Part shown: one piece after another, positions 1 through 64,000 of the stretch
How positions within the stretch are numbered: position 1 is the first letter of the stretch
How the letters are laid out: the number at the start of each line of letters is the position of its first letter
Origin: Minisyncoccota bacterium
GTDB taxonomy: Bacteria > Patescibacteriota > Minisyncoccia > UBA6257
DNA: 64,000 nt
Reading direction: 5' to 3'
Assembly (NCBI GenBank): GCA_028694995.1
Contig: JAQVJU010000002.1
Location: 2,046-66,045, forward strand
Position numbers and translations under genes: made by a program
The notes under the pieces: model-generated
What the model was told of the DNA's origin: nothing
The model's database searches: none
Seen by the model: only the letters and a program-made list of their open reading frames with translations

Positions 1-50
1 GGAATTGTCGGGTAATTAACTATTAAAACCAATAGTTACTTGGTTTTAAG

Positions 51-139
51 TTATCCCCAATAGACTTGACAAGGTTTTTATATTTGCTATACTAATAATG
101 CTGTCGTTTTTGGCTTGCCAAAGGCGACAGCATTTTTTT
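51..139 (+). repeat. Copy 1 of the repeated DnaA-box-like/promoter/hairpin module (TTATCCCCA variant - TTGACA - 16 nt - TATACT - hairpin GCTGTCG..CGACAGC - T7)
   Basis: Read directly. -35 TTGACA at 66-71, -10 TATACT at 88-93. Hairpin 100-131 followed by a T-tract. Near-identical to the modules at 2943, 5903, 6717 and 7563. Confidence 0.7.
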
Positions 140-257
140 ATCTCATATTATTTAGGAAGTTTTATATCTTTAATTCTTGACAAACTTATAATAAAGATAT
201 ATTATAACTCAATTAAGAACTTTGAAAACTTAATAAAAAAAAGAAAGGAGAGAAAAA

Positions 258-1379
258 ATGGAGAAGCTAATTGATTTTTTTCTATTTTTAATAGGAGTAA
301 GAAGAGAAAAGAAAATTCCTGTAAATTTTCAGCCGTCGGTTACTGTTTTAATCCCTGCTTACAAAGAAGAAGAAACAATAAAAGATACTATTTTAAGTAT
401 TCAGGCTCAGAGCTATCAAGTAGATGAAATTATTGTAATAGATGATTGCTCTAAGGACAAGACTGGTTTAATATCAAGATCTCTAGGGGCTAAAGTAGTT
501 CGTATCCCTAAAAATTCAGGGACTAAATCTAGGGCTCAAAATTTTGGTCTTAAGTTTGTTAAAACTGATTTAGTGATTACTGTTGATGCTGATACTATCC
601 TTGATCAAAAAGCGATAGAATTAATAATTCCTGCTATGAGTGATCGCAAAGTGCTTTCAGCTTGTGGGTTTGTTATTCCTCAAGTAATTAAAACTTTTTG
701 GGAAAGATGTCGCTTAATTCAGTATTTGTATTATATTAGTCTTAATAAAAATGCTCAATCTCACTGGCAGGTACCATTAGTGTCTTCAGGTTGTTTTTCA
801 GTTTTTAATACAAAGATGTTAAAAAAAATGGGTGGATTTCCTGAGGGGACGATAGTGGAGGATATGGATTTAACCTGGAGAGCCCATCTTGAAAAGAAAA
901 AAATTAAATTTATACCTGAAGCAGTTTGCTATCCAAAAGATCCAAATAATTGGCAACAATACAAGGCACAGGTAATGCGTTGGAATAGAGGATTTTTACA
1001 ATGTGTAAAAGAATATAAAGTATCATTGATAAAAAATCCTCGCTTATGCTTTTTTGTTGCTTGGTATCTTTTATCAGGGATTATCCAGCCTCTGTATTTA
1101 GGGTTTTTTATTTGGTATGTGTTTTGGTTTTTTTCAACAAAAGCCTATCTAGGGGAAGTAATTTTTATTTTAATATTTTTTGGACTTTTGTTGGAAATGT
1201 TAATTGTGTTTACTTTTGTTCTGATATCAGGAATTCGTTATAAGCACTTTAAAATAGCTTTAACCAGTTTTCCTTGCTATTGGTTAATAAGCCCAATTGA
1301 CACTTATTTGTTTGTAAATGCCCTAATACAAGAATGGGTTTTAGGGAGAAAACTTGAATCATGGGAAAAAGGGCATTGA
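258..1379 (+). CDS. Family 2 glycosyltransferase with C-terminal multi-pass membrane domain (processive polysaccharide synthase-like, PgaC/IcaA/cellulose-synthase-like architecture)
   Basis: N-terminal GT-A fold signatures (IPAYKEEETI, DDCSKD, VDAD = DXD). Hydrophobic C-terminal half with several predicted TM helices. RBS AAAGGAGAG upstream. Confidence 0.75.
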   Translation: MEKLIDFFLFLIGVRREKKIPVNFQPSVTVLIPAYKEEETIKDTILSIQAQSYQVDEIIVIDDCSKDKTGLISRSLGAKVVRIPKNSGTKSRAQNFGLKFVKTDLVITVDADTILDQKAIELIIPAMSDRKVLSACGFVIPQVIKTFWERCRLIQYLYYISLNKNAQSHWQVPLVSSGCFSVFNTKMLKKMGGFPEGTIVEDMDLTWRAHLEKKKIKFIPEAVCYPKDPNNWQQYKAQVMRWNRGFLQCVKEYKVSLIKNPRLCFFVAWYLLSGIIQPLYLGFFIWYVFWFFSTKAYLGEVIFILIFFGLLLEMLIVFTFVLISGIRYKHFKIALTSFPCYWLISPIDTYLFVNALIQEWVLGRKLESWEKGH

Positions 1380-1435
1380 AGGGAGGGATATACTTGATTG
1401 TAAAAAATATAAAAAAAGGAAAGGAGGTGAAATAA

Positions 1436-2209
1436 ATGTACGGAGGACCTCAAACTATATCTGGAAGTATAATTCATATTCTATGTCGTTACCCTATTTT
1501 AGTAGTTCCTATAGCTCTGGGCCTTATCTTTGGAATACCTAACTTATCTCAAGTTGCTGAAGATAGTTTACCTAGCTCAATGATAACTTTTGCTTTTGAT
1601 GATGGGTATTTTTCTACTTATGAAAAAGCTTTTCCTATTTTAGAAAAATATACATTTCCGGCTACGGTTTTTGTAATTTCTTCAGTAATTGGAGAACCAG
1701 GTCATATGACTGCGGAACAAATTCTAGAATTGGCAGATAAAGGATGGGAGATTGGTTCTCATACTGAAACTCATTCTGATTTAACTCAGCTTACTGATGA
1801 ACAATTAAAACATGAGCTTGTAAACTCAAAGCAACATCTTGAAGAACTGGGTTTAATAGTAAAGAACTTTGCCTCTCCTTATGGCAAGTATGACGAAAGG
1901 GTTATTAAAATGATAGCTAAGTATTATGATTCTCATCGAACCGCTTGGCCAGATGGGTTAAATGATTTACCCTTAGATAATTTAAATCGTTATTACTTGA
2001 AATCTGTTTCAGTTGAAGCTAGAACGACTATAGAAGAAGTGAAAGAGTGGGTAATAAAAGCAAAGAATGAAGGGAAATGGTTAATTCTCCTTTTCCATCG
2101 CATTGATGAAACAGGCGATTATAACTGGACCTCAAGGGATTTTGAAGAAATTGTTAAATTTGTGCACGAGGAAAAGTTTAAAGGAGTTTCAATTAAAGAA
2201 ATGAGGTGA
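1436..2209 (+). CDS. Polysaccharide deacetylase (NodB homology / CE4 family)
   Basis: N-terminal TM segment. CE4 motifs TFAFDDGY and GSHTETHSDL. RBS GGAGGTGA 7 nt upstream. Adjacent to the GT2 synthase. Confidence 0.8.
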   Translation: MYGGPQTISGSIIHILCRYPILVVPIALGLIFGIPNLSQVAEDSLPSSMITFAFDDGYFSTYEKAFPILEKYTFPATVFVISSVIGEPGHMTAEQILELADKGWEIGSHTETHSDLTQLTDEQLKHELVNSKQHLEELGLIVKNFASPYGKYDERVIKMIAKYYDSHRTAWPDGLNDLPLDNLNRYYLKSVSVEARTTIEEVKEWVIKAKNEGKWLILLFHRIDETGDYNWTSRDFEEIVKFVHEEKFKGVSIKEMR

Positions 2210-2355
2210 TGATTTTATAAAATGATAAAAGGGAAGATAAATCTTCCCTTTTTAATTTAAACCTTATATATTGACAAAATTGTATAAATGATATATAATC
2301 TTGATATATTTGAACTAGTAACTTGAAAATTAAAAAATGAAAGGAGGTGAAAGAA

Positions 2356-2898
2356 ATGAGAAAAAGATTGTTAATCTTAGTGGTTTTAATGGTATTATTC
2401 TTGGGTGCTTGTAGAGACGGAGCAATAATTCCTTCAGTGACAGAAGATATAGAGATTTGGGTAACTGGCTTTGAGCAAGAGGTATTCTGCAATAACGCTA
2501 AGGGTGTCACCAGGGTTTTTAATGGAGACTTACCTAAAGATTTGACAAGATGTTATGGTCCTCCTAGCTGTTGCCCTCCATGTAATTGCCCAGTATGTGA
2601 AGTATGTGAAGAATGCTCAGAATGTCCAACTTGCCCTTCTTGTGGACCTTGCTGCTGTTATTTGAAATGGGGAAATGTCTACGTTGATTACAAAATGAAG
2701 AATTTAGGGTTAAAGGATTTAACCGTTAAAAATGTTTGTTTTGAAATCACGTTTGAAGACAACACAAAAACTGTTAAATGCGTGGAATTACAAGAAGGTT
2801 TACTAGAGGGAGAAGTAAAAGGTAAACAAGCTAAATTCACTCTCTCTCCTGTCAAGAGAGTGATTTACGTTGTTGTGCAAAAAATAGAATATTATTAA
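2356..2898 (+). CDS. Cysteine-rich lipoprotein (signal peptide + lipobox LGAC; CxxC/CC cluster)
   Basis: Start chosen at the ATG preceded by AAGGAGGTGA. Lipobox L-G-A-C. A 30-residue tract CCPPCNCPVCEVCEECSECPTCPSCGPCCC. Confidence 0.55.
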   Translation: MRKRLLILVVLMVLFLGACRDGAIIPSVTEDIEIWVTGFEQEVFCNNAKGVTRVFNGDLPKDLTRCYGPPSCCPPCNCPVCEVCEECSECPTCPSCGPCCCYLKWGNVYVDYKMKNLGLKDLTVKNVCFEITFEDNTKTVKCVELQEGLLEGEVKGKQAKFTLSPVKRVIYVVVQKIEYY

Positions 2899-2942
2899 AA
2901 CCAAAAGGGACTATATTATATAGTCTCTTTTTCATTTTAAAA

Positions 2943-3031
2943 GTTATCCACAATAGACTTGACAAGGGATTTGGATTTGATATACTAATAATGCTGTCGT
3001 TTTTGGCTTGCCAAGGGCGACAGCATTTTTT
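2943..3031 (+). repeat. Copy 2 of the DnaA-box/promoter/hairpin module (TTATCCACA 2944-2952, TTGACA 2959-2964, TATACT 2981-2986, hairpin 2993-3024, T-tract)
   Basis: Read directly from the sequence. Confidence 0.7.
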
Positions 3032-3072
3032 ATTCCATAGTTTGCGAAATTATTAATTAATGAATAAAAGAC

Positions 3073-3199
3073 TTGACAATTTTTATTTATCATGTATACT
3101 GTTTTGTAGTGGGGTAAGCTTTTCCGGAAGAGCTTATAAAACCTATTTTCCAAAATTTTGGAGGTTTTAAAGTGGCGTTGAAAAACGCCACTTTTTTTT
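3073..3199 (+). ncRNA. Candidate small RNA: consensus sigma70 promoter (TTGACA 3073-3078, TATACT 3095-3100) driving a ~95-nt transcript that ends at the intrinsic terminator GTGGCG-TTGAAAAA-CGCCAC-T8 (3172-3199)
   Basis: Promoter spacing of 16 nt and a perfect terminator. An internal stem AAGCT-TTTCCGGAAG-AGCTT. No ORF above 9 codons. Confidence 0.4.
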
Positions 3200-3408
3200 A
3201 ACTTAATTCCTTGATTGTTTTAAAGAAGATCCTATTATTTATTGATAATATAATAATTAAGATTTACAAATTGAATTATTAAGTATTGATTAATAAAATT
3301 TTCTAATAATGATCTTTAAAATAACTCTTAAGAATTATTTTTTAAATTTAAAATTAAATTTTTAAAAATTTCCTTAAATTTGACAAATTTGTTTTTTATT
3401 TAAAAAAC

Positions 3409-3612
3409 TTGACAAGGACTTGACAAATAAAAAATAATAGAGTATCATGTAAGTACGGTGGGGTTCTCCCCTGGGTCTGCAAAGGCCCAGGGGAGACTAC
3501 TACTAAGTAGATAAACAATAAAAATGGTGGGATGCTCTCTTTTAAACAAATACAAAAGTTTATCTGCTTCCGAGGCAGATTAGTTAAATTGACGTTATTC
3601 GTCAATTTTTTT
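3409..3612 (+). ncRNA. Candidate structured small RNA (~160 nt): duplicated TTGACA (3409-3414, 3420-3425), 17-nt spacer, TATCAT (3443-3448), GC-rich stems, and terminator TTGACG-TTATTC-GTCAA-T7 (3589-3612)
   Basis: A strong 10-bp stem CTCCCCTGGG..CCCAGGGGAG, which is unusual against the AT-rich background. A second stem TCTGCTTC-CGA-GGCAGA. No plausible ORF. The antisense 69-aa ORF 3396..3605 is judged spurious. Confidence 0.45.
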
Positions 3613-3818
3613 AATTAACCACTAGATTAACTATTAGGGATTAAAAAAAGAATATTGCAGGAAGATTAGTGTTTGTGTTTTCCCCATATCAGAAATCCTC
3701 CTAATAGTTCATGATGGGACAATAGATCTATTAAAAGTGATTTTAATTTCCTTAATGATTAATTAAAAGATTATTTTGTTTCCTATGCATTTAATTATTT
3801 CAGATTTTAGTAAACATA

Positions 3819-4298
3819 ATGAATTTGATTAAACATAGAAAATTTTTACAATTATTATCATTTTTAGTAATAATAATTTGTTCTTTGTTATTTTTAATAA
3901 ATGATGTTGATGCTAAAAGAGGTTGTTGTTCTTGGCATGGCGGAGTATCTCATTGTGACTCATCGGTTGGGGGATATGTTTGTAATGATGGCACCTATAG
4001 TCCTTCTTGTACTTGCGGGGTTATAATCCCTGTTCCTATTCCTTCCCCAACTACTCTTGAGCCTACTACAACGACTACTAAACCTACAACTACAACAATA
4101 ATTGGTATAACACCCGCTGCTGTATTAGAAACAGAAATTCAAGAAAAAAACCTAGGAATAGAGGAAGAACTAGAATTTTCAGCTTCTGAAAAATTAATGG
4201 CACAAGTACATAAAGAAAACATTGGTATTTCTGCTTGGTGGTGGATAATAGGCATAGGGGCTATATCTTATTTGTTTGTCTATAAATTTAAAAAATAA
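3819..4298 (+). CDS. Secreted Cys/His-rich protein with Pro/Thr-rich linker and C-terminal TM anchor followed by basic tail (KFKK)
   Basis: N-terminal hydrophobic signal or anchor. Motif GCCSWHGGVSHCDSSVGGYVCNDGTYSPSCTC. Linker TTTTTKPTTTT. C-terminal TM segment. Confidence 0.5.
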   Translation: MNLIKHRKFLQLLSFLVIIICSLLFLINDVDAKRGCCSWHGGVSHCDSSVGGYVCNDGTYSPSCTCGVIIPVPIPSPTTLEPTTTTTKPTTTTIIGITPAAVLETEIQEKNLGIEEELEFSASEKLMAQVHKENIGISAWWWIIGIGAISYLFVYKFKK

Positions 4299-4334
4299 AA
4301 AACTAAAGGTCGAAAATTAATGAATTAAAAAAAT

Positions 4335-5846
4335 ATGAATAAAAAATTTCTTACAAAAACATTTGCAATTGCAATGGTATTAAGTTTATTACTTTCTAAT
4401 GGATTGATGTTAGGATTGGAGAGAGCAGAAGCAAAAGTAAGAAAAGAAGACCCTAGTAAAAATGGAAATGGGAATGGGAATGATGAATTATATCTTTGTC
4501 ATTTTGAAGATGAAGGAGATAATCCTTATACAAAGATACTAGGGTTTGAGAAGAATAGCATAGCTGGCGAGCATGATAAAGACGAAGATGATATTATTCC
4601 TAGTTATCTTTATACTTCAGACTGTGATGTGGAAAATCATAACTGTAAACTAAAAAAAATAGATTGGGGGAATTCTAAGACGCAAGGAAGTGTTTTGGGA
4701 GACTCTATTAATCTTGATGGGCATTTATGGCAAGGGTCACAAGAATTAGCTTCAATTATTGGGGATAGCACAAATATTAAGGTTTCTTTTTCAGATCCCC
4801 TTATGGCATATGTTATAGATCTTAAAATAAAAGAAAAAGATTCAAAAGGAAAAATATTATCTGAAAAAGATTATGCTTCTAAATGCCAAGGTCCAGAGGG
4901 TTGTACTCTTTCTCCGGAAGAAGGAATTAAGTTTTACTCTGTAAGTTGGGATCTGCAAAAAGTTAACAAATTTCACTATGAGTGTTATTATCCTGGTAAA
5001 AATTTGGAGAGTGGGCAAGACATTTTAAATAATAATTGCGAGGTTCCCTCAGAAAATGAAAATGGGGAAGGGAATGGGGAAGGGAATGGAGAAGGGGATG
5101 GAGAAGGGAATGGAGGAGGGAATGGAGAAGGAACTACAACTACTACAACAACAAGACCTGGTCCTACAGGTTCACATATTCCACCACAAGAAGCTCATGG
5201 GGAAGGCTCTTTAGGAGAACCTGGCCCTGGGGAGGGTATTGTAGCTGGTGCTGCTTGTGTTCCTTATATCCAAGAATATATTCAATATGGAGCTGATAAT
5301 GATCCATTTGAAGTTAGGAAATTACAAATCTTCTTAAATGGATATTTGGGATTGAATTTAGATGTTAATGGAATTTATGATTTAGAAACATTTGAAGCTG
5401 TAAAAACATTCCAACTTATGTTCAAGGATGATATTTTAGCTCCTTGGGTTGCAAATGGATGCTTACCTTCAAAAGAAATAGCTACGGGTTATGTTTATCG
5501 AACTACTAGTTGGGCGATTAATAAAGTTTTTTGCCCAGGAATGGAAATAGATATTTCTGATGAAATATGTTTTGGCTTAGGTGAAGGATTAGTTTTAGGA
5601 GAATCTATTGCCTTAGCTGATGATGGCTCAATGTCAGAAGGAGATATTTTAGATTTTCCTGTTAGTTCTGAACAAGAACCAGAAGAAGAAGTAATGGAAA
5701 TTTCAGAAACTGAAGATATAGAAACAACAGAATTAGAAGAAACAGAAGAAGAAACAGCAACTAATAAAGGAGCCATAATAGCTTTATTAGTTGTTTTAGC
5801 CTTAGGTGGCTTAGCTTACTTTATCTTTAGAGGAAAACGAACTTGA
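4335..5846 (+). CDS. Large secreted surface protein: signal peptide, GNGNGNG and GEGNGEGNG repeats, Thr7 linker, PG_binding_1-like domain, acidic E/T-rich tract, C-terminal TM anchor + RGKRT tail
   Basis: The segment VRKLQIFLNGYLGLNLDVNGIYDLETFEAVKTFQ matches the peptidoglycan-binding (PG_binding_1) consensus. The C-terminus AIIALLVVLALGGLAYFIFRGKRT forms a TM anchor plus basic tail. Confidence 0.6.
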   Translation: MNKKFLTKTFAIAMVLSLLLSNGLMLGLERAEAKVRKEDPSKNGNGNGNDELYLCHFEDEGDNPYTKILGFEKNSIAGEHDKDEDDIIPSYLYTSDCDVENHNCKLKKIDWGNSKTQGSVLGDSINLDGHLWQGSQELASIIGDSTNIKVSFSDPLMAYVIDLKIKEKDSKGKILSEKDYASKCQGPEGCTLSPEEGIKFYSVSWDLQKVNKFHYECYYPGKNLESGQDILNNNCEVPSENENGEGNGEGNGEGDGEGNGGGNGEGTTTTTTTRPGPTGSHIPPQEAHGEGSLGEPGPGEGIVAGAACVPYIQEYIQYGADNDPFEVRKLQIFLNGYLGLNLDVNGIYDLETFEAVKTFQLMFKDDILAPWVANGCLPSKEIATGYVYRTTSWAINKVFCPGMEIDISDEICFGLGEGLVLGESIALADDGSMSEGDILDFPVSSEQEPEEEVMEISETEDIETTELEETEEETATNKGAIIALLVVLALGGLAYFIFRGKRT

Positions 5847-5866
5847 AGGTTAGAAATTGGATAAAA

Positions 5867-5894
5867 ACAGGGCTAAATATAGCCCTGTTTTTTA
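5867..5894 (+). terminator. Intrinsic terminator of the 4335..5846 gene (ACAGGGCT-AAATAT-AGCCCTGT-T7)
   Basis: Perfect 8-bp GC-rich stem plus a T-tract. Confidence 0.7.
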
Positions 5895-5902
5895 TTTCTT
5901 AA

Positions 5903-5999
5903 GTTATCCACAAAAGACTTGACAAGGTTTTTATATTTGCTATACTATTAGTGCTGTCATTTAGAGAAGCTTGCTTCAATGAATGACAGCATTTTTTTT
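5903..5999 (+). repeat. Copy 3 of the module (TTATCCACA 5904-5912, TTGACA 5919-5924, TATACT 5941-5946, variant hairpin GCTGTCATT..AATGACAGC 5953-5990, T8)
   Basis: The stem is conserved and extended by compensatory changes while the loop is replaced. Confidence 0.7.
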
Positions 6000-6157
6000 A
6001 TAATTTTTTGATAAAAGAAGTGATTAGTCATCTCTTTTTTTATTTGTTAATTAATTAAAGATAGTTTTAATTTATATTGACTTTAAGTATTTAAAATGGT
6101 ATAATTATAAAAGGATAAAAGAGTTCTTTTAAAAATAAAAATAAGGAGGAAAAGAAA

Positions 6158-6694
6158 ATGGAAGAGAGAAAAAAGAAAGTTTTTATTTTAATTTTTGCTG
6201 TGGTTTTTATATTCATTTTAGTAGATTATGTAAATTGGAGATTATCCCATAATTGGGAGATTGTAGATACCAATTTACCAGTTGAAACCATAAACAGCAC
6301 CGTATGGAGAAGCGCAAGTATAGATATACTTGATCCTATCAAATCTCCTCCAAAAAGTTATGAGTATTCAAATCTTAGGATAGCGGCATTTAAGGTACGG
6401 TACCCTAAAGCTAAGGGAGGAGGATATGTTCATGAAGTTTTTCTTAGGGAGTGGTTTAAGAGGAGTAACTTAAAAGTTCGCTATACGGGCTTTGAAGGGA
6501 TACCGGATTTTTATATTGCTGTAGAATTCATACAGGGAAGAATGGAAATCATCAGTGATAGCAAGTTATATAATTATAAAGGAGAAATCTTTATAGAATT
6601 ATTTTCCAATAATAAGAATTTACTGGCTCAAAAAAGAATTAAGGTAAACATAAATAACAAACCGCCAGAGGTAAAAGAATTAACAGGGCTTTAA
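6158..6694 (+). CDS. Hypothetical N-terminally membrane-anchored protein, paralog A of a tandem pair
   Basis: Strong RBS AAGGAGGA. N-terminal TM helix. Shares the motifs YPK.K, NLK and F..V.FI.GR..I...Y.GEI.I.L with the 6967..7539 product. Confidence 0.5.
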   Translation: MEERKKKVFILIFAVVFIFILVDYVNWRLSHNWEIVDTNLPVETINSTVWRSASIDILDPIKSPPKSYEYSNLRIAAFKVRYPKAKGGGYVHEVFLREWFKRSNLKVRYTGFEGIPDFYIAVEFIQGRMEIISDSKLYNYKGEIFIELFSNNKNLLAQKRIKVNINNKPPEVKELTGL

Positions 6695-6706
6695 AGCCCT
6701 GTTTTT
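6683..6706 (+). terminator. Intrinsic terminator overlapping the stop codon of 6158..6694 (ACAGGGCT-TTAA-AGCCCTGT-T5)
   Basis: The stop codon TAA lies in the hairpin loop. Confidence 0.65.
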
Positions 6707-6716
6707 CATTTCTTGA

Positions 6717-6806
6717 GTTATCCACAAAAGACTTGACAAGGTTTTTAAATTTGCTATACTAATAATGCTGTCGTTTTTGGCTTGCCAGAAGCGGCAGCAT
6801 TTTTTT
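6717..6806 (+). repeat. Copy 4 of the module (TTATCCACA 6718-6726, TTGACA 6733-6738, TATACT 6755-6760, hairpin GCTGTCG..CGGCAGC with a U-G wobble, T7)
   Basis: Read directly from the sequence. Confidence 0.7.
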
Positions 6807-6966
6807 ATAATTTTTTGATAAAAGAGATGATTTATCATCTCTTTTTTAATGGTTAATTAATTAAAGATAGTTTTAATTTATATTGACTTTAATCATTTAA
6901 AATGGTATAATTATAAAAAGATAAAAGAGTTCTTTTAAAAATAAAAATTAAAGAGGAGAGAAAAAA

Positions 6967-7539
6967 ATGAAAAAGGTTTTTATAGTTATTCTAATTATAA
7001 TTATAGGGTTATTTTTAATAGATTTTATAGGTTATGTAATAAAATCAAGCTATAAAGAGAATAAGGAGCTGGGGGGAAGTTGGGAAATCGAAAGTTTAGA
7101 CCTGCCAATCATAATAAGAAAAAACTGTATCGTAGTGGGGGGTCCAAGTTGGGAACCAGAAGACCCTTTGCCCTCAAGAGTTGAAAGGGATGTATTTTTA
7201 GAAATGAGGGTAGCCAATTTTAGAATATACTACCCTAAAACAAAAAATATAGTCCATGAAATTGATCTCCAAATGTGGGAAAAGCAGGGAAACTTGAAGT
7301 TATATGTCGCTAGACCTGAAGAGTCGAACCCCTTCAAAATGAGTACTGTAAAGTTTATAGAGGGGAGAGTAGATATCTGGCTTAGAATGGAAGTCGGTAA
7401 GTATGAGGGGGAGATTCATATTCAGCTAATTAATAATGACGGGATATTAATAGGTGAAGGCAAGGCCTTTGTGGAAGTAAATATAGAAAAGGGGGTGCTA
7501 GAGATACTAGAAGAAGAATTTAATATAACAGGGTCTTAA
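6967..7539 (+). CDS. Hypothetical N-terminally membrane-anchored protein, paralog B of the tandem pair
   Basis: A ~150-bp upstream region, including a TTGACT-17-TATAAT promoter and RBS, is about 90% identical to that of 6158. The proteins are much more diverged than these flanks. Confidence 0.5.
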   Translation: MKKVFIVILIIIIGLFLIDFIGYVIKSSYKENKELGGSWEIESLDLPIIIRKNCIVVGGPSWEPEDPLPSRVERDVFLEMRVANFRIYYPKTKNIVHEIDLQMWEKQGNLKLYVARPEESNPFKMSTVKFIEGRVDIWLRMEVGKYEGEIHIQLINNDGILIGEGKAFVEVNIEKGVLEILEEEFNITGS

Positions 7540-7562
7540 GGCTCTGTTTTTATTATTTCTGA

Positions 7563-7652
7563 GTTATCCACAAAAGACTTGACAAGGTTTTTATATTTGC
7601 TATACTAATAATGCTGTCGTTTTTGGCTTGCCAGAAGCGGCAGCATTTTTTT
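7563..7652 (+). repeat. Copy 5 of the module (TTATCCACA 7564-7572, TTGACA 7579-7584, TATACT 7601-7606, hairpin 7613-7644, T7)
   Basis: Read directly from the sequence. Confidence 0.7.
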
Positions 7653-7744
7653 ATAATTCTTATTATTGACAAAAAGACAATAACAAGATATTATCTAAAT
7701 TAGATATTTAGTACTTTGAAAATTAAAAAAGGAGATATTAAAAA

Positions 7745-8113
7745 ATGAAAAGGAAATTGGTTTTAGGAGTTTTTGTATTTTTGATTTTAATTATTTTTTC
7801 TTGTTTTGCTAATGCTCAATATAATTTTCTTTCTGAACAATCAAATTGGGGAATTGAGCATTTAAAAGAAAAGTATCACATAAAAGATAAGCAAAATAAA
7901 GAAGAAATAATAGTAGAGGGTTTTATCTGGGGAGTTATCGTCCCAGAAAATGAGGGATATTCTTTTATAGAATATACAGAAATGATTGAGGATAAAGAAT
8001 ATATAATAACAGAAATAATTATAGAAAATCCTCAAGGGTCTATTAGGATAGTATGGGGACCAGGGGCACAGAATAATCCTTTAGACGTCCCTAAAATTAT
8101 AGTGAGGAGGTGA
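7745..8113 (+). CDS. Small secreted hypothetical protein (signal peptide ...FANA-Q)
   Basis: ORF with RBS GGAGATA. N-terminal hydrophobic segment. Confidence 0.4.
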   Translation: MKRKLVLGVFVFLILIIFSCFANAQYNFLSEQSNWGIEHLKEKYHIKDKQNKEEIIVEGFIWGVIVPENEGYSFIEYTEMIEDKEYIITEIIIENPQGSIRIVWGPGAQNNPLDVPKIIVRR

Positions 8114-8119
8114 AAAGAA

Positions 8120-8398
8120 ATGAGAGATGAAATGAAAGAATTTCTATTCGTATGGATAGGGATTCTGGCTATTGTAGGATTGGTTTCCAAATTTGTCCAT
8201 GGCCTATATATAAGAACAGTTCTTAGTTTTCTGGAAAAATATATGGATACATCATTGGCCATGACATTGTTTTGGATTGGGTGGTTATTCTTTCTTTTGC
8301 TGGTTTATAACATTTACGTGAATATTACCCTTTACGACAATTGGGATTGGGAAAAAAATAAAATAAAAGATTGGGAAGAAAAAAGAAAAAGGAGGTAA
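8120..8398 (+). CDS. Small integral membrane hypothetical protein (2 TM)
   Basis: RBS GGAGGTGA immediately upstream. Two hydrophobic helices. Confidence 0.35.
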   Translation: MRDEMKEFLFVWIGILAIVGLVSKFVHGLYIRTVLSFLEKYMDTSLAMTLFWIGWLFFLLLVYNIYVNITLYDNWDWEKNKIKDWEEKRKRR

Positions 8399-8754
8399 GG
8401 ATTTTGAAGAACAGGATAGATAAAGTTCCTAATATTGAGGTTGTAATAGAGGATAGGGAGAGAAATAAAAAAATTGTCATTGCTCAATATCCTAAATCAA
8501 TTATTCTACCTGAAAGTTACTGTGAGGATATGGCAGAGGTAATTTTTTCTTTTTTGAAAAAAAATACCGGCAAATTTACTGGTAAGATAAAGAAAGATTT
8601 TAAGAACTTTGTTTTTTACGAAAAAATGGTAAATAAACAACCATTTGAAGTAAAAAACAACAATAATAATTTTAAAAAAAGGAAGACAAAATATAGGAAT
8701 AGTAAAAAACTAACCTTCTTAAGAAAGAGATAGAATGGAATTATTAAAAAGTAT

Positions 8755-8786
8755 AGGGCTGATATTGTTATCAGCCCTGTTTTTTA
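8755..8786 (+). terminator. Intrinsic terminator (AGGGCTGATA-TTGT-TATCAGCCCT-T6) closing the accessory region before ychF
   Basis: Perfect 10-bp stem plus a T-tract. Confidence 0.6.
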
Positions 8787-8826
8787 TTATAATAATAAGA
8801 GAATCTAAAATTGTAATTAACATATT

Positions 8827-9891
8827 ATGAATTTATCAATTGGAATTGTGGGTTTGCCAAATGTGGGAAAATCTACTCTTTTTGAGATTATTACTAAAAA
8901 ACAAGTAGATAGGGAAAATTATCCTTTTTGTACGATAGAGCCTAATGTTGGTGTGGTGGCAGTGCCTGATATTCGGGTTGATAAATTAGCTCATTTAAAT
9001 CAATCAGAAAAAAAGATCTATACCACTGTAGAGTTTGTTGATATTGCTGGATTAGTTAAAGGAGCAAGTAAAGGAGAGGGTTTGGGTAATCAGTTTTTAG
9101 CTCAAATCAGAGAAACTGATGAGATTGTTTGCGTTTTAAGATGTTTTCAAAATGATAAAATTGTTAATACCTTGGATCAAATAGATCCATTATTGGAAAA
9201 AGAGATTTTAGAAACAGAATTGATTTTAAAAGATTTAGAAACAGTTAATAAAAGATTGACTTCTTTAGAAAAAGAAATCAAAACAGGAAAAAAAAGCATG
9301 ATGGAAGAAGAAAGAATATTAGCTAAGGCACAGGATTTATTGCAACAAGGCCAGATTCTTTTTGAACAAGAGTGGGAAGAAGAGGAAAAGAAAGTTCTTG
9401 AAACTTATCAATTATTAACATTAAAACCTAGATTGTATTTGTTAAATGGACAAGAGAGTGAAGTACCAGCTCATATCTTAGAAACTTTTAATAAGAATAA
9501 TTGGCCATATTTAATTATGGATGTGGCCATGGAATTAGAAACCATAGATTTATCTGAAAGCGATAGAATAGATCTTGGGTTATCGCCTCAATCAGAAATT
9601 AATACCTTGATTCAATCAACATACAAGTTATTGGATTTAATAACTTTTTTTACTATTGAATCTAATCAAACCAGAGCTTGGATTTTATTAAAAGGATTAA
9701 AAGCTCCTGATGCTGGGGGAGTAATTCATACAGATTTTCAAGAAAAATTCATTAAGGCTGAGATTATTAATTGGGAAAAACTATTAGAAGCTGGTTCTTG
9801 GAGTTTAGCTAGACAAAAAGGCTGGCTTCAATTAGAAGGTAAGGATTATGTGGTTCAAGATGGTGATGTGATTGTGTTTAAGCATGGATAA
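8827..9891 (+). CDS. ychF: Ribosome-binding ATPase YchF (Obg-family GTPase)
   Basis: G1 motif GIVGLPNVGKST. TGS-domain C-terminus ending DGDVIVFKHG. Confidence 0.9.
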   Translation: MNLSIGIVGLPNVGKSTLFEIITKKQVDRENYPFCTIEPNVGVVAVPDIRVDKLAHLNQSEKKIYTTVEFVDIAGLVKGASKGEGLGNQFLAQIRETDEIVCVLRCFQNDKIVNTLDQIDPLLEKEILETELILKDLETVNKRLTSLEKEIKTGKKSMMEEERILAKAQDLLQQGQILFEQEWEEEEKKVLETYQLLTLKPRLYLLNGQESEVPAHILETFNKNNWPYLIMDVAMELETIDLSESDRIDLGLSPQSEINTLIQSTYKLLDLITFFTIESNQTRAWILLKGLKAPDAGGVIHTDFQEKFIKAEIINWEKLLEAGSWSLARQKGWLQLEGKDYVVQDGDVIVFKHG

Positions 9892-10159
9892 GATAATTGC
9901 AAAAAGATATTTGTTCTATGGAAAAGTCCAAGGAGTGGGTTTTAGAGCCATAACAAAATGGTTAGCTCGGAAATACAATATCTTTGGTTGGGTTAAGAAT
10001 AATGATGATGGCAGTGTTGATTTATTTATTGAGGGTAAGGAAAAAGATATGAATAAATTTATTAATCACCTAAAAGGATTTTTAAAAGATAATATTGAAG
10101 AAATACAAGAAAAGAAAGAAAAAGAACAAGGATTTAAAGAATTTAAAATACTGTTATAA
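9872..10159 (+). CDS. acyP: Acylphosphatase
   Basis: Motif YGKVQGVGFR and a GWV.N..DGSV signature. Overlaps the ychF 3' end. Confidence 0.8.
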   Translation: MCLSMDKIIAKRYLFYGKVQGVGFRAITKWLARKYNIFGWVKNNDDGSVDLFIEGKEKDMNKFINHLKGFLKDNIEEIQEKKEKEQGFKEFKILL

Positions 10160-10160
10160 A

Positions 10161-10520
10161 ATGAAAAAAGGAACAAGCTTGTTTACTTGGACTAAGCATT
10201 CTGAAGCAAAATTAAAACAATACATGCTTTCTGAAAGCAGGGTAAAGAGAGTTATTAGAAATCCTTTAAGAGTAGAAAAGGGAATTGCGCCTAATACCTT
10301 GGCTTCAATGCAAAAAGCTGGGTCAAAGAAACACCCATATGAAATTTGGACAATGTATGTGATTGAAAATGCTAAATCTAGAGATGAAAAATTAAGACCT
10401 AAGACAATAAAAGTTATTAGTGCTTGGAAATATCCAGGTATTACTCAACCTGGAGATCCAATTCCAATTCCCCCTGACATATTTGAAGAAATAATAAAAA
10501 GCATGAAATTGCAAAATTAA
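10161..10520 (+). CDS. Hypothetical protein
   Basis: ORF read from the internal Met MKKGTSLF. No recognisable motif. Confidence 0.35.
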   Translation: MKKGTSLFTWTKHSEAKLKQYMLSESRVKRVIRNPLRVEKGIAPNTLASMQKAGSKKHPYEIWTMYVIENAKSRDEKLRPKTIKVISAWKYPGITQPGDPIPIPPDIFEEIIKSMKLQN

Positions 10521-11231
10521 ATGGAAAAAGAGAAATTTGAACAATTAGTAAGTCAGTCTTTAAAGAAAATCCCTTACAACTTTTTGAATAAAATGGAAAA
10601 TATTGCTATAGTAGTACAGGATGAGCCAACAGAATTTCAAAAAGAAAAATTAGGATATATAGATGGTAATTGTTTATTAGGTCTTTATGAAGGAGTGCCT
10701 CAAATCAAAAGAGGATATTATTATCAAGCTGTGCCTGATAAAATCACCTTTTTTAAAAACAATATTGAAAGAGTGGCTAATAAAAAGGAAGAAAGAATAA
10801 AAGAAATAATAGAAGAAACAGTTTGGCATGAGATTGGACATCATTTTGGCCTAGATGAAGATGAAATTAAAGAGCATATAAAAAGAAAAAAACCATTTTC
10901 AGATAAAAAAATGATTAATTTTAAAGAATTTGAACAATTAGATTTGCGAATTGCAAAAATATTAAAAGCAGAAAAATTAGAAGGTACTGATAAGTTGCTT
11001 GTTTTAGAGATAGATTTAGGAGAAGAGAAAAGACAAATCATTGCAGGTATTGGTCATCAATACAAACCAGAATTATTAATTAATAAAAAGATAGTGGTGG
11101 TGGCTAATCTAGAACCCAGGGAAATAAAAGGCAAATTAAGCCAAGGAATGCTTTTGGCTGTTGATACCTCTCAAGGACCAGTATTATTAATTCCTGAAGG
11201 TGAAGTTTTGCCAGGCAGTAAGGTAAAATAA
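10521..11231 (+). CDS. Fusion protein: zincin-like metallopeptidase domain (HEIGHHFGLDEDE; Zincin_1/DUF1025-like) + C-terminal tRNA-binding (CsaA/EMAP/Myf-like OB) domain
   Basis: N-terminal HExxH with a downstream acidic cluster. C-terminal segment LRIAKILKAEKLEGTDKLLVLEIDLGEEKRQIIAGIG...VVVANLEPREIKGKLSQGMLLA matches tRNA_bind. Confidence 0.6.
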   Translation: MEKEKFEQLVSQSLKKIPYNFLNKMENIAIVVQDEPTEFQKEKLGYIDGNCLLGLYEGVPQIKRGYYYQAVPDKITFFKNNIERVANKKEERIKEIIEETVWHEIGHHFGLDEDEIKEHIKRKKPFSDKKMINFKEFEQLDLRIAKILKAEKLEGTDKLLVLEIDLGEEKRQIIAGIGHQYKPELLINKKIVVVANLEPREIKGKLSQGMLLAVDTSQGPVLLIPEGEVLPGSKVK

Positions 11232-11244
11232 AGGATATTAATTT

Positions 11245-12099
11245 ATGAAGAAAAAGGTATATATTATTAACAAATCAGGAGAAAAAGAACTGTTTTCCAA
11301 ACAAAAAGTTTACAATAGCGCTCGGAGAGTTGGCGCCTCAAAAGAATTAGCCGAATCAATTGCCACAACGATTAGAAAAGAAATCTTTCCAGGTATGACC
11401 ACTTTTGAGATTTATGAAAGAGTGGAAGAGATATTAGATAAAGAATATCCTAAAGGTAGTATTCGTTTTCGTTTAAAAGAAGCCATTATGGCCTTAGGAC
11501 CAAGTGGTTTTCCTTTTGAAAAATATATTGGAGATGTTTTACAAAGAATGGGTTTTAAAGTAGAGCTTAATCAATATGTTGATGGAGCTTGTGTCACTCA
11601 TGAAGTAGATGTTGTGGCCGTAGAAAAAAAATATTGTTTGATAGGAGAATGTAAATATCATACCTTGCCTGGGAAAAAAACAGATTTAAGAATTGGTTTA
11701 CATCATTATGCTCGTTGTCTAGATATTGAATTAGGAGATTATTGTAAAAAAAAGTTTAAAAATCTTAAACCAAGGCCAATTATTATTACTAATAATAAAT
11801 TCACTAACCAATTGTTAAAGTATGCTGAATGTGTTGGTTTAGATTTATTAGGTTGGAAATATCCTCGAGGCACTGGGTTAGAATATATTGTAGAATCAGA
11901 ACAGTTTTATCCTATTACCATCTTACCTTCTTTTAAAGATGAGTTATTAGAAGCGTTTTCTAAAGAGAAGATAATGCTAGCTCAGGAATTATTAAATATG
12001 GAGGTGACAGAATGTGCAAAAAAATTACAAGTTTCTAAACAAAAAATCTCTACTCTTAAAAAAGAAGCAGAGATTTTGTTTGCAAAAAACAGCTTTTAG
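11245..12099 (+). CDS. ATP-cone domain fused to Mrr-like (PD-(D/E)XK) restriction-endonuclease domain
   Basis: N-terminal ATP-cone (VYIINKSGEKELFSKQKVYNS). Nuclease core HEVDVVAVEK...IGECKYH. Confidence 0.55.
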   Translation: MKKKVYIINKSGEKELFSKQKVYNSARRVGASKELAESIATTIRKEIFPGMTTFEIYERVEEILDKEYPKGSIRFRLKEAIMALGPSGFPFEKYIGDVLQRMGFKVELNQYVDGACVTHEVDVVAVEKKYCLIGECKYHTLPGKKTDLRIGLHHYARCLDIELGDYCKKKFKNLKPRPIIITNNKFTNQLLKYAECVGLDLLGWKYPRGTGLEYIVESEQFYPITILPSFKDELLEAFSKEKIMLAQELLNMEVTECAKKLQVSKQKISTLKKEAEILFAKNSF

Positions 12100-12204
12100 A
12101 TAAAAAAATGCTGTTGACTTGAAGAGCAAGCTCATCTAATCAACAGCACCTTTATTGTATCAAATGGAGAATGTTTGTCAAGTCAAATAACTATTATAAA
12201 AATT

Positions 12205-14625
12205 ATGAAGAAAAAATACATTTTATGGTTTAAAGAAATAGGCATTAAAGATGTCTTAGATGTTGGTGGTAAAAACGGATCTTTAGGAGAGATGTATAAT
12301 AGCCTTTCTAAAAAAGGAGTTAATATTCCTAATGGTTTTGCTCTAACCTCGGCTGCTTATTGGCATTTTATTAAAGAAAACAATTTTGAAAAACAATTAA
12401 AAGATATTTTTGCTGGTTTTAATCCAAAGAGTATAAAGAGCTTACAAGAAATTGGTAGAAAATCTAGAAGACTTATCTTAAGTGGAAAATTTCCTGAAGA
12501 TTTGAAAAAAGAAATCTTCAAAGCCTATAAAACATTAGAAAAAAAATATGGCAAAAATTGTGAAACAGCAGTGAGGTCTTCTGGAGTAGCAGAAGATTCT
12601 CCCAGGGATTCTTTTGCTGGTCAATTTGAAACATTCTTAAATGTTAAAGGCGAAGAAGATTTATTAATTGCTATTAGGAAATGCTTGGCTTCTTCTTTTA
12701 ATGATCGAGTGATTACTTATCGGGAAGAGAAAAAACTTTCTCATTTTAAATTTGCTCTTTCAATTGGCGTGCAAAAGATGGTTAGATCAGATTTATCTTC
12801 TTCGGGCATTATGTTTACCTTAGACACAGAATCAGGTTTTCCTAATATTATTTTGATTAATTCTATCTATGGTTTAGGAGAAATGATTGTTAAGGGATTG
12901 ATTACGCCAGATGAATTTTATGTTTTTAAACCAACCTTGGCTCAAGGTTATGAAGCGATTATTAGAAAAGATTTAGGCAGGAAAACAAAAAAATACATTT
13001 ATGATAAAAAGGGAGGCATTAAAGAAATGCCTGTTTCTCTAAAAGACCAAGAAAAGTTTTCTTTAAATGATAAAGAAATTTTAACCTTGGCTAAGTGGGG
13101 AGTAATTATTGAAGATTACTATTCCAAATTGAATAAAAGATGGATGCCTCAGGATATTGAATGGGCTAAGGATGGTAAAACAGGAGAATTATTCATTGTT
13201 CAATCAAGGCCAGAAACAGTTCATGCAGTCAGATCAAATATTTATCAAGAATATAAACTTAAAACAACAAAAAAACCCTTTTTAACTGGAATTGCTATTG
13301 GTAATAAGATAGGCACAGGCAAGGTAAGAGTGGTTACTAGTGTTTCCAAACTTTCTGAATTTAAAAAAGGAGAGGTTTTAGTCACTAAGATGACAGACCC
13401 AGATTGGACCTCTGTGTTTCCAATGGCTTCAGCCATTATTACTGATGAAGGCAGTAAGACTTGTCATGCCGCTATTATCTCTAGGGAATTAGGCGTGCCT
13501 TGTATTGTTGGTGCTCGGGAAGCCACTAAGAAATTAAAAAATGGGCAAGAGGTAACTGTTGATTGCACTCAGGGATTAGATGGCAGGATTTTTGATGGCA
13601 AGGTATCATTTGAAATTAAAGAATACAATTTTAAGAAATTCCCAAAGGTAAAAACCAAGATTATGATGAATGTTGGCGCTCCTGAAATTGCTTTTTCATC
13701 TTCATTTTTGCCCAATGAAGGTGTAGGATTGGCTAGAGAAGAATTTATCATAGCTGAAAAAATCAGAATTCATCCTTTGGCTTTGTATCATTATATGAAA
13801 CTTAAAAAAGAGAATACAAAGATTAAAGATAAATCTCAAAAAGCAAAGATGGATAGAATTATTCATCAAATAGAAAAATTAACTATTGAGCATAAAGATA
13901 AGAAAGAATATTTTATTAAAGAATTAGCAGAAGGCATTGCTCAAATCGGAGCGGCTTTTTATCCGAAAGAAGTGATAGTGAGGTTTTCTGATTTTAAAAC
14001 CAATGAATATCGTAATTTAATAGGAGGGGAATTGTATGAAGGAGAAGAAGCTAATCCAATGTTAGGCTTTAGAGGCGCTTGTCGCTATATTGACCCTCAG
14101 TTTAAACCAGCTTTCTTAATGGAATGCGAGGCGATTAAAAGAGCAAGAGAGGTATTTGGTTTAAAAAATATTTCAATCATGGTTCCATTTTGTCGAACCA
14201 TAAAAGAGGGCAAAGCTTCAAAAAAATTAATTCAAGAATCAGGTTTGTTAAGTAATAGCCAACCACCTAAGCTATATGTAATGTGTGAGATTCCTTCTAA
14301 TGTTATCTTAGTAGAAGAATTCCTTGATATTTTTGATGGCATGAGTATTGGTTCAAATGATTTAACTCAATTAGCCCTTGGTATTGATCGAGATAATGCA
14401 GTTATTCAAAAGATAGGTGATGAAAGAGATGAAACAGTAAAGAGAATGATTGCGACTGTAATTAAAGCCTGTAAGAGAAGAAAGAAATATGTAGGCATTT
14501 GCGGTCAGGCCCCAAGTGATTTTATGGATTTTGCTAAATTCTTAGTAGAGCAGGGAATAGAAAGTATGTCTTTGAATCCAGATACAGTGATTAAAACTAT
14601 TTTAGAAATTAGTAAAATAAAATAG
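12205..14625 (+). CDS. ppsA: Phosphoenolpyruvate synthase (pyruvate, water dikinase)
   Basis: N-terminal GGKNGSLGEM. Central phosphohistidine domain (TDEGSKTCHAAIISRELGVPCIVG). C-terminal PEP-utilising domain. Confidence 0.85.
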   Translation: MKKKYILWFKEIGIKDVLDVGGKNGSLGEMYNSLSKKGVNIPNGFALTSAAYWHFIKENNFEKQLKDIFAGFNPKSIKSLQEIGRKSRRLILSGKFPEDLKKEIFKAYKTLEKKYGKNCETAVRSSGVAEDSPRDSFAGQFETFLNVKGEEDLLIAIRKCLASSFNDRVITYREEKKLSHFKFALSIGVQKMVRSDLSSSGIMFTLDTESGFPNIILINSIYGLGEMIVKGLITPDEFYVFKPTLAQGYEAIIRKDLGRKTKKYIYDKKGGIKEMPVSLKDQEKFSLNDKEILTLAKWGVIIEDYYSKLNKRWMPQDIEWAKDGKTGELFIVQSRPETVHAVRSNIYQEYKLKTTKKPFLTGIAIGNKIGTGKVRVVTSVSKLSEFKKGEVLVTKMTDPDWTSVFPMASAIITDEGSKTCHAAIISRELGVPCIVGAREATKKLKNGQEVTVDCTQGLDGRIFDGKVSFEIKEYNFKKFPKVKTKIMMNVGAPEIAFSSSFLPNEGVGLAREEFIIAEKIRIHPLALYHYMKLKKENTKIKDKSQKAKMDRIIHQIEKLTIEHKDKKEYFIKELAEGIAQIGAAFYPKEVIVRFSDFKTNEYRNLIGGELYEGEEANPMLGFRGACRYIDPQFKPAFLMECEAIKRAREVFGLKNISIMVPFCRTIKEGKASKKLIQESGLLSNSQPPKLYVMCEIPSNVILVEEFLDIFDGMSIGSNDLTQLALGIDRDNAVIQKIGDERDETVKRMIATVIKACKRRKKYVGICGQAPSDFMDFAKFLVEQGIESMSLNPDTVIKTILEISKIK

Positions 14626-14670
14626 GTTGTATTGTTGGCTTTGTATTTTTGCAGATAATAAAAAATCATA

Positions 14671-15888
14671 ATGAAAATTGACAATATTTTTCTTAAAATA
14701 ATTTATGATTCAAGGGGTCAGGAGACTTTAAAGGCCATTATGAGAAGTGGGAACATTGAAGTTAGCTCTAGTGTGCCCCATGGAAAAAGTGTTGGCGAAA
14801 AAGAGGTTTTTGTAATGAATCCATATACCGCAGTGAGGAAATTTGAAAAAATTAAAGAGAGGATATTAAATGTTGAATTTGCTGATATTAATGACTTTGA
14901 TGGATTTTTATTAGAATTAGATGGCACAAAGAATAAATCTGCTTTTGGGGGAAATTTGATTTTAGTTTTATCACAAGCTTTTTGTTATTTAGCGGCTAAA
15001 AAAGAAAAATTAGAGCTTTGGCAATATTTAGAAAAATACATTTCAATCAAAGGTAAAAGAAAAGATTTACCTTTGTTTTTATTTAATTTAATTAATGGAG
15101 GCCAGCATGCTGTTTCTGGACCTAGGATTCAAGAATATATGATTGTGCCTCAGATAAAAGATTTGAAAGTTTGTTTGGAAACAGCACAAATATTCTTTGC
15201 GGGTTTAAAAGAATATTTTAAAAAAGAATTTGGTAAAAATGTATTTGGTGATGAAGGAGGTTTGATAATGCTAGGTGAAGACTATACAAAACCTTTGGAA
15301 ATTTTTGAAGAAATTAGAGATCAATTAAATTTAAAAGATAAAATAAGATTTTCTTTAGATGTGGCTGCTGATTCTTTTTATAATAGAGAAAAGGAGAAAT
15401 ATGAAATTAAAGAAGATAAAAGTGTTTCTCAAAAAGAATTATTAGAGATTTATACAAAACTGATTACTCGTTTTGATATTTTATCAATAGAAGACCCATT
15501 TGAAGAAAATGATTTTGAAGGTTTTAAGGCTTTAGCAACAAACAGGAAAATTAAAACCATTATTATTGGTGATGATTTAACAGCGACTAATTATGAAGTA
15601 TTGGAAAAGGCAATTAAATTAAAAGCCATTAATGGGGTAATTATTAAACCGACTCAGATTGGGACTATTTCTGAAACATTAAAAACTATTAATTTAGCTA
15701 TTAAGAATAAAATTAAAATTATTATCAGTCATCGGAGTGCAGAAACTGAAGATAATTTTATTGCTGATTTAGCTTGGGCTAGTAGAGCCTGGGCTTTAAA
15801 ATCTGGGGCTCCACAGCCAGAAGAAAGAATGGTAAAATACAATAGATTAATCCAAATTTCAAATTATGAAAAAAATCATCTTCTTTGA
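14671..15888 (+). CDS. eno: Enolase
   Basis: Motifs SRGQETL and SHRSAETEDNFIADLA (the enolase signature). Confidence 0.9.
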   Translation: MKIDNIFLKIIYDSRGQETLKAIMRSGNIEVSSSVPHGKSVGEKEVFVMNPYTAVRKFEKIKERILNVEFADINDFDGFLLELDGTKNKSAFGGNLILVLSQAFCYLAAKKEKLELWQYLEKYISIKGKRKDLPLFLFNLINGGQHAVSGPRIQEYMIVPQIKDLKVCLETAQIFFAGLKEYFKKEFGKNVFGDEGGLIMLGEDYTKPLEIFEEIRDQLNLKDKIRFSLDVAADSFYNREKEKYEIKEDKSVSQKELLEIYTKLITRFDILSIEDPFEENDFEGFKALATNRKIKTIIIGDDLTATNYEVLEKAIKLKAINGVIIKPTQIGTISETLKTINLAIKNKIKIIISHRSAETEDNFIADLAWASRAWALKSGAPQPEERMVKYNRLIQISNYEKNHLL

Positions 15889-16879
15889 ATTAACAGAACA
15901 GGAAAAGAGAATTTTAGAAAAATATCCTGATTTTTTAGAATTAATTGATTTTACTCAAGAGAAATTAAGTTTGGAAAATGTTAATCAATATGTGGATTAT
16001 GAAGTGGTTTCTGTTTTTATTGGATCTCAATTATCTCAAGAAGTTTTAAAACAATTAAAGAATTTGAAATTAATTGCCACTCGCTCTACTGGTTTTGACC
16101 ATATTGATTTGAATTATTGCAAAGATAATAATATTTTAATATCTAATGTGCCAGATTATGGAGAGCATACAGTGGCAGAATATACATTTGCTTTATTATT
16201 ATGCTTAATAAGAAAAGTTTACAATGCTTATCATCAAGTTAGGGAAACAGGTAGTTTTTCCTTAGAAGGATTACAAGGCAGAGAATTGTATGGAAAAGTT
16301 TTAGGAGTGATTGGGGTTGGTAAAATTGGCAGGGAAGTAATTAAAATAGCTAAAGGATTTTCAATGAAGGTAATTGCTTATGATAAATATCCTCAAGAAG
16401 AATTAGCCAAACAATTAGGATTTGAATATGTGGATTTGGAAAATCTTTTATCTGTTTCTGATGTGATTAGTTTGCATGTTCCTCATAATAAAGAAACTCA
16501 TCATTTAATAAATAAGGATAATATATTCAAAACAAAACCCGGTTGTTATATCATTAACACAGCTCGGGGAGGAATAATAGAAACCCAGGCGCTTTATGAG
16601 GCAATAAAGAATAATCATCTTGGTGGCGCTGCTTTGGATGTTTTAGAAGAAGAAGGGGATTTAAAAGAAGAGCAGAGAATGCTTATGGAAAAACAAGATA
16701 TTCCTTCTGAAAAATTAAAAATCCTTTTAGCTAATCATGTGTTTATAGATTTAGATAATGTGATTGTTTCGCCTCATAATGCTTTTAATACTCAGGAAGC
16801 TTTGGCGAATATTGTGATAAAAACAATAGAGAATATTAAACAATTCCAAATATCAAAACCTATTAATTTAATAAATTAA
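15866..16879 (+). CDS. D-isomer-specific 2-hydroxyacid dehydrogenase (NAD-binding)
   Basis: Rossmann fold GVIGVGKIGREV. Catalytic R/E/H arrangement. Confidence 0.8.
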   Translation: MKKIIFFELTEQEKRILEKYPDFLELIDFTQEKLSLENVNQYVDYEVVSVFIGSQLSQEVLKQLKNLKLIATRSTGFDHIDLNYCKDNNILISNVPDYGEHTVAEYTFALLLCLIRKVYNAYHQVRETGSFSLEGLQGRELYGKVLGVIGVGKIGREVIKIAKGFSMKVIAYDKYPQEELAKQLGFEYVDLENLLSVSDVISLHVPHNKETHHLINKDNIFKTKPGCYIINTARGGIIETQALYEAIKNNHLGGAALDVLEEEGDLKEEQRMLMEKQDIPSEKLKILLANHVFIDLDNVIVSPHNAFNTQEALANIVIKTIENIKQFQISKPINLIN

Positions 16880-16883
16880 AAAC

Positions 16884-17246
16884 ATGTTAAAAGATGATTG
16901 TGTTTTTTGTAAGATAATAAAAGGGGAAATACCTTCAGAGAAATATTATGAAGATGATGATTTTTTAGCTATTTTTGATATTCATCCAATTGCTAAAGGT
17001 CATCTTGTATTGTTTTCCAAGAATCATACGGCTAATGTTGGAGAAATGCCTGAACAAGAATGGCAGAAGATTTGTTCTTTAGCTAGAGAATTAGCAGAAA
17101 AACATATGAAAGAATTAAAGGCTGATGGTTATAACTTAATGATTAATCAAGGAGAAGCAGCACAATCTGAAGTTGCTCATCGGCCACATATTCATATTGT
17201 GCCTCGTTATTTTAATGATGGTATTAAAGTAGATCCTAGAGGATAA
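16884..17246 (+). CDS. HIT-family (histidine triad) nucleotide hydrolase
   Basis: H-x-H-x-H motif HRPHIHIVPR. Confidence 0.8.
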   Translation: MLKDDCVFCKIIKGEIPSEKYYEDDDFLAIFDIHPIAKGHLVLFSKNHTANVGEMPEQEWQKICSLARELAEKHMKELKADGYNLMINQGEAAQSEVAHRPHIHIVPRYFNDGIKVDPRG

Positions 17247-18067
17247 TGAAGAATAAGATTGTTGTTTTAGATTTTGATGGAACCTTAACTCAGGTTAAAG
17301 AAGAAGCTAAACCATTTTTAAAAAGTTTTAAGAAGGATTATGCTAATTTTCTAAGTAAAGATAATTTAGATAAAGAATGGGAAGAGATAGAAAAGGAAAT
17401 TCTGAAAAATCCTGAACAATATGGTTGGAAAGATAAGGGATTGATTATTGCTCCAGCTAAAGTTGATGACTATATTTTAGCCTCAGTTGTTGCCCAAGTT
17501 CTTTTAGATAAATATGATGTATTTAAAAAAGACAAAGAAAGAGATGAAATTGTTCATCAGATTTTCCGTCAGAATTATTTAAAGAGTAAAATTTGTTTTA
17601 AAAAAGAGGCTAAAGAAGTTTTAGAAAAATTAATTAAAAAATTACCAGTTTTTATAGTAACTAATTCAAGGCCAGATGCGGTTTTGAATAAAATACAGGT
17701 ATTAAATCCTTTAGGTAAAGAAAAATTGAAAATCTTTGGTGATGCACAAAAAAATTGGCTTGATGCCAATTTTGATTTAGTGCCTGAGTTTATAAAAATA
17801 CAAGGTTTGGAAAGAAAGATTTATTTAAGGAGAAAACGATATTATGATGTTTTAAATCAAATCTGGGAACAATCATCTGTGAAACCAGAACAATGTTTGA
17901 TAGTGGGTGATGTTTTTGAATTGGATTTGGTTTTGCCCGCTAAACTTGGTTGTAATATTTTCTTAATTACTAATTCTCAAACACCTGATTATGAAAAACA
18001 AGCGGTAAAGGATTTATTCAAAGGCTGTGTTAGTGAGAATATTAGAGATATTTTAAAAGTAATTTAA
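17246..18067 (+). CDS. HAD-superfamily hydrolase
   Basis: Motif I VLDFDGTLT. Distal GDxxxD-like VGDVFELD. Confidence 0.5.
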   Translation: MKNKIVVLDFDGTLTQVKEEAKPFLKSFKKDYANFLSKDNLDKEWEEIEKEILKNPEQYGWKDKGLIIAPAKVDDYILASVVAQVLLDKYDVFKKDKERDEIVHQIFRQNYLKSKICFKKEAKEVLEKLIKKLPVFIVTNSRPDAVLNKIQVLNPLGKEKLKIFGDAQKNWLDANFDLVPEFIKIQGLERKIYLRRKRYYDVLNQIWEQSSVKPEQCLIVGDVFELDLVLPAKLGCNIFLITNSQTPDYEKQAVKDLFKGCVSENIRDILKVI

Positions 18068-18069
18068 GG

Positions 18070-18630
18070 TTATTTAGCTCTTTCCACATATTGGCCAGTT
18101 TCTGTATTGATAATGATTTTTTCACCTTCTTTGATAAAAAGAGGAGTGTTTATCTTTAATCCATTTTCTAAGGTTACAGTTTTAAGAGCGCCGCTAACTG
18201 TATTGCCTTTAATTGCTTCTGGAGCTTCTATAACCATTAATTCTATTTTAATAGGGATTTTTATAGAAACAGGCTCATCTTCTATAAAGATAATAGAAAC
18301 TTCTGTTTTTTCTTTTAAGAATTTAGTTAAATCTTGGACTTTTTCTAAATTAAAATTGATTCTTTCTTGAGAGTTTTTTACCTGAAAAACAGCTGATTTT
18401 CTATCAGAATAAAGATAAAGAGCTGTTTGATAATCAATGTCTATTTGTTCAAATTTATCTCCAGAACGGAAAGTTTTTTCTAATACTTTGCCTGTAAGAA
18501 AGTTTTTTAATTGAGTTCTCATGACCGCGCCTCCTTTACCAGGTTTATAAAATTCAAAATTGATAATTTGCCAAGGTTGGTTGTCAATTTTTAAAACCAT
18601 GCCTTTTTCAAAATCAGATGTAGAAATCAT
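18070..18630 (-). CDS. efp: Elongation factor P
   Basis: Motif KPGKGGAVMRTQLKN and the three-domain length. Confidence 0.9.
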   Translation of the reverse strand: MISTSDFEKGMVLKIDNQPWQIINFEFYKPGKGGAVMRTQLKNFLTGKVLEKTFRSGDKFEQIDIDYQTALYLYSDRKSAVFQVKNSQERINFNLEKVQDLTKFLKEKTEVSIIFIEDEPVSIKIPIKIELMVIEAPEAIKGNTVSGALKTVTLENGLKINTPLFIKEGEKIIINTETGQYVERAK

Positions 18631-18704
18631 ATTTTTTATTGATTTGTATTTTATTTAATGATATAGTATTATCTAATAGGGTTTTCGTCAAGTCTTTTTT
18701 TATT

Positions 18705-18777
18705 GCTCCCGTAGCTCAATTGGTAGAGCAACAGCCTTTTAAGCTGGCGGTTGCGCGTTCAAGTCGCGCCGGGGGCA
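18705..18777 (+). tRNA. tRNA-Lys (anticodon UUU), CCA not encoded
   Basis: Cloverleaf folded by hand. Acceptor GCTCCCG/CGGGGGC, D-arm GCTC-AATTGGTA-GAGC, anticodon loop CTTTTAA (U33, UUU, A37), T-arm GCGCG-TTCAAGT-CGCGC, discriminator A. Confidence 0.85.
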
Positions 18778-18788
18778 CAATTAAAAAA

Positions 18789-20084
18789 ATGAATTACAAA
18801 AGGATTTTAATTGTTTTTATTGTTTTTTTGGCGACTGTTTTAGCGTCAATTTTTATTTACCCTCAAGGGATAACTAGTTTAGGGATAAAATTGCCTAAAT
18901 TCTTTGATAAGGAATTTAGTTTTGGTTTGGATATTTCTGGAGGCACTTTATTAATTTATGAGGCAGATTTAAGCAATGTAGAGCCTGAAGATTATTCTTC
19001 AGCGATGACTGGATTAAGAGATGTGATTGAAAGAAGAATTAATTATTCAGGGGTTAAAGAACCACGAATAACAGCAAACAAGAGTGGAGAAGTTTGGCGT
19101 TTAACTGTTGAATTGGCTGGAATTAAAGATATTCAAGAAGCAATAAAGATGATCGGAGAAACTCCTTTTTTAGAATTTAGGGAATTACGTGAAGAAGAAG
19201 AAACCAAAGAACTGTTAGAAATGGAAGAAATGTCTGAAGATGTAGACCCTTATTTCAAACCAACTATTTTAACAGGAAAATATTTAAAAAGAGCAGAAGT
19301 TAATTTTGAATCAACCACTTCTTTGCCAGTTATTAATTTATCTTTTAATGATGAAGGGGCTGAGATTTTTGCTGAATTGACCAAAGAGAATATTGGTAAA
19401 CCATTGGCGATTTATTTAGATGGTTATCCAATTAGCATCCCTACAGTTCAGGAAGAAATTCCTTCTGGCATGGCTCAAATTTCTGGTCAGTTTACCTTAG
19501 CTGAAGCAAAAGAATTAGTTTTAAGATTAAATCAGGGGGCTTTGCCAGTGCCAATAAATTTAATATCTCAACAATCTGTTGGCGCTATCTTAGGCGACCA
19601 ATCTATGGAAAAAATTGTCCAGGCAGCTTTTTGGGGTTTTATTTTGGTGATTTTATTTATGATTGCTGTTTATCGTTTGCCAGGGTTATTAGCTTCTTTA
19701 TCTTTGATTATTTATGTTGTTTTGACTTTGAGTATATTTAAGTTTATTCCAGTGACTTTGACTTTGACTGGGATTACTGGATTTATTCTTTCTATTGGCA
19801 TGGCAGTAGATACTAATGTTTTGATTTTTGAACATGCTAAAGAGGAAATTAAAAAGAATAAACCTTTGAAAATTGCCATGGAAGATGGTTATCAAAAATC
19901 ATGGCCAGCTATTCGGGATTCTAATATTGCTACAATTATATCAGCAATTATTCTTTATTACTTTACTTCTAATATGATTAGGGGATTTGCACTTACTTTG
20001 GCTATTGGTGTGGGTACAGGATTGTTAACTGCAATTTTCATTACGAAGTTATTCTTAGGAGTGGTTTATAGTAAAAAAAGTTAA
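18789..20084 (+). CDS. secD: Protein translocase subunit SecD
   Basis: Motif LGLDISGGT and a C-terminal 6-TM domain. The ORF-track start at 18639 is rejected because it runs through the tRNA. Confidence 0.85.
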   Translation: MNYKRILIVFIVFLATVLASIFIYPQGITSLGIKLPKFFDKEFSFGLDISGGTLLIYEADLSNVEPEDYSSAMTGLRDVIERRINYSGVKEPRITANKSGEVWRLTVELAGIKDIQEAIKMIGETPFLEFRELREEEETKELLEMEEMSEDVDPYFKPTILTGKYLKRAEVNFESTTSLPVINLSFNDEGAEIFAELTKENIGKPLAIYLDGYPISIPTVQEEIPSGMAQISGQFTLAEAKELVLRLNQGALPVPINLISQQSVGAILGDQSMEKIVQAAFWGFILVILFMIAVYRLPGLLASLSLIIYVVLTLSIFKFIPVTLTLTGITGFILSIGMAVDTNVLIFEHAKEEIKKNKPLKIAMEDGYQKSWPAIRDSNIATIISAIILYYFTSNMIRGFALTLAIGVGTGLLTAIFITKLFLGVVYSKKS

Positions 20085-20100
20085 TTTTTAAAATATATTA

Positions 20101-20988
20101 ATGGATTTTATTCAAAAGAGAAAAATTTTCTATGGAATTTCAGGAATAATAATGATAATTTCATTATTGAGTTTTTTAATTTGGGGATTTAATTTTGGGA
20201 TAGATTTTACTGGGGGTTCATTATGGGAGTTAACTATGGAAAAAGACATTAACCAATCTATAGAAGAAATCTCAGATTATTTAGCAGAACAAGATTTAGG
20301 ACAAATTAATATTCAGACCACAGGGGAGAATAGTATAATTTTGCGTTTTTCAAATATTTCAGAAGAAAAACATATTGAGTTATTAAAAGACATAGAAGAA
20401 ATTCATCCTTTAATACAAGAAAAGAGATTTGAATCAATTGGTCCTTCTATTGGGGGAGAATTAAAGGTCAAATCTATTTGGGCAACTATTTTAGTATTTG
20501 CTGGGATTCTTTTATATCTCTGGTATGCTTTTCATCATTTTTCATCAGTGATTCCTTCTTATCGTTATGGTGTTCTAGCAGTATTAATGTTAATGCATGA
20601 TGCTTTTTTTATTGTTGGTTTGTTTACGGTTTTAGGAAAATTCCAAGGCTGGGAAGTGAATTCTGATTTCTTAGTGGCTTTGTTAGTGGTTATTGGTTAT
20701 TCAGTTCATGATACGATTGTTGTTTTTGATAGAATCAGAGAAAACTTAAAAACCAGAACAAAAGAACCATTAAAAGATATTGTTAATATAAGTATTCAAC
20801 AGACATTGATGAGATCTTTGAATACTTCTTTGACTACTATTTTTCCTTTGCTCTCTTTGTATTTTTTTGGACCTTTTTCTATTAAGATATTAGTAACAGC
20901 GATGATTGGTGGGGTGATTATTGGCACTTATTCTTCAGTGTTTTTAGCAGCTCCTTTGTTATATGATTGGTCTAAGAGTAAGAATTAA
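20101..20988 (+). CDS. secF: Protein translocase subunit SecF
   Basis: Motif GIDFTGGS and TM topology. Confidence 0.85.
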   Translation: MDFIQKRKIFYGISGIIMIISLLSFLIWGFNFGIDFTGGSLWELTMEKDINQSIEEISDYLAEQDLGQINIQTTGENSIILRFSNISEEKHIELLKDIEEIHPLIQEKRFESIGPSIGGELKVKSIWATILVFAGILLYLWYAFHHFSSVIPSYRYGVLAVLMLMHDAFFIVGLFTVLGKFQGWEVNSDFLVALLVVIGYSVHDTIVVFDRIRENLKTRTKEPLKDIVNISIQQTLMRSLNTSLTTIFPLLSLYFFGPFSIKILVTAMIGGVIIGTYSSVFLAAPLLYDWSKSKN

Positions 20989-21042
20989 AGCTATAATAGG
21001 GGTTGACTTGTAAGGTAATTTTTGCTTTAATTAAGTATATAT

Positions 21043-22167
21043 ATGAATATGAAAAAAGAAATTTTAAATAAACAAGCCCCACAATTGTTATCTTTCAAAA
21101 TTATAGAGGTTTTACCTGTTCGGACCCAGGCAATTGTTAAAAAGAGATTTGGCTTAGAAGATAATAAGCCGAAGACTCTAGAAGCAGTGGGTCAGGATTA
21201 TAAAGTTACTAGAGAAAGGGTAAGACAAATCATTGAAAGTGCTTTAAAGACTATTAAAAAACAGCCAATTTTAGAAACCATTGGCGGTTTTGTTAATATG
21301 GGCAAATCTTTATTAAAAGAAAGTGGAGGTTTGGAAGAAGAATCTGAGTTTTTGAGAAAGATAGAAAGGAAATTAATATCTGAAAAAGATGCAAAAATGG
21401 CAGGTAATTTATCTGCGATTAGGTTTTTATTAACTCTTGATCCAGGGTTTGTTTTTGAAGAAGAAGATAATTCTAATTATGGTTTTTGGCATTTGGCAGA
21501 ACTTTCTAAAGAAAAGATAGATAAGAATATGAAAGTGTTTGAGAAATATTTTAAAGATAAAAAAGAAGCGGTGGTCTTAGATGAGGTGTATTCTTGGGCA
21601 AAAAAGAATCTTAGTAATAAGATAAACAAAGAAGAATTACAAGCATATTTTAGAGTTTCTAAAGGAATTGGCATGAATCCATTTGGCGAATATGGTTTGT
21701 TTGATTGGGCAGAAATAGATCCCTCAGGAACCAGAGACCGCGCCTATATGGTTATGAAACATGCAGGTCAGCCAATGCATTTTTCTGAAATCACAGATTT
21801 GTTAAATGAAATTAACAAATCTCCAATCTATCCTCGATTAACTTCTAATTCTTGGCAAAAACAAGTTTGTATTCAAACAGTGCATAATGAATTAATCAGA
21901 GATTCAAGGTTTGTTTTGATTGGCAGGGGGATTTATGCATTAAAAGAAAAAGGATACAAGCCAGGAAAGATAATTGATGTGATTAAGGATGTTTTGCAAG
22001 AAGCAGGCAAGCCAATGAAGATAGAAGACATTATTAAAGAAGTGCAAAAAAGAAGAATTGCCAAAGACAATACCATTATTCTTAATTTGAATAACAAACA
22101 GTATTTTAAAAAATTACCAAATAAATATTACACTTTAATCAAGCCTTATAAAATACTTGAGGTTTAA
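21043..22167 (+). CDS. DNA-binding protein: sigma-70 region-4-like HTH at N-terminus + two HARE-HTH-like repeats (GQPMHFSEITDLLNEI; GKPMKIEDIIKEVQKRR)
   Basis: The N-terminus AIVKKRFGLEDNKPKTLEAVGQDYKVTRERVRQIIESALKTIKK resembles sigma70_r4. The C-terminal G.PM...EI motifs resemble the RpoE-delta/HARE-HTH fold. Its stop overlaps the next start (TAATG). Confidence 0.45.
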   Translation: MNMKKEILNKQAPQLLSFKIIEVLPVRTQAIVKKRFGLEDNKPKTLEAVGQDYKVTRERVRQIIESALKTIKKQPILETIGGFVNMGKSLLKESGGLEEESEFLRKIERKLISEKDAKMAGNLSAIRFLLTLDPGFVFEEEDNSNYGFWHLAELSKEKIDKNMKVFEKYFKDKKEAVVLDEVYSWAKKNLSNKINKEELQAYFRVSKGIGMNPFGEYGLFDWAEIDPSGTRDRAYMVMKHAGQPMHFSEITDLLNEINKSPIYPRLTSNSWQKQVCIQTVHNELIRDSRFVLIGRGIYALKEKGYKPGKIIDVIKDVLQEAGKPMKIEDIIKEVQKRRIAKDNTIILNLNNKQYFKKLPNKYYTLIKPYKILEV

Positions 22168-23390
22168 TGCCTTATTATATAAGAGAAGTTTTGTTTTTTA
22201 TTTTAGCGATTTTTCAAGATTTTTGGTGGTTGCTATTCCTTTTCCTTTTAGGAGGATTTTTTATTAATTTAAGAAAACAACATAAGGCAGAAGTTAAAAA
22301 AGAAAAAGAAGCTATTAAAGATTGGGCTGTTTTAGAAGTTAAGATTAATCGTGAGATTTTACAAACTCCAAAATCTATTGAGCAGGTTTTTAATAGCTTG
22401 AATGTTATTGAAAAGGGTTGTTTGTGTTTAGAGATTGTGGGTATTAACCGAGAAATGCATTTTATTATTCGGACACCACAAGAATACAAGAATTTGGTTA
22501 TTTCTCAATTTTATTCTCAATATCCAGAATTGGAAATAAAAGAAATTGAAGATTATTTTACAAGTGTGGCTCCTAATTTACCTAATAAGGATAATGATTT
22601 ATGGGGCATGGAAATTAATTTAAGTAAGGCTGATTGTTATCCAATTAAAACCTATTCTGCTTTTGAAGAAAAAAAAGAAGAAAAGAGAATAGATCCCATT
22701 GCTAGTTTAGCAGAAACTCTTGGGACTTTAGAAAGATCTGAATGGTGTATTTTTCAGATTTTACTTAGAACTTTATCTAAAGATGAAGAAAAGGAATTAA
22801 GCAATGAAGGGAAAAAAGAAATTAATAAGTTGTTAGGAAAAAAAGAAACAATAAAAATCACCTGGACAGATTGGGTTGCAGCTTTTTTCAGGAATCTTTT
22901 AGTAGGACTAGTAGAGCCACCAGTTTGGCCAGAAAAAGAAGAACAAAAAGAAAAATCTTCTTCAGAAATTTCCCTGTCAGATAGGGAAAAGATTCAGGCC
23001 ATAGAGAAAAAGATGGGTCAATTATCATTTAAGACTGGCATTAGAGTCCTTTATGTTTCTCCTCGTTCTGAATTTGAAGAATCCAAAGCCATAGGGTTTA
23101 TGGCTTATTTAAAACAATTTAATTCTAAAGATTTAAATGCTTTTGAAATTAACAAAGACACAACAACAAAATTAAAAACAAAGTTCTTTCAGGCAAGAAG
23201 GTTGTTTTTGAAAAAAAGAAAGTTTTATCAGACAGCTTTTCAAAGAAAACCAGAGAAAAAATCAATGATATTAACTACAGAAGAATTAGCAACAATTTAT
23301 CATTTTCCAGCTGTGACCATGAAGACGCCAACTTTAACCAGAGTATTAAGTAAAAAAAGCGAACCGCCAATAGGATTACCTACAGGATAA
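22167..23390 (+). CDS. Hypothetical membrane-anchored protein (N-terminal TM, large cytoplasmic K/E-rich domain)
   Basis: ORF translationally coupled on both sides. No recognisable motif. Confidence 0.4.
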   Translation: MPYYIREVLFFILAIFQDFWWLLFLFLLGGFFINLRKQHKAEVKKEKEAIKDWAVLEVKINREILQTPKSIEQVFNSLNVIEKGCLCLEIVGINREMHFIIRTPQEYKNLVISQFYSQYPELEIKEIEDYFTSVAPNLPNKDNDLWGMEINLSKADCYPIKTYSAFEEKKEEKRIDPIASLAETLGTLERSEWCIFQILLRTLSKDEEKELSNEGKKEINKLLGKKETIKITWTDWVAAFFRNLLVGLVEPPVWPEKEEQKEKSSSEISLSDREKIQAIEKKMGQLSFKTGIRVLYVSPRSEFEESKAIGFMAYLKQFNSKDLNAFEINKDTTTKLKTKFFQARRLFLKKRKFYQTAFQRKPEKKSMILTTEELATIYHFPAVTMKTPTLTRVLSKKSEPPIGLPTG

Positions 23391-23412
23391 TAATTAAAAT
23401 TGGAATATATTT

Positions 23413-24960
23413 ATGGATTTAAACTATATCGGCATTACAAACTTTAGAGATGAATATCAAAGATTTGGAATTAAAACCGATGATCGGCGTCGGCATATGT
23501 ATTTTGTTGGTAAGAGTGGCACTGGGAAAACAACAATGATGGAGAATATGATTATTCAGGATATTAATAATGGCAAAGGAGTGGGAGTCATTGACCCTCA
23601 TGGTGAATTAGTAAACAGGATTTTGTATTTTATCCCGGAAAACAGAATTAAAGATGTGGTTTATTTTAATCCTGGGGACATTGAATGGCCCATTGCTTTT
23701 AATGTAATAGAACAAGTGCCCTTAGAGCATCGTCACTTAGTAGTGGCTGGTTTGATGGGCGTTTTTAAGAAAATCTGGCCTGATGTTTGGTCAGCAAGAA
23801 TGGAATACATTTTGAATAATACGCTTTTGGCCTTATTAGAATATCCAAATTCAACCTTATTAAGTATTAATCGACTATTATCAGATGAGGATTTTAGAAG
23901 AACAGTAATGGAAAAAGTAACAGATCCAATAGTAAAATCATTTTGGGAAAAGGAATTTGCTCGTTATCACGCTCGGTTTGCTGTAGAAGCTATTGCGCCA
24001 ATTCAGAATAAAGTTGGTCAGTTTATCTCTAATCCTTTAATTAGGAATATTATTGGTCAGAAAGAATCAAAAATTGATATTCGGGAGATAATGGATGAAG
24101 GGAAGATTCTTTTAGCTAATTTATCTAAAGGATTAGTGGGTGAAGATAATTCTAGTCTTTTAGGCGCTTTATTAATTACTAAAATACAATTAGCCGCAAT
24201 GAGTAGGGTAGAGGTGCCTGAAGAAGAAAGAAGGGATTTCTATCTATATGTGGATGAATTTCAGAATTTTTCCACAGAATCTTTTGCCACGATTTTTGCT
24301 GAGGCAAGAAAATATCGTTTGGATTTAATTTTAGCTCATCAATATATTGCTCAATTAAATGATAGTGTTAGAGATTCTATTTTTGGTAATATTGGTAGCT
24401 TAGTTGCTTTTAGATTAGGGCCTGAAGATGCAGAATTTTTAGAAAAATATTTTACGCCTGAATTTAATCAAGAAGATTTAATTAATCTTCCTAATTACAA
24501 TTTCTACATTAAGTTGATGATTGATGGTATTCTTTCAAAAAGTTTTTCAGCAATGAATATTCCACCATCTAGTTTGCCTCAAAAAGCATATGTTCAGGAA
24601 ATAATAGAACATTCAAGAGAATTATTTGCCGCAGTTCGTCATGAAGTTGAATCTAATATTGCTCGTTGGGAGCTTTTAGATTTTTCCCCAAGTAAAGAAA
24701 CATTTAAAGAAAGACCAAGAACAGGGATTAAAGAGGGTTGGGCAGCAGTTTGTTCTCAATGTGGAAAAAACATTATTGTTCCTTTTAGACCGAGTTCTTC
24801 AAGACCAGTTTATTGCGAAGATTGTTTTAAAGAAATTAGGAAAATTCAAAAAACTAGAACTCTATCAGATGATTTGGAAAAATCTCCCAGGACAAGAACA
24901 CAACCTAAAGGAGAAGAGATAAAAAATATTATCAAAAATATATTTGATAAAAATTCTTAA
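23413..24960 (+). CDS. P-loop NTPase of the TraD/VirD4/TrwB - HerA/FtsK-like superfamily with C-terminal CxxC...CxxC zinc ribbon
   Basis: Walker A VGKSGTGKTT. Walker B-like FYLYVDEFQNF. C-terminus CSQCGKNIIVPF...VYCEDCF. Confidence 0.55.
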   Translation: MDLNYIGITNFRDEYQRFGIKTDDRRRHMYFVGKSGTGKTTMMENMIIQDINNGKGVGVIDPHGELVNRILYFIPENRIKDVVYFNPGDIEWPIAFNVIEQVPLEHRHLVVAGLMGVFKKIWPDVWSARMEYILNNTLLALLEYPNSTLLSINRLLSDEDFRRTVMEKVTDPIVKSFWEKEFARYHARFAVEAIAPIQNKVGQFISNPLIRNIIGQKESKIDIREIMDEGKILLANLSKGLVGEDNSSLLGALLITKIQLAAMSRVEVPEEERRDFYLYVDEFQNFSTESFATIFAEARKYRLDLILAHQYIAQLNDSVRDSIFGNIGSLVAFRLGPEDAEFLEKYFTPEFNQEDLINLPNYNFYIKLMIDGILSKSFSAMNIPPSSLPQKAYVQEIIEHSRELFAAVRHEVESNIARWELLDFSPSKETFKERPRTGIKEGWAAVCSQCGKNIIVPFRPSSSRPVYCEDCFKEIRKIQKTRTLSDDLEKSPRTRTQPKGEEIKNIIKNIFDKNS

Positions 24961-24963
24961 TTT

Positions 24964-26061
24964 ATGAAAAAAAGAATTGTTATTATCTGCGGTGGGAAAA
25001 GTGGAGAACATGAAGTTTCTTTGCGCTCAGCCTATTATGTTTTTAATAATTTAGATAAGAAGAAATATGTGGTTTCAGTTTTAGCGATTGATAAAAATGG
25101 CAAATGGTTTTTCAGTTATCAATTTGAAGATTTGGTAAATACCCGAGGTCTTTTATGGAAATTAAAGAAAGATTTAGAAGAGGTAGCTCTTTTAAAAGCA
25201 AAGAATTATGGTCAAATATTCAGCTTAAAGAGGAAAAAAGAATTAGCTCAAGGCGATGTGTTTTTCCCAGTGATTCATGGCACTTTTGGAGAAGATGGAT
25301 GTTTGCAGGGCTTTTTAGAATTATTAGATATTCCATATGTTGGCGCTAATGTGATTGGTTCGGCAATAGGCATGAATAAGGAAATAACTAAGAAATTATT
25401 AAAAATTGAAAAAATTCCAATTACAGAATATGTAGTTATTAGGAAAAGTGATTCTGAAAAAGATAAGGCATTAAAAATTCAATCAGCGATAAAAAAATTC
25501 CATTATCCGCTTTTTATTAAACCAGTTTCTTTAGGTTCTTCAGTTGGCGTTTCAAAAGTTTTTTCAAAAAAAGAATTACAAAAGGGCATTGAAGATGCTT
25601 TTCAATATGATGATCAGGTGATGATTGAAAAATTCATTAAAGGCCGGGAGATTGAATGTTCGGTTTTGGGTAATGATAATCCCCAAGCTTCTTTGCCAGG
25701 AGAAATACAACCAAAGACATTTTATTCTTACAAAGCAAAATATCTGGATGATAATGAAGCAAAGTTATTAGTGCCAGCGCCTTTGAATAAGAAACAGATT
25801 TCTCAAATACAAGAATTAAGCATTAGAACATTTAAGGCATTGGAATTGCAAGGTATGGCGCGGATTGATTTTTTTCTAAAACCAAATGAACAATTAGTGG
25901 TTAATGAGGCTAATACAATTCCTGGATTTACTCAAATTAGCATGTATCCTAAGTTATGGCAGATAAGTGGATTGAGCTATTCAAGATTGCTTGATAAACT
26001 AATACAGTTGGCAATTGAAAATCACAAAGGCAAAAAGAGATTAAAAAGGAGTTATCAATAA
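24964..26061 (+). CDS. ddl: D-alanine--D-alanine ligase
   Basis: N-terminal IVIICGGKSGEHEVSLRSA. ATP-grasp C-terminus. Confidence 0.9.
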   Translation: MKKRIVIICGGKSGEHEVSLRSAYYVFNNLDKKKYVVSVLAIDKNGKWFFSYQFEDLVNTRGLLWKLKKDLEEVALLKAKNYGQIFSLKRKKELAQGDVFFPVIHGTFGEDGCLQGFLELLDIPYVGANVIGSAIGMNKEITKKLLKIEKIPITEYVVIRKSDSEKDKALKIQSAIKKFHYPLFIKPVSLGSSVGVSKVFSKKELQKGIEDAFQYDDQVMIEKFIKGREIECSVLGNDNPQASLPGEIQPKTFYSYKAKYLDDNEAKLLVPAPLNKKQISQIQELSIRTFKALELQGMARIDFFLKPNEQLVVNEANTIPGFTQISMYPKLWQISGLSYSRLLDKLIQLAIENHKGKKRLKRSYQ

Positions 26062-26076
26062 AAATCAAAACATCAG

Positions 26077-26448
26077 ATGAAAATTTCTTTTAAGAGATTA
26101 GTTAAAAGTTTTTTTAATGCCTTTCAGGGCATAAAGCACGCCTGTTCTCAACAGAATTTTTTTTTAATGATTTTGTTGGCGATGGGCAGTATTTTATTAG
26201 GTTATGGGTTGCAAATATCTTATTATGAATGGTTGATTTTGATTGTGATTATTGGTTTGATTCTGAGTTTAGAAATGTTTAATACAGTCGCTGAAACAAC
26301 TTTGGATTTGATTGAACCAAATTTATCTCCTGAGGTTAAGAAAATTAAAGATGTAATAGCGGGCACAGTGTTGGTTGCATGTTGCATGGCGGTTATTGTT
26401 GGAGGGATAATTTTCATTCCAAAAATATTAATTATCTTTCATTTTTAA
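26077..26448 (+). CDS. dgkA: Diacylglycerol kinase/undecaprenol kinase family (DgkA-like) membrane protein
   Basis: About 120 aa with 3 TM helices. Motif LSLEMFNTVAETTLDLIEP. Confidence 0.55.
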   Translation: MKISFKRLVKSFFNAFQGIKHACSQQNFFLMILLAMGSILLGYGLQISYYEWLILIVIIGLILSLEMFNTVAETTLDLIEPNLSPEVKKIKDVIAGTVLVACCMAVIVGGIIFIPKILIIFHF

Positions 26449-26451
26449 TTT

Positions 26452-28317
26452 ATGCTTTCTCCAGTAGAAGAAATAAAAAACAAATTAGATATTGTAGAAG
26501 TTATTGGTCAGTATCTGAAATTGGAAAAAACAGGAGCTAATTACAGAGCTCTTTGTCCTTTTCATAAGGAAAAAACTCCTTCTTTTTTTGTTTCTCCATC
26601 TCGTCAGATTTGGCATTGTTTTGGTTGTAATGCTGGTGGTGATATTTTTACCTTTGTAATGAGAATAGAGAATATTGAATTCAAGGAAACCTTAGAGATG
26701 TTAGCTAAGAAAGCTGGAGTAAGATTAAGACATGAAAGTCCTCAGGCTCGTTCTCATAAACAAAGATTAATTGATATAAATAAACAAGCAGTTGTTTTTT
26801 TTGAAAACAATCTCTGGCAGAACAAAGAGGTGATTGATTATCTTCATCAGCGAGGATTAAAAGATGAAACAATAAAAGAATTTCATCTTGGTTGGGCTTT
26901 GGATGATTGGAGAGGCTTGAGTGGTTTTTTAATAAAAAAAGGGTTTCAACCAGAAGAAATAGTAGCCAGTGGTTTGGCAATATCTAAAAAGGATCCTACT
27001 AATATTAATCAAAATACTGGGCATAAAATACAAAGCGCAGATATTTATGATCGTTTTCGTTCGCGGGTTATGTTTCCCATAGACAATTCAGTGCAACAAA
27101 CAGTTGGTTTTACTGGAAGAATCTTTCAAGGGAAAAATCCTTTGAAAACCATTAAAGATATTGAGGCAATTGGAAGATATGTTAATAGCCCTCAGACTTT
27201 GATTTTTGACAAAGGGATGATTCTTTATGGGCTTTCTAAGAGTAAACCTCATTTGTATTCTCAAGAAGAAACTTTATTAGTTGAAGGGCAAATGGATTTT
27301 TTGGCTGTTTGGCAATCAGGCATTAAGAATGTAGTGGCTGGTTCAGGCACGGCCTTGACCCCTAATCAATTAAAGATTTTGAAAAGATACAATAATACCT
27401 TGATTTTAGGATTTGATATGGATGAGGCAGGGGAATTGGCTGCAGAAAGAACAATTGAATTGGCTTTAGATAAGGAGTTTAATATTAAGATTCTTCGTCT
27501 TATTGAGGGTAAGGATTTAGCTGATTTTATTGATACGAAAGAAAAAGACAAAACAGAAAAAGGAATAACAATAAAGGAATTGATAAAAAAAGCTAAGCCA
27601 ATAATGGATTTTTACTTTGAAAGAGCTCAAAAATTAGGAGATAAAGATAATATTCAAGGTAAAAAAGCCATTGCTTCATATTTTTTGCCAAAAATTCAGA
27701 AATTAAACAATGTGATAGAAAAGTCTTTTTGGTTGAATAAGCTTTCTCGGTTTTTAAATATCCCAGAACAGGCTTTAAGAGAAGAATTAGAAAAATTATC
27801 AAAAAACAAAGCAACAATAAATAGGGGTGTAATTGATGAAAATGAATCTTTGTATGAATTTCCCATTACTGAATCTTTGTTACGAATAGAGATTATTGCT
27901 GAGAGAATCATTTCTTTTTTAATTAAAAGTCCTCAGTTGAAAAAAAACGCTTTGGATTATGAAGAATATTTTCCTCATAATTTTAAGGAAATTTTCAAGG
28001 TAATTAAAAACATTTCCTCAGCTGAAGAAATAGATAGGCATAACTTAATAAAACTTAATTTAGGTGAAGAGATAAAAGAAAAAATCAATCAATTAGGCTT
28101 GCGCGCTGATTATGAAACTGAATTATTAGAAAGATTTAATGTTTCTTTAAAAGATGAATTAGAAAAAGAATTAAAAGAATTAAAAAAAGAATCAATTAAA
28201 CGACAAATGAGTGAAATTGAATCAGAAATCAGAAATGCAGAAAAAGATAATGATAAAAAATTACTTGAAGGATTAATGAAAAAATTCAATCAATTATCTA
28301 AACAATTATTAAATTAA
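26452..28317 (+). CDS. dnaG: DNA primase
   Basis: CHC2 zinc finger [11 protein letters not shown]...[16 protein letters not shown] domain EGQMDFLAV...GFDMDEAG. Confidence 0.9.
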
Positions 28318-28318
28318 T

Positions 28319-29677
28319 ATGCAAAAAAAGAAACAAAATTTATCAAAATCTGTTAAAAAAACTAAAAAGACAACCAAGTCATTAAAAAGAAAAAAGATAG
28401 TAAAGAAAGCTCCTAAGAAAGCAAAGACTTTAAAAAAGAAGCCAGTAGTGAGAAAAAAAACAGTGGTAAAAAAGAAACCAATAGTGAAGAAGAAAATAAC
28501 AAAAAAGAAGCCTGCAGTAAGAAGGAAGCCTGTAGTGAAAAAGAAAAAAGTTGTAAAGAAAAAACAAGTATTAACAGGAACAAAAACACAAAAGAAAAAA
28601 GGAAAAGTAGATAAAGTAAAAGAACTAGTAGAAAGAGGAAAAACAAGACGATTTGTAACTCAAGATGAGATTTTAAAATTCTTTCCACGAATAGAAGAAG
28701 ATTTAGATTTTCTAGAACAGCTTTATGATGCCTTAGCAGAGGCAAATATTGAGGTAATAGAAAGTGGAGATTTATTAATACCTGATGCTGAGATAACTGA
28801 AAAAGAATTAAATGAAGCGGTTAAAGTTTCGCCAACTGATACAGTGTCTAGTAATGTGCAGTCATATTTAAGAGAAATAGGTAAAGTGCCATTACTTACT
28901 GTAGAAGAAGAAAGAAGTTTGGCTAAAAAAGTAGAAGAAGGTGATGAGCAGGCTAGAAAGAAAATGATTGAGGCTAATTTACGTTTGGTTGTTTCTATTG
29001 CTAAACGCTATATCGGCAGAAGCAGTAATTTGAATTTATTAGATTTAATTCAAGAAGGGAATATTGGTTTGTCAAAAGCAGTTAATAAATTTGATTACAA
29101 AAAAGGGTTTAAGTTTTCTACTTATGCCACTTGGTGGATTAGACAGGCGATTACCAGGGCTTTGGCTGATCAGGGGAGAACTATAAGAATTCCAGTGCAT
29201 ATGGTAGAAACAATTACCAAATATTTGAAAACCAGAAGGTTATTAGCTCAAACCTTAGGTCGGGATCCTTTACCAGAAGAAATTGCTCAAGAAATGGGAA
29301 AAGATGTAGAAGAGATTCTTTACTTAATGCAAATTTCTCAAAGAACCTCATCTTTGAATCAACCTTTAGGCGATGAAGAAAGTGGTAGTGAATTAGCTGA
29401 TTTCATATCAGATACAAAAACAATCACCCCAGATAATTATGCAACCAGAGAACTTCTTAAAAGTGAATTAAGAAAGATTATGGAAGAATTGTCAGAAAGG
29501 GAAAGAGAGATTATTAGGATGAGATTTGGTTTGGATGATGGGATGACTCATACTTTAGAAGAGGTGGGTAAGGCTTTTGGGGTTACCAGAGAAAGAATCA
29601 GGCAGATAGAAGCTAAGACGTTGGAAAAATTAAAAGACCATGCTGAAGCTAAAAGGTTAAAGGAATTTTTAAAATAG
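28319..29677 (+). CDS. rpoD: RNA polymerase sigma factor RpoD with lysine-rich N-terminal extension
   Basis: Regions 2-4 conserved ([13 protein letters not shown], region 4 [23 protein letters not shown]). About 100 N-terminal residues of K-rich P/V-KKK repeats. Confidence 0.9.
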
Positions 29678-29693
29678 CCGCTTTAAGTTAGAT

Positions 29694-30965
29694 ATGGGTT
29701 TTTTGGAAAAAATTAAAAGAAATTCTTTTTTACGCAAATCTATCGCTTTTTTAGCGCATTTAGTTTTTGGTTTTCCTGCGCGTAGTTTGATTATTATTGG
29801 CGTCACTGGAACCACAGGAAAAACCACCACTTGTTTTATGATTAAAAGTATTTTAGAAAACAATGGAATTAAAACTGGATTAATTAGCACAGCAGGGTTT
29901 GATGTTGGTCCAGAAACAATTTATCCTAAAGCGCAAACTCCGGCCACAACACCTGATCCATTTATGCTTTGTTCTTTACTGAGAAAAATGAAGAAAAATG
30001 GTGTAAAGGCAGTGGTGATTGAAACTTCTTCATTTGGTTTAATGTATGAGCGGGTTTTTGGTCTTAAGTTTTCTGTTGCCGTTTTAACTAATATTTCTTT
30101 TAATCATCATTTGGCTATTCATGGGGGCATGGAAGAATATGTTTTTGCAAAATTAAAATTGTTTCAAGGCTTGGATAAAAAAGCAATTGCTGTTTTACCA
30201 AAAGATAGTGAATATTTTGATTTGTTTTCTAAGAATACAAAAGCAAAAGTTATTAGTTTTGGTTCTGAGCAATCAAGTGATCTTTGGTTTGAAATTAAAG
30301 AATCAACTAAAGATAAGAACAGGGCGATAATTCATTTTAAAAATGATTCTTTTTTAATTGATTTGCCTTTGCCTGGAGTTTTTAATCTTTTTAATTGTTT
30401 GGCAGCAATTGGCGCCGGACAGTTTTTTTCTTTAAGTTTTGAACAGATAAAAAAAGGATTAGAGAGTTTAACCTATATCCCAGGAAGATTAGAGGAAATA
30501 AAAGCTAACCAACCTTTTACTATTATTGTAGATAAGGCAAATACTCCAGCGGCTTTTTGTGGTATAATAGATTTTATTAAAACCTTAAATCCTGAAAAGA
30601 AGATAGTGGTTTATGGTAATTTTGGTGAAACGCCAAGAGAAGAAAGAGATCAGCTAGCTGAAATTGCAACTGGTTTTTTTGATTTAACCATTATTACTGA
30701 AGATGATCCTCAAGAATTATCTCCTCAGCCAAGCATTGATGATTTTTTGGATTTTGTTAAAAAGAAAAATGTTAATAAAGAAAAGTATTTGGCAATTTCT
30801 AATAGAAAAGAAGCTATACGTAAGGCAATCAATTTAAGTAAAAAAGGGGACTTGATTGCTATCTTAGGCAGAGGCAATGAAAAATTCATGGATTATGGAG
30901 AAAAGACAATTGTTTTTGATGATAGGGAAGTAACCCGAGAGGTTTTAAAAGAACAAGGGTATTAA
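29694..30965 (+). CDS. Mur ligase family protein (MurE/MurF-like)
   Basis: ATP-binding motif GVTGTTGKTTT and the three-domain Mur ligase layout. Substrate specificity not assignable. Confidence 0.55.
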   Translation: MGFLEKIKRNSFLRKSIAFLAHLVFGFPARSLIIIGVTGTTGKTTTCFMIKSILENNGIKTGLISTAGFDVGPETIYPKAQTPATTPDPFMLCSLLRKMKKNGVKAVVIETSSFGLMYERVFGLKFSVAVLTNISFNHHLAIHGGMEEYVFAKLKLFQGLDKKAIAVLPKDSEYFDLFSKNTKAKVISFGSEQSSDLWFEIKESTKDKNRAIIHFKNDSFLIDLPLPGVFNLFNCLAAIGAGQFFSLSFEQIKKGLESLTYIPGRLEEIKANQPFTIIVDKANTPAAFCGIIDFIKTLNPEKKIVVYGNFGETPREERDQLAEIATGFFDLTIITEDDPQELSPQPSIDDFLDFVKKKNVNKEKYLAISNRKEAIRKAINLSKKGDLIAILGRGNEKFMDYGEKTIVFDDREVTREVLKEQGY

Positions 30966-30974
30966 TTTTAAAAA

Positions 30975-32900
30975 ATGTTTTCTTCTGAACAATTAAGGGA
31001 AAAATATTTTGAATTTTTTAAACAAAGAGGACATCAGATTATTCCTTCTGCTTCTTTAATTCCAGAAGATGATACAACAACTTTATTTATTGGTTCGGGC
31101 ATGCAACCTTTAGTGCCTTATTTGATGGGTAAACCCCATAATTTGGGGAAAAGGTTGGTTAATGTACAAAAATCTTTTCGGGCTGAAGATATAGAAGAAG
31201 TGGGTGATAGCCGGCATACTACTTTTTTTGAAATGATGGGCAATTGGTCTTTAGGTGATTATTTTAAAAAAGAACAACTTAATTGGGTTTTTGAGTTTTT
31301 AACAAAAGAATTGAAGATAGATCCTCAAAGATTATATGTTTCGGTTTTTCGAGGTAATAAAGATATTGGCGTTGATAGAGATTTAGAATCAGCAGTTATT
31401 TGGAAAGATATTTTTAAAAAAAATAACCTTTCATTTAAAGATGTTGATTTTGCTGAAGAAAAAGGCATGCAAGATGGTAGGATTTTCTATTATGATGAAT
31501 TTAAAAATTGGTGGTCACGCTCAGGCATCCCAGCTAAAATGCCAAAAGGAGAGATAGGCGGGCCAGATAGTGAGATTTTTTATGATTTGGGAGCAGAGCT
31601 TAAAAGACATGAAAATTCTAAATACAAAAATCAACCTTGTCATATTAATTGTGATTGCGGACGTTTTGTGGAAATTGGCAATAGTGTATTTATAGAATAC
31701 ATTCGGACAGATAAAGGTTTTGAGCCATTGCCTCAAAAGAATGTTGATTTTGGTGGTGGTTTGGAGCGGATAGCTATGGTGGTGCAAAACAAGGAGAATA
31801 TTTTTAAATCAGATTTATTTATAGATATTATTGAAAAAATACAAGAATTGTCTAATCTTCAATATACAGATAATCAATCAGCTTTTGAAGTGATTGCTGA
31901 TCATCTTCGAGCAGCTACTTTTATCATGGGTGATGATAAAGGAGTGGTGCCAGCTAATATTGAACAGGGATATATTGTCCGTCGTTTGATTAGAAGGGCT
32001 ATTCGTTATGGCAGACAATTAAATATTCAAAAACCATTATGGATTCAAGACATATCTCAAGTAATAATTAACAAATACAAAACAATTTATCCAGAATTAA
32101 TTAATAACTTTGATGTGATTATGGATAATTTAGCTCAGGAAGAAATGAAATTTAGTAAAACATTGGAAAAAGGATTAAAAGAGTTTGAAAAATTATTTGA
32201 CACTTATCAAAAAGATTTTAAAGAATTTATCATTGATGAAAACACTTTATTTGATTTGTATCAAACTTATGGTTTTCCTTTTGAATTAAGCATTGAAGAG
32301 ATTAATAAAAAAAGAATTCAAGTTGGGGGCATAGCCATTTCTAAACAGATAGAAGATAATTTATTGAGTTTGTTTAGGGAAAAGATAAAAAAGCATCAAG
32401 AGCTTTCTAGAACAGCAGCTGCTGGTAAATTCAAAGGTGGCCTAGCTGATAAATCTGAACAAACAAAAAAACTACATACAGCTTGCCATCTTCTTTTAGC
32501 TGCTCTAAGAAAAGTTTTAGGAGAACATGTGGAACAAAAAGGCTCTAATATTACTGCTGAACGGTTGCGTTTTGATTTTTCTCATTCTGAAAAAATGAAT
32601 AAGGAACAAATTAAAAAAACAGAAGAAATAGTTAACAAAGCAATTAAGGATAATTTACCTATTTTTTTTAAAGAAATGACATTAACAAAAGCAAAACAAC
32701 AAGGAGCCATTGGAGTTTTTGATTCAAGATATGGTGAAAAGGTAAAAGTCTATATGATTGGTAAAGATGATAATCTATTTTCTAAAGAAATTTGCGGTGG
32801 GCCGCACATGACCAATACAGGTGATCTGGGACATTTTAAAATTATAAAAGAAGAATCTTCTAGCTCAGGCATAAGAAGAATAAAAGCCATTTTGAATTGA
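30975..32900 (+). CDS. alaS: Alanine--tRNA ligase, short form lacking C-terminal oligomerisation/DHHA1 region
   Basis: N-terminal class II AlaRS catalytic core (FFKQRGHQIIPSASLIPEDDTTLFIGSGMQP). Editing-domain HxxxH/CxxxH (HTACHLL...CGGPH). Only 641 aa. Confidence 0.8.
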   Translation: MFSSEQLREKYFEFFKQRGHQIIPSASLIPEDDTTTLFIGSGMQPLVPYLMGKPHNLGKRLVNVQKSFRAEDIEEVGDSRHTTFFEMMGNWSLGDYFKKEQLNWVFEFLTKELKIDPQRLYVSVFRGNKDIGVDRDLESAVIWKDIFKKNNLSFKDVDFAEEKGMQDGRIFYYDEFKNWWSRSGIPAKMPKGEIGGPDSEIFYDLGAELKRHENSKYKNQPCHINCDCGRFVEIGNSVFIEYIRTDKGFEPLPQKNVDFGGGLERIAMVVQNKENIFKSDLFIDIIEKIQELSNLQYTDNQSAFEVIADHLRAATFIMGDDKGVVPANIEQGYIVRRLIRRAIRYGRQLNIQKPLWIQDISQVIINKYKTIYPELINNFDVIMDNLAQEEMKFSKTLEKGLKEFEKLFDTYQKDFKEFIIDENTLFDLYQTYGFPFELSIEEINKKRIQVGGIAISKQIEDNLLSLFREKIKKHQELSRTAAAGKFKGGLADKSEQTKKLHTACHLLLAALRKVLGEHVEQKGSNITAERLRFDFSHSEKMNKEQIKKTEEIVNKAIKDNLPIFFKEMTLTKAKQQGAIGVFDSRYGEKVKVYMIGKDDNLFSKEICGGPHMTNTGDLGHFKIIKEESSSSGIRRIKAILN

Positions 32901-32949
32901 TATTGAGTTAAATAAAATAAATTGTTATACTAAAAAACAAAGAAATAAA

Positions 32950-34482
32950 ATGAATAACAAGCAAAATCAGTTTCCTAAAGGTGAAGATTTTTCTTCTAGG
33001 GATGGAAACGAAACCATAAAATCCAATAGAAAAAGAAAAGTCAAAGATATATTTGCGCCTCATGAATTAAAGTCAGGCGATTTTGTTGAAATTGCAGAAG
33101 CGCCAATAGAAATTCAAGAAGAGCCTGAGATAAATATTGAAATGGAAGAACAGTCAATAAGAATTGTGCATACAGAAACCGTGCCCCAAGTAAGAGAAGA
33201 TGTTCATAAAAGCTTGGAAAATTTCTTTAGGGAAACAGAAGAAGAATTACCTGAGTTAAGAACAGAAACTATTAGTAAACCTCCCTTAAAAGCAAAGAAA
33301 AGAGATTTTAAGCTTTTTTGGTTTATTGGCATTCCTGTGGTTTTATTGGCTTTTTATTATTTCGGATTTATTGTTTTAGCTCGCGCAGAAATAGGGATTG
33401 AAACATATAAAAAAGAAATTCCTTTTTCAAAAGAAATTGTGGTTGATGATAATGTTTCTTCAATAGATGTTGCTAAGGCAGTAATTCCTGGCAACTTGTT
33501 TGTTTTTAATTCAACAGAAAGACAAGAATTTGAGAGTACTGGTCAAGGTAAGGATGAGATAAAGGCTAAAGGAATTATTACTATTTATAATAATTATTCT
33601 ACAGATCCTCAGATTTTAGTGGCCACCACTCGTTTTGAAACCCCAGATCATAAAATATTTCGTTTGGATTCTCGAGTGGTTATTCCTGGAGCCACAACTG
33701 AAAATGGTAAATTAGTTCCTTCAACAATAGACGTTAAGGTTACGGCTGATAAGGCAGGACCAGATTATAATATTGAGGCTTGTAAAATGCCTGATTGTAA
33801 ATATACTATTCCTGGTTTTGAAGGTATGCCAGAGTTTGATGGTTTTTATGGGGTTTCTAATAATCCAATGACAGGAGGAAGTTTAGGTTCAGTGCCCATG
33901 GTTTCTTCTGAAGACATTAAGAAAGCTGAAGAAGAGATATTAACAAAAATAATGGAAACCATTAATGTGGATATTGAGAATAAGATAACCAATGAATATG
34001 ATAATTTAGTGATTTTACCAGGAGCTAAAAGTGGGGTTAAGGTTAGTAAAATAGAAAGTGACGCTAAGATAGGGGATTATAAAGATAAATTTACTGTTAA
34101 TGCAGAAGTGGAAATTAAAGTTATTGCTTATGATAAAAATCATCTCTTGAATTATATCCAAAGTGTTTTAAAAGAATCTAAAGAAAAGGATTATGATTTT
34201 TGTAAAGATTTAGAAATAGAATATTCTGATTTGGAAGCTGATTTTGATAAAGGTTTTCTTCAATTAACTGTTAAAACCAGTCAAACTTTATGTCAGAAAT
34301 TAGATGCAGAAGCTATTAAGAAAGATATATTAGGTAAAAATGAAAAAGAATTAGATGCGGTTTTTAAAGCTAATCCTGGCATTGAAGAAGTGAAAATAAA
34401 GTTCTGGCCGTTTTGGATAAAAAGAACCCCTAAGTCCTTGCAAAAAGTAAAGATTTTAATAGATGGCAATGTTATTGAATAA
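32950..34482 (+). CDS. Hypothetical membrane protein (one TM helix near residue 120, large extracytoplasmic domain)
   Basis: ORF only. No motif recognised. Confidence 0.35.
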   Translation: MNNKQNQFPKGEDFSSRDGNETIKSNRKRKVKDIFAPHELKSGDFVEIAEAPIEIQEEPEINIEMEEQSIRIVHTETVPQVREDVHKSLENFFRETEEELPELRTETISKPPLKAKKRDFKLFWFIGIPVVLLAFYYFGFIVLARAEIGIETYKKEIPFSKEIVVDDNVSSIDVAKAVIPGNLFVFNSTERQEFESTGQGKDEIKAKGIITIYNNYSTDPQILVATTRFETPDHKIFRLDSRVVIPGATTENGKLVPSTIDVKVTADKAGPDYNIEACKMPDCKYTIPGFEGMPEFDGFYGVSNNPMTGGSLGSVPMVSSEDIKKAEEEILTKIMETINVDIENKITNEYDNLVILPGAKSGVKVSKIESDAKIGDYKDKFTVNAEVEIKVIAYDKNHLLNYIQSVLKESKEKDYDFCKDLEIEYSDLEADFDKGFLQLTVKTSQTLCQKLDAEAIKKDILGKNEKELDAVFKANPGIEEVKIKFWPFWIKRTPKSLQKVKILIDGNVIE

Positions 34483-34541
34483 AAAAGACAGTCAATCAGG
34501 GTTGACTAAAAGATGCAATTTTGATAAACTGATAACACTTT

Positions 34542-34763
34542 ATGACTGAGAAAAAAGCAATGATTCGTAAAGAAGGAGTAGTTATTGAATCTTTACGAAA
34601 TGCAATGTTTCGTGTTCGTTTGAACGAAGGAGGAGAGGAAATATTAGCTCATTTAGCTGGAAAACTTCGCCTGAATTATATAAAAGTCCTCCTGGGCGAT
34701 AAGGTAGTAGTTGAAGTTTCGCCTTATGATTCTAAGCGAGGCCGTATTGTTTATCGACTATAA
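34542..34763 (+). CDS. infA: Translation initiation factor IF-1
   Basis: S1-like fold. Matches the IF-1 consensus along its length. Confidence 0.9.
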
Positions 34764-34806
34764 AAGGCTTTGTTTTAATTCAAAGCCTTGCTTATTTTGT
34801 AAAATT

Positions 34807-34920
34807 ATGAAAGTTAGGTCATCAGTAAAAAAAATTTGTAGGAATTGCAAGATAGTTAGGCGCAAGGGTCGCCTTTATGTTATTTGTCGCAATCCTAAAC
34901 ATAAACAAAGACAAGGATAA
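34807..34920 (+). CDS. rpmJ: 50S ribosomal protein L36
   Basis: [37 protein letters not shown], 37 aa with the C-x2-C-x12-C-x4-H zinc ribbon. Confidence 0.85.
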
Positions 34921-34929
34921 AATAAAAAT

Positions 34930-35322
34930 ATGGTTCGTTTTTTAGGAATAGATATTCCAGACAATAAAAAAATCAATATTGCCTTAACCTATATCTATGG
35001 CATTGGGCAATCTTTGTCAGAAACGCTTTTAAAAGAAGCGAAGATTGATTTTAATAAAAAAGCTAAGGACTTAACTTCAGCAGAGTTTAATGCTTTGAAA
35101 GAGCTTTTAGATAAAAAGCAGATTAAAACTGAAGGGGATTTGAAAAGAGAAATCAGAGCTAATGTAAAAAGATTAATAAATGTTAGTAGTTATCGAGGCT
35201 CAAGACATATAAAGCGCTTACCAGTAAGAGGTCAACGAACAAAAACAAATTCAAGAACTATTAGAGGCAATGTTAGAAAAACTGTAGGTTCTGGTAAGAG
35301 AAAAGCTGCTTCACCAACCTAA
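34930..35322 (+). CDS. rpsM: 30S ribosomal protein S13
   Basis: Motif GIDIPDNKKI..ALTYIYGIG. Confidence 0.9.
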   Translation: MVRFLGIDIPDNKKINIALTYIYGIGQSLSETLLKEAKIDFNKKAKDLTSAEFNALKELLDKKQIKTEGDLKREIRANVKRLINVSSYRGSRHIKRLPVRGQRTKTNSRTIRGNVRKTVGSGKRKAASPT

Positions 35323-35343
35323 TCCAAATTAATTTATTAAGAT

Positions 35344-35787
35344 ATGGGAAAGAAAAGAGTCATTACTAAAGCAGGAGCAGAGAGCGGCAAGATAGCGGAA
35401 AAAATGGCTGCTGCAAAATCAAAAACCCCAATAAAGAAAATTACAGAAAAGGGGAGAGTTTATATTCTAGCTTCTTATAACAATACATCAATTTTAATTA
35501 CTGATTTAAAAGGTAATGCTTTGGCTTGGTCTTCTGCAGGCTCACTTGGTTTTCGAGGACCTAAAAAAGCCACGCCTTATGCTGCTTCAAGAGTGGTTGG
35601 AGTTTTAATGGAAAAAATTAAGAAAATGGGAATGAAGACAGCAGAAATCTATTTAAAAGGAATTGGCGGAGGCAGAGATATGGCGGTGAGGTCTTTTGCC
35701 AATCAGGGGTTAGATATTACTATGATTAAAGACGTGACCCCAGTGCCTCATAATGGACCCCGACCTAGAAAAGCAAGAAGAGTATAA
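35344..35787 (+). CDS. rpsK: 30S ribosomal protein S11
   Basis: S11 signature across the ORF. C-terminus HNGPRPRKARRV. Confidence 0.9.
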   Translation: MGKKRVITKAGAESGKIAEKMAAAKSKTPIKKITEKGRVYILASYNNTSILITDLKGNALAWSSAGSLGFRGPKKATPYAASRVVGVLMEKIKKMGMKTAEIYLKGIGGGRDMAVRSFANQGLDITMIKDVTPVPHNGPRPRKARRV

Positions 35788-35806
35788 TTTAATTTTTTAT
35801 ATCTTT

Positions 35807-36424
35807 ATGTTAGATGATAAATGTAAACAATGTAGAGCAGTAGGGGAGAAACTTTTTCTCAAAGGAGAAAGATGTTTTACACCTAAATGCGCCTTGGTGA
35901 GAAGGGGCTTTCCTGCTATAGGTCAACAAAAAAGAAGACGTAGAATAACTGCTTATGGCAAGCAATTAATGGAAAAACAAAGAGCAAGGTTAGCTTATGG
36001 GATAGGGGAGCAACAATTTAGACGCTATGTAAAATTGGCTTTTAAAAAGACAACAGCGACTCCAGAAGCCTTAGCTCAATTATTAGAAAACAGATTTGAT
36101 AATATTATTTTCCGTTTAGGCTTGGTGCCTTCAAGAACTATGGCCAGACAATTAGTGTCTCATGGTCATTTTCTTTTAAATGGCAGGAAGCACAATATTG
36201 CTTCAACAATATTAAAAAAAGGAGATGTGGTTTCTATTAGGCCGCAAAGTATGAACAAACAACCTTTTAAAGATGTAAAGGAAACTATTAAAAAATACAA
36301 TCCGCCTAAACATCTTCAATTGGATCAAAGTAAATTAGAAGGCAAGGTAATTGCTGAGCCTGATATTAAAGAATTACAGCTTCCATTTGATTTTACATCA
36401 ATAATAGAGTTTTATAGCAAATAA
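35807..36424 (+). CDS. rpsD: 30S ribosomal protein S4
   Basis: N-terminal Cys cluster CKQCRAVGEKLFLKGERCFTPKC and an S4 RNA-binding domain. Start moved to the internal ATG. Confidence 0.85.
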   Translation: MLDDKCKQCRAVGEKLFLKGERCFTPKCALVRRGFPAIGQQKRRRRITAYGKQLMEKQRARLAYGIGEQQFRRYVKLAFKKTTATPEALAQLLENRFDNIIFRLGLVPSRTMARQLVSHGHFLLNGRKHNIASTILKKGDVVSIRPQSMNKQPFKDVKETIKKYNPPKHLQLDQSKLEGKVIAEPDIKELQLPFDFTSIIEFYSK

Positions 36425-36449
36425 AAAAATTTAAAATATATTTAATAAT

Positions 36450-37388
36450 ATGTTTCAATTACCTTCATCTATCATTGCCAAAGAGAAAAAGGAAAATTAT
36501 GGAAAATTTGTCATTGAAGGATTATATCCTGGTTATGGAACCACTTTGGGCAATGCTTTAAGACGGGTTCTGCTTTCTTCAATTAAAGGAGCCGCGATGA
36601 CTTCTTTTAAGATAAAAGGCGTCCAGCATGAATATTCTGTAATTCCTAATATTTTAGAAAGTGTTTTAGATATCATGCTTAATTTAAAATCTTTAAGAGT
36701 GAGATTGCATGGGCATGAACCCCAGATATTAAAATTGAAAACTGAAGGAGAAAAAACAGTATTGGCTAAGGATTTTGAACCTAATCCAATGGTGGAAATT
36801 ATGAATCCAGATTTAGTTATTGCCAATATCACAGATAAGAAAGGAAAATTAGAATTAGAACTATTAATAGAAGAAGGTTTGGGATATTCTCAAGCCAAAG
36901 AGCGTAAAGAAGAAAAAATACCTATTGGCACCATTGCTGTTGATGCTATTTTCTCACCAGTGGAAAAAGTTAATTTTATAGTAGAAGACATGAGGGTAGG
37001 GGAGAAAACTGACTTTAATCGTTTAATTATTAACATTGAAACTGATGGTTCTGTTTCTCCAGAACAAGCTTTGGGCCAAGCAGCGAATATTCTCAAAGAT
37101 CATTTTAAATTAGTGGCAGAGAAATTTATCATTGAAGAAGTAAAAGAAATTAATAAAGAAGAAAAAGGAGTTTCTAAAAAACAAAAGAAAGAACCAAAGA
37201 ATATTTCAATAGAAGAACTTGATTTAAGTTCTCAGACTAAAAAAGCCTTAATCAATAATGGGATTAAATCATTGGCTGGATTGTTAAGATACCGAGAAGA
37301 GACTTTAATGAATCTAGAAGGCATTAAAGAAAAATCCCTAGAGGAGATAAAAAAAGTCATTAAGGGTTTGGAATATACATTAAAGTAA
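36450..37388 (+). CDS. rpoA: DNA-directed RNA polymerase subunit alpha
   Basis: N-terminal domain (GYGTTLGNALRRVLLSS). C-terminal alpha-CTD (ELDLSSQTKKALINNGIKSLAGLL). Confidence 0.9.
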   Translation: MFQLPSSIIAKEKKENYGKFVIEGLYPGYGTTLGNALRRVLLSSIKGAAMTSFKIKGVQHEYSVIPNILESVLDIMLNLKSLRVRLHGHEPQILKLKTEGEKTVLAKDFEPNPMVEIMNPDLVIANITDKKGKLELELLIEEGLGYSQAKERKEEKIPIGTIAVDAIFSPVEKVNFIVEDMRVGEKTDFNRLIINIETDGSVSPEQALGQAANILKDHFKLVAEKFIIEEVKEINKEEKGVSKKQKKEPKNISIEELDLSSQTKKALINNGIKSLAGLLRYREETLMNLEGIKEKSLEEIKKVIKGLEYTLK

Positions 37389-37392
37389 GAAG

Positions 37393-37803
37393 ATGAAGCA
37401 TTTAAAAAAAGGAAGAAAATTTCATCGTGAAAGAGATCAAAGAAAAGCGCTTTTAAAAAGTTTGGCGGCTAATTTGATATTGCATGAAAAGATAAAAACC
37501 ACTTTAGAAAAAGCTAAAGAAACTAAAATTACTGTTGAAAAATTAATAACCATAGCTAAAAAACAAGATTTAGCTGCTTTAAGAAATGTTAAAAAAAAGC
37601 TTCCAGAAAAAGCAGCGAATAAGCTTTATTATGAGATAGCTCCTTTATTTGCAAAAAGAAAAGGTGGTTATACAAGAATTATTAAAACATCTGAAAGAAG
37701 AGTTAGGGATGCTGTTCCTTTGGTTATTTTAGAATTTGTAGATAAACCTGTTTTGGAAAAGGCTGAGACAAAGCAAACAGAATTAGAAAAACAACAAAAA
37801 TAA
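37393..37803 (+). CDS. rplQ: 50S ribosomal protein L17
   Basis: Motif HRERDQRKALLKSLAANLILHEKIKTT. Confidence 0.9.
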   Translation: MKHLKKGRKFHRERDQRKALLKSLAANLILHEKIKTTLEKAKETKITVEKLITIAKKQDLAALRNVKKKLPEKAANKLYYEIAPLFAKRKGGYTRIIKTSERRVRDAVPLVILEFVDKPVLEKAETKQTELEKQQK

Positions 37804-37812
37804 ACCTTAATA

Positions 37813-38172
37813 ATGGAAAAACAAAATCATAAAATTGTTATTAATGCTGAAGGTCAATCTTTAGGGCGCTTAGCCTCACAAATAGCTGTATATCTCCAAG
37901 ACAAGCATAAACCAGAATATGCTCCTAATAAACCAGGGGAGACAGTTGTTATCATAGAGAATTTAGATAAGATAAAACCTTTTAGAGAATCAAAATCCAA
38001 AACCAAGATTTATTACAAACACACAGGATATTTAGGTCATTTAAAACAAATTAGTTTAGAAGATTTATGGGTCAAAGATCCTAAGAAAGTTTTATCCATG
38101 GCGGTAAAAGGAATGTTGCCTAAAAACAAACTTAGAGATAAAAGATTAAAGAGATTAATTATTCAAAATTAA
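37813..38172 (+). CDS. rplM: 50S ribosomal protein L13
   Basis: L13 pattern (LGRLASQIA..L.....PEY.P). Confidence 0.85.
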   Translation: MEKQNHKIVINAEGQSLGRLASQIAVYLQDKHKPEYAPNKPGETVVIIENLDKIKPFRESKSKTKIYYKHTGYLGHLKQISLEDLWVKDPKKVLSMAVKGMLPKNKLRDKRLKRLIIQN

Positions 38173-38186
38173 AAATTAAGTAAGTT

Positions 38187-38675
38187 ATGGCAGAAAAAAA
38201 GACAAAAAAAACAACAGTTAAAAAGGAAACAAAAAAACCTGAGAAGACAGAAACTATAGCCAAACAAGAAAAACCCACAACCAAGTCAAAATATATTGAG
38301 GCGGTTGGCAGAAGAAAAGAAGCTGTTGCCCGAGTAAGGCTTTATAAAGATAAGCCAGGTTTTATCATTAATGAAAAAACAATAAATGAATATTTTCCTT
38401 TAGAAAAATATCGTAAACAAGTATTAGATCCTTTACGATTAGCTGAGATGGAAAATACCTTTTTAGTTTCCGTAAAGGTTAAAGGCGGAGGTATGACTGG
38501 TCAAGCTGAAGCAATAAGATTAGGTATTAGCCGTTGTCTAGTAAAGATAGATGAACAAAAATTCAAGCCAATGTTAAGAAAAAAAGAATTCTTAACGAGA
38601 AATTCCCGAGTAGTGGAAAGAAAGAAATTTGGATTGAAAAAAGCCAGAAAAAGACCTCAATGGTCAAAACGTTAA
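38187..38675 (+). CDS. rpsI: 30S ribosomal protein S9 with K-rich N-terminal extension
   Basis: Motif GRRKEAVARVRL and the C-terminus KRPQWSKR. Confidence 0.85.
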   Translation: MAEKKTKKTTVKKETKKPEKTETIAKQEKPTTKSKYIEAVGRRKEAVARVRLYKDKPGFIINEKTINEYFPLEKYRKQVLDPLRLAEMENTFLVSVKVKGGGMTGQAEAIRLGISRCLVKIDEQKFKPMLRKKEFLTRNSRVVERKKFGLKKARKRPQWSKR

Positions 38676-38738
38676 TTGACTTATTAGGTAAATTATGGTA
38701 AATTAAAAACACTCTTAATTAAGAGTGTTTTTAGAACA

Positions 38739-38963
38739 TTGAAAATTAAAAGGAGAGTAATGATGGAAATATCAAAGAAAGGGAAAGAAGCTTTAAGGAA
38801 TTTTATTTTAAAAGGTAATATTTCTGAAGAAGAAAAAGAAAGTATTGAAAAGGCAATTGCGGGAGAATTGAAAGGGGAAAGATATATCTTAATAATAAGA
38901 AAAGAAAGAGGAGGTTTTTATGGTATAGATATTGAGGGAAATATTATTAATGAAAGATTTTAA
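38739..38963 (+). CDS. Small hypothetical protein
   Basis: ORF with a strong RBS AAAAGGAGAG. The true start is probably the ATGATG at about 38760. Confidence 0.3.
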   Translation: MKIKRRVMMEISKKGKEALRNFILKGNISEEEKESIEKAIAGELKGERYILIIRKERGGFYGIDIEGNIINERF

Positions 38964-38980
38964 AGGAGGTTTGATTTGAA

Positions 38981-39238
38981 ATGAAAATAAAAGAAAAAGA
39001 CAAAAAAAGGAGTGCTTTAATTGAAAGGTATATAAAAGCCTTTGTTAAGAGGCAATACCCCTTCTTAAAAAACAAGGATACAAAAGCAAAAGCTAAAGAA
39101 CTTTTTATTGGATTTGAAAATATTAGGATTATTAAAGATAAGACTTTTGTAACCCTAAGGTTGCCAGAAGGAATAAGAGTGATATTAGATGCAAAAGGAA
39201 ACTTTCGCGATGATGATGGTTTTGGTTTTAATGATTAA
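38981..39238 (+). CDS. Small hypothetical protein
   Basis: ORF with RBS AAAGGAGGT 8 nt upstream. Confidence 0.3.
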   Translation: MKIKEKDKKRSALIERYIKAFVKRQYPFLKNKDTKAKAKELFIGFENIRIIKDKTFVTLRLPEGIRVILDAKGNFRDDDGFGFND

Positions 39239-39397
39239 TCTATACTAACTTAAACAAAGGAGGTTGAGAAGATGGAGCGCACTGTTATAGCTTGGTTAAT
39301 TTCTTTTTTTATTATTTTGTTCCTGCATTACATTTAATAACATAAAGCCGTTAATTATAACATTAACGGCTTTTTTATTATTTATTTAAATATTTAA

Positions 39398-40744
39398 TTA
39401 AATACTAACTTTTATTACTCCTTGGTCAGAAAGGTAAAAAACATAGTTAATAGTGGGGTCATAAAAGAAATTGTCATTTTTAATATTAGCGCTGATAGGC
39501 CAGATTTTGTTTTCTTTTATAAAGAAGGTATTTAAAGTTTTATCTTTTTGAAAAAGAAGATAATCATTGTTTAAAAACCATTGGGCTGGAATATCAGCAA
39601 ACAGTTTTGTTGCATATTTTATTTCCTGTTCTGTATTATAAATTTCTATTTCATCTTTCAAATTCAATAAAATCTCTTTTTCATCTAGAGAAAAAGATGC
39701 GTCTAAGAGGTTTTCCCCTATAATCACAGGGATGTTTTCAGGGGGTTTAAGATAAGAAGCTTTTTTAGAGCTTTCAATGATTAAAAATTCTTCTTGGTTT
39801 TTTCTTTTTTTAATTTTTGTTTGTTCTAAATCTTGGCTTTCAAAACTAAACAAGGATATTTGTTGTTCTTGTTTTGTTTGTAAAGAAGTTTTAGTTAAGA
39901 CGCCATTTTCTTTTAGGAAATATATAGATGATTCTTCTAGTAGAAAAGGGGAAACAGGACCATCATGTATTTTTTCAATTTCTCTGTTAAGGAATTCTAA
40001 GAGATAAAGAGCGTCTTCTGTTCTGATAACTAAATAATTATCATCTTGAGGATAAAAGTCAGCTTGGATAATTTCTCTTGAAAGAGTGTTTGTTTTAAAG
40101 TCAGAATTGTTAAGCGCTTGCTTAAAAGCATCAGTTAAGGAAATGCTGGTTTGAATCAGGCTTTTGGGCAGAAATACGATTTGCCAATTGTTTTTTCCTA
40201 AATTAACTAACATGGTTTTCTTAAGAGAAAAAACAACTTCTTCAGGTAGAGTTGAAGTTTTCCAGAAAAGTTCTTTTTCTGAAGAATTACGGATAAAAAG
40301 ATACCAAAGATAATCTGAGTCTTTTTCTATAAAAACTATGCGGTTAGAATCCAGGGTTAAGTAAAAATTCTCAATTGTATTTGAGTTTATTATATTTTCT
40401 TCTTGCCAATTATTAGGGAAAAGAAAAAGACTGCCTAGGTCTAAGGTTTTTCCTGGTTCAATATTGATTTCTTCTTCAATAAAAGAATATTCAGGCAGGG
40501 AGATTAATAATTTTTGTTTTCCAGAGGAAAGATTAATATCAAAAATACCTCTGGAATCTTGATAGGTTTTGTTATTAATCTTAACAATAGATTCTAAAGG
40601 ATGGACTTTAAATCTTAAGGTTCCTTTGGTTTGATTATTGGCTTGGAAATGAGAAAGAGTAAAAAATACACCCAGGCCTAAAATGATAATGATTGATAAA
40701 CAAATCAAAAACTTTTTCATATTTGTATTATACCTGAATTTCAT
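39398..40744 (-). CDS. Hypothetical secreted/membrane-anchored protein (N-terminal TM)
   Basis: ORF divergent from ftsW. No motif recognised. Confidence 0.4.
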   Translation of the reverse strand: MKFRYNTNMKKFLICLSIIIILGLGVFFTLSHFQANNQTKGTLRFKVHPLESIVKINNKTYQDSRGIFDINLSSGKQKLLISLPEYSFIEEEINIEPGKTLDLGSLFLFPNNWQEENIINSNTIENFYLTLDSNRIVFIEKDSDYLWYLFIRNSSEKELFWKTSTLPEEVVFSLKKTMLVNLGKNNWQIVFLPKSLIQTSISLTDAFKQALNNSDFKTNTLSREIIQADFYPQDDNYLVIRTEDALYLLEFLNREIEKIHDGPVSPFLLEESSIYFLKENGVLTKTSLQTKQEQQISLFSFESQDLEQTKIKKRKNQEEFLIIESSKKASYLKPPENIPVIIGENLLDASFSLDEKEILLNLKDEIEIYNTEQEIKYATKLFADIPAQWFLNNDYLLFQKDKTLNTFFIKENKIWPISANIKNDNFFYDPTINYVFYLSDQGVIKVSI

Positions 40745-40780
40745 TTGAGATTCAAAGGAATATACTATAAAATTAAGATA

Positions 40781-41896
40781 ATGGCTAAGCTTTCTTATAG
40801 ATTAAACCAATCTTTGATTTCTACTAGTTTCCTTATCTTAATTTTAGGGTTGATTGCTTTGATTAGCGCTTCAGCAGTGATTGGAGAACAAAAATATGGT
40901 GATGTTTATTATTTTGTAAAAAGACAGCTTTTTTTTGGTGTTTTTTTAGGTTTGATAGCTTTTTGGATTGTTTCAAAGATAGATTATCATGTTTGGAAAA
41001 AGTATTCATTTATTCTTTTGATTATTAATATTGTGCTTTTGCTTCTTTGTTTTGTGCCTGCTTTTCAATCTTCTTCTGGAGTTGCAGCTCGTCGTTGGTT
41101 AGCCATAGGGCCTTTGTCTTTTCAGCCTTCAGAATTATTGAAAATCACCTATATTCTCTTTTTAGCCAGTATTTTAAGCAAGGCTTCTTTTAAACAAAGA
41201 AAAAGAATATTTGGTTTTCCTTTTCTTTGTTTTTTAACCAGTTTAGGAGTAGTAGGGTTAATAATTTTAAAACAACCAGCCACGGGTAGTTTAATCGTTC
41301 TTGGTTTATCTAGCTTAGCCGTGTATTTAACTGCTGGAATTAATTTTACTCAATTATTAACAGTGGTTTTATTAGGCGGCTTAACTTTGTATTATTTCAT
41401 TTTTGCTAATGAATCATCTTATCGTTTAGATAGATTTAAAACTTTTCTTTCATCTCATGCAGATCCATTAGGCAAAGGATATCATATAACCCAGTCTTTA
41501 TTAGGTATTGGTTCAGGAGGATTGTTAGGCATTGGTTTTGGCAAATCCATTCAAAAATTCAATTACCTTCCAGAAAGTCATACTGATGCGATTTTTTCCA
41601 TTATTGCAGAGGAATTTGGTTTTTTAGGCTCAGTGGTTATTATTGTTCTTTTTTTGATTTTAATTTTAATTGGATTTAGAATAGCTAGTAGAGCCGCTGA
41701 TGAATTTGGTAAATTCTTAGCCATTGGATTAATTTGTAATATTGGTTTCCAGGCGTTTATTAATATTGGCGCTATGTGTGGGGTGGTGCCGATGACAGGA
41801 ATTCCTTTGCCTTTTATTAGCTATGGTGGCTCTTCATTGATTATTAATTTAATAACCATAGGAATGTTAAGTAGTATAGCCAAACGCGCACGATAA
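40781..41896 (+). CDS. ftsW: SEDS-family peptidoglycan glycosyltransferase FtsW/RodA
   Basis: 10-TM SEDS layout. Conserved C-terminal loop GMCGVVPMTGIPLPFISYGGSS. Confidence 0.8.
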   Translation: MAKLSYRLNQSLISTSFLILILGLIALISASAVIGEQKYGDVYYFVKRQLFFGVFLGLIAFWIVSKIDYHVWKKYSFILLIINIVLLLLCFVPAFQSSSGVAARRWLAIGPLSFQPSELLKITYILFLASILSKASFKQRKRIFGFPFLCFLTSLGVVGLIILKQPATGSLIVLGLSSLAVYLTAGINFTQLLTVVLLGGLTLYYFIFANESSYRLDRFKTFLSSHADPLGKGYHITQSLLGIGSGGLLGIGFGKSIQKFNYLPESHTDAIFSIIAEEFGFLGSVVIIVLFLILILIGFRIASRAADEFGKFLAIGLICNIGFQAFINIGAMCGVVPMTGIPLPFISYGGSSLIINLITIGMLSSIAKRAR

Positions 41897-41915
41897 TAAA
41901 TTTAAAATTATATAT

Positions 41916-43145
41916 ATGAGAGATATTTCTTTTTTAAGACCAAAAACAAGTGAAAAAACAATACGTTTAATGCTTACTGGTGGAGGCTCAGGCGGTCATA
42001 CTTTTCCTTTGATAGCTGTGGCCAGGGAATTTAAAAAAATAGCTCAAGAGAGAAATCTTTCTTTTGAACTTTTCTACATTGGGCCTGATGATTTTACCTT
42101 GCCCTATGTTTTAAAAGAGCAGGGGATTGAGGTAAAAACTATCTTGGCTGGTAAGTTTAATAATTTAGATAATTCTAGAAACAAGTTTTTTGGCTTGTTG
42201 AATATCTTTATTAATTTTTTTAAAACTCTAGGCGGTATTTTCCAATCTCTTTTTTATACTTATACGATTATGCCTGATGCTATTTTCTCAAAAGGGGGTT
42301 ATGGTTCTTTTCCTGTGATTTTTTGGGGCACAATTTTCTTTATCCCTATTTTTGTTCATGAAAGTGATGCCATTCCAGGTTTAGTCAATCATATAAGCGG
42401 CAGGTTTAGTCGGAAAGTTTTTGTTTCTTTTGAAGATACGAAAAAGTATTTTTCCCAAAAGAAAACTATTCTTACTGGCAATCCTATAAGAACAGAATTA
42501 TTGTCAGAAACAGATGAGGAAATTGATTTGAAAAATATTAAACAATCTTTAGGTTTGGATCCTGATAAGCCAGTGGTGACTATTATTGGCGGTTCTCAAG
42601 GATCTAAGCATATAAATGATTTGGTTTTAGATATTTTACCTAAGATAATAGATAAAGTTACAGTAATTCATCAAACAGGTAAAGCTAATTATGAAGCTAT
42701 TCAAAGGGAAGCTAATGTGGTTTTTCAAGAAATAGTAGGAGATAGGAGATATCAAGAATTTTATCATCCGATAGATTTTTTTGAAGAAAAAGATGAATCA
42801 GTTAATTTTTCATTAAAAGATGTTTATTTAATCAGTGATTTGATTATTGCCCGGGCTGGCAGTGGTTTGGTATTTGAAATAGCTGCCTTAGGCAAGCCAT
42901 CAATTTTAATTCCTTTGCCCTGGGCCAGTCGTAATCATCAAAAGAAAAATGCTTATGAATATGCGCAAACAGGAGCAGCAACAGTAGTTGAAGAAGAAAA
43001 CTTAACCACTAATGTATTTTCTGAATTGGTATTAAGAATTCTTTTTGATGATAATAAAAGACAAATGATGACTAAGGCAGCTTTAAAATTTGCCAAACCT
43101 CAAGCAGCTCATGATATTGCTCAATTGATTTTAACAACATTGTAA
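41916..43145 (+). CDS. murG: Lipid II synthase MurG (undecaprenyl-PP-MurNAc-pentapeptide-UDPGlcNAc GlcNAc transferase)
   Basis: N-terminal G-loop LTGGGSGGHTFP. GT28 C-terminal domain. Confidence 0.85.
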   Translation: MRDISFLRPKTSEKTIRLMLTGGGSGGHTFPLIAVAREFKKIAQERNLSFELFYIGPDDFTLPYVLKEQGIEVKTILAGKFNNLDNSRNKFFGLLNIFINFFKTLGGIFQSLFYTYTIMPDAIFSKGGYGSFPVIFWGTIFFIPIFVHESDAIPGLVNHISGRFSRKVFVSFEDTKKYFSQKKTILTGNPIRTELLSETDEEIDLKNIKQSLGLDPDKPVVTIIGGSQGSKHINDLVLDILPKIIDKVTVIHQTGKANYEAIQREANVVFQEIVGDRRYQEFYHPIDFFEEKDESVNFSLKDVYLISDLIIARAGSGLVFEIAALGKPSILIPLPWASRNHQKKNAYEYAQTGAATVVEEENLTTNVFSELVLRILFDDNKRQMMTKAALKFAKPQAAHDIAQLILTTL

Positions 43146-43190
43146 TCTTTACGGTCATTCTGTTATGTGGTAAAATAATTTTAAGATTTT

Positions 43191-44708
43191 TTGTATTTTA
43201 TTATGGATGACCCTAAGATATCACAATCATTATTTGGTCCACGAGTTCGTTTAGCGCCTAGTCCAACAGGGTGGTTTCATGTTGGTAATGCGAGAACAGG
43301 CTTGTTTAACTATTTATTTGCTAGAAAAAATGGAGGCAAGTTTATCTTGAGAATAGAAGATACAGATAAGGAAAGGTCAGAGAAGAAATATGAGAAAAAT
43401 ATCTTAGATGGATTAAAATGGTTAGGCATTGAATGGGATGAAGGTCCAGAAACACAAGGTTCTTTTGGGCCTTATCATCAAAGCGAGAGAACAGAGATTT
43501 ATAAAAAATACTTAGAACAACTTTTAAAAGAAGGCAAAGCTTACTATTGTTTTTGCACGCCTGAAGAATTAGAAGCTCAAAAAGCTGATATGATTGCTAG
43601 GGGCTTGCCTCCTAAGTATTCTGAAAAATGTCGGGATTTGCCAGAAAGTGTTATTAAGAAAAACCTAGCAGAAAAAAAACCAGCAGTGATAAGAATTAAA
43701 ATGCCTAATAAGGTGATAAAATTCACTGATCTTATTAGAGGTGAAGTTGAATTTGATTTAAATCTTATTGGCGATACTGTAATTGCTAAGAGTCTAATTG
43801 AGCCTTTGTATAATTTTGCTGTTGTAATTGATGATTATTTAATGAAAATAACGCATGTAATTCGCGGAGAAGACCATATTTCCAATACCCCTAAGCAAAT
43901 CACTATTCAGGAGTTATTAGGCCTTCCTATGCCCAATTACGCGCATTTACCTATGATTTTAGGCCCAGATAGGTCTAAATTAAGCAGCAGACATGGTGCA
44001 GTAAGCTTAATAGATTATCAAAAAAAAGGCTATTTACCAGAGGCTTTAGTTAATTTTTTAGCGTTTTTAGGCTGGCATCCTATAGGCGATAGGGAAATAT
44101 ATAGCATGGAAGAATTGATTGAGCTTTTTGATTTGGGTCGGGTTCAAAAAGGAGGCGCAGTGTTTAATATAAAAAGGCTAGATTGGTTTAATGCCCAACA
44201 TTTAAAATCATTAAACACTGATCAGTTATTTGATAAAATAGGGGAGTATATAAAGAATTTTTATCCTGATTCTAAGATAATAGAAGACAATTCCCCAGAA
44301 TATATAAAAAAGATAATTGAATTAGAGGCGCCGAGATTAACTAAATTAAGTGAATTTATTGATTTTTCAGATTTCTTTTTTAAAGAAAATCTTGTTTATT
44401 CAAAAGAACTTTTAAAATGGAAATCAATGGCAGATAAAGAAATCATTGTTTCCTTGAATGATTGTTTGAATATTTTAAAAGATATAAGTGAAAAAGATTT
44501 TAATCGGATTAATATTCAAATTAAGTTTTATAATTTTATAACAGAAAGTGATAATTATCAAAAAGATAAAGGAAAATTACTTTGGCCAATGAGAGTGGCT
44601 TTATCAGGTAAAAAAGCTTCACCAAGTCCATTTGAAATTGCAGAAATCTTAGGTAAGAAGAAAACAATTTTAAGAATTGAACAAGCCTTAAATCAAATAA
44701 AAACATGA
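43191..44708 (+). CDS. gltX: Glutamate--tRNA ligase
   Basis: Class I HIGH (PSPTGWFHVGNARTG) and KMSKS-like (KLSSRHG) motifs. Confidence 0.9.
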   Translation: MYFIMDDPKISQSLFGPRVRLAPSPTGWFHVGNARTGLFNYLFARKNGGKFILRIEDTDKERSEKKYEKNILDGLKWLGIEWDEGPETQGSFGPYHQSERTEIYKKYLEQLLKEGKAYYCFCTPEELEAQKADMIARGLPPKYSEKCRDLPESVIKKNLAEKKPAVIRIKMPNKVIKFTDLIRGEVEFDLNLIGDTVIAKSLIEPLYNFAVVIDDYLMKITHVIRGEDHISNTPKQITIQELLGLPMPNYAHLPMILGPDRSKLSSRHGAVSLIDYQKKGYLPEALVNFLAFLGWHPIGDREIYSMEELIELFDLGRVQKGGAVFNIKRLDWFNAQHLKSLNTDQLFDKIGEYIKNFYPDSKIIEDNSPEYIKKIIELEAPRLTKLSEFIDFSDFFFKENLVYSKELLKWKSMADKEIIVSLNDCLNILKDISEKDFNRINIQIKFYNFITESDNYQKDKGKLLWPMRVALSGKKASPSPFEIAEILGKKKTILRIEQALNQIKT

Positions 44709-45030
44709 ATAATATAGAGCAATTAACTCAGCTTTTGTTAGAGATAATTAAAGATATTGGTCATTTTGTTAATGAAACATTTATGACTGGGTTTGTTTCT
44801 AAGATTGTATTATTAATTGGAGGATTTTTAAAAACCATAGCTAGTTTTCTTATTGTTGGTTTAGAAGCAGTAATAAAGTTTTTAGAATATTTTGTAAAAT
44901 AAATTTGTTTTTATTTAAAAGACACATAATTTTAGGGGAGTAGCCTTGACAACGCATTTTAATGCGTTAATATAAATAGAGTATAGTTCGCATAATTTAA
45001 GTTAAGCGACTTGTAATATAATCTATAATT

Positions 45031-45990
45031 ATGAAAAGAAGCAATCAACCAATCCCCTCCTATTTAAATGATTTTTTAGATTGGTTAGAAATACAAAAAG
45101 GATTATCATCTAAGACACAAGAAAACTATGCAAGGTTTTTAAAAAAGTTTTTAGATTGGTTAAAAGAAAACAAGATGGAAGAGCTTAAACCTCATGAGCT
45201 ATCTTCTGATCATATATGGGATTATCGGGTTTTTCTATCTCGTCAATCTGTTAGTCATTTAGGTAGACCTCTTAAAAAATCCACCCAGAATTATTATTTG
45301 ATAGCTTTAAGGTCTTTATTAAATTTCTTTGCTGATAAAGATATTCTTTCATTACCAGCTGAGAAAATAGAATTAGCCAGAGATAAAGGAGATAAACAAA
45401 TAAGGTTCTTAGATTTAGAACAATTGGAAAGATTATTTTCTGCGCCTGATATTTCAAAAATTCAAGGATTAAGAGATAGAGCTATCTTAGAAATTTTCTT
45501 TTCAACAGGAATGCGTATTTCAGAATTAACTTCATTAAATCGTGAACAAATCAAAATCAAACCCAACATTACTGATTTAGAATTAAGTATTATTGGTAAA
45601 GGTGGCCGGATGAGAACTGTATATATCTCAGAAAGAGCTTTGTCTTGGTTAAAAAAATACTTAGATTTACGAGAAGATAAAGAAAAAGCTTTGTTTGTAA
45701 ATCATCAAATTAAAAAAGGTGTTCCAAAAAGATTAACTAATCGCTCTATAGAAAAATCAATGAAAAAGTATGTGATTATGGCTGGTTTACCTTTAAATAC
45801 TACGCCTCATGTTTTAAGACATTCTTTTAGCACTGATTTATTAGCTCAAGGTGTTGATATTAGAATTCTTCAAGAATTTTTAGGTCATAAGAATATTGCA
45901 GCTACTCAGATTTACGCTCATGTAACTAATAAGAAACTTAGAGAAATTCACCGGAAGTTTCATGGTGGTAGAAAACAAAAATTACTTTAA
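45031..45990 (+). CDS. Tyrosine site-specific recombinase (XerC/XerD/phage-integrase family)
   Basis: N-terminal SAM-like domain. Catalytic R...HxxR...Y (HVLRHSFSTDLL, IYAHV). Followed by the bidirectional terminator at 45998-46023. Confidence 0.8.
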   Translation: MKRSNQPIPSYLNDFLDWLEIQKGLSSKTQENYARFLKKFLDWLKENKMEELKPHELSSDHIWDYRVFLSRQSVSHLGRPLKKSTQNYYLIALRSLLNFFADKDILSLPAEKIELARDKGDKQIRFLDLEQLERLFSAPDISKIQGLRDRAILEIFFSTGMRISELTSLNREQIKIKPNITDLELSIIGKGGRMRTVYISERALSWLKKYLDLREDKEKALFVNHQIKKGVPKRLTNRSIEKSMKKYVIMAGLPLNTTPHVLRHSFSTDLLAQGVDIRILQEFLGHKNIAATQIYAHVTNKKLREIHRKFHGGRKQKLL

Positions 45991-45997
45991 AAGAAAA

Positions 45998-46023
45998 AAC
46001 CGGCTTGGATTAACCAGCCGGTT
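45998..46023. terminator. Bidirectional intrinsic terminator (A-tract - AACCGGCTTGG-ATTAA-CCAGCCGGTT - T-tract) between convergent genes
   Basis: GC-rich 10-bp stem flanked by A and T tracts. Confidence 0.65.
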
Positions 46024-46028
46024 ATTAT

Positions 46029-46334
46029 TTAATATTCGTTATATCCTCCTTTTTGTATAATTTCTTTGCTTTTTTTACCTTTTTCATTTCCACAAATATA
46101 AATCCTATAATTATTTCTTGCCTCCGGAGAAAGTTTTCCTCCTTCAGGAATATTCAAGTCTATATCATATATTTCCTTCATATCTCGAAAGGCTTTTTTC
46201 CAGGTTTTCTTAACTTTCTTTAAAATTTTCTGGAAAATAATTCGGTCTTCCTTTTTGTGGTAAGTGGATAAACTTAGATTTAGTTCTCCTGATTCTAAAT
46301 TCATCCACCCCTCTAGCCATATTAACCTTTTCAT
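46029..46334 (-). CDS. Small hypothetical protein
   Basis: ORF with RBS AAAGGAGGTAAAAG. Confidence 0.3.
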   Translation of the reverse strand: MKRLIWLEGWMNLESGELNLSLSTYHKKEDRIIFQKILKKVKKTWKKAFRDMKEIYDIDLNIPEGGKLSPEARNNYRIYICGNEKGKKSKEIIQKGGYNEY

Positions 46335-46346
46335 CTTTTACCTCCT

Positions 46347-46595
46347 TTATTTTTTATAAACTTGATAATCCGCACTAAAAGGCACAAAGGTAGACTCATA
46401 ATATCCCTTAGCCCTGTTATACTTCCTTGCAGCTATTTTCTTAGCTTGGGCTAAGGAGAACCCACCTTGCCAGATGTGATACTCATCATCAGGCTCGATC
46501 ACTATCAGGTGGTATACAAATGGCCATTTTCTACTCTGGCTTTTCCTTTCTGGAATCGAGAATAATTTCAATTGCTCTTGGAATTTAGAATCCAT
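46347..46595 (-). CDS. Small hypothetical protein
   Basis: ORF with a GAGG RBS. Co-oriented with the 46029 ORF. Confidence 0.3.
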   Translation of the reverse strand: MDSKFQEQLKLFSIPERKSQSRKWPFVYHLIVIEPDDEYHIWQGGFSLAQAKKIAARKYNRAKGYYESTFVPFSADYQVYKK

Positions 46596-46735
46596 TTGCT
46601 TTTCCTCTCTTTCTTTTTAAATTTTCAAAATACTGATATTATTATATCAGTTATAAAATATTTTGTCAATGGAAAGTAAATGGTAAATCAGTAAAAAATA
46701 TGATAAAATGTTTTAAGTAAAAGATTAATTCAAAT

Positions 46736-47911
46736 ATGAGAGTTAGTTATTCTAGTTTAGAAAACTTTAAACAGTGCCCTCTAAAGTATAAATATTCACA
46801 AATAGATAAATTAAAAGAGCCTAAAAGCAAAGAGGCTGTTTTTGGCACTTATATCCACAAAGTTCTTAAATGGTTTTATCAAAAAGACCCTCACTTCCCT
46901 ACTCTAGATGCTTTATTAGATTATTATAAAGAATCTTGGCCTAAAAAATCAGAAGGATTTGAATGGCAAGATCCAGAAGAAGAAAATTCATATTTTAAAG
47001 AAGGAATTAGAATCTTAGAAGAATATTATAAAACTAATATCCCCCACCAGACTTCTATCTTGGATTTGGAAACTAGGTTTGAGGTTACCATAGATGAAGA
47101 TCCAGACAAACCTAATAAAAAACACATTTTAACTGGTATTATTGACCGAATAGATAAATTACCTGATGGGAGAATGGAGATAATAGATTACAAGACTGGT
47201 AAACGAATTGCTTCTCAAAGAGAAACAGATTCTAGTGCCCAATTATCTTTGTATGCTATTGGAGTTAAAAATCGTTGGCCCAGAACAGATTTAAAAAATC
47301 TGTCTTTAAGTTTGTATTTTCTTAAATTTAATGAAAAGATTCAATCTCAAAGAACAGAAGAAGATTTAGAAAAAAGCAAAGAAGAAGTTATTAAAACAAT
47401 TCATAAGATAGAAAAAAGTAGTTTTGAACCCAGGCCATCGCCTTTATGTGGTTGGTGCGGTTATCGGAATATTTGTCCAATTTGGAAACACTTGTATGAA
47501 ATAGAAAATCAAATCAATGGAGAAAATGTTAAAGAAAAAATAGATGAATACTTTAAGCTCAAAGAAAAAAAAGAGAAAATAGAAGAAGAGCTTTGTAATT
47601 TAAAAAATTGCATAGAAGATTATAGCCATGAAAAAGGTCTAAAGAGAGTTTTTGGAGAAAATGGGTATTTTAGTCGTACGGTTCATAACAAAGTTTCATA
47701 CAATAAAAAACAATTAAAAGAAGTATTAGAGCCTTTAGGAAAATGGGAAGAAATCCTAGGCATAGACCAAAAAAGACTAGACAAGGTTTTAAAAGAAATC
47801 CCTCAAGAATTAAGAGATAAGGTAAAAGCAGCTGAGAAAATAGAAAAAAAATATAAATATCTCACTTCAAATAATGTAAGCAAGAAAGAATTAGAAGAAG
47901 AATTAGAATAA
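46736..47911 (+). CDS. PD-(D/E)XK nuclease superfamily protein, Cas4/RecB-like with predicted Fe-S cluster (1 N-terminal + 3 C-terminal Cys)
   Basis: Motifs GIIDRID, EIIDYKTGK and a Q..S.Y-like segment. N-terminal Cys in FKQCP plus C-terminal CGWCGYRNICP. Confidence 0.6.
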   Translation: MRVSYSSLENFKQCPLKYKYSQIDKLKEPKSKEAVFGTYIHKVLKWFYQKDPHFPTLDALLDYYKESWPKKSEGFEWQDPEEENSYFKEGIRILEEYYKTNIPHQTSILDLETRFEVTIDEDPDKPNKKHILTGIIDRIDKLPDGRMEIIDYKTGKRIASQRETDSSAQLSLYAIGVKNRWPRTDLKNLSLSLYFLKFNEKIQSQRTEEDLEKSKEEVIKTIHKIEKSSFEPRPSPLCGWCGYRNICPIWKHLYEIENQINGENVKEKIDEYFKLKEKKEKIEEELCNLKNCIEDYSHEKGLKRVFGENGYFSRTVHNKVSYNKKQLKEVLEPLGKWEEILGIDQKRLDKVLKEIPQELRDKVKAAEKIEKKYKYLTSNNVSKKELEEELE

Positions 47912-47914
47912 TTA

Positions 47915-48289
47915 TTAATTACACCTAGTATTATAAGTATAGCCATTAGCTTCAGCTTCTTCTCGAGATTTAAAATAGATTTTATTTTCTTCTTTTAAGC
48001 TATTAGCTAAGCTACATTCAACAGGATAATAGTATTTTCCTCGAGAACTGGCTACAAAAGGAAATTCTTTTTGTGCTTCTTTTTTAGCTTCAATTTGAGC
48101 TAATCCTTGTTCTAAATCAAGGATTAATTCTTTTTCAATAATGATTGGCGGACGACTAAGAATATTAGCGCCAAGAATAATTCCTGAGGTAAAAGAAAAA
48201 ACAATAGTCAAAAAAATAAAACTGGAGAGCCAGAAATGCTTTTTGACAAAATCAATAATTTTTGCTAATATTTTTAAACAGTGGGGCAT
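47915..48289 (-). CDS. Membrane-anchored protein with C-terminal Ada-type zinc-binding domain
   Basis: N-terminal TM segment. C-terminus YYPVECSLANSLKEENKIYFKSREEAEANGYTYNTRC resembles the Ada metal-binding domain consensus. Confidence 0.4.
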   Translation of the reverse strand: MPHCLKILAKIIDFVKKHFWLSSFIFLTIVFSFTSGIILGANILSRPPIIIEKELILDLEQGLAQIEAKKEAQKEFPFVASSRGKYYYPVECSLANSLKEENKIYFKSREEAEANGYTYNTRCN

Positions 48290-48318
48290 AATATTTAATT
48301 TTTAATTTTTAATACAAT

Positions 48319-48615
48319 ATGGCAAGGACAAAAGCTGGTGGTTCAACAAAATTAGGTAGAGATTCACGTCCAAAAAGTCTTGGTCTTAAGGTAGCTGACG
48401 GTCAAGAAGTAAGAACGGGTAATGTTTTAATCAGACAAAGAGGAACTAAATGGCATCCAGGCACAAATACTGGTCTTGGCGAAGATGATACAATCTTTTC
48501 TCTTAAAGATGGAATTGTAAAGTTTTCAACTAAAAGAAAAAAAAGTTTTACTGGTAAGATTAAAAGAGTTAGCGTGATAAACGTTATTCCTTTGGTTTTA
48601 AAGGAACAGTCTTAA
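48319..48615 (+). CDS. rpmA: 50S ribosomal protein L27
   Basis: Motif [16 protein letters not shown]...[11 protein letters not shown]. Confidence 0.85.
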
Positions 48616-49048
48616 TTCTAACTTTTAAACTAGCTGATATTTCAGGATAAAGATTTACATTAATTTCATAATCCCCTTGTTCTTTTAAGGGGTTTTTTAA
48701 TTCAATCTGATTTTCTTTTAAAGAGATGCTTTTGTTTTTTAATTCCTCAATGATTTTTTTAGCATTAACAGAGTCATAAGCTTTTTTTCCTTTTTCTGAG
48801 AATTTAAGAGGAATTTCCAATACAAGGTTTTTTAAATCTTCTGCTGTCTTTAGGGCCAGTTCTTTTTCCTGCTTTTCTTTTTGTACTTTTAATTCTTTTT
48901 GCTCAGAAACCTTTTGTACAATTTTCTCATCAGCTCTTTGAGCTAATTTATTGGGAAAGAGATAATTTAAAGCATAACCAATGGCGACTTTTTTAATTTC
49001 TCCTTTTTTTCCTAATTCAGAAACATCTTGTAATAAATAAACTTTCAT
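48584..49048 (-). CDS. rplI: 50S ribosomal protein L9
   Basis: Motif [26 protein letters not shown]. Confidence 0.85.
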
Positions 49049-49057
49049 AATTAATTT

Positions 49058-50359
49058 TTAATTTTGTTCAGGAAGAATAGTTCCTCTGGGCATTATTTGC
49101 AGAGGGGTTATTAATTCATCAATGGCTGCTTGCAATTGATTGTCTTTTGTTGGATCTATCTTAGAATAAGTGCCTAATTCTTCTTGATTTTCTAATTCTA
49201 TCATAATATCTGGCTCTAATCCATTATTCTGGATAATTGTTTCTTTTGGAGTAAGCCAACGAGAGATGGTTATCTTTAAGCTATTATCATCTTTTAAGGT
49301 TACTAATTCTTGAACCGAGCCTTTACCAAATGTCTTAGTGCCAATTAATTTTACTCCCCGATTATCTCTTAAAGCCCCAGCTAATATTTCAGAAGCTGAG
49401 GCAGTACCTTCATTAACTAAAACCACAGTGGGGATATTTTTTAACAAATTTTGAGCTAAACTAACACGAAAAACTTTACTTTCTTCTTTACCAAAATCTT
49501 CTTTAAGAATAATATCTCCATTAGATAAAAACCAGCCGCTAATATTAACCACAGCATCCAAATACCCTCCAGGATTATTGCGTAAATCCAAAACAAGTCC
49601 TTGGGGCTTGGCTCTGGATATTTCCAAAGCTGTTTGGTAAAAATCAATTTTTAAAGGTAGATTAAAATTATAAATCTTTAGATAAGCAATATTGTTTTCT
49701 AACATTTGCCAGCTAACAGTTGGAATTTGAATTTTTTCCCTAGTTAATTCTATTTCTTCTGTTACATTTGTAGAAGGACGATAAGTGGTTAAAGAAACTT
49801 TAGTTCCAGCTTGGCCACGTATTAATTGTGAAGCTTTAGTAGTTGAAAAATTCACTGTTTCTAAATCATTAATTTTTAAAATAATATCATTTGGTTTTAA
49901 ACCAGCTTTTTCAGCTGGAGTGTTTGGCAATGGGGCTACGACTACTAAATAACCATCTTTTTTTCCTATTTCCATGCCAATACCAAAAAACTCTCCTGAT
50001 AATTCATCTGAAAGTTCTTGAGTTTCTTCAGTTGTTAAAAAATCAGAATAAGGATCTTCTAAAGAATTAATCAATCCTTTTGTAGCCCCAATAATCATTT
50101 TTTCAGGATCTAAATCATAACGGTCAACATATTTTTCCAAAACTACTTTCCAAGTGTCCCAAAAAATACCCATATCAGAATCAGGCACAGTAACTGGCGC
50201 TTGTTTGTTAATTATCTTTTCAAAAGGAGAAGGCAGATTTGCTTGCCAGCCCCATTGGGCACCATGCATAAATCCTAAACCCCACATGGCAAGAAACAAA
50301 ACAATGCCTAAGGTTATGAGACCTACTTCTTTAAAGTTTATCTTAGAGTTATTTTTCAT
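49058..50359 (-). CDS. ctpA: Carboxyl-terminal processing protease (S41 family, PDZ domain)
   Basis: PDZ segment (GIGMEIGKKDGYLVVVAPLPNTPAEKAGLKPNDIILKIND). S41 catalytic segment (GTASASEILAGAL...TFGKGSVQ). Confidence 0.85.
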   Translation of the reverse strand: MKNNSKINFKEVGLITLGIVLFLAMWGLGFMHGAQWGWQANLPSPFEKIINKQAPVTVPDSDMGIFWDTWKVVLEKYVDRYDLDPEKMIIGATKGLINSLEDPYSDFLTTEETQELSDELSGEFFGIGMEIGKKDGYLVVVAPLPNTPAEKAGLKPNDIILKINDLETVNFSTTKASQLIRGQAGTKVSLTTYRPSTNVTEEIELTREKIQIPTVSWQMLENNIAYLKIYNFNLPLKIDFYQTALEISRAKPQGLVLDLRNNPGGYLDAVVNISGWFLSNGDIILKEDFGKEESKVFRVSLAQNLLKNIPTVVLVNEGTASASEILAGALRDNRGVKLIGTKTFGKGSVQELVTLKDDNSLKITISRWLTPKETIIQNNGLEPDIMIELENQEELGTYSKIDPTKDNQLQAAIDELITPLQIMPRGTILPEQN

Positions 50360-51746
50360 TTTTTTTCAAAAAATTAATAAATTGATAAGGTAAGTTTGCT
50401 ATTTTTCCAGGGCCAGTGAAGATAACAACATCATTTTTTTTAAGAATACCATAAAGGTTTTTAAATAATTCTGATGAATCATTATTTAAATGAATTTGTG
50501 TTTTTTTAAGAGTTTTTTGTTTTAAGATTTGCTCATATATTATCTTTTCATCGATGCCTTTAATTGGTTTTTCATTAGCTGGATCAATAGGTAATAAGAA
50601 TAAAACATTACAATTTTTTACAGCTAAGGCATATTCTTTGTAAAGAAAGGAGATACGAGAATAACGATGAGGTTCTAGAATTAAAATGATTCTTCTCTTA
50701 CCAAATACCTGATGAGCCATTCTTAAGAGGCTTTTTATTTCTGTTGGATGATGGGCATAATCATCAACGATTGCTATTTTCTGATTATAAACAACACTAA
50801 ACCTTCTTTCAACCCCAGAAAATGTCTTAATGTGTTTTAAAGAATCTTTAAAAGGAATTCCAATAATTTTAGCAATTAAAATAGCCCCTAAGGCATTGTA
50901 AATATTCTCTTTTTCTGGAACAACAAGATGAAGTTTTTCTTCAAATTTTCCTTGAAAATACAAATCAGCAGTTGACTTATTTTTTAGATATTGAATATTC
51001 TTTACTGATAAATCTGTTTTTTTATTAATACCAAAATTAATAATTTGTTTTTTGGTTTTTTTACAAAGAGTTTTTAAGAATTCATCATCATTATTTAAAA
51101 CAATAAAACCTGAAAGGCTTTGTTCAGCAAATATCTGAAAAGCTTTTTTTAAAAGTGAAAAATCAGTTTTATATGGTCCTTGAGCAAATAAATGGTCATT
51201 GTCTACATTAGTAATCAATGGTAGATAAGAAGGGGTTTTTAAAAAAGATTTATCATGTTCATCAGTTTCAATTATTGCATATTCTCCATTTGTCCATTCA
51301 CTACCTAAAGGATAGTCTTTAGTCTTAGCGCCTAAATAAACTATTGGTTTTAGTCCTTGTTTTTTTAAAATATGAGCAGTCATGGCAACAGTAGTGCTTT
51401 TGCCATGAGAACCAGCAATACTAATAATCTTTTTGTCATTTAAAAGCTTTATTAAATAATCAAAACGATTAAAAACAGGGATTTTTTTCTTTTTAGCTTG
51501 TAAAAGTTCAATATTGTTTTTAGGAATTGCTGAAGAATAAACAACAGTTTTTGGTTTTTGAATATTTTCTATCTGATGACCAATAAATATTCTACTTCCT
51601 TTTTGTTCTAATTTCTTTTTAGCTGAAAAATCTTTTTTATCAGATCCTGAAATATAATATCCTTTTTCTAGCAGAAGATTAGCTAAGGCAGTCATGCCTG
51701 AGCCACCTATTCCAATTAAGTGAATATGCTGTTTTTTAATGCTCAT
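50349..51746 (-). CDS. murC: UDP-N-acetylmuramate--L-alanine ligase
   Basis: N-terminal IHLIGIGGSGMTALA and Mur ligase central P-loop (GSHGKSTT). Confidence 0.8.
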   Translation of the reverse strand: MSIKKQHIHLIGIGGSGMTALANLLLEKGYYISGSDKKDFSAKKKLEQKGSRIFIGHQIENIQKPKTVVYSSAIPKNNIELLQAKKKKIPVFNRFDYLIKLLNDKKIISIAGSHGKSTTVAMTAHILKKQGLKPIVYLGAKTKDYPLGSEWTNGEYAIIETDEHDKSFLKTPSYLPLITNVDNDHLFAQGPYKTDFSLLKKAFQIFAEQSLSGFIVLNNDDEFLKTLCKKTKKQIINFGINKKTDLSVKNIQYLKNKSTADLYFQGKFEEKLHLVVPEKENIYNALGAILIAKIIGIPFKDSLKHIKTFSGVERRFSVVYNQKIAIVDDYAHHPTEIKSLLRMAHQVFGKRRIILILEPHRYSRISFLYKEYALAVKNCNVLFLLPIDPANEKPIKGIDEKIIYEQILKQKTLKKTQIHLNNDSSELFKNLYGILKKNDVVIFTGPGKIANLPYQFINFLKKNEK

Positions 51747-51841
51747 TTAAGTAATTATATAGTTTTTAAGCTGTTTTTGTCAATTTTGGAATTTATCTTT
51801 TATTGGATAATTAAGTAAAAATAATATAAAATAGGATTAAT

Positions 51842-52399
51842 ATGAAACATCGGATATTTATTGCCTCACATTTGCCTTGTAATGTTAAAAAGGTTTTTTC
51901 AGGATATCAATTAGCTAAATTATCAAATTCTTGTTTTCGTTTAATACCTGAAAAATCAATGCATTTAACCTTAATCTTTATTGGTGATATTTGGAACAAT
52001 GATTTATATAAAGTAATTCAAGCTTGTGAAAATACTGTAAAATCTTTTTTCCCCATTAGAATTGAGATAAATAAAATCACCTATGGTCCGATTATTCATA
52101 ATCCTCGTTTAATCTGGGCCCAAGGTAAAGAATCTGAAGAATTAATTAATTTTCATCAATCTTTGGAAAAAGAATTAATAGATCAAGGAATAAAATTTAA
52201 AAAGGAAAATCGTTTATTCAAACCACATATTACCTTAGCTAGAATTAATAAAGAAAATTGTTTAAATCTACCTTCTGTTTCAGAAATAGAATTGAAAACA
52301 GAAGAATCTTTTAATTTAAATCAAATTTCAATAATTGAAAGTGAATTAACTTCTTCAGGGCCTATTTATACAGACTTAAACAGTTTTTTACTCAAATAA
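51842..52399 (+). CDS. thpR: RNA 2',3'-cyclic phosphodiesterase / 2'-5' RNA ligase (2H family)
   Basis: Two H-x-T/S-x motifs (HLTLIF, HITLAR). Confidence 0.75.
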   Translation: MKHRIFIASHLPCNVKKVFSGYQLAKLSNSCFRLIPEKSMHLTLIFIGDIWNNDLYKVIQACENTVKSFFPIRIEINKITYGPIIHNPRLIWAQGKESEELINFHQSLEKELIDQGIKFKKENRLFKPHITLARINKENCLNLPSVSEIELKTEESFNLNQISIIESELTSSGPIYTDLNSFLLK

Positions 52400-52408
52400 T
52401 AAGTATTT

Positions 52409-53257
52409 ATGTTTATCTTAGATGTTGTTCCTTTAACTAATATTCCTCTTGGTCAATCTCAGATTTTTTCTTACTTTTCAAAACAAGATGTTAAAAGAGG
52501 TTGTTTGGTTGAAGTTTTTTTAAATCGTAGAAAAGTATTAGCAACAGTTTTAAGATCAGAAAATGTTGTTTCTAGAAAAGCTTTAATTAAAAAATCTAAA
52601 TTTGCTCTTAAACCTATTATAAATGTTATTTCCTTTAAGCCATTAATGCCTCCATTGTTTTTTATTTTAGCTGATTTTATGGCTCGTTATTATTTCTGTT
52701 CTACTTCTTTGGCTATAAAAACAATCTTGCCTTCTAGGATTAAATCTCTTTCTAAGTATCTTGAAAAACTTCCTGATGAAGAATTTCCTGAGTATTTTAA
52801 AATTACAAAACCCTTAGCAAGTAAGGAAATATTAAAAAGACAGAAAGGTAATATTTTTTCAAATGATTTTTCTTTTTTAATTAAAGAAATAAAACAATGT
52901 TTATCTAAAAAACAACAAGTATTGATTTTAGCGCCTACTGTTTTACATCAACAATATTATTTAGATAAAATAAAAACCTCTTTAGAAGAAACAGTTTATA
53001 TTGCTGGTCCTGATTTAAAAGTTAAGGAATTTAACGATTTGTGGAAAAAGATTAACAATCAAGAAGCTTTATTGATTATTGGCAGACGCTCAGCTGTGTT
53101 TTTACCTTGGCAGAATTTAGGATTGATTATTATCATTGATAGCAATAACCCAGCATATAAATCATGGGATCAAAAACCTTATCATAATGCCATTACTTTA
53201 GTAAATTATCTCTCTTTGTATTATCATGCCTCAATCATTGAATATCAAAATTATTAA
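52409..53257 (+). CDS. priA: Primosomal protein N' (PriA), N-terminal part; helicase motifs I/II degenerate; separated from the C-terminal part by a +1 frameshift
   Basis: PriA-like 3'-DNA-binding N-terminus. No Walker A GxGKT where expected (KEIKQCLSKKQQVLILAPT). IIIDSNN replaces DEEH. Confidence 0.5.
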   Translation: MFILDVVPLTNIPLGQSQIFSYFSKQDVKRGCLVEVFLNRRKVLATVLRSENVVSRKALIKKSKFALKPIINVISFKPLMPPLFFILADFMARYYFCSTSLAIKTILPSRIKSLSKYLEKLPDEEFPEYFKITKPLASKEILKRQKGNIFSNDFSFLIKEIKQCLSKKQQVLILAPTVLHQQYYLDKIKTSLEETVYIAGPDLKVKEFNDLWKKINNQEALLIIGRRSAVFLPWQNLGLIIIIDSNNPAYKSWDQKPYHNAITLVNYLSLYYHASIIEYQNY

Positions 53258-54353
53258 TCCAAGAATTGAACCTCAAAAAGGCTCTGGAAGAAAAAAACCA
53301 CCCTTTCAAGCCTTAGGTTTAGAAACTCTATCAGTAATAGAACAAGCAATTAAGAAAAACAAGAAAATTGCTATTTTTATTAATCGACGAGGATTAGCCA
53401 CTAGTATTATTTGCCAGGAATGCGGATTTGTGCCAAAATGTCCTAATTGTGATATTCCTCTTGGTTTTCATTTACCAGCAATTTTGATTTGTCATCATTG
53501 TGGTTATCAAGCTCCAATGCCTAATACTTGTCCTGCTTGTCAGGGTTATCGCTTAAAACCTTTAGGAATAGGAATGCAAAGGATTGGTGAAGAGCTTAAA
53601 GAATTTATCTCTCCCCTGCCCCAATATGCTTTATTAGAAGGGCAAATGCTTGATAATAAAGAATTAAAAATATTTGATAAATTTAATCAAGGTAAGATAA
53701 AAATCTTAATTGGTACTGAAGCTTTATTAAGGCCTCAATTAGAATCAGCAGATGTAGTTATTGTGGCTTCTATAGATCCATTAATTTTCTTACCTGATTA
53801 TAATAGTGAAGAAAGAGTTTTCCTTTATCTTTTAAGATTAAAAAAGATAGCTAAGGAAAAATTAATTATTCAAACTTTAATTCCAGAAAACAAGATATTT
53901 CAATATTTAGTTAATCAAGAAGAAAAAAAGTTTTTTGAACAAGAAAAAAAATGGCGTCAAAATTATCTTTGGCCACCATTTGTTCAATTGATTAAATTAA
54001 CTCTAATTCATCCTGATGAGAAAAAAGGAGAAAAAGAAGCCTTGGATATCAGGGATAAAATAGATCAAGTCATATTAAAAACAATACCTAAAAACCTTCA
54101 AGGAAGTTTCATTATTCTTGGTCCAGCTCCAGCTTTTATTTTTAAAGAAAAAAAAGTTTATCGTTGGAATATCCTGATAAAATATAAATACATTACTAGT
54201 AAGATATTACAAAACACAAATTCACTATCAGGTCTTAATTCTTTAATGCCTTTGTTAACAAAAGAAGAATTAGATTTGAGAAACAAAGTCTTAAAAACAA
54301 TTTCTTTAAATAAATATTGGCGAGTAGATGTGGACCCTAAAGATACATTATAA
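53226..54353 (+). CDS. priA: Primosomal protein N' (PriA), C-terminal part with Cys-rich zinc-binding domain
   Basis: The segment ICQECGFVPKCPNCDIPLGFH...ICHHCGY...CPACQG is the PriA double zinc-finger. Overlaps the previous ORF by 32 nt in another frame. Confidence 0.55.
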   Translation: MPQSLNIKIINPRIEPQKGSGRKKPPFQALGLETLSVIEQAIKKNKKIAIFINRRGLATSIICQECGFVPKCPNCDIPLGFHLPAILICHHCGYQAPMPNTCPACQGYRLKPLGIGMQRIGEELKEFISPLPQYALLEGQMLDNKELKIFDKFNQGKIKILIGTEALLRPQLESADVVIVASIDPLIFLPDYNSEERVFLYLLRLKKIAKEKLIIQTLIPENKIFQYLVNQEEKKFFEQEKKWRQNYLWPPFVQLIKLTLIHPDEKKGEKEALDIRDKIDQVILKTIPKNLQGSFIILGPAPAFIFKEKKVYRWNILIKYKYITSKILQNTNSLSGLNSLMPLLTKEELDLRNKVLKTISLNKYWRVDVDPKDTL

Positions 54354-54361
54354 AAAACATT

Positions 54362-54832
54362 ATGGATTTAATAACAGGTAAAGATAATAAAACATTAAGA
54401 CAAAAAAGCCTTCCAGTTAAGAAAATAGACGCAGAAGTAAGAAGTCTTATAAAAAAGATGACAGTTTTTATGAAGCAGAATAATGGAATTGGTTTAGCAG
54501 CTATTCAAATAGGTGTGCCCTTAAGAGTGATTGTTTGTGAAGTTAATGACAAAGTTTATTCATTAATTAATCCAGAGATTATAAAAACTTCTACTGAGAT
54601 GAATGTTATGGATGAGGGTTGTTTAAGTGTTCCTGATGTTTTTGGCGAAGTGGAAAGACCAGAAAAAATTGTTATCAAGGCAACAACCCCAGAAGGCAAG
54701 AAAATTAAATTCAAAGCCTTTGATTTATTAGCTAGGGTTTTACAACATGAAATGGATCATCTAGATGGTATTCTTTTTACAGACAAGGCTAAAACTACCA
54801 GAGAAGAATTAAACCAAGCTCCAGCTTTATAA
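54362..54832 (+). CDS. def: Peptide deformylase
   Basis: Motifs GIGLAAIQIG, EGCLSVP and QHEMDHLDG. Confidence 0.9.
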   Translation: MDLITGKDNKTLRQKSLPVKKIDAEVRSLIKKMTVFMKQNNGIGLAAIQIGVPLRVIVCEVNDKVYSLINPEIIKTSTEMNVMDEGCLSVPDVFGEVERPEKIVIKATTPEGKKIKFKAFDLLARVLQHEMDHLDGILFTDKAKTTREELNQAPAL

Positions 54833-54834
54833 CT

Positions 54835-55785
54835 ATGAATCAATTTATATTCTTTGGCTCATCAGAATTTTCTAAAATTGTTTTAGACAAATTACTTCAA
54901 GCAAAAATGAAGCCAGTTTTAGTAGTGACTAATCAACCAAAACCAAGGGGCAGAAAACAAATCCTTTCCCCTACTCCTGTTAATGTTTTGGCTTTAGAGC
55001 ATAAGATTCCAGTATTATTGCCTGAAATATTAGATGAAGAATTTATAAATCAAATAAAAGAGATAAATCCAGAATTTATTATACTGACAGCTTATGGTAA
55101 AATTATTCCTTCTGAATTATTAGCGATTCCATTAAAAGGGTTTATTAACTTACATCCATCTCTTTTACCAAAATGGCGAGGGGCAACTCCTATTCAATCT
55201 GTCATATTAAACGGAGATATGGAAACTGGGGTGACTTTAATTTTAATGGACGAACAAGTAGACCATGGTCCAATTATTGCTCAATCTGAATTTAAAATTG
55301 ATAATCTAAGATTTAATTCAGAAGAATTATCAGAAAAATTAGCTGTTATCGGGGCTGAGTTAATTATTCAAACTATACCTCAGTATTTAAAAGGAAAAAT
55401 TATTCCTATGGCTCAAGATCATTCCCAAGCAACTTTTTGTAAAAAAATATTACCAGCAGATGAAAGAATTAACTGGCAACAAGATAATATTCAAATAGAT
55501 AGACAAGTCCGTGCCCTTAATCCTGAACCAGGTGCTTATACTAAAGCTATGCATCCTCAAAAATATGAGTTAATATTGAAAATAGTAAAAGGTTATTTGG
55601 AAAATGATGAATCATTAGAAAAACTACCAATAGGAAAAGTTTTTGATTATCAAAATAAAATGGCTGTTAAATGTAAAAAAGGTTTTTATGTTATTGAATT
55701 AATTAAACCTTCTGGTAAACAAACAATGTCCAGCGATGCTTTTCTTAGAGGTAATAATTGGATTTTAAATCAAATATTAAAATGA
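54835..55785 (+). CDS. fmt: Methionyl-tRNA formyltransferase
   Basis: Formyltransferase N-domain (NLHPSLLPKWRGATPIQ) and the C-terminal domain. Confidence 0.9.
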   Translation: MNQFIFFGSSEFSKIVLDKLLQAKMKPVLVVTNQPKPRGRKQILSPTPVNVLALEHKIPVLLPEILDEEFINQIKEINPEFIILTAYGKIIPSELLAIPLKGFINLHPSLLPKWRGATPIQSVILNGDMETGVTLILMDEQVDHGPIIAQSEFKIDNLRFNSEELSEKLAVIGAELIIQTIPQYLKGKIIPMAQDHSQATFCKKILPADERINWQQDNIQIDRQVRALNPEPGAYTKAMHPQKYELILKIVKGYLENDESLEKLPIGKVFDYQNKMAVKCKKGFYVIELIKPSGKQTMSSDAFLRGNNWILNQILK

Positions 55786-56789
55786 TTGAAACATCAAAAA
55801 AATCTTATCTGGTAATAATCTCAGCTATTTTTATAATTCTTATCCTGGCGATAACAGTTAATCTAGGTATAAAAAGAAATGGTTCTTTAACTTCTTCTGT
55901 CATACAATTTGAGCCAGAGATTATTACAGAAAATAATGTTAAAAATCATCAGGAGATAAGTTTTGATATTCCCTTACATATTAATTTAACTAACTTTTAT
56001 AAATCTTATGGAGAACGGCTTTTAGGTAATGATAAAGTTAGAATTATCAGTCGAGAACAATGGAAAGCTGATAATCGTTATGCTGATATGAATTTTATAG
56101 AAAAATATTGTGAAGATAATTTTTGTTATTCAGAAGTTTATGATGCCGAAGATAGTTTTTCTCAACAAGAATATTGGACAGCAAAAGAATTGGCTTTGAA
56201 TTATAAACAGAATTTTCAGTTAACTGATAGTTTTTTTCTCCAAAGCCAGGAAAAAGAAAATAAATTAAAATATCATTATCTGCCTGTGGAAGAAATAATT
56301 ATTCATCATACAGCAGGTAGCTTTACCTTAGAATTTGAAGATTCAAAAAAAGAAATTCAAAGAATTTATTTAATGCAAGCAGTGCAGAGAAAATGGCAAG
56401 ATATTGGTTATCATTACTTGATTGATGGCGCTGGTCGTGTTTTTGAAGGTAATTTAGGGGGTAAATATGCTATTGGCATTCATACTTATGGCCATAATAA
56501 TGCCACTCTTTCCATTGCTTTAATGGGTGATTTTCGTCCTGGATATAATGAATTCAATAATGTAATGCAAGCATCTTTAATAAACCTAATACAATATTTA
56601 ACAGAAGAATATCAATTTGATTTATCAAAACAAGAGTTTTCTTTAAGAAAGATAGATTTATCTGGTCGGGAAAAAACTGAAAACTTTATTAAAGGTCATC
56701 AAGAAGTAGATTTAAAACAAGAGCCAACTGAATGCCCTGGTGTTGATCCTGAATATTTAAGAAATTTAATTTACCCTTACTTATTCTAA
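55782..56789 (+). CDS. N-acetylmuramoyl-L-alanine amidase (Amidase_2/PGRP domain) with N-terminal TM anchor
   Basis: Motifs IIIHHTAG...IGYHYLIDGAGRVFEG. The start overlaps the fmt stop (ATGA). Confidence 0.75.
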   Translation: MIETSKKSYLVIISAIFIILILAITVNLGIKRNGSLTSSVIQFEPEIITENNVKNHQEISFDIPLHINLTNFYKSYGERLLGNDKVRIISREQWKADNRYADMNFIEKYCEDNFCYSEVYDAEDSFSQQEYWTAKELALNYKQNFQLTDSFFLQSQEKENKLKYHYLPVEEIIIHHTAGSFTLEFEDSKKEIQRIYLMQAVQRKWQDIGYHYLIDGAGRVFEGNLGGKYAIGIHTYGHNNATLSIALMGDFRPGYNEFNNVMQASLINLIQYLTEEYQFDLSKQEFSLRKIDLSGREKTENFIKGHQEVDLKQEPTECPGVDPEYLRNLIYPYLF

Positions 56790-56802
56790 CAAGAACATTC
56801 AG

Positions 56803-57360
56803 TTATTCTTTAAATACATTTGCTTGATATTGATAAATCTCAAAATCAATATTTTTCCAACAATCTTCTTTCATTCCAGCTTTGGAGCATAAATGTGAAA
56901 GAAATTCTTCAGGAGTTTTCAAATCTTCCCAAACTTGAGGTAAAAAGGTAGCTTGATGAGCTCCTTTTTTAATTAAGATTCCTGGTTGGTTTTTCTTCAA
57001 ATGCTTGATTAAACCTTCATTATTAGAAAAACCTATTTTTTTCAAAGGTTCAATAATAGAGATTTCTATCTTAATTTTATTTAATTCTTCTTTTTTAACA
57101 GGTAAAAAACGAGAATCAAATAAAGCACTAGCTAAACTGTTTTCAATTACCATTTCAAAAATTGGCTTGATGCCTTCAAGGCAACCAACACAACCCCTTA
57201 AAGTTTCATTTTCCCAAAGAGAGATAAAAACTCCTTTTTTCTCTTTTAAAGAATCTGATAAATCATCTATTTCTATTTGTAAAATATCCTTGTTTTGAAA
57301 ATATTTCTCAAGGGTTCTTCGTGCTAATTCTAAAAGATATTTTTTATCCTTTTGTTTCAT
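56803..57360 (-). CDS. AMMECR1-domain protein (AmmeMemoRadiSam system protein A)
   Basis: Motif LRGCVGCLEG. The start is probably the internal Met at 57360. The ORF-track N-terminal extension to 57429 overlaps the upstream gene. Confidence 0.7.
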   Translation of the reverse strand: MKQKDKKYLLELARRTLEKYFQNKDILQIEIDDLSDSLKEKKGVFISLWENETLRGCVGCLEGIKPIFEMVIENSLASALFDSRFLPVKKEELNKIKIEISIIEPLKKIGFSNNEGLIKHLKKNQPGILIKKGAHQATFLPQVWEDLKTPEEFLSHLCSKAGMKEDCWKNIDFEIYQYQANVFKE

Positions 57361-58156
57361 AAAAACCAATACTAGCATAACCCACAACCTGACTTTCTTT
57401 ATCTGAAGAAAGTCCTTTAACTGTTTCATCTGAATTCATAGCGCATAATAGTTTTGGTTGCCAGTTTTTTTTGATAGCAATGTTTAATAAAATTTCAATA
57501 GGTTTTTTTCCACAAGCATTTCCAAATTCATTAAAACGATTCAAATCATTAGCTAGAATAGCATCAATAGTAACCTTATCTATCATTTTAGCTTCAGAAC
57601 AAGGTAAATAATGACTTAGATCTGAACTGATAATAAGCAGGGTTTTTTCATTGATAATAGGCATTAACATCTCAGTTGCTTTTTGAATATTAATATCACT
57701 AATTAATAAAGGGAAAATCTCAAAATCTTTTAAAACCACTTGCAAGAAAGGCAGTAAAACTTCCAAACAATGTTCTGGGTGATGAATTTCCGCAGACTCA
57801 ATAATTTCTTTTTTATTTTTTAATTCTGGAAAATCATTTTTGGATAAAACCTTTATTTTCCCTAATGGTGTTTCCCAATAATCTTCTGTGGTGGCTACTA
57901 ATTCTTCAAAAGCAAAATGATGGCTTGGGCCTAATAATATAACCCTGTTAAAAGAATCTGGTTTTAATGTTTTTAATCCATAAGCAGCCACTGGCCCAGA
58001 ATAGATATAACCAGCATGAGGTAAAATCAAGGCTCTTGTTTTTTCTTTTTGTTTACCAACAGTGGCTTTATTCAAAAACCCCTCAATCATTTGCTTGAGT
58101 TCTTCAGGGTCATTTGGATAAAATGTTCCAGCCACTATTGGCAACCGTGTTAACAT
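57344..58156 (-). CDS. MEMO1-family protein (AmmeMemoRadiSam system protein B)
   Basis: Motif LILPHAGYIYSGPVAAYG. Confidence 0.75.
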   Translation of the reverse strand: MLTRLPIVAGTFYPNDPEELKQMIEGFLNKATVGKQKEKTRALILPHAGYIYSGPVAAYGLKTLKPDSFNRVILLGPSHHFAFEELVATTEDYWETPLGKIKVLSKNDFPELKNKKEIIESAEIHHPEHCLEVLLPFLQVVLKDFEIFPLLISDINIQKATEMLMPIINEKTLLIISSDLSHYLPCSEAKMIDKVTIDAILANDLNRFNEFGNACGKKPIEILLNIAIKKNWQPKLLCAMNSDETVKGLSSDKESQVVGYASIGFYETKG

Positions 58157-58165
58157 GTTATTGAT

Positions 58166-59194
58166 TTAAAAAATTCCTTTTATTTCTGTGTTACATTTTG
58201 GGCATTTTCCATCTTGTATTTTATTCTCTATCATATCCAAACCCAATCTTTTAATTAAAAGAAAATTACATTTAGGACAATAAGTGCTTTCATATTCTGC
58301 ATCTGGTGTATTACCAATATAAACATATTTTAATCCTGCTTGTTTACCAATTTGATAAGCTTTGATTAAAGATTCTTTTGGTGTTGAAGATATATCAACC
58401 ATTTTATATCCTGGATAAAAGGCAGAAATATGCCAAGGAATATTTTCTGAAATATTTTTTAAAAATTCAGCTATTTGTTCTAATTCTTTATCAGAATCAT
58501 TAATTTTAGGAATAATTAATGTGGTTACTTCTAACCAAATGCCTTTTTCATAGATTTTTTTAATATTTTCTTTTACTGGTTCTAATCGGGCTTTACAGAT
58601 ATTTTTATAAAAATCTTCAGAAAAACTTTTCAAATCTATATTAATTGCATCTAAGTAAGGACTAATTAAATCTAATGTTTCTTGACTCATAAAACCATTA
58701 GAAACCCAAACATTTTTAATCCCCTTTTCTTTAGCTAATTTCATTATTTCATAAGCATATTCTGTCCAAATAGTTGGTTCATTATAAGTATAAGCAATCA
58801 TTGGGATTTTACTTTCTAAACAATACTGGACTATTGTTTCTGGAGTCCAAGTTTCTTGTTGTCTTTCATATCCTGTTTGCCTGATAGTATCAATTGTTTT
58901 TGGCAATTGAGAAATTTCCCAATTTTGACAAAATTCACAACCAAAATTACAACCAATAGTGCCTAAAGAAAATATTTTCTCTCCAGGTAGAAAATGGAAA
59001 AGAGGTTTTTTCTCTATTGGTTCTATATTAACGCTAATTGGTTTATTATAAACTAATAGATATAGATCTCCTTGTTTGTTCTGTCTGACCCCGCAAATAC
59101 CTGTTTGTTCTTCATTAATAATGCATTTATGTGAACAAGCAAGGCATTGAACCTTATTATCTGCTAGTTTTTTATAAAGAATGGCTTTTTTCAT
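58166..59194 (-). CDS. AmmeMemoRadiSam system radical SAM enzyme
   Basis: 4Fe-4S binding motif CNFGCEFCQN (Cx3Cx2C). Conserved three-gene arrangement with the AMMECR1 and MEMO1 genes. Confidence 0.8.
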   Translation of the reverse strand: MKKAILYKKLADNKVQCLACSHKCIINEEQTGICGVRQNKQGDLYLLVYNKPISVNIEPIEKKPLFHFLPGEKIFSLGTIGCNFGCEFCQNWEISQLPKTIDTIRQTGYERQQETWTPETIVQYCLESKIPMIAYTYNEPTIWTEYAYEIMKLAKEKGIKNVWVSNGFMSQETLDLISPYLDAINIDLKSFSEDFYKNICKARLEPVKENIKKIYEKGIWLEVTTLIIPKINDSDKELEQIAEFLKNISENIPWHISAFYPGYKMVDISSTPKESLIKAYQIGKQAGLKYVYIGNTPDAEYESTYCPKCNFLLIKRLGLDMIENKIQDGKCPKCNTEIKGIF

Positions 59195-59321
59195 AATACA
59201 TCTTTGTTATCTGTATTTATTATATCAAGAATAATCAAAAACAATAACCTTGCTAGATTTTAAGAAATCTGGTATTATTATAACCAAATAGAACTTTGAA
59301 AATTTTATTAGGAGGGATAAA

Positions 59322-59666
59322 ATGAATATTTTATACAAGATTTTTATGCAGCCTAAAGAATCTCAACGTAAACCATTAAGAACTAAAAGGCGCAGAGTAT
59401 TTTTTTACAGAACTTTTCTTTATTCTGAGACGATGGGAAAGGTAGAAGAAATGAAAGCAATACTAAAAAAGAAAATGAATCGCACAGGTTATGACTATGA
59501 AGAAGAGCAAGCAGAAATTTTTAGGAAGATAATGGGAGTGGCATATCAAGTTATAACTCATGATATGAAAAAAAGTGGAAATACATATAATTATGTAAAA
59601 TTCATAACTAAAAGAAAAAACGGGAAGAAAAAGAAAGTGATCAAAGAATACTGCTTAAGCAGATAA
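59322..59666 (+). CDS. Small basic hypothetical protein
   Basis: ORF with a strong RBS AGGAGGGATAAA. Confidence 0.3.
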   Translation: MNILYKIFMQPKESQRKPLRTKRRRVFFYRTFLYSETMGKVEEMKAILKKKMNRTGYDYEEEQAEIFRKIMGVAYQVITHDMKKSGNTYNYVKFITKRKNGKKKKVIKEYCLSR

Positions 59667-59702
59667 TAAGAAAAGGGCAATTTAATTGCCCTTTTTTGTT
59701 TC

Positions 59703-60197
59703 TTAATTTTTAATTTTAGAGCTCCAATAAGCTTTGATGATTTTTCTTTTATTGTTATATGTCCAATGATGAATAACAGGAAAATTATGATAGGTCCATA
59801 AACTGACAGCTTTTTCTTTGCCAATATAAAATCCAATATGATAATGAAACTCTTTTTTTCTATTTTTGTCTATAGATAATTCTTTTTCCCAAATGATAAT
59901 ACTGCCAGCAGGCATTTTAGAAGAAATCCTTATTTCCTTCCAACCTGATTCTCTAATGTCTTTTTCTGTGCCTAAGACAGTAAAATGTAATCTTTGGATC
60001 AAATCAAAAAGTTTTAAAACAGAACTGACAAAATAAGCACAAGAAACAGAACCATTATCAAGAACATCTTGTTTTTTACCTTTAACCAGACAAAAAGCAT
60101 TAGCCCACATTTTAGATCCACAAGCATTTTCTATCATTGATAAATAATTATCTTTAAATAATAGCTTTAATTCTTTTTTGTTTTTAGCTGTTTTCAT
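59703..60197 (-). CDS. NlpC/P60-like (papain-fold) Cys-His domain protein, no signal peptide
   Basis: Candidate catalytic Cys in GSVSCAYFVSS. Downstream GSIIIW...HYHIGFYIG resembles the NlpC/P60 GDLVFF...HVGIY spacing. Confidence 0.35.
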   Translation of the reverse strand: MKTAKNKKELKLLFKDNYLSMIENACGSKMWANAFCLVKGKKQDVLDNGSVSCAYFVSSVLKLFDLIQRLHFTVLGTEKDIRESGWKEIRISSKMPAGSIIIWEKELSIDKNRKKEFHYHIGFYIGKEKAVSLWTYHNFPVIHHWTYNNKRKIIKAYWSSKIKN

Positions 60198-60206
60198 GTT
60201 TTCAAA

Positions 60207-60626
60207 TTATTTTATATTTACCAAATGAGATTTTAAAAATTTTTCTATGCTTTTAATTACCTCTGTTTTTAATTCTGAAGGACTTGTGGTGACCCAGATA
60301 GCAAAATTATATAAAGCTTGGTTATCAACTTCAATCCATTTATTATTTTTATATAAAAAAACAAGCAAAGAAGTCATGGCTATTCTTTTATTGCCATTTT
60401 GAAAAGGGTGGTTTTTAATCATCAAGTAAAACAAAATAGCGGCTTTAGAAATTAATCCGCTATAAAGATATTTGTTATTAAATTTTTGAAATGGAACTGC
60501 TAAACAACTTTCTAAAATGCGAGGAAATCTTGTTTCAAATGGCGGAATCGGTTCATTAAATTCCATAAAGACTTTGGCCAAACTATGTGCTATATGCTTT
60601 ACCTCAGTTAAAGTAATTATTTTCAT
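60207..60626 (-). CDS. doc: Doc (death-on-curing)/Fic-family toxin
   Basis: Doc motif HPFQNGNKRIAMTS (HxFx[ND]GNKR). Confidence 0.7.
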   Translation of the reverse strand: MKIITLTEVKHIAHSLAKVFMEFNEPIPPFETRFPRILESCLAVPFQKFNNKYLYSGLISKAAILFYLMIKNHPFQNGNKRIAMTSLLVFLYKNNKWIEVDNQALYNFAIWVTTSPSELKTEVIKSIEKFLKSHLVNIK

Positions 60627-60628
60627 AG

Positions 60629-60886
60629 TTATTCCTGCCCTAAGAGTTTGAGAGTTGTTTTGTATTCTGAGATTGTCTTTTTAATTCCCTCATCTAAAAT
60701 TGATTTTTGTTTCTCAGTTAAAGCTTTGCCTGAAATGCTTTCAAATTCTTTCTTGGGAATAGCAAAATTACGACCAATTTTTATGGCCTTTATTTGTTCT
60801 TTTTTTATTCTTTTTAAAATAGCTTCTCGGCTAATACCTAAAAGTCCAGCAACTTCACTAACAGTTAAAAACTCTTTATTTTTCAT
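60629..60886 (-). CDS. HTH (excisionase/MerR-like) DNA-binding protein, putative antitoxin of the Doc toxin
   Basis: The segment LTVSEVAGLLGISREAILKRIKKEQIKAIKIGRNFAIP is an HTH_17-like fold. A 1-nt gap separates it from the doc start. The start is placed at an internal Met. The ORF-track start at 60922 would overlap the operator repeats. Confidence 0.55.
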   Translation of the reverse strand: MKNKEFLTVSEVAGLLGISREAILKRIKKEQIKAIKIGRNFAIPKKEFESISGKALTEKQKSILDEGIKKTISEYKTTLKLLGQE

Positions 60887-60905
60887 AATATGTTTGATAA
60901 CCATT

Positions 60906-60956
60906 TTATAGCAGGTTATCACATGATAACCACTTTATAGCAGGTTATCACATGAT
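60906..60956. promoter_or_regulatory. Two direct repeats of TTATAGCAGGTTATCACATGAT (60906-60927, 60935-60956), each containing the near-palindrome TTATCA-N2-TGATAA; putative operator of the TA operon
   Basis: Read directly. Located immediately upstream of the antitoxin gene on the minus strand. Confidence 0.5.
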
Positions 60957-60974
60957 GATTAAAATATCAAGTGT

Positions 60975-61481
60975 TTAATTAAAAGACTTTTTTGCTTTTT
61001 TCTCTGAATACATTTCCTTATCTGCTATATCTATCATTTCTTGTATAGTTATTCCTTTTTTACTTTCACTAATGCCAGCGCTTATACCTAAAAGTATGTG
61101 TTTTTTTATTCTTTGCAATAATAATTCTGCTCCTCGTTTTGAAGTATAAGGAAGGGCTATTAAAAATTCATCCCCTCCCCATCTGCCAGCAATATCAGTT
61201 TTTCTTAAATTTTTCTTAATAGTTGAGGAAACTTCAATTAAAGCTTTATCTCCTTCCAAGTGTCCTTTTTTATCATTAATTATCTTCAAATTATCCAGAT
61301 CTATTAAGATAATACTAAAAGGAGTGTTATGTCTTTCACTTTCCCATAACTCTCTGTTCATTATTTCATTTAAAATCAAGCGATTATAAAGCCCAGTTAA
61401 AGGATCTTTTAATAGACCTTTTTCCCCGTATTTTAATACAATTCCTATTATTTTAAAAAACTCAGATATTTTTTTAAACAT
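60975..61481 (-). CDS. Stand-alone minimal GGDEF-domain protein (diguanylate cyclase-like), 168 aa, no sensory domain
   Basis: Motif RWGGDEFLIA (GGDEF A-site intact). Upstream D.LT.L.NR and LDLDNLK.IND segments. Confidence 0.7.
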   Translation of the reverse strand: MFKKISEFFKIIGIVLKYGEKGLLKDPLTGLYNRLILNEIMNRELWESERHNTPFSIILIDLDNLKIINDKKGHLEGDKALIEVSSTIKKNLRKTDIAGRWGGDEFLIALPYTSKRGAELLLQRIKKHILLGISAGISESKKGITIQEMIDIADKEMYSEKKAKKSFN

Positions 61482-61496
61482 ATTTAATATATTTAA

Positions 61497-63341
61497 TTAC
61501 CAACTACCACCGCCACCACCTCCAAATCCTCCTCCGCTACTCCCGCCAAATCCAGATTGGCCACTAGCAGCTGTATGCCCAGTAGCGACAAAACTTGAAT
61601 TTAAAACTGTATTTATGGCTTGCATTCTAGAAACCATAATAATTGAATTGAAGCTTGTTCCTTGTGCTCCTTGGTACCAATCAGGTATGGCCGCAACAAT
61701 GTTTTTAAATAAATTAGCCCATTGTTTTTCCACGCCAAATAAAATAGCATAAGGAAGGTATTCAGCAAATTTCTCAGGATGAGCTTCAGGAGAAAAATGG
61801 AATTTGACTCTATCTCGTTCTACAGTTTTTAAGAATAACTCAAATCCTTTTATCTTTTCTTTCATTTGCATTCCTTGTTCAGTTAAACTAGGCATGATTT
61901 TAATAAAGATAGAGAAAATTATCATATTTAGTAAAAGCCCTCCAAAAGTACTAAAGATGCTTAAAAAGAAAAATTTATCAATTTTTAATAAAATAAAAGG
62001 CAAGACAACAAAACATATAGCTATATAAAAAGCCATTATGATAAATTGCCAATCTTTAAGTTTTTTAATAAGAGTAAAAGGATTTTCTGGAAATAGGTTT
62101 TTATTTGTTAGGTTTTTACCTAAAGATATTTTAGCTTGATCTAGTTCTGTTTTCATTTTTGTTTGTTTTGAAAGACCTGAAGTATTTTTAAGTTGAGATA
62201 AAGAAACTTTATCTTTGCCTTCAAAAATATTATCTAATAAATATTTCTCATATTCATTTAATACATCTTCTGGTTTTTGTTTATCAGTTTTAATAAATTT
62301 CCAATCTGTTGATTTAAAAATCAAAGTCTTTTTTTCCTCTTCTTGGATGATAAAATAACCTCTCCGAGCTAAATCTATAAGTGTAGCTGTGGCCATTTTA
62401 CCTAAATTAAGAGAAGTTTCTGTTAATATAATATGTGCTTCTGCTGGAGAAATACCTGCTGGAGCTTCATATTCAGCCATAATAGATTTTAAAGATCGTG
62501 GGTTACGCCCTTTTTTCCACCACATAGATAAAAGAAAACCAAAAACAAGTACAGGAATAAGTAATAAAGCATATAAGAAAACAAGGATGATTTTATTTAA
62601 TATTATTGATTCTGTCTTGGTTTGGATATATTTTTTCTCTACTTCTTGAACAAATCCTTTTGGCCAACCTATTACAATTGTTAATCCTTCATTGGGCTTT
62701 AAATCAGAAGTTATAAAAGAAATAACTTTAGCTGAAAGAGCTTTATCAATTAAACAATTTTCTTCTTGAGATCCAGAAACCCCTGTATAGCACTTAGTTT
62801 TAAAATCATCTTTAATTGATAATGTGTTAAAGAAATTATCTATAGCAAAATTAGCTTCTGCATGTTTAATTGGAATTTGCCAATCATTACCAGTGATATT
62901 TAAAAACAATTCATCATGTTCATCAAAATAATTAATAATGCCTTTTAGAACATATTTGATAATATAGGTATTTTGTCCGCTAATTAATTTATTAGCTGAA
63001 CCAATTTTAATTACAAAATTATTTCCTTCTTTATAAGCTTGATATTCAATATTTTTACCATGTTCATCTTGAACCTTAAGGACTTCATAATTCAAAACCA
63101 GAGTTTTATCTTCCAAAGGATATTTAAAAGGAATTTGACGAAAAATCCCATGTTTTTGATTAGAGCCAAAATCATAATTAATAGTTTCTTGAATCTCTAC
63201 ATCAGAATTTTCTTTAACAAGGATATTAGTTTGAAAACTACGAATGATTTCTGTATTATCAGCCAGAACAATATTTTGCCCAATAAAAATACTTCCTGCA
63301 AAGGTTATTAAAATTAATAAATTAATAATTCCTTTTTTCAT
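61497..63341 (-). CDS. DUF2207-family membrane protein (N-terminal signal/anchor, extracytoplasmic domain, TM helices, C-terminal Gly-rich tail)
   Basis: Topology and the C-terminus GGSSGGGFGGGGGGSW match my recollection of DUF2207 proteins. Confidence 0.5.
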   Translation of the reverse strand: MKKGIINLLILITFAGSIFIGQNIVLADNTEIIRSFQTNILVKENSDVEIQETINYDFGSNQKHGIFRQIPFKYPLEDKTLVLNYEVLKVQDEHGKNIEYQAYKEGNNFVIKIGSANKLISGQNTYIIKYVLKGIINYFDEHDELFLNITGNDWQIPIKHAEANFAIDNFFNTLSIKDDFKTKCYTGVSGSQEENCLIDKALSAKVISFITSDLKPNEGLTIVIGWPKGFVQEVEKKYIQTKTESIILNKIILVFLYALLLIPVLVFGFLLSMWWKKGRNPRSLKSIMAEYEAPAGISPAEAHIILTETSLNLGKMATATLIDLARRGYFIIQEEEKKTLIFKSTDWKFIKTDKQKPEDVLNEYEKYLLDNIFEGKDKVSLSQLKNTSGLSKQTKMKTELDQAKISLGKNLTNKNLFPENPFTLIKKLKDWQFIIMAFYIAICFVVLPFILLKIDKFFFLSIFSTFGGLLLNMIIFSIFIKIMPSLTEQGMQMKEKIKGFELFLKTVERDRVKFHFSPEAHPEKFAEYLPYAILFGVEKQWANLFKNIVAAIPDWYQGAQGTSFNSIIMVSRMQAINTVLNSSFVATGHTAASGQSGFGGSSGGGFGGGGGGSW

Positions 63342-63348
63342 AAAGAAT

Positions 63349-63948
63349 CTACTTTTCTAACTTTTTATCTGCAGCACGATATTGACAATATATGCATCCA
63401 GGGCTTGCTTGAGGAGCTTTATCAGAATTTAGGCATTTTTTAGCTTCTTTGATAGTAGCCTCAACCCAAGAATCATTGCCTTTATAATCAAGGATCTGAA
63501 TATCAAATTCTAATATTCCATCAAATTTATCTTCACCTGTTTTTCCATTACAATAAACAAAATAAGCAATATCTGAGATTTTAAAATTGTTTTTCCTAAA
63601 TATCCATTGATATATTTCTGCTTGTCTTTTATATCCCTGACGATATTCAGAATCCATACTTATTTCTTGAGTGGTGCTAGTAGATTTATAATCAACAATA
63701 TGTAATTCATTATGAGAATTAATCCAAATATCATCAATGGCCCCAAAAATTATAAAATTAGTTGATTTGTCTAAATATTGAATACCTTTCCAATTATTAC
63801 GCCAATCATCAATATTTTCATGTTGATAAGGAACAGCATCTATTTTATAATTTTTCATTAAAGAATGAGCTTCACCTTTTTTTCTTAAAATATCAAATTC
63901 TTTTTTCAATAAAGTGTCCACAGCTTGATTTAAAGAATAAGGAAACAT
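63349..63948 (-). CDS. PD-(D/E)XK nuclease-like protein with C-terminal Cys pair (Cas4/RecB-like fold)
   Basis: Motifs GAIDDIW, IVDYKST, QAEIYQW and C-terminal GCIYCQY. Confidence 0.45.
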   Translation of the reverse strand: MFPYSLNQAVDTLLKKEFDILRKKGEAHSLMKNYKIDAVPYQHENIDDWRNNWKGIQYLDKSTNFIIFGAIDDIWINSHNELHIVDYKSTSTTQEISMDSEYRQGYKRQAEIYQWIFRKNNFKISDIAYFVYCNGKTGEDKFDGILEFDIQILDYKGNDSWVEATIKEAKKCLNSDKAPQASPGCIYCQYRAADKKLEK

Positions 63949-64000
63949 TGGTGGCCTAGAAACACCTAATCGCCTATCTAAATAAAAGCATCTAGGACAG

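What the first reader, a model, noticed from the sequence alone, without database searches (positions are those of the whole stretch)
3073..3199. Orphan promoter-to-terminator unit #1 (candidate ~95-nt sRNA)
TTGACA-16-TATACT at 3073-3100 is followed by a non-coding stretch with an internal stem (AAGCUUUUCCGGAAGAGCUU). It ends in a canonical terminator GUGGCG-UUGAAAAA-CGCCAC-U8 at 3172-3199. The longest ORF is 9 codons, a GTG-start peptide that would run through the terminator. The unit lies inside the accessory region between the Cys-rich lipoprotein gene and the surface-protein genes.
Basis: seen in the sequence. Interest (0 to 1): 0.5.

Follow-up and report, generated by a model that had tools for sequence, protein, structure and literature searches.

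The report
Candidate small RNA gene in Pacebacteria
A consensus promoter followed about 92 bases later by a textbook terminator, with no conserved reading frame, looks like a small non-coding RNA gene confined to one narrow lineage of uncultivated Pacebacteria; it is a credible but ordinary and unvalidated candidate.

Summary
These are TTGACA-16-TATACT (3073-3100), an internal hairpin, a canonical terminator (3169-3194, GAAA loop, U8, -15.9 kcal/mol) and no ORF longer than 9 codons inside the transcript.

The organism is an uncultivated Candidatus Pacebacteria bacterium (Candidate Phyla Radiation, CPR). I recovered five alleles of the locus from related metagenome contigs.
- The predicted RNA body (3107-3168) has 1 substituted column in 62, against 37 in 237 in the untranscribed flanks (Fisher p = 0.0009).
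- Conservation begins at the predicted transcription start.
- A 2-nt insertion and changes in U-tract length break every overlapping ORF.
- The four substitutions fall in loops or give G-U pairs.
- One allele has lost the downstream genes but keeps the unit intact.

There is no Rfam match and no covariation. No copy turned up outside this species-level clade, and there is no expression evidence.

The best reading is an independently transcribed, lineage-specific sRNA of about 92 nt and unknown target (confidence about 0.5). Its promoter belongs to a repeated promoter-hairpin cassette family, and it is the middle of three tandem orphan units. Rivals are a leader for a possible 23-codon ORF at 3211-3282, a DNA-level element, or neutral hitch-hiking.

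The parts
3064..3072 (+). Invariant A-rich motif ATAAAAGAC upstream of the -35. AAGAC is shared with the D1 cassette promoters.
   Evidence: Invariant in all 5 alleles, while 3054-3063 varies. The motif is shared with the D1 copies.
3073..3100 (+). Sigma-70-type promoter TTGACA-16-TATACT
   Evidence: Matches 11 of 12 consensus positions. Both hexamers are invariant in 5 alleles, with 2 spacer substitutions. It has the same -35, spacing and -10 as the D1 cassette promoters.
3107..3199 (+). Predicted transcript of about 92 nt. The start at about 3107-3109 is inferred, not mapped.
   Evidence: 4 of the 6 positions 3101-3106 vary, and the sequence is invariant from 3107 on. Whole RNA has 4 of 93 substituted columns against 37 of 237 in the flanks, p = 0.0025.
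3114..3137 (+). Hairpin 1: a 10-bp stem with a CCGG loop (3124-3127) and a bulge where the L025-type allele carries a TA insertion after 3134
   Evidence: dG -8.8 kcal/mol. The only body substitution, C3125U, is in the loop.
3138..3168 (+). Hairpin 2: AAAACC/GGUUUU encloses UCCAA/UUGGA and sequesters the SD-like GGAGG (3160-3164)
   Evidence: Consensus fold. All 11 pairs are invariant. The hairpin is weak on its own, dG -5.1 kcal/mol.
3172..3201 (+). Mini-ORF with a GTG start 7 nt after GGAGG, lying inside the terminator stem. Probably not a functional peptide.
   Evidence: Its length and frame differ among alleles: 9, 13, 13, 13 and 10 codons.
3169..3199 (+). Intrinsic terminator: 11-bp stem, GAAA tetraloop, U8 tract
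   Evidence: dG -15.9 kcal/mol. The allele changes A3169G and C3191U give G-U pairs, and G3180U is in the loop.

Best explanation
Window 3073-3199 is a self-contained transcription unit of an uncultivated Candidatus Pacebacteria bacterium. A near-consensus sigma-70 promoter starts an RNA at about 3107-3109. The RNA folds into two hairpins (3114-3137 and 3138-3168). A strong intrinsic terminator (3169-3199) releases it as a non-coding RNA of about 92 nt.

Shown by the analysis:
- the sequence signals are present;
- there is no conserved ORF;
- the transcribed segment is under stronger purifying selection than its flanks;
- all substitutions are compatible with the structure;
- the unit does not depend on the downstream genes.

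Inferred only:
- that the RNA is actually made and is stable;
- that it acts in trans, either by pairing through its invariant unpaired segments (the 5' UAGUGGG and the UAUUU internal loop), or as a mimic of a translation-initiation region (GGA in the hairpin-1 loop, GGAGG plus GUG) that titrates a binding factor.

The target and the physiological role are unknown. Because the unit always lies next to hypervariable surface-protein genes, a role in their control is the natural guess.
For: - The promoter matches 11 of 12 consensus positions and the terminator is canonical. Such sites are far more frequent here than in shuffled or simulated sequence.
- Six neighbouring protein genes have TTGAC[AT]-17-TATAAT/TATTAT-type promoters 45-50 nt upstream of their SD and ATG, so this promoter type probably operates in this organism.
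- Five alleles were recovered at a syntenic position downstream of the lipoprotein gene.
- The body 3107-3168 has 1 of 62 substituted columns, against 37 of 237 in the flanks (Fisher p = 0.0009). The discriminator 3101-3106 has 4 of 6 variable, so constraint begins at the predicted start.
- All 32 predicted pairs are kept in all alleles. Two substitutions are in loops. The other two turn A-U and G-C into G-U, which pairs only in the + strand RNA.
- The TA insertion and the U-tract changes shift every overlapping ORF.
- The L041-type allele has lost the 3' half of unit 2, the 159-aa gene and the large surface-protein gene, yet keeps unit 1 intact.
- No antiterminator is available: the best alternative duplex with the terminator 5' arm is -5.6 kcal/mol, against -15.9 for the terminator.
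Against: - There is no expression evidence.
- There is no compensatory covariation: 30 of 32 pairs never vary.
- The body alone does not fold significantly better than shuffles (z -1.8).
- Divergence is low. The whole 2899-4298 segment is about 95% identical between lineages whose housekeeping genes are about 88% identical, and invariant runs of 70-100 nt occur elsewhere in it, including in coding sequence. Part of the conservation may therefore reflect recent recombination.
- No copy was found outside the clade, either by a 20-mer scan of metagenome contigs or by a covariance model on more distant Pacebacteria loci.
- No convincing target was found among 61 translation-initiation regions in the window.
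Confidence: 0.5

Rival explanations
1. Unit 1 is the 5' leader of a small-protein mRNA. Transcripts that read through the terminator would encode the 23-codon ORF at 3211-3282 (TTG start, MIVLKKILLFIDNIIIKIYKLNY). The SD-like GGAGG plus the GTG mini-ORF inside the terminator stem would act as an upstream ORF. Its translation would oppose terminator folding, and its stop codon lies next to the TTG, which would allow re-initiation.
For: - ORF23 is open and 23 codons long in all 5 alleles.
- 7 of its 9 variable sites are at third codon positions (binomial P = 0.008). Six changes are synonymous and three are conservative.
- The mini-ORF stop lies within 4 nt before to 9 nt after the point where the TTG begins in every allele, and it overlaps the TTG as TTGA in three of them.
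- GGAGG, the 7-nt spacer and GTG resemble the real ribosome-binding sites nearby.
Against: - P is about 0.025 after correcting for three frames, and it rests on only 9 sites.
- ORF23 has a TTG start, no SD of its own and no promoter of its own.
- The terminator is strong (U8, -15.9 kcal/mol), and no alternative structure exists.
- The SD emerges only about 5 nt before the terminator stem begins, which leaves little time for a ribosome to load.
- The mini-ORF frame and length are not conserved.
- All three frames hit a stop in this AT-rich stretch, so the closeness of stop and start is expected by chance.
- ORF23 has no paralog in the held sequences.
Confidence: 0.13
2. The unit is a DNA-level or transcription-level element rather than an RNA gene. 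It would be one more copy of the clade's promoter cassette (AAGAC-TTGACA-16-TATACT followed by a terminator). It would serve as an insulator, a polymerase sink or a bound regulatory site between surface-protein genes. The palindromes TTCCGGAA and CCAAAATTTTGG would then be protein-binding sites, and the RNA itself a by-product.
For: - The promoter module is shared with six D1 cassettes in the window. Their transcripts would be only a hairpin of about 45 nt plus a U tract, and each sits upstream of the real gene promoter.
- Three such units stand in tandem within a 920-nt intergenic region.
- The conserved body contains two perfect DNA palindromes.
Against: - An insulator needs only the promoter and the terminator, yet the 62-nt body between them is the most conserved part.
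- The two stem substitutions give G-U pairs, which are mismatches at the DNA level or on the other strand.
- Conservation begins at the predicted start, not at the palindromes.
Confidence: 0.15
3. The unit has no function of its own. It is a decayed cassette copy whose low divergence reflects recent recombination spreading the whole lipoprotein-downstream segment among lineages.
For: - L036 is 97.8% identical to the window over 10.4 kb but carries the L025-type intergenic allele, so recombination is active here.
- The adjacent 159-aa gene is also about 95-99% identical between these contigs.
- Long invariant runs occur elsewhere in the segment.
- There is no covariation and no homolog outside the clade.
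Against: - Within the same alleles and the same genealogy, the flanks vary at 15.6% of columns and the body at 1.6% (p = 0.0009).
- The promoter hexamers, all helices and the terminator are intact in all five alleles.
- A 920-nt non-coding gap sits in a window where most neighbouring ORFs are separated by only tens of bases.
Confidence: 0.12

Closest known systems
Generic Hfq-independent, intrinsic-terminator-ended sRNA genes of low-GC bacteria (for example RsaE/RoxS-type; comparison from general knowledge)
   Same: It is a stand-alone sigma-70-type promoter followed by an RNA of about 90-100 nt with two hairpins and a Rho-independent terminator. It has no conserved ORF and lies in an intergenic region.
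   Different: It has no sequence or covariance-model match to any such family. It lacks the C-rich UCCC loop motifs of those families and instead carries an SD-like GGAGG. Targets and expression are unknown, and it is confined to one species-level Pacebacteria clade.
D1 promoter-hairpin cassettes of the same genome (window 47-148, 2940-3041, 5900-6001, 6714-6815, 7560-7661 on the + strand; 12181-12102 on the - strand)
   Same: The promoter module is the same (AAGAC-TTGACA-16-TATACT). Both are promoter-to-terminator units without a gene, and both occur among the surface-protein genes.
   Different: Unit 1 lacks the GTTATCCACA box upstream. It also lacks the UGCUGU...ACAGCA hairpin with its CUUG loop. 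It has a unique 62-nt body and a different terminator, and it is single-copy.
Leader-peptide or terminator attenuators (trp- or pyrBI-type; comparison from general knowledge)
   Same: An SD plus a short ORF overlaps an intrinsic terminator that lies close behind a promoter.
   Different: There is no antiterminator alternative, and the peptide frame and length are not conserved. The nearest substantial gene is 620 nt away, behind two more promoter-like sites and a terminator. The unit also survives deletion of that gene in the L041-type allele.
Rfam RF02579 tsr26 (S. aureus sRNA), the best-scoring Rfam alignment
   Same: It has a similar length and ends in a terminator hairpin.
   Different: It scores 27.3 bits against a gathering score of 141 (E = 0.072 on a 1-kb search), and the alignment rests on the terminator and U/A-rich runs. 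It is not a member.

Membership tests
Any Rfam 15 family | Covariance-model score at or above the family's gathering threshold | tested here: not met
   A gathering-threshold scan of the window found only tRNA-Lys at 18705. A permissive scan of 2850-3850 gave a best of 27.3 bits (tsr26, gathering score 141). All other hits were far below threshold.
Bacterial small SRP RNA / 6S / tmRNA / RNase P (housekeeping RNAs) | A match to the family model, and presence across all related genomes | tested here: not met
   None of these families appears even at E <= 10. The unit is also absent from the more distant Pacebacteria loci searched with model R1.
Stand-alone bacterial sRNA gene (generic class) | Own promoter and own intrinsic terminator | tested here: met
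Stand-alone bacterial sRNA gene (generic class) | No conserved protein-coding frame | tested here: met
   Indels shift every overlapping ORF, and the mini-ORF length varies among alleles.
Stand-alone bacterial sRNA gene (generic class) | Transcribed segment more conserved than its flanks | tested here: met
   1 of 62 substituted columns against 37 of 237, p = 0.0009.
Stand-alone bacterial sRNA gene (generic class) | Secondary structure supported by compensatory changes | tested here: inconclusive
   No pair changes on both sides, and 30 of 32 pairs never vary. The two one-sided changes keep pairing through G-U.
Stand-alone bacterial sRNA gene (generic class) | A discrete transcript is detected | not testable with these tools
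   No transcriptome data are available here.
Transcription attenuator / riboswitch leader | Mutually exclusive antiterminator structure | tested here: not met
   The best duplex between the body and the terminator 5' arm is -5.6 kcal/mol, against -15.9 for the terminator.
Transcription attenuator / riboswitch leader | A regulated gene directly downstream in the same transcript | tested here: inconclusive
   The nearest gene of 100 aa or more is 620 nt away, behind two further promoter-like sites and a terminator, and it is deleted in the L041-type allele while the unit persists. Only the doubtful 23-codon ORF at 3211-3282 follows directly.
D1 promoter-hairpin cassette family of this clade | TTGACA-16-TATACT promoter preceded by AAGAC | tested here: met
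D1 promoter-hairpin cassette family of this clade | GTTATCC(A/C)CA box upstream, and a UGCUGU...ACAGCA hairpin with a CUUG loop directly after the promoter | tested here: not met
   Both are absent from unit 1. Unit 1 shares only the promoter module.
Type I toxin-antitoxin locus | A small hydrophobic toxin ORF with an overlapping antisense RNA | tested here: not met
   ORF23 is on the same strand and does not overlap unit 1. No conserved ORF lies opposite the unit on the - strand.
CsrB/RsmZ-type protein-titrating RNA | Many GGA motifs in hairpin loops, and a csrA gene in the genome | not tested
   Only two GGA motifs are present, in CCGGAAG and in GGAGG (sequence). I did not search for csrA, and only 64 kb of the genome is available.

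The most novel reading that the evidence does not exclude
Pacebacteria of this clade may use a modular expression cassette (AAGAC-TTGACA-16-TATACT followed by a terminator) to make a set of very small RNAs interspersed among hypervariable surface-protein genes. Unit 1 would be a cassette loaded with a 62-nt body that mimics a translation-initiation region: GGA in a hairpin loop, then a sequestered GGAGG, a 7-nt spacer and GUG. It would titrate ribosomes or an RNA-binding regulator, or it would couple translation of a mini-ORF to terminator read-through into a 23-residue peptide gene. If confirmed by expression data, these units might be the first described riboregulatory system in the Candidate Phyla Radiation. 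I base that only on a 2022 TM7x transcriptome preprint that reports no validated small RNAs for that one CPR organism, not on a full literature survey.
Probability: 0.1. Interest if true: 0.6.

Novelty: new member of a known kind. Interest (0 to 1): 0.35.

Why it matters
A 2022 TM7x transcriptome preprint states that this Candidate Phyla Radiation bacterium has no validated small RNAs. These organisms have tiny, densely coded genomes. That makes a 920-nt non-coding gap holding three tandem promoter-to-terminator units, kept more constant than the neighbouring lipoprotein gene, a good place to look for riboregulation in an episymbiont lineage. The gap lies beside fast-evolving surface proteins, which may mediate host contact. 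If the RNA is expressed, it gives a concrete and testable candidate. If not, it is one more unvalidated sRNA prediction.

Tried and rejected
- Rfam at gathering and permissive thresholds gave no family.
- A genome-contig scan with the upstream glycosyltransferase found no close relative. The best hit was 50% identical, from an Aerophobetes MAG.
- Homologs of the flanking lipoprotein form only three clusters. Homologs of the 159-aa protein beyond its own cluster share only the Cys-rich domain. Orthologous loci therefore exist only in a narrow clade.
- A metagenome scan with the 20-mer GGTAAGCTTTTCCGGAAGAG returned one known-clade contig plus three chance matches inside unrelated coding sequence.
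- Viral-contig scans with two unit-1 patterns and one D1 pattern found nothing.
- Covariance model R1, run on more distant Pacebacteria loci reached through YchF (82-88% aa identity), gave no hit. Its next-best hits are generic hairpin or terminator sites.
- Target prediction by duplex folding against 61 translation-initiation regions in the window gave a best z of -3.9 from long, loopy duplexes. This was not informative (one search timed out).
- An origin-of-replication reading was rejected. Perfect DnaA-box matches occur only inside the D1 copies and do not cluster in the intergenic region.
- A small-protein reading of the overlapping ORFs (36 aa on the + strand; 33 and 69 aa on the - strand) was rejected because of frameshifts in the L025-type allele.
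- An SRP-RNA reading prompted by the UCCGGAAG motif was rejected because no SRP model hit appears even at E <= 10.
- ORF23 has no paralogs in the held sequences.

Full report
**Observation.**
- TTGACA (3073-3078), a 16-nt spacer and TATACT (3095-3100) match 11 of 12 consensus positions.
- The downstream RNA folds into three hairpins. HP2 (3138-3168) has AAAACC/GGUUUU enclosing UCCAA/UUGGA. The third is the terminator.
- The terminator AAAGUGGCGUU-GAAA-AACGCCACUUU (3169-3194) is followed by a U tract that completes U8 at 3192-3199, with dG -15.9 kcal/mol.
- The longest ORF that starts inside the transcript is the 9-codon GTG ORF at 3172.
- These signals are not background noise. The window has 20 promoter-like sites at 11/12 or better, against 3.2 +/- 1.8 in simulations, and 15 of them lie in the first 8 kb on the + strand. 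The first 8 kb has 22 terminator-like sites against 4.1 expected.
- The full RNA folds at z -4.6, but the body without the terminator reaches only z -1.8.

**Organism and relatives.** NCBI names the flanking lipoprotein as coming from a Candidatus Pacebacteria MAG.
- Exact-protein look-ups found near-identical contigs in four other samples, at 99.6-100% identity.
- Via diverged lipoprotein and 159-aa variants, I recovered four further alleles of the same intergenic region: L025-type, L035, L051-type and L041-type.
- Housekeeping DNA of the L025 lineage is about 88% identical to the window. The lipoprotein is only 54-63% identical at the protein level. The 920-nt intergenic region is about 94.5% identical.
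- L036 is 97.8% identical to the window overall but carries the L025-type intergenic allele, so recombination shuffles this region.

**Evidence that the unit is under selection as a transcript.** Across the five alleles (alignments A4-A6):
- The -35 and -10 hexamers and the upstream ATAAAAGAC are invariant.
- Four of the six positions between the -10 and the predicted start (3101-3106) vary, and the sequence is invariant from 3107 onward.
- The body 3107-3168 has one substituted column in 62, plus one 2-nt insertion. The untranscribed flanks have 37 in 237 (Fisher p = 0.0009). For the whole RNA the figures are 4 in 93 (p = 0.0025).
- The body substitution C3125U lies in the HP1 loop, and the TA insertion after 3134 lies in the HP1 bulge.
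- In the terminator, G3180U is in the loop. A3169G and C3191U convert A-U and G-C pairs to G-U, which pair only in the + strand RNA.
- All 32 pairs are kept in all alleles, but none shows a compensatory double change. The structure is therefore compatible with the data, not proven by them.
- In the L025-type allele, the TA insertion puts the 36-codon + strand ORF into a different frame with a different C-terminus. The 69-codon - strand ORF is truncated to 49 codons and the 33-codon - strand ORF is no longer listed. The GTG mini-ORF is 9, 13, 13, 13 or 10 codons long, in different frames relative to what follows.

**Not a leader of the downstream surface-protein genes.**
- The next substantial gene (159 aa, starting at 3819) is 620 nt away, behind two more promoter-like sites (3409 and 3420) and another terminator at 3586-3608.
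- No upstream segment can compete with the terminator. The best alternative duplex is -5.6 kcal/mol.
- In the L041-type allele a deletion removes the 3' half of unit 2, the 159-aa gene and the large surface-protein gene. Unit 1 remains intact there and still lies downstream of the lipoprotein gene.

**Context.**
- Unit 1 is the middle of three tandem orphan units. The one upstream (2940-3041) belongs to a repeat family I call D1, with five copies on the + strand in the first 8 kb plus one on the - strand at 12181.
- Each D1 copy consists of GTTATCC(A/C)CA, AAGAC, TTGACA-16-TATACT, then a 17-bp hairpin within a few bases of the -10, and a U tract. At the D1 copies upstream of the genes starting at 258, 6158, 6967 and 7745, a separate TTGAC[AT]-17-TATAAT or TATTAT promoter with a 45-50-nt UTR lies between the D1 copy and the gene.
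- Unit 1 shares the D1 promoter module (AAGAC-TTGACA-16-TATACT). It lacks the upstream box and the D1 hairpin, and its body is single-copy.
- D1-type units also occur in more distant Pacebacteria, with YchF 83-88% identical. In L060 the same promoter type drives an extra hairpin ahead of the D1 hairpin, which suggests a modular promoter/terminator cassette.

**Limits of conservation.**
- No Rfam family matches.
- A 20-mer from HP1 found only the known clade plus three chance matches in unrelated coding sequence in the metagenome collection.
- Viral contigs gave nothing.
- A covariance model built from the five alleles found nothing in about 60 kb of more distant Pacebacteria DNA around ychF.
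- The flanking proteins have no orthologs outside the clade.
- The unit is therefore lineage-specific, or it diverges too fast to trace.
- Because the whole 2899-4298 segment is unusually similar among lineages, and long invariant runs occur elsewhere in it, part of the conservation may be hitch-hiking. The contrast between body and flanks within the same alleles argues against that being the whole story.

**Mechanism.** The best-supported reading is a stand-alone sRNA of about 92 nt (confidence 0.5).
- How it acts is inferred only. Its invariant unpaired segments are the 5' UAGUGGG, the CCGG loop and the UAUUU internal loop.
- It also carries an SD-like GGAGG (3160-3164) sequestered in HP2, 7 nt upstream of a GUG embedded in the terminator stem. 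It could pair with targets, or it could mimic a translation-initiation region.
- Duplex predictions against the 61 gene starts available gave nothing convincing.

**Rivals.**
- (a) Leader for a 23-codon ORF at 3211-3282. Its nine variable sites include seven third-codon positions (P = 0.008, about 0.025 after correction). However, it has a TTG start, no SD, and sits behind a strong terminator.
- (b) A DNA-level cassette or insulator function.
- (c) No function.

**Novelty and verdict.** This is a new, unclassified member of a familiar kind: the promoter-to-terminator sRNA candidate.
- A 2022 TM7x transcriptome preprint reports no validated small RNAs for that CPR organism. That gives the candidate some value as a test case.
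- Nothing in the evidence is surprising to a specialist, and expression is untested.
- Interest is 0.35.

Noticed in passing
window 47-148, 2940-3041, 5900-6001, 6714-6815, 7560-7661 (+); 12181-12102 (-); also L025 10727, 15960, 16829; L041 2695, 3700, 4311, 5711, 6566; L055 8344 (-); L060 116: D1 repeat family. Each copy has GTTATCC(A/C)CA (a perfect DnaA-box consensus in 4 copies), then AAGAC-TTGACA-16-TATACT, then a hairpin of about 17 bp directly after the promoter, and a U6-8 tract. The hairpin has a conserved base (UGCUGU...ACAGCA), a G-C-closed CUUG loop and a middle part that differs on both arms between subtypes (GUCG/CGAC, GUCAUU/AAUGAC, GUUGA/UCAAC). At four copies a separate gene promoter lies downstream, so these look like self-contained hairpin transcription units of about 45 nt. 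Their function is unknown.
   Followed up: partly
window 3409-3615 (+): Orphan unit 2. Overlapping promoter-like sites at 3409 and 3420 are followed by an RNA of about 160 nt. It starts with a 12-bp GC-rich helix (CUCCCCUGGGUC/GGCCCAGGGGAG), and two allele changes there are wobble-compatible. A hairpin at 3562-3580 has a loop that varies among alleles (UCCG, CUUA, UUUA). A terminator follows at 3586-3608. There is no Rfam match. No promoter-like site lies between it and the 159-aa gene (3819), so it may be that gene's long leader.
   Followed up: partly
window 3211-3282 (+): A 23-codon ORF with a TTG start (MIVLKKILLFIDNIIIKIYKLNY) begins 11 nt after the unit-1 U tract. It is open in all 5 alleles. 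Seven of its 9 variable sites are at third codon positions (P = 0.008 uncorrected). It has no SD and no paralog in the held sequences.
   Followed up: partly
window 2347-2898 compared with 2899-4298; L025 10001-12063; L036: Divergence changes sharply at the lipoprotein stop codon. The Cys-rich lipoprotein is 54-63% identical in protein between lineages, with its 3' end about 68% identical in DNA. The intergenic region and the 159-aa gene just downstream are 94-99% identical. L036 is a mosaic: 97.8% identical to the window overall, yet carrying the L025-type intergenic allele. This suggests diversifying selection or cassette exchange in the surface proteins, with the conserved repeats as possible recombination anchors.
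   Followed up: partly
L041 3640-4431 (also L042) compared with window 3520-5900: This is a natural deletion allele. The sequence runs from the middle of unit 2 straight into the terminator and D1 copy that follow the large surface-protein gene in the window. The 159-aa gene and the 503/795-aa gene are missing, and an M16-type peptidase gene follows.
   Followed up: yes
window 1-8000 compared with 8000-64000: Near-consensus sigma-70-type promoters (11/12 or better) are concentrated in the first 8 kb, the accessory surface-protein region. Fifteen of the window's 20 lie there, all on the + strand. The housekeeping part of the window has almost none.
   Followed up: partly
L060 116-260 (+): In a more distant Pacebacteria lineage (YchF 83% identical), a D1-type promoter is followed first by a different hairpin (GGUGUUAUUU...AAAUAACACC) and only then by the D1 hairpin. 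This suggests that the D1 hairpin serves as a shared terminator module for variable small RNA bodies.
   Followed up: no
window 3696-3704 (+): An anti-SD-like AUCCUCCU motif lies in the untranslated region upstream of the 159-aa gene. It is invariant in the three alleles that retain this region, and it is complementary to the GGAGG of unit 1 over only about 5 bp.
   Followed up: no

What the first reader, a model, noticed from the sequence alone, without database searches (positions are those of the whole stretch)
3409..3612. Orphan promoter-to-terminator unit #2: GC-rich structured ~160-nt RNA candidate in an otherwise very AT-rich gap
Duplicated -35 hexamers TTGACA-AGGAC-TTGACA, a 17-nt spacer and TATCAT precede a region containing a 10-bp GC-rich stem CUCCCCUGGG...CCCAGGGGAG. 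A second stem UCUGCUUC-CGA-GGCAGA follows, then a terminator UUGACG-UUAUUC-GUCAA-U7. GC-rich perfect stems stand out against about 25% GC surroundings and suggest selection for structure. I could not match it by eye to SRP, 6S, tmRNA or RNase P signatures. The only ORF here is antisense (3396..3605, 69 aa) and looks spurious.
Basis: seen in the sequence. Interest (0 to 1): 0.55.

Follow-up and report, generated by a model that had tools for sequence, protein, structure and literature searches.

The report
Leader RNA before surface-protein genes
The promoter-to-terminator unit is real and belongs to a small, uncatalogued RNA family of ultra-small (CPR/Paceibacterota) bacteria, but it most likely acts as a switch-like leader, with a tiny reading frame ending at a terminator, in front of cell-surface protein genes rather than as a free-standing structured RNA.

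Summary
All the described signals are present. A near-consensus promoter (TTGACA x2, 17 nt, TATCAT) is followed by a 14-bp GC hairpin, a second hairpin and a strong intrinsic terminator. Together they define a ~158-nt transcript (about 3455-3612) in 5-25% GC flanks. No Rfam family matches it.

I found homologues in seven other lineages of related Paceibacterota. Each sits head-to-tail upstream of a gene, almost always one for a secreted or surface protein.

Conserved features:
- a 5'-terminal ACGGUGGGG
- a stable 5' hairpin that is built from different sequences in different copies
- a second (A/G)UG-GGR motif
- the AUCUGC/GCAGAU hairpin
- the terminator

It starts at a GUG/AUG-GGR motif and ends at, or reads through, the terminator stem. 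In the window it is 3524-3583, with its stop 2 nt before the stem. No antiterminator exists.

Best reading (confidence about 0.45): a leader-ORF/terminator attenuator for the operon 3819-5846. Rivals are a trans-acting sRNA or a leader bound by a protein. The evidence is comparative only, the family is shallow, and covariation is weak.

The parts
3409..3448 (+). Promoter. It has duplicated -35 TTGACA boxes (3409-3414 and 3420-3425), a 17-nt spacer and -10 TATCAT (3443-3448). The block ATAGAGTAT (3437-3445) is conserved in all close family copies. A third TTGACA lies at 3381-3386.
   Evidence: 11/12 matches. Alignments show TTGAC-17-TAGAGTATyrT conserved in L011, L025, L035, L049, L051 and L064.
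3455..3463 (+). 5' motif ACGGUGGGG. It begins 7 nt after the -10 box, so it is the predicted transcript 5' end. It is invariant in every family copy.
   Evidence: GUGGGG also lies 9-10 nt after the -10 of two other near-consensus promoters in the window: unit 1 at 3109 and rpmA at 48281.
3465..3496 (+). GC-rich 14-bp hairpin, UCUCCCCUGGGUCU-GCAA-AGGCCCAGGGGAGA. A stable 5'-proximal hairpin is present in all full copies, but it is made from different sequences and pairing partners.
   Evidence: z -2.5 to -5.4 in six lineages. One search shows C-G to U-G and U-G to C-G changes in strain L005. One search shows the C-rich strand is homologous across copies while its partner flips side.
3524..3583 (+). 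Leader ORF (AUG 3524, GUG 3527, stop UAG 3581-3583) encoding MVGCSLLNKYKSLSASEAD. It starts at the second motif, AUGGUGGGA, and its stop ends 2 nt before the terminator stem.
   Evidence: an equivalent ORF is open in all six close lineages. It has 0 in-frame stops, against 6 and 7 in the other frames; in the distant copy L014, a 42-codon ORF starting at GUG-GGG reads through the terminator (P(open) 0.011).
3562..3580 (+). Hairpin AUCUGC-UUCCGAG-GCAGAU inside the leader ORF. The stem sequence is conserved and the loop is free to vary. It may be an RNA polymerase pause hairpin (inferred).
   Evidence: 97.9% of cells paired, but only one compensatory pair. The hairpin is degenerate in L011A.
3586..3612 (+). 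Intrinsic terminator AAAUUGACG-UUAUU-CGUCAAUUU plus a U-run. It is preceded by the conserved linker GAUUAnUUrA.
   Evidence: 100% of cells paired, with A-U / G-U / G-C variation at one pair; hairpin energy -7 to -13 kcal/mol, with no competing antiterminator (at most 3.3 kcal/mol).
3613..3818 (+). AT-rich spacer between the terminator and the next gene. It holds no promoter-like site on the + strand.
   Evidence: no + strand promoter match between 3449 and 3824.
3819..5846 (+). Presumed regulated operon. It holds a 159-aa Cys-rich secreted protein (3819-4298) and a 503-aa protein with a peptidoglycan-binding domain (4335-5846). The 5'-UTR motif AGGTCGAAAA at 4307-4316 is shared with the leaders of homologous loci.

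Best explanation
The unit is the 5' leader, a transcription attenuator, of the downstream secreted/surface-protein operon (3819-5846) in a Paceibacterota (CPR) bacterium.

Proposed sequence of events:
1. A strong promoter starts transcription at about A3455.
2. The RNA opens with the conserved ACGGUGGGG and a very stable hairpin. These may act as a 5'-end module for stabilisation or factor binding; this role is inferred.
3. A short leader ORF follows (3524-3583). It contains a conserved hairpin (3562-3580) and stops 2 nt before an intrinsic terminator (3586-3612).
4. If a ribosome translates the leader ORF close behind RNA polymerase, it reaches the stop codon and covers the 5' arm of the terminator. 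The hairpin then cannot form, and transcription reads through into the surface-protein genes.
5. If translation of the leader is absent, late or blocked, the terminator forms and only the ~158-nt RNA is made.

What is shown and what is inferred:
- Shown: the signals, their conservation, the open frame and its end point, and the genomic placement.
- Inferred: that the ORF is translated, that the terminator is leaky, and what physiological signal is sensed. The signal could be translation capacity or NTP supply, or a factor binding the repeated ACGGUGGG motif that overlaps the start codon.
For: Genomic placement:
- The family exists beyond the window's own species, which is represented by L005, L017, L060 and L069-L072. 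Other copies are L011 A and B, L025, L064 (two copies), L035, L049/L051 and L014.
- All copies are co-oriented with, and 78-206 nt upstream of, the next gene.
- The upstream gene has its own terminator.
- No + strand promoter-like site lies between the leader terminator and the gene, in the window or in L011 and L025. L035 has only one weak 9/12 match.

Downstream genes (signal peptides read):
- camelysin/TasA-like Peptidase_M73 proteins with a SipW-like signal peptidase
- 1368-1470-aa proteins with SpaA and PG_binding domains
- the window's PG_binding protein
- all carry signal peptides

Leader ORF:
- It is open in every close lineage and ends between 3 nt before and 6 nt inside the AAUUG core of the terminator's 5' arm.
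- There are 0 in-frame stops, against 6 and 7 in the other frames. P(open) is 0.08-0.27 per copy.
- In L014, a 42-codon ORF in 85% AT sequence reads through the terminator (P = 0.011).
- The start codon is kept as GUG, AUG (L011A) or AUG-GUG (window, L064 second copy).
- L011A compared with L025 shows CUG>UUA and AAG>AAA synonymous changes and UAA>UGA, while the RNA hairpin is lost.
- Indels shift the frame between copies, yet the frame stays open. This fits selection for translation itself rather than for the peptide.
- L025/L064 and L049/L051 differ within the ORF only by synonymous changes.

Other:
- Lack of a Shine-Dalgarno sequence is normal here: 47 of 64 genes in the window have none.
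- There is no antiterminator.
Against: - There is no expression or ribosome data.
- Only about 8 lineages are known and they are related, so the ORF statistics are not independent.
- Conserved nucleotides (GUUUAUCUGC, GCAGAUUA) are read in three different frames. This also fits an RNA-level function.
- Two of the three frames stop at the conserved linker anyway, so the position of the stop is weak evidence.
- The second L064 copy has an in-frame UAA at codon 8.
- The start is GUG in most copies.
- The model does not explain why 9 nt (ACGGUGGGG), rather than only a start codon, are invariant. The same GUGGGG box follows the rpmA promoter, where it starts only a 5-codon frame.
- In the window the next gene is 206 nt away.
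- In L014 the leader is followed by a second terminator and ychF rather than a surface-protein gene.
- The terminator is strong, with 9 bp and 7 U.
Confidence: 0.45

Rival explanations
1. It is a free-standing, trans-acting small RNA of about 158 nt. It would be made from its own strong promoter and ended by its own terminator. The invariant 5' ACGGUGGGG would be the seed or protein-binding end, and the hairpins would give stability. Its position next to surface-protein genes would be incidental, or would reflect co-inheritance in a variable genomic island.
For: - It has a complete promoter and a strong terminator.
- The fold is very stable.
- The 5' motif is invariant and mostly unpaired in several copies.
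- The copy in L014 is not followed by a surface-protein gene.
- The window copy is 206 nt from the next gene.
- Conserved nucleotides are read in different frames.
Against: - All 9 or more copies are co-oriented with, and directly upstream of, a gene that lacks a recognisable promoter of its own.
- The central ~60 nt has neither conserved sequence nor conserved structure, but keeps an open frame.
- The 5' module alone also occurs 35 nt in front of a surface-protein gene, without any terminator (L025:8177).
- The DNA downstream of the terminator is also conserved as part of the same leader (AGGUCGA motif).
Confidence: 0.25
2. It is a protein- or factor-controlled leader. The two or three copies of (A)CGGUGGG(G/A) would be binding sites for an RNA-binding regulator or for an antitermination factor. 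This would resemble LoaP/EAR-like processive antitermination or a PyrR/TRAP-like attenuation protein. Binding would decide whether RNA polymerase passes the terminator. The ORF would be secondary, or would be the thing the factor occludes.
For: - The motif is repeated: at the 5' end, in the apical loop of the hairpin in L011B, L035 and L049, and at the ORF start.
- It is conserved well beyond a start codon.
- No RNA antiterminator exists, so something else must overcome a strong terminator.
- Long surface-protein and polysaccharide operons are typical clients of processive antitermination. This is established knowledge for EAR, LoaP and RfaH, and was not tested here.
Against: - No candidate regulator gene is linked to the copies.
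- The number and position of the motifs vary. The window has two, and L014 lacks the mid copy.
- The ORF statistics are not explained by this model.
Confidence: 0.15
3. It is a tiny protein-coding gene. The transcript would be an mRNA for a functional 18-24-residue peptide, for example a secreted or regulatory peptide linked to the SipW/TasA-like systems.
For: - The frame is open in all close copies.
- MGILF.K... and ...VYLP.KQII are shared by some copies, and synonymous changes occur between close pairs.
Against: - Frameshifts give unrelated C-termini in the window, L049 and L035/L011B.
- The window peptide shares only the MG start with the others.
- The L014 ORF is unrelated in sequence.
- The peptide has no signal sequence and no hydrophobic segment.
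Confidence: 0.05
4. It is a divergent copy of a known housekeeping or regulatory RNA: SRP RNA, 6S, tmRNA, RNase P or a riboswitch.
For: None beyond its size and GC-rich stems.
Against: - No Rfam 15 family reaches its threshold in the window or in six homologous loci. With E<=10 on 2850-3850, only chance-level hits appear.
- The 5' and 3' ends do not pair as in 6S.
- There is no SRP domain IV motif and there are no RNase P or tmRNA signatures.
- The element has multiple copies per genome (L011, L064).
Confidence: 0.02

Closest known systems
Translation-coupled attenuators of E. coli pyrBI and pyrE (UTP-sensitive attenuation; established knowledge, not tested here)
   Same: A short ORF in the leader runs up to or through an intrinsic terminator. 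In pyrE it is the end of the upstream ORF. No alternative antiterminator hairpin is needed, because a ribosome close behind RNA polymerase physically prevents the terminator hairpin. U-rich tracts precede the terminator.
   Different: There is no link to pyrimidine genes; the clients are secreted and surface proteins. The leader ORF is much shorter (18-24 codons, 42 in L014). There is an additional invariant 5' motif and a GC hairpin. The sensed signal is unknown and nothing has been shown experimentally.
Leader-peptide attenuators of amino-acid operons (trpL, hisL, thrL, leuL; Rfam leader families)
   Same: The order is promoter, short leader ORF, a hairpin inside the leader that could act as a pause site, an intrinsic terminator, and then the structural genes.
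   Different: There is no run of regulatory codons. There is no mutually exclusive 2:3 antiterminator. There is no Rfam match. The downstream genes are not biosynthetic.
Processive-antitermination and 5'-stabiliser leaders of surface or matrix operons (EAR RNA and LoaP leaders; 5' stem-loops of ompA and S-layer mRNAs; established knowledge)
   Same: It is a long structured leader with a stable promoter-proximal hairpin, in front of abundant surface-protein or matrix genes. Terminators lie inside the leader.
   Different: There is no sequence or structure similarity to EAR (no Rfam hit). No NusG-paralogue gene is linked. In several copies the hairpin is not flush with the 5' end.
Terminator-ended trans-acting sRNAs
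   Same: It has its own promoter, a length of about 160 nt, 3' hairpins and a U-tail.
   Different: It has a fixed position and orientation before a gene. The centre is a conserved ORF rather than a conserved structure. The 5' module also occurs fused directly to an mRNA (L025:8177).

Membership tests
Known Rfam families (SRP, 6S, tmRNA, RNase P, riboswitches, leaders) | Covariance-model score at or above the family's gathering threshold | tested here: not met
   (whole window: only a tRNA at 18705-18777). (E<=10 on 2850-3850: only chance-level hits, none over 3455-3612 near threshold). (six homologous loci: only tRNAs).
Translation-coupled (pyrBI/pyrE-type) attenuator | Leader ORF that ends at, or reads through, the intrinsic terminator | tested here: met
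   The stop ends between 3 nt before and 6 nt inside the AAUUG core of the terminator's 5' arm in six lineages. L014 reads through the terminator. One degenerate copy (the second L064 copy) has a premature in-frame stop.
Translation-coupled (pyrBI/pyrE-type) attenuator | The leader ORF is actually translated, and read-through depends on that translation | not testable with these tools
   This needs ribosome profiling, reporters or coupled in vitro assays.
Translation-coupled (pyrBI/pyrE-type) attenuator | Control of pyrimidine-biosynthesis genes through UTP-sensitive pausing | tested here: not met
   The downstream genes encode secreted and surface proteins. So it may work like this class but is not a member of it.
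trp/his-type leader-peptide attenuator | Mutually exclusive antiterminator that pairs with the terminator's 5' arm | tested here: not met
   upstream pairing of the 5' arm gains at most 3.3 kcal/mol, against -7 to -13 for the terminator. No conserved partner was found.
trp/his-type leader-peptide attenuator | Cluster of codons for the regulating amino acid | tested here: not met
   the peptides have no repeated diagnostic codon. Only the second codon is conserved, as Gly (GGG/GGA).
Trans-acting sRNA | Independent transcript that is not continuous with the downstream mRNA | not testable with these tools
   The promoter and terminator are present. Whether the terminator is complete cannot be computed.
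   Hairpin 3 and the terminator are 99% paired, but only 2 pairs show compensatory change and 50 of 500 shuffles do as well. The 5' hairpin is kept with different sequences but cannot be aligned column by column. The central region has no shared structure.

The most novel reading that the evidence does not exclude
This would be a CPR-specific regulatory device. Expression of host-contact and surface proteins (TasA/camelysin-like fibres, SpaA-like giants) would be gated by a leader ORF abutting a terminator. It would work together with an invariant 5'-terminal tag, ACGGUGGGG, that is reused as the ORF start context and also marks other strong promoters such as rpmA. The tag would be recognised by a still unknown factor or ribosomal site. 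That would tie surface-protein output to the translational or nucleotide status of an organism that depends on a host for its building blocks.
Probability: 0.2. Interest if true: 0.6.

Novelty: new member of a known kind. Interest (0 to 1): 0.45.

Why it matters
Almost nothing is known about gene regulation in CPR/Patescibacteria. They have tiny genomes and few recognisable regulators, and they live attached to hosts by surface structures.

A conserved leader sits in front of several kinds of gene that are likely to be abundant surface components: TasA/camelysin-like proteins, SipW-processed proteins, and giant proteins with SpaA and PG-binding domains. It gives a concrete, testable handle on how these genes are controlled. 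It also adds a family missing from RNA databases.

The practical lesson for annotation is that such 'orphan' promoter-terminator units in AT-rich genomes should be checked for short sense ORFs that end at the terminator. The scope is limited: the family was found only in one narrow clade.

Tried and rejected
Searches that gave little or nothing:
- Rfam scans found nothing.
- A genome-contig scan with the 3' motif CAGATTANTTRAATTGRCGTT gave only the window's own species, Candidatus Paceibacterota isolate STE_68 (L017), plus 4 chance hits.
- Two viral-contig scans found nothing.
- Synteny through YchF showed that the region upstream of ychF is variable. Relatives L006-L010, L013, L078 and L080 have no copy.
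- A search anchored on the Cys-rich lipoprotein returned only the same species complex.
- Homologues of the 159-aa protein share only a Cys-rich domain.
- Two literature searches found no description of this element.

Ideas considered and dropped:
- The window's 12-bp long-range helix is not conserved.
- An antiterminator or riboswitch expression platform was not found.
- A first ORF starting at the 5' motif varies from 6 to more than 51 codons in GC-rich sequence, so there is no evidence for it.
- The antisense 69-aa ORF is interrupted in relatives.
- A resemblance of the minus strand (GGAAGCAG) to SRP domain IV is not supported by any covariance-model hit.
- CsrA-type GGA sites are not consistently present in the 5' motif.
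- T-box-like pairing of UGGUGGGG with a tRNA 3' end would need the acceptor stem to unwind, and has no other T-box features.
- A second promoter in front of the AGGUCGA motif has inconsistent spacing between copies.

Full report

Yes. The sequence shows TTGACA at 3409-3414 and 3420-3425, with a third copy at 3381-3386. A 17-nt spacer and TATCAT at 3443-3448 follow, scoring 11 of 12 consensus positions.

A 14-bp GC-rich hairpin lies at 3465-3496. A second hairpin, AUCUGC/GCAGAU, lies at 3562-3580. An intrinsic terminator occupies 3586-3608, followed by seven U.

The transcript 3453-3616 folds at -59.5 kcal/mol. Dinucleotide shuffles average -34.6, giving z = -6.4, and 0 of 200 shuffles fold as well. 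Local GC is 55-65% over the stem and 5-25% in the flanks.

The antisense 69-aa ORF is spurious. It is broken in the nearest strain and in the other copies.

**2. Context**

The window comes from a Patescibacteria (CPR) genome of the Pacebacteria/Paceibacterota group.
- YchF (8827-9891) has its best hits there.
- The lipoprotein 2347-2898 is 100% identical to an NCBI 'Candidatus Pacebacteria' protein on a 170-kb contig.
- The nearest GTDB genome is Candidatus Paceibacterota isolate STE_68.

The 920-bp gap 2899-3818 holds three consecutive promoter-to-terminator units.
- Unit 0 (2940-3041) is a member of a 5-copy repeat.
- Unit 1 is 3073-3204.
- Unit 2 is the finding.

**3. Not a known RNA**

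- Rfam 15 at gathering thresholds finds only a tRNA in the window.
- At E<=10 on 2850-3850, only chance-level hits appear.
- Six homologous loci give only tRNAs.
- Two literature searches found no description.

**4. Homologues**

Close strains are 97-100% identical: L001-L005, L017, L060 and L069-L072. In L005 the two substitutions in the GC stem are C-G to U-G and U-G to C-G. Four substitutions cluster in the loop of the second hairpin.

More distant copies:
- L011 comes from an organism whose YchF is 83% identical. It carries two diverged copies, at L011:1098-1300 and 2365-2568.
- A metagenome scan with ATAGAGTAT-N(8-14)-ACGGTGGGG returned 49 loci. L025, L064, L035, L049, L051, L031 (truncated) and L060 are true members. 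The rest are unrelated sequences, mostly of higher GC.
- L064 carries a second, degenerate copy. L025 carries a short variant with only the 5' module, 35 nt before a gene.
- A still more distant copy lies at L014:9636-9830, in an organism whose YchF is 74% identical.
- Relatives L006-L010, L013, L078 and L080 lack it, so the family is sporadic and narrow.

**5. Anatomy of the family**

(a) Promoter: TTGAC-17-(ATAGAG)TATyrT.

(b) ACGGUGGGG, invariant, starting 7 nt after the -10 box. It is presumably the transcript 5' end.

(c) A stable hairpin in the first ~50 nt of every full copy, with z from -2.5 to -5.4. It is built differently in each lineage.
- The block YGGUGGGG-yyCUCyyC is homologous across copies.
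- Its C-rich strand pairs with a downstream G-rich strand in the window.
- It pairs with an upstream G-rich strand in L011B, L035 and L049, where a second CGGUGGGG then sits in the apical loop.

(d) An A-rich stretch, then a further (A/C/U)(G/A)UG-GGR motif.

(e) An AU-rich segment without shared structure.

(f) GUUUAUCUGC-loop-GCAGAUUAnUUrA.

(g) The terminator AAUUGrCG/CGyCAAUU plus a U-run.

The 12-bp long-range helix of the window's MFE structure is not conserved.

Covariation in (f) and (g) is weak. Pairing is 99%, but only two compensatory pairs exist and 50 of 500 shuffles do as well.

**6. The overlooked ORF**

In every close lineage an ORF starts at the motif in (d) and runs to the foot of the terminator.

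| Copy | Peptide |
|---|---|
| window | (M)VGCSLLNKYKSLSASEAD |
| L011A | MGKSNEEFILIAGIKVYLFQKQII |
| L011B | MEFLFFKNKKGSICLKQIT |
| L025 / L064 | MGILFSKIKNNRVYLPRKQII |
| L035 | MGILFPKTKKGFICLMQII |
| L049 / L051 | MGILFLKINKRVYLPQADYSN |

Evidence that the frame is maintained:
- The window ORF spans 3524-3583, with its stop 2 nt before the terminator stem.
- In-frame stops number 0. The other two frames have 6 and 7.
- Mononucleotide shuffles keep the frame open with P = 0.08-0.27 per copy.
- The start is GUG in most copies, AUG in L011A, and AUG-GUG in the window and the second L064 copy.
- L011A compared with L025 shows Leu CUG>UUA, Lys AAG>AAA and stop UAA>UGA, while hairpin (f) decays.
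- L025/L064 and L049/L051 differ inside the ORF only synonymously.
- In L014 the mid motif is gone. A 42-codon ORF starting at GUG-GGG in the first hairpin reads through the whole terminator in 85% AT sequence. P(open) is 0.011, and the other frames have 2 and 5 stops.

Caveats:
- The lineages are related.
- Conserved nucleotides are read in three different frames.
- Two of the three frames stop at the conserved linker anyway.
- One copy has a premature in-frame UAA.

Absence of a Shine-Dalgarno sequence is normal here. Of 64 genes in the window, 47 lack one.

**7. No alternative structure**

I folded each copy up to the terminator loop. Pairing of the 5' arm with upstream sequence gains at most 3.3 kcal/mol, whereas the terminators are worth -7 to -13 kcal/mol. 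A trp-type or riboswitch-type switch is therefore not supported.

**8. Genomic association**

Every copy is co-oriented with the next gene and 78-206 nt upstream of it. The upstream gene has its own terminator. No + strand promoter-like site lies between the leader terminator and the gene, in the window or in L011 and L025. L035 has only one weak 9/12 match, which reuses the terminator arm as its -35.

Downstream genes:
- camelysin/TasA-like Peptidase_M73 proteins, followed by a SipW-like signal peptidase (L035, L049, L051)
- 1368-1470-aa proteins with SpaA and PG_binding domains (L025, L011B)
- a 297-aa secreted protein (L011A)
- in the window, a 159-aa Cys-rich secreted protein and a 503-aa PG_binding protein

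The DNA after the terminator is also conserved between loci. It carries the motif AGGUCG(A/G), which in the window lies at 4307-4316, just before the 503-aa gene. In L014 the leader is followed by a second terminator and ychF.

**9. Mechanism**

The best-supported reading is a leader-ORF/terminator attenuator.
- A ribosome translating the leader ORF close behind RNA polymerase arrives at the stop codon. From established knowledge of ribosome footprints, it then covers the 9-nt 5' arm of the terminator, which allows read-through.
- Without coupled translation, the terminator forms.
- The conserved hairpin inside the ORF could be a pause site that synchronises the two machines, as in classical attenuators. 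This is inference.
- The invariant ACGGUGGGG and the 5' hairpin are not explained by this model alone. They may stabilise the 5' end or bind a factor.
- Because the same motif overlaps the ORF start, a factor binding it could set the level of leader translation. This is speculation.

Rivals:
- A trans-acting sRNA: complete transcription unit, invariant 5' end, and the L014 context.
- A protein-dependent or processive antitermination leader: repeated motif and no RNA antiterminator.
- A tiny peptide gene. This is unlikely because the frame shifts between copies.
- A known RNA. This is excluded at Rfam sensitivity.

**10. Comparison with known systems**

It works most like the pyrBI/pyrE translation-coupled attenuators. 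Those have an ORF running up to or through the terminator and no antiterminator. It is not a member of that class, because the genes differ and nothing is known about UTP sensing.

It fails two defining features of trp/his-type attenuators: the antiterminator and the regulatory codons. It shares only its general placement with EAR/LoaP leaders and with 5' stabiliser hairpins.

**11. Verdict**

This is a real, conserved and uncatalogued element. I rate it a new member of a known kind, the cis-acting leader/attenuator, with an unexplained conserved 5' tag.

Interest is moderate (0.45). It is relevant to the poorly known regulation of CPR surface proteins. The family is narrow, the evidence is purely comparative, and the mechanism is inferred.

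Noticed in passing
window 47-148, 2940-3041, 5900-6001, 6714-6815, 7560-7661; also L011:110-232, L014:8841-8953 and 9535-9622, L064 (reverse strand, about 1851-1930 in oriented coordinates), L078:6690-6830: This is a five-copy ~100-nt repeat. Each copy has a perfect DnaA-box-like TTATCCACA, then 5 nt, TTGACA, 17 nt and TATACT. A 38-nt hairpin (UGCUGUCGUUUUUGGCUUGCCAnnGGCGrCAGCA) and a U-run follow immediately. So a consensus promoter fires straight into a terminator, giving a ~45-nt RNA. It is conserved across several related species, and some copies carry an extra hairpin. It lies upstream of small secreted-protein genes, which often have a second promoter. Its function is unknown.
   Followed up: partly
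window 3073-3204: Unit 1 is a shorter promoter-to-terminator unit, about 100 nt long (-34.6 kcal/mol, z -5.2). Its 5' end, AGUGGGGU plus a hairpin, and its terminator, AGUGGCGUU, resemble the unit-2 family and the second L064 copy. GUG-GGG is followed at once by UAA. A 7-codon UUG ORF preceded by GGAGG-like sequence runs into the terminator loop. It may be a degenerate paralogue.
   Followed up: partly
window 48243-48286 (promoter of rpmA, L27 gene 48319-48615); also 3109 and 3458: GTGGGG occurs 13 times in the 64 kb. Ten of these were judged by eye from their sequence context to lie in coding sequence; this was not checked against ORF coordinates. The three intergenic ones all lie 9-10 nt downstream of the -10 box of a near-consensus promoter: unit 1, unit 2 and rpmA. 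This suggests a G-rich start-site or 5'-end box for strong promoters in this organism.
   Followed up: partly
window 4307-4316; L011:1340-1346, 2582-2588, 2614-2620; L025 about 668 and 700; L014:8998 and 9877: The motif AGGUCG(A/G)AAAA recurs in A-rich 5' UTRs 19-40 nt before start codons of surface-protein genes. In L014 it also precedes an HSP20 gene. It sometimes occurs twice, 31 nt apart. Its role is unknown.
   Followed up: no
window 2347-2898 versus L069/L070:6001-6666 and L077:590-1189: The Cys/Pro/Glu-rich lipoprotein upstream of the gap is only 54-63% identical between strains whose adjacent intergenic DNA is about 97% identical. It is a hypervariable surface protein. It is the conserved left neighbour of the leader family in the window, L011, L035 and L049.
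   Followed up: partly
window, all genes: Only 17 of 64 ORFs of at least 100 aa have a Shine-Dalgarno-like sequence. Most start codons are preceded by A/U-rich, unstructured sequence.
   Followed up: yes
L025:8177-8230: This is a short variant of the leader. It has the promoter, ACGGUGGGG-UUU-UGGUGGGGCCCUUC, and then the AUG of another signal-peptide protein 35 nt later. It has no leader ORF and no terminator. So the 5' module is separable from the attenuator module.
   Followed up: partly
window 5050-5143 and 28432-28600: There are in-frame tandem repeats inside genes. One has a 12-nt period (ATGGGGAAGGGA-like units) in the 503-aa PG_binding protein. The other has an 18-nt period and is Lys/Glu/Ser-rich, within the ORF 28319-29677.
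   Followed up: no
window 1-45000 versus 45000-64000: Almost all genes up to about 45 kb are on the + strand, with positive GC skew. Beyond about 45 kb, strands are mixed and the cumulative skew flattens. Together with the cluster of TTATCCACA boxes at 47-7572, this may indicate proximity to a replication landmark. I did not pursue this.
   Followed up: no

What the first reader, a model, noticed from the sequence alone, without database searches (positions are those of the whole stretch)
3819..5846. Two surface proteins sharing signal peptide + low-complexity linker + C-terminal TM helix with basic tail; the larger one carries a peptidoglycan-binding domain and GNG/GEGNG repeats
The 3819..4298 protein has the Cys/His motif GCCSWHGGVSHCDSSVGGYVCNDGTYSPSCTC, a T/P-rich linker and a C-terminal TM plus KFKK. 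The 4335..5846 protein has GNGNGNG and five GEGNG repeats, a Thr7 tract and a PG_binding_1-like segment (VRKLQIFLNGYLGLNLDVNGIYDLETFEAVKTFQ). It then has a 60-residue acidic E/T tract and a C-terminal TM plus RGKRT. C-terminal TM plus basic tail is the layout of sortase, exosortase and archaeosortase substrates. No LPXTG, PEP or PGF tripeptide precedes the helix, and no sortase gene is in the window. These may be cell-surface proteins retained by a C-terminal anchor. A peptidoglycan-binding domain on a small-genome, possibly episymbiotic organism could target host cell wall.
Basis: partly seen in the sequence, partly recalled or inferred. Interest (0 to 1): 0.5.

Follow-up and report, generated by a model that had tools for sequence, protein, structure and literature searches.

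The report
Two membrane-tethered surface proteins, Paceibacterota
These are two real but fairly ordinary cell-surface proteins of a tiny-genome (CPR/Paceibacterota) bacterium, each held in the membrane by a plain C-terminal helix; the larger one carries a genuine peptidoglycan-binding domain that most likely grips the cell's own wall and displays a head that differs from strain to strain.

Summary
ORFs 3819..4298 (A, 159 aa) and 4335..5846 (B, 503 aa) exist with the quoted motifs. Both have a Sec-type signal peptide, a low-complexity linker, one C-terminal helix and a basic tail.

In syntenic loci of related strains, gene A, B's signal peptide and B's C-terminal cassette are kept at about 90% identity. 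B's head is replaced, giving three different heads.

A's Cys-rich module is a widespread 35-aa disulfide module. It is homologous to E. coli YdcA and to both lobes of Legionella Dot/Icm Dis2.

The sorting-signal idea is not supported. There is no conserved motif before the helix, no sorting-signal HMM passes, and the window has no sortase. The window encodes its own peptidoglycan synthesis genes, so binding to the cell's own wall is the simpler reading than host-wall targeting.

The parts
3819..3914 (+). Gene A signal peptide (aa 1-32, MNLIKHRKF...INDVDA, predicted cleavage after VDA)
   Evidence: Basic n-region, 17-residue hydrophobic core, V-x-A at -3/-1 (read directly). In 100+ homologs the conserved module starts at the Ala right after the hydrophobic stretch.
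3915..4019 (+). Gene A Cys-rich module (aa 33-67, KRGCCSWHGGVSHCDSSVGGYVCNDGTYSPSCTCG; 6 Cys), YdcA/Dis2-type
   Evidence: 109 homologs, module 57-86% identical. E. coli YdcA: 35% over 48 aa, E 5e-8. NCBIfam PRK10040 E 5e-7, below cutoff. Profile against PDB: Legionella Dis2 (7MUC and others) E 4.2e-16, both lobes.
4020..4226 (+). Gene A stalk: P/T-rich linker (aa 68-99) and acidic segment (aa 100-136, net -6)
   Evidence: Composition. Not conserved among homologs outside close strains.
4227..4298 (+). Gene A C-terminal helix ISAWWWIIGIGAISYLFVY (aa 137-155), tail KFKK and stop codon
   Evidence: Hydropathy. 48 non-redundant homologs carry an analogous helix plus K/R tail without a conserved pre-helix motif.
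4335..4433 (+). Gene B signal peptide (aa 1-33, MNKKFLTKTFAIAMVLSLLLSNGLMLGLERAEA)
   Evidence: Read directly. The same MNK(K/Q)(F/I)L(S/T)K... leader heads giant relatives P0114, P0119, P0130, P0136. DNA homology to L003 and L006 runs to about 4411-4414.
4434..5054 (+). Gene B strain-variable head (aa 34-240), with motifs LCH..NPY..HD..DIIPSY and YPGKNL..GQDILNNNC.VP; 7 Cys
   Evidence: No homolog in the indexed 5.8-billion-protein search. Weak homolog at the N-terminus of P0150 (29% over 240 aa, E 2e-8 in a small database); motifs shared with P0115 and P0155. Replaced by unrelated sequence in L003-L005 and L006. AF2 confidence too low to use.
5055..5231 (+). Gene B low-complexity linker (aa 241-299): G/N/E repeats, T7, PGPTGSH..., Gly/Pro-rich
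   Evidence: Composition. Homology to L003 resumes at 5159 and to L006 at 5232.
5232..5570 (+). Gene B PG_binding_1-type domain (aa 300-412) with flank motif GIVAGA and Cys308/Cys400 (family-wide pair) plus Cys376/Cys412
5571..5762 (+). Gene B post-domain motif GLVLGES and polyanionic stalk (aa 413-476; 23 D/E, 0 K/R)
   Evidence: Composition. In 57 of 153 relatives the stretch from the end of the PG domain to the C-terminus (linker, helix and tail) is 80-108 aa, with an acidic or Thr-rich linker. The motif lies downstream of the core in 39 of 59 long-tailed members.
5763..5846 (+). Gene B C-terminal helix (about aa 479-498, GAIIALLVVLALGGLAYFIF), tail RGKRT and stop codon
   Evidence: Hydropathy. 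Conserved in P0001-P0004. LPXTG_anchor model positions 8-32 only, 13.3 bits, below the 15.9 cutoff.
5863..5892 (+). Intrinsic-terminator-like hairpin after B (13-bp stem plus T-run); no terminator between A and B (36-nt gap), so A-B is probably one transcript

Best explanation
A and B are two independent type I (N-terminus outside, C-terminus inside) membrane-anchored surface proteins of a Paceibacterota bacterium. This organism is about 90% identical at this locus to 'Candidatus Paceibacterota bacterium STE_68'.

Both proteins are exported by the Sec pathway and cut by signal peptidase I. They are held by an ordinary stop-transfer helix with an aromatic belt and a positive-inside tail. No dedicated sorting enzyme is needed.

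Protein A displays a 35-residue, six-cysteine disulfide module of the YdcA/Dis2 type. It sits at the tip of a Pro/Thr-rich and then acidic stalk.

Protein B is the short form of a mosaic family. Reading outward from the membrane it has a helix, a 64-residue polyanionic stalk, and a PG_binding_1 domain clamped by a conserved Cys pair. That domain most likely docks into the cell's own peptidoglycan. Next come a Gly/Asn/Glu/Thr spacer and then a distal head. The signal peptide and the C-terminal cassette are kept between strains while the head is exchanged, which suggests the head is the interaction surface under diversifying pressure.

Shown here: domain identities, architecture, family distribution, head replacement, purifying selection and own-peptidoglycan genes. 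Inferred: topology, the disulfides, binding to the cell's own wall, and what the head and the A module bind.
For: - ORFs and segments.
- Family: 3,999 representatives. The domain is terminal in 92 of 153 members and followed by linker, helix and basic tail in 57 of 153.
- Head swap: window 4415-5158 is replaced in L003-L005, and window 4412-5231 is replaced in L006, which is syntenic (lipoprotein gene, A, B) at about 90% identity.
- dN/dS is about 0.3.
- No conserved pre-helix motif. Sorting-signal HMMs fail.
- Own peptidoglycan machinery in the window: Ddl, FtsW/RodA, MurG, two Mur ligases, Amidase_2.
- A module. Dis2 is described as two similar lobes pinned by five disulfides near the outer membrane (PMC8486379).
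Against: - No experimental or dedicated topology or signal-peptide predictor was available; topology rests on hydropathy, charge and the family-wide position of the cleavage Ala.
- Binding to peptidoglycan, and to the cell's own rather than a host's, is inferred from homology and domain order only.
- Full-length B scores 22.5 bits, 0.5 below Pfam's cutoff.
- The helix in one B subfamily (..NWIWxLIG....GG.AYLVY..) and in A (AWWWIIGIGAISYLFVY) is better conserved than a pure anchor needs.
- Relatives P0119 and P0121 pass the LPXTG_anchor cutoff on the helix-plus-tail part (18.8 and 18.0 bits).
- A sortase gene lies three genes from the family member in 5 of 28 related loci.
- A highly specific flank motif G-x-[VI]-[LAV]-G-[AEST] is unexplained.
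Confidence: 0.7

Rival explanations
1. The C-terminal helix plus basic tail, possibly together with the G-x-V-L-G-A/E flank motif, is a new sorting or processing signal. A sortase-like or other enzyme would then cleave A and B or attach them covalently to the wall.
For: The layout matches sorting signals. LPXTG_anchor model positions 8/9-33 match the tails of B (13.3 bits), P0119 (18.8) and P0121 (18.0). Sortase (PF04203, E 4.7e-20) lies three genes downstream of the family member in L007/L014, L013, L016 and L021. The flank motif is extremely specific: 108 of 153 members upstream and 39 of 59 downstream, against 2 hits in 72,029 aa elsewhere. Gly at -8/-7 and aromatics at -4..-1 recur in the helices.
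Against: The LPXTG positions of the model are not matched, and no pentapeptide is conserved before the helix. A's tail hits no sorting model. The tail is absent from 60% of family members. There is no sortase in the window or in the closest loci L001-L006 and L009-L011. In the loci that do have a sortase, the adjacent PKD protein has a better candidate signal (..APTGL.., then a helix, then KSR). The flank motif sits next to the PG domain, 45-60 residues from the helix, not at it.
Confidence: 0.08
2. B's peptidoglycan-binding domain targets the cell wall of a host bacterium during episymbiosis.
For: The organism is a Paceibacterota/CPR member, a group with many episymbionts (general knowledge). 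PG_binding_1 is real. 92 of 153 family members have no membrane anchor and could act at a distance.
Against: In B the PG domain is the folded element nearest the membrane, with the variable head distal. The window encodes the cell's own peptidoglycan synthesis genes. The PG domain is the conserved part (dN/dS 0.3; 60-88% identity among relatives) while the head is what varies. That pattern fits a housekeeping anchor better than a host-recognition element.
Confidence: 0.12
3. B is a cell-wall enzyme (lysin or remodelling enzyme) whose unannotated head is catalytic, with PG_binding_1 as its substrate-targeting domain, as in endolysins.
For: PG_binding_1 is usually attached to hydrolases; all PDB matches are such enzymes. 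The head has conserved Cys/His/Asp motifs (LCH, GEHD, DDIIP).
Against: No Pfam, NCBIfam or PHROG catalytic family hits the head. Relatives carry adhesin-like parts instead: Big_7 (weak), a choice-of-anchor C domain and Cys-rich repeats. The PKD domain seen in these loci belongs to a neighbouring protein, not to a B relative. The head is freely replaced between strains. The PG domain is C-terminal and membrane-proximal, unlike endolysins.
Confidence: 0.05

Closest known systems
PG_binding_1 (Pfam PF01471) domains of endolysins and wall enzymes (Burkholderia phage AP3 endolysin 5NM7, SleB N-domain 6TCI, Streptomyces Zn DD-peptidase 1LBU)
   Different: Here the domain is non-catalytic and C-terminal. 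It carries an insertion (..D.ILAPWV..G..) between helices and is bracketed by a conserved Cys pair and by G-x-V-L-G-A/E flank motifs. In B it is followed by a polyanionic stalk and a membrane helix.
E. coli YdcA (b1419; NCBIfam PRK10040), a 57-aa secreted protein of unknown function
   Same: A signal peptide followed at once by C..GG(V/I)SHC....(Y/F)VCNDG(T/S).S.S; 35% identity, E 5e-8.
   Different: YdcA has 4 Cys and is the module alone. A has 6 Cys (a CC start and a C-x-C end) plus a stalk and membrane anchor. A scores 29 bits against the equivalog cutoff of 93.
[quoted passage not shown]
   Same: Each of its two lobes aligns to the A-type module (GCCSKMGGINYCDSSAGRLVCNNGFYS and GCCLWHGGV....SGLVVCNDGYVS); profile E 4.2e-16. 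It is disulfide-pinned (PMC8486379).
   Different: Dis2 is a tandem pair in a Gram-negative secretion machine and has been treated as restricted to Legionellales (PMC12716638). A has a single module on a membrane-tethered stalk in an organism with no evidence of such a machine.
LPXTG sortase substrates (TIGR01167)
   Same: N-terminal signal peptide, C-terminal hydrophobic helix and K/R tail. The helix-plus-tail part of the model matches B-type tails.
   Different: No LPXTG or variant lies within reach of the helix, no sortase is nearby, and the tail is dispensable in the family.
Surface proteins of Gram-positive bacteria held by a C-terminal membrane helix without sortase processing, such as Listeria ActA (from general knowledge, not tested here)
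   Same: Signal peptide, extended low-complexity region, C-terminal stop-transfer helix and basic tail, with the functional domain displayed distally.
   Different: B adds a wall-binding domain between stalk and head; there is no sequence relationship.

Membership tests
PG_binding_1 (PF01471) | HMM score at or above the gathering cutoff (23 bits) | tested here: met
   Domain segment aa 296-430: 25.3 bits, E 1.8e-5. Full-length protein 22.5 bits, just under. Relative P0003 26.9 bits. 50 of 54 family members hit, best 2.4e-9.
PG_binding_1 (PF01471) | Three-helix PG-binding fold | tested here: met
PG_binding_1 (PF01471) | Actual binding to peptidoglycan | not testable with these tools
   Needs sacculus pull-down with the recombinant domain.
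YdcA / PRK10040 (NCBIfam equivalog) | Score above the equivalog cutoff (93-118 bits) | tested here: not met
   29.4 and 25.1 bits; YdcA itself scores 147. A is a homolog of the module (E 5e-8), not an equivalog.
Dis2-type disulfide module | Sequence homology to the Dis2 lobes | tested here: met
   Profile A5 against PDB: E 4.2e-16; lobe 1 at 4.9e-8 and lobe 2 at 1.4e-6.
Dis2-type disulfide module | [quoted passage not shown] | not tested
   No systematic search for T4SS genes was made. Neighbouring genes are small secreted or membrane proteins and housekeeping genes.
LPXTG sortase substrate (TIGR01167) | LPXTG-type pentapeptide just before the C-terminal helix | tested here: not met
   Absent in A and B (direct reading). 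No LP.T[GAS] in the last 50 aa of any A- or B-family member. Pre-helix positions carry <=1.4 bits.
LPXTG sortase substrate (TIGR01167) | Model score >= 15.9 bits | tested here: not met
   B tail 13.3 bits (positions 8-32 only); A no hit.
LPXTG sortase substrate (TIGR01167) | Hydrophobic helix plus basic tail at the C-terminus | tested here: met
LPXTG sortase substrate (TIGR01167) | Sortase encoded in the genome or nearby | tested here: inconclusive
   None in the 64-kb window or in the closest loci. Present near distant family members in 5 of 28 loci. The rest of the genome could not be searched.
PEP-CTERM / PGF-CTERM / GlyGly-CTERM and other exosortase, archaeosortase or rhombosortase signals | Signature motif and a curated HMM hit | tested here: not met
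   No such NCBIfam model at E<=1 on the full proteins or at E<=10 on the tails. The only other hit is JDVT-CTERM at E 4.3, 7.3 bits against a cutoff of 27.
Bacterial lipoprotein | Lipobox [LVI][ASTVI][GAS]C at the end of the signal peptide | tested here: not met
   A has IIIC inside the hydrophobic core (no small residue at -1) and B has no Cys in its leader. The neighbour 2347..2898 does have LGAC.

The most novel reading that the evidence does not exclude
The 80-108-residue C-terminal cassette, together with the highly specific flank motif G-x-[VI]-[LAV]-G-[AEST], is a previously undescribed surface-protein processing or attachment signal of Patescibacteria. The cassette consists of a PG_binding_1 domain, a low-complexity stalk, a Gly/aromatic-patterned helix and a basic tail. 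The motif would be a cleavage or transpeptidation site. Strain-variable heads would then be released from, or covalently fixed next to, a wall-docked membrane stub.
Probability: 0.08. Interest if true: 0.7.

Novelty: new member of a known kind. Interest (0 to 1): 0.3.

Why it matters
For CPR/Patescibacteria biology, the result points to a common way of displaying surface proteins. A C-terminal PG_binding_1 domain, with or without a membrane helix, carries very different and sometimes giant ectodomains. At this locus the displayed head is exchanged between close strains, so it is a concrete candidate for a host- or phage-facing determinant.

Separately, the A module links three things that had been treated apart. 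These are the orphan E. coli protein YdcA, the Legionella Dot/Icm component Dis2 (described in the literature as restricted to Legionellales and without structural relatives), and a widespread family of Patescibacteria surface proteins. Together they define one small disulfide-rich module that already has a solved structure.

None of this changes a major concept. It refines annotation and gives testable handles.

Tried and rejected
- Full-length AF2 of B with 5 sequences gave pLDDT 34.7 and was unusable. It was replaced by a domain model with 54 sequences.
- The indexed homolog search with B's head alone found nothing. Only a local BLAST against already fetched relatives showed a weak relative.
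- PDB sequence search with the shallow profile A1 gave only E about 0.4; the deeper A3 profile was needed.
- Pfam has no model in the local copy for the A module. PF27300 and PF12587, listed in precomputed hits, could not be reproduced locally.
- Literature searches for DUF3761, YdcA, and Patescibacteria or CPR with peptidoglycan-binding surface proteins gave nothing relevant.
- Cluster look-up for taxon names of 10 family members returned no taxon names; one member was labelled 'cysteine-rich repeat protein'.
The AFDB Foldseek library was unavailable.
- A functional A-B pairing was rejected. Adjacency is seen only in loci about 90% identical to the window, and not near the more distant B relatives (L002, L007, L009-L033).
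- My first sortase check by the TLxTC regex was inadequate, because the Paceibacterota sortases found later use LLISCWPP. It was redone with an HMM.
- Rfam found nothing for the structured intergenic RNAs.
Full report
**Observation.**
ORFs 3819..4298 (A, 159 aa) and 4335..5846 (B, 503 aa) are on the + strand, 36 nt apart. No terminator lies between them, and a 13-bp terminator hairpin follows B. Every quoted motif is present. Two minor corrections apply. GEGNG occurs three times exactly, or five times with variants. The acidic tract is aa 413-476 (64 aa, 23 D/E, no K/R).

Both proteins start with a basic n-region, a hydrophobic core and a small-x-small site (VDA|KR in A, AEA|KV in B). Both end with a hydrophobic helix and a K/R tail. 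In the 64-kb window they are the only single-pass proteins with that ending.

The genes are real. The same pair occurs in L001 (97.8% identity), in L003-L005 and in L006 (about 90%). dN/dS is about 0.3 for A and for B's C-terminal part.

**Organism.**
The window has about 30% G+C. L006 is 'Candidatus Paceibacterota bacterium isolate STE_68', syntenic at about 90% identity. B's relative P0003 is annotated by NCBI as Paceibacterota. The window encodes Ddl, FtsW/RodA, MurG, two Mur ligases and an Amidase_2, so the cell makes its own peptidoglycan.

**Protein B, C-terminal part.**
- Pfam PG_binding_1 scores 22.5 bits on the whole protein, against a cutoff of 23. On the domain alone it scores 25.3 bits, and 50 of 54 relatives hit the model.
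- A 54-sequence profile finds only PG-binding enzymes in the PDB.
- Compared with the canonical domain there is an insertion (..D.ILAPWV..G..). There is also an invariant or near-invariant Cys pair at the domain ends, C308 and C400 in B.

**The family.**
A profile of B's C-terminal 221 residues finds 3,999 cluster representatives at E<=1e-3, and 2,724 at <=1e-10. I examined 153 of them.
- The core is at the extreme C-terminus in 92.
- It is followed by an 80-108-aa tail in 57. The tail is an acidic or Thr-rich linker, then a helix, then a basic tail.
- 30 have two or three tandem cores.
- Proteins range from 120 to 1,749 aa.

The closest giants begin with B's own leader, MNK(K/Q)(F/I)L(S/T)K.... 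They carry Cys-rich repeats and a choice-of-anchor C domain, and P0003 has a weak Big_7 match.

A short motif G-x-[VI]-[LAV]-G-[AEST] lies within 40 aa before the core in 108 of 153 members. It lies within 45 aa after the core in 39 of 59 long-tailed members. Elsewhere in these proteins it occurs twice in 72,029 aa; one search gave a similar result on independent loci. B has it on both sides, as GIVAGA (301) and GLVLGE (418). AF2 leaves both copies disordered. I have no explanation for this motif.

**Protein B, head.**
DNA homology to L003-L005 covers window 2509-4414 and 5159-5962. Homology to L006 covers 2605-4411 and 5232-6001. The segment between, B aa about 27-275/299, is replaced by unrelated sequence.
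- In L006 the replacement is a 745-aa protein with a (GQ)n run and other domains.
- In L003 it is a split gene of 82 aa plus 530 aa.

This gives three different heads at one locus, under a conserved leader and anchor cassette. The window's head found no homolog in the indexed search. It does resemble the N-terminus of family member P0150 (29% over 240 aa). It shares the motifs ICH..NPY..HD..DIIP and YPGKNW..G.AI.N.C.VP with P0115 and P0155. Its function is unknown, and no catalytic family matches.

**Protein A.**
The 35-aa module A-(K/R/Q)-x-GCCSWHGGVS(H/G/Y)CD.S.GR.VCNDGTYSPSC(T/G)C is 57-86% identical across 109 proteins. It almost always starts directly after the signal peptide.

What follows the module varies. 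It may be a linker, helix and basic tail as in A, a G5 domain, an Excalibur domain, or other segments.

**Is the tail a sorting signal?**
- NCBIfam finds no sorting-signal model on the full proteins at E<=1.
- On the isolated tails only the helix-plus-tail positions (8/9-33 of 34) of LPXTG_anchor match. B scores 13.3 bits, below the 15.9 cutoff. Relatives P0119 and P0121 score 18.8 and 18.0. A has no hit.
- I aligned 44 B-type and 48 A-type non-redundant tails on the first basic residue. No pre-helix position exceeds 1.4 bits. Inside the helix the only trends are Gly at -8/-7 (B family), aromatics at -4..-1, and Trp near the outer end. These are the usual interface features of membrane helices.
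- The tail is optional in the family.
- An HMM of the sortases found below has no hit in the window at E<=10, nor in the loci closest to it at E<=1e-3.

I conclude that these are ordinary stop-transfer anchors.

**A caveat.**
Among 28 related loci, five (at least four genomes) show a conserved gene order. It runs PG-core protein, a 699-aa protein, a CAP-domain membrane protein, a sortase (PF04203, E 4.7e-20, active-site LLISCWPP), and a PKD protein. The PKD protein ends ..AVAGTATEAPTGL.., then a helix, then KSR, and is the likelier substrate. This keeps the processing hypothesis alive at low probability.

**Own wall or host wall?**
In B the PG domain is the folded element closest to the membrane, on a 64-residue polyanionic stalk. 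That is a distance compatible with reaching the cell's own wall layer (inference). The PG domain is the conserved part and the head is the variable part. The cell makes peptidoglycan. Self-anchoring is therefore the simpler reading; host binding is not excluded.

**Verdict.**
The C-terminal-anchored surface-protein reading is supported. The sorting-signal and host-wall ideas are not supported.

The added value is threefold:
- the large C-terminal PG_binding_1 display family with an unexplained flank motif;
- head replacement at a conserved locus;
- the link between YdcA, Dis2 and the Patescibacteria module.

I rate this a new member of known kinds, with modest interest.

Noticed in passing
window 46-152, 2941-3030, 5900-5990, 6715-6808, 7560-7655 (+); also L002 2656-2755 and 4517-4577: A repeated intergenic unit: a near-consensus promoter (TTGACA, 16 nt, TATACT) followed at once by a 17-bp hairpin plus T-run (AATGCTGTCGTTTTTGGCTTGCCAGAAGCGGCAGCATTTTTTT). 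One copy has a compensatory stem change (GCTGTCA..TGACAGC). It precedes several genes for small secreted or membrane proteins and is conserved in another Paceibacterota contig. It could be a leader/attenuator or a tiny RNA. No Rfam family matches.
   Followed up: partly
window 3420-3612 (+), upstream of gene A: Promoter-like sites (3409/3420) are followed by a roughly 160-nt strongly structured RNA (MFE -56.7 kcal/mol, z = -5.6, 0 of 200 shuffles as stable) that ends in a terminator hairpin (3586-3608), 210 nt before A's start. A second promoter-to-terminator unit lies at 3073-3194. No Rfam match. It may be an unknown sRNA or a cis-regulatory leader of the A-B transcript.
   Followed up: partly
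window 3915-4019; PDB 7MUC/7MUD chain for Lpg0823: Legionella Dis2 is described in the literature as Legionellales-restricted and without structural relatives. It is built from two copies of a module that is widespread in Patescibacteria surface proteins and present in E. coli YdcA (PMC8486379, PMC12716638).
   Followed up: partly
B aa 301-306 and 418-423 (window 5235-5252, 5586-5603); family-wide: The motif G-x-[VI]-[LAV]-G-[AEST] flanks the PG_binding_1 core with very high specificity: 108 of 153 members upstream and 39 of 59 downstream, against 2 hits in 72 kaa elsewhere. Its role is unknown.
   Followed up: partly
window 2347..2898 (+); L006 4286..4960: A lipoprotein-like gene (lipobox LFLGAC) with a dense CxxC/CPxC tract (..CCPPCNCPVCEVCEECSECPTCPSCGPCCC..). 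The tract is expanded in the STE_68 relative (224 aa against 183 aa). No family hit.
   Followed up: no
window 6158..6694 and 6967..7539 (+): Two paralogous small proteins with an N-terminal membrane helix and no family hit, each preceded by the promoter-hairpin unit. They are also duplicated in L006.
   Followed up: no
L007/L014, L013, L016, L021: A conserved cluster: PG-core surface protein, a 699-aa protein, a CAP-domain membrane protein, a sortase with active-site LLISCWPP, and a PKD protein ending ..APTGL.., a helix and KSR. This looks like a Parcubacteria sortase with a non-LPXTG candidate signal.
   Followed up: partly
L002 190-4410, L009, L011; L006 8813-10075: An M16-type peptidase homolog (HLLEH) sits next to B homologs in four loci. 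In three of them a radical-SAM/SPASM protein and a 52-aa ORF lie upstream, which suggests a peptide-maturation cluster.
   Followed up: no
L013 2135-7443; L023: In two loci the PG-core surface protein gene directly follows a type IV pilus-like cluster: ATPase, platform protein and prepilin-like genes with ..GFSLVEM.. leaders.
   Followed up: no
window about 46000-48000: GC skew drops from +0.16..+0.33 to about 0 and then turns negative, and gene orientation changes from almost all + to mixed or - at about 46 kb. An integrase/recombinase-like ORF sits at 45031..45990. This may be a replication landmark.
   Followed up: no
window 18639..20084 (+) and tRNA-Lys 18705..18778: The mechanical ORF start of the SecD-like gene overlaps a tRNA-Lys gene, so the true start must lie downstream of the tRNA.
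   Followed up: no
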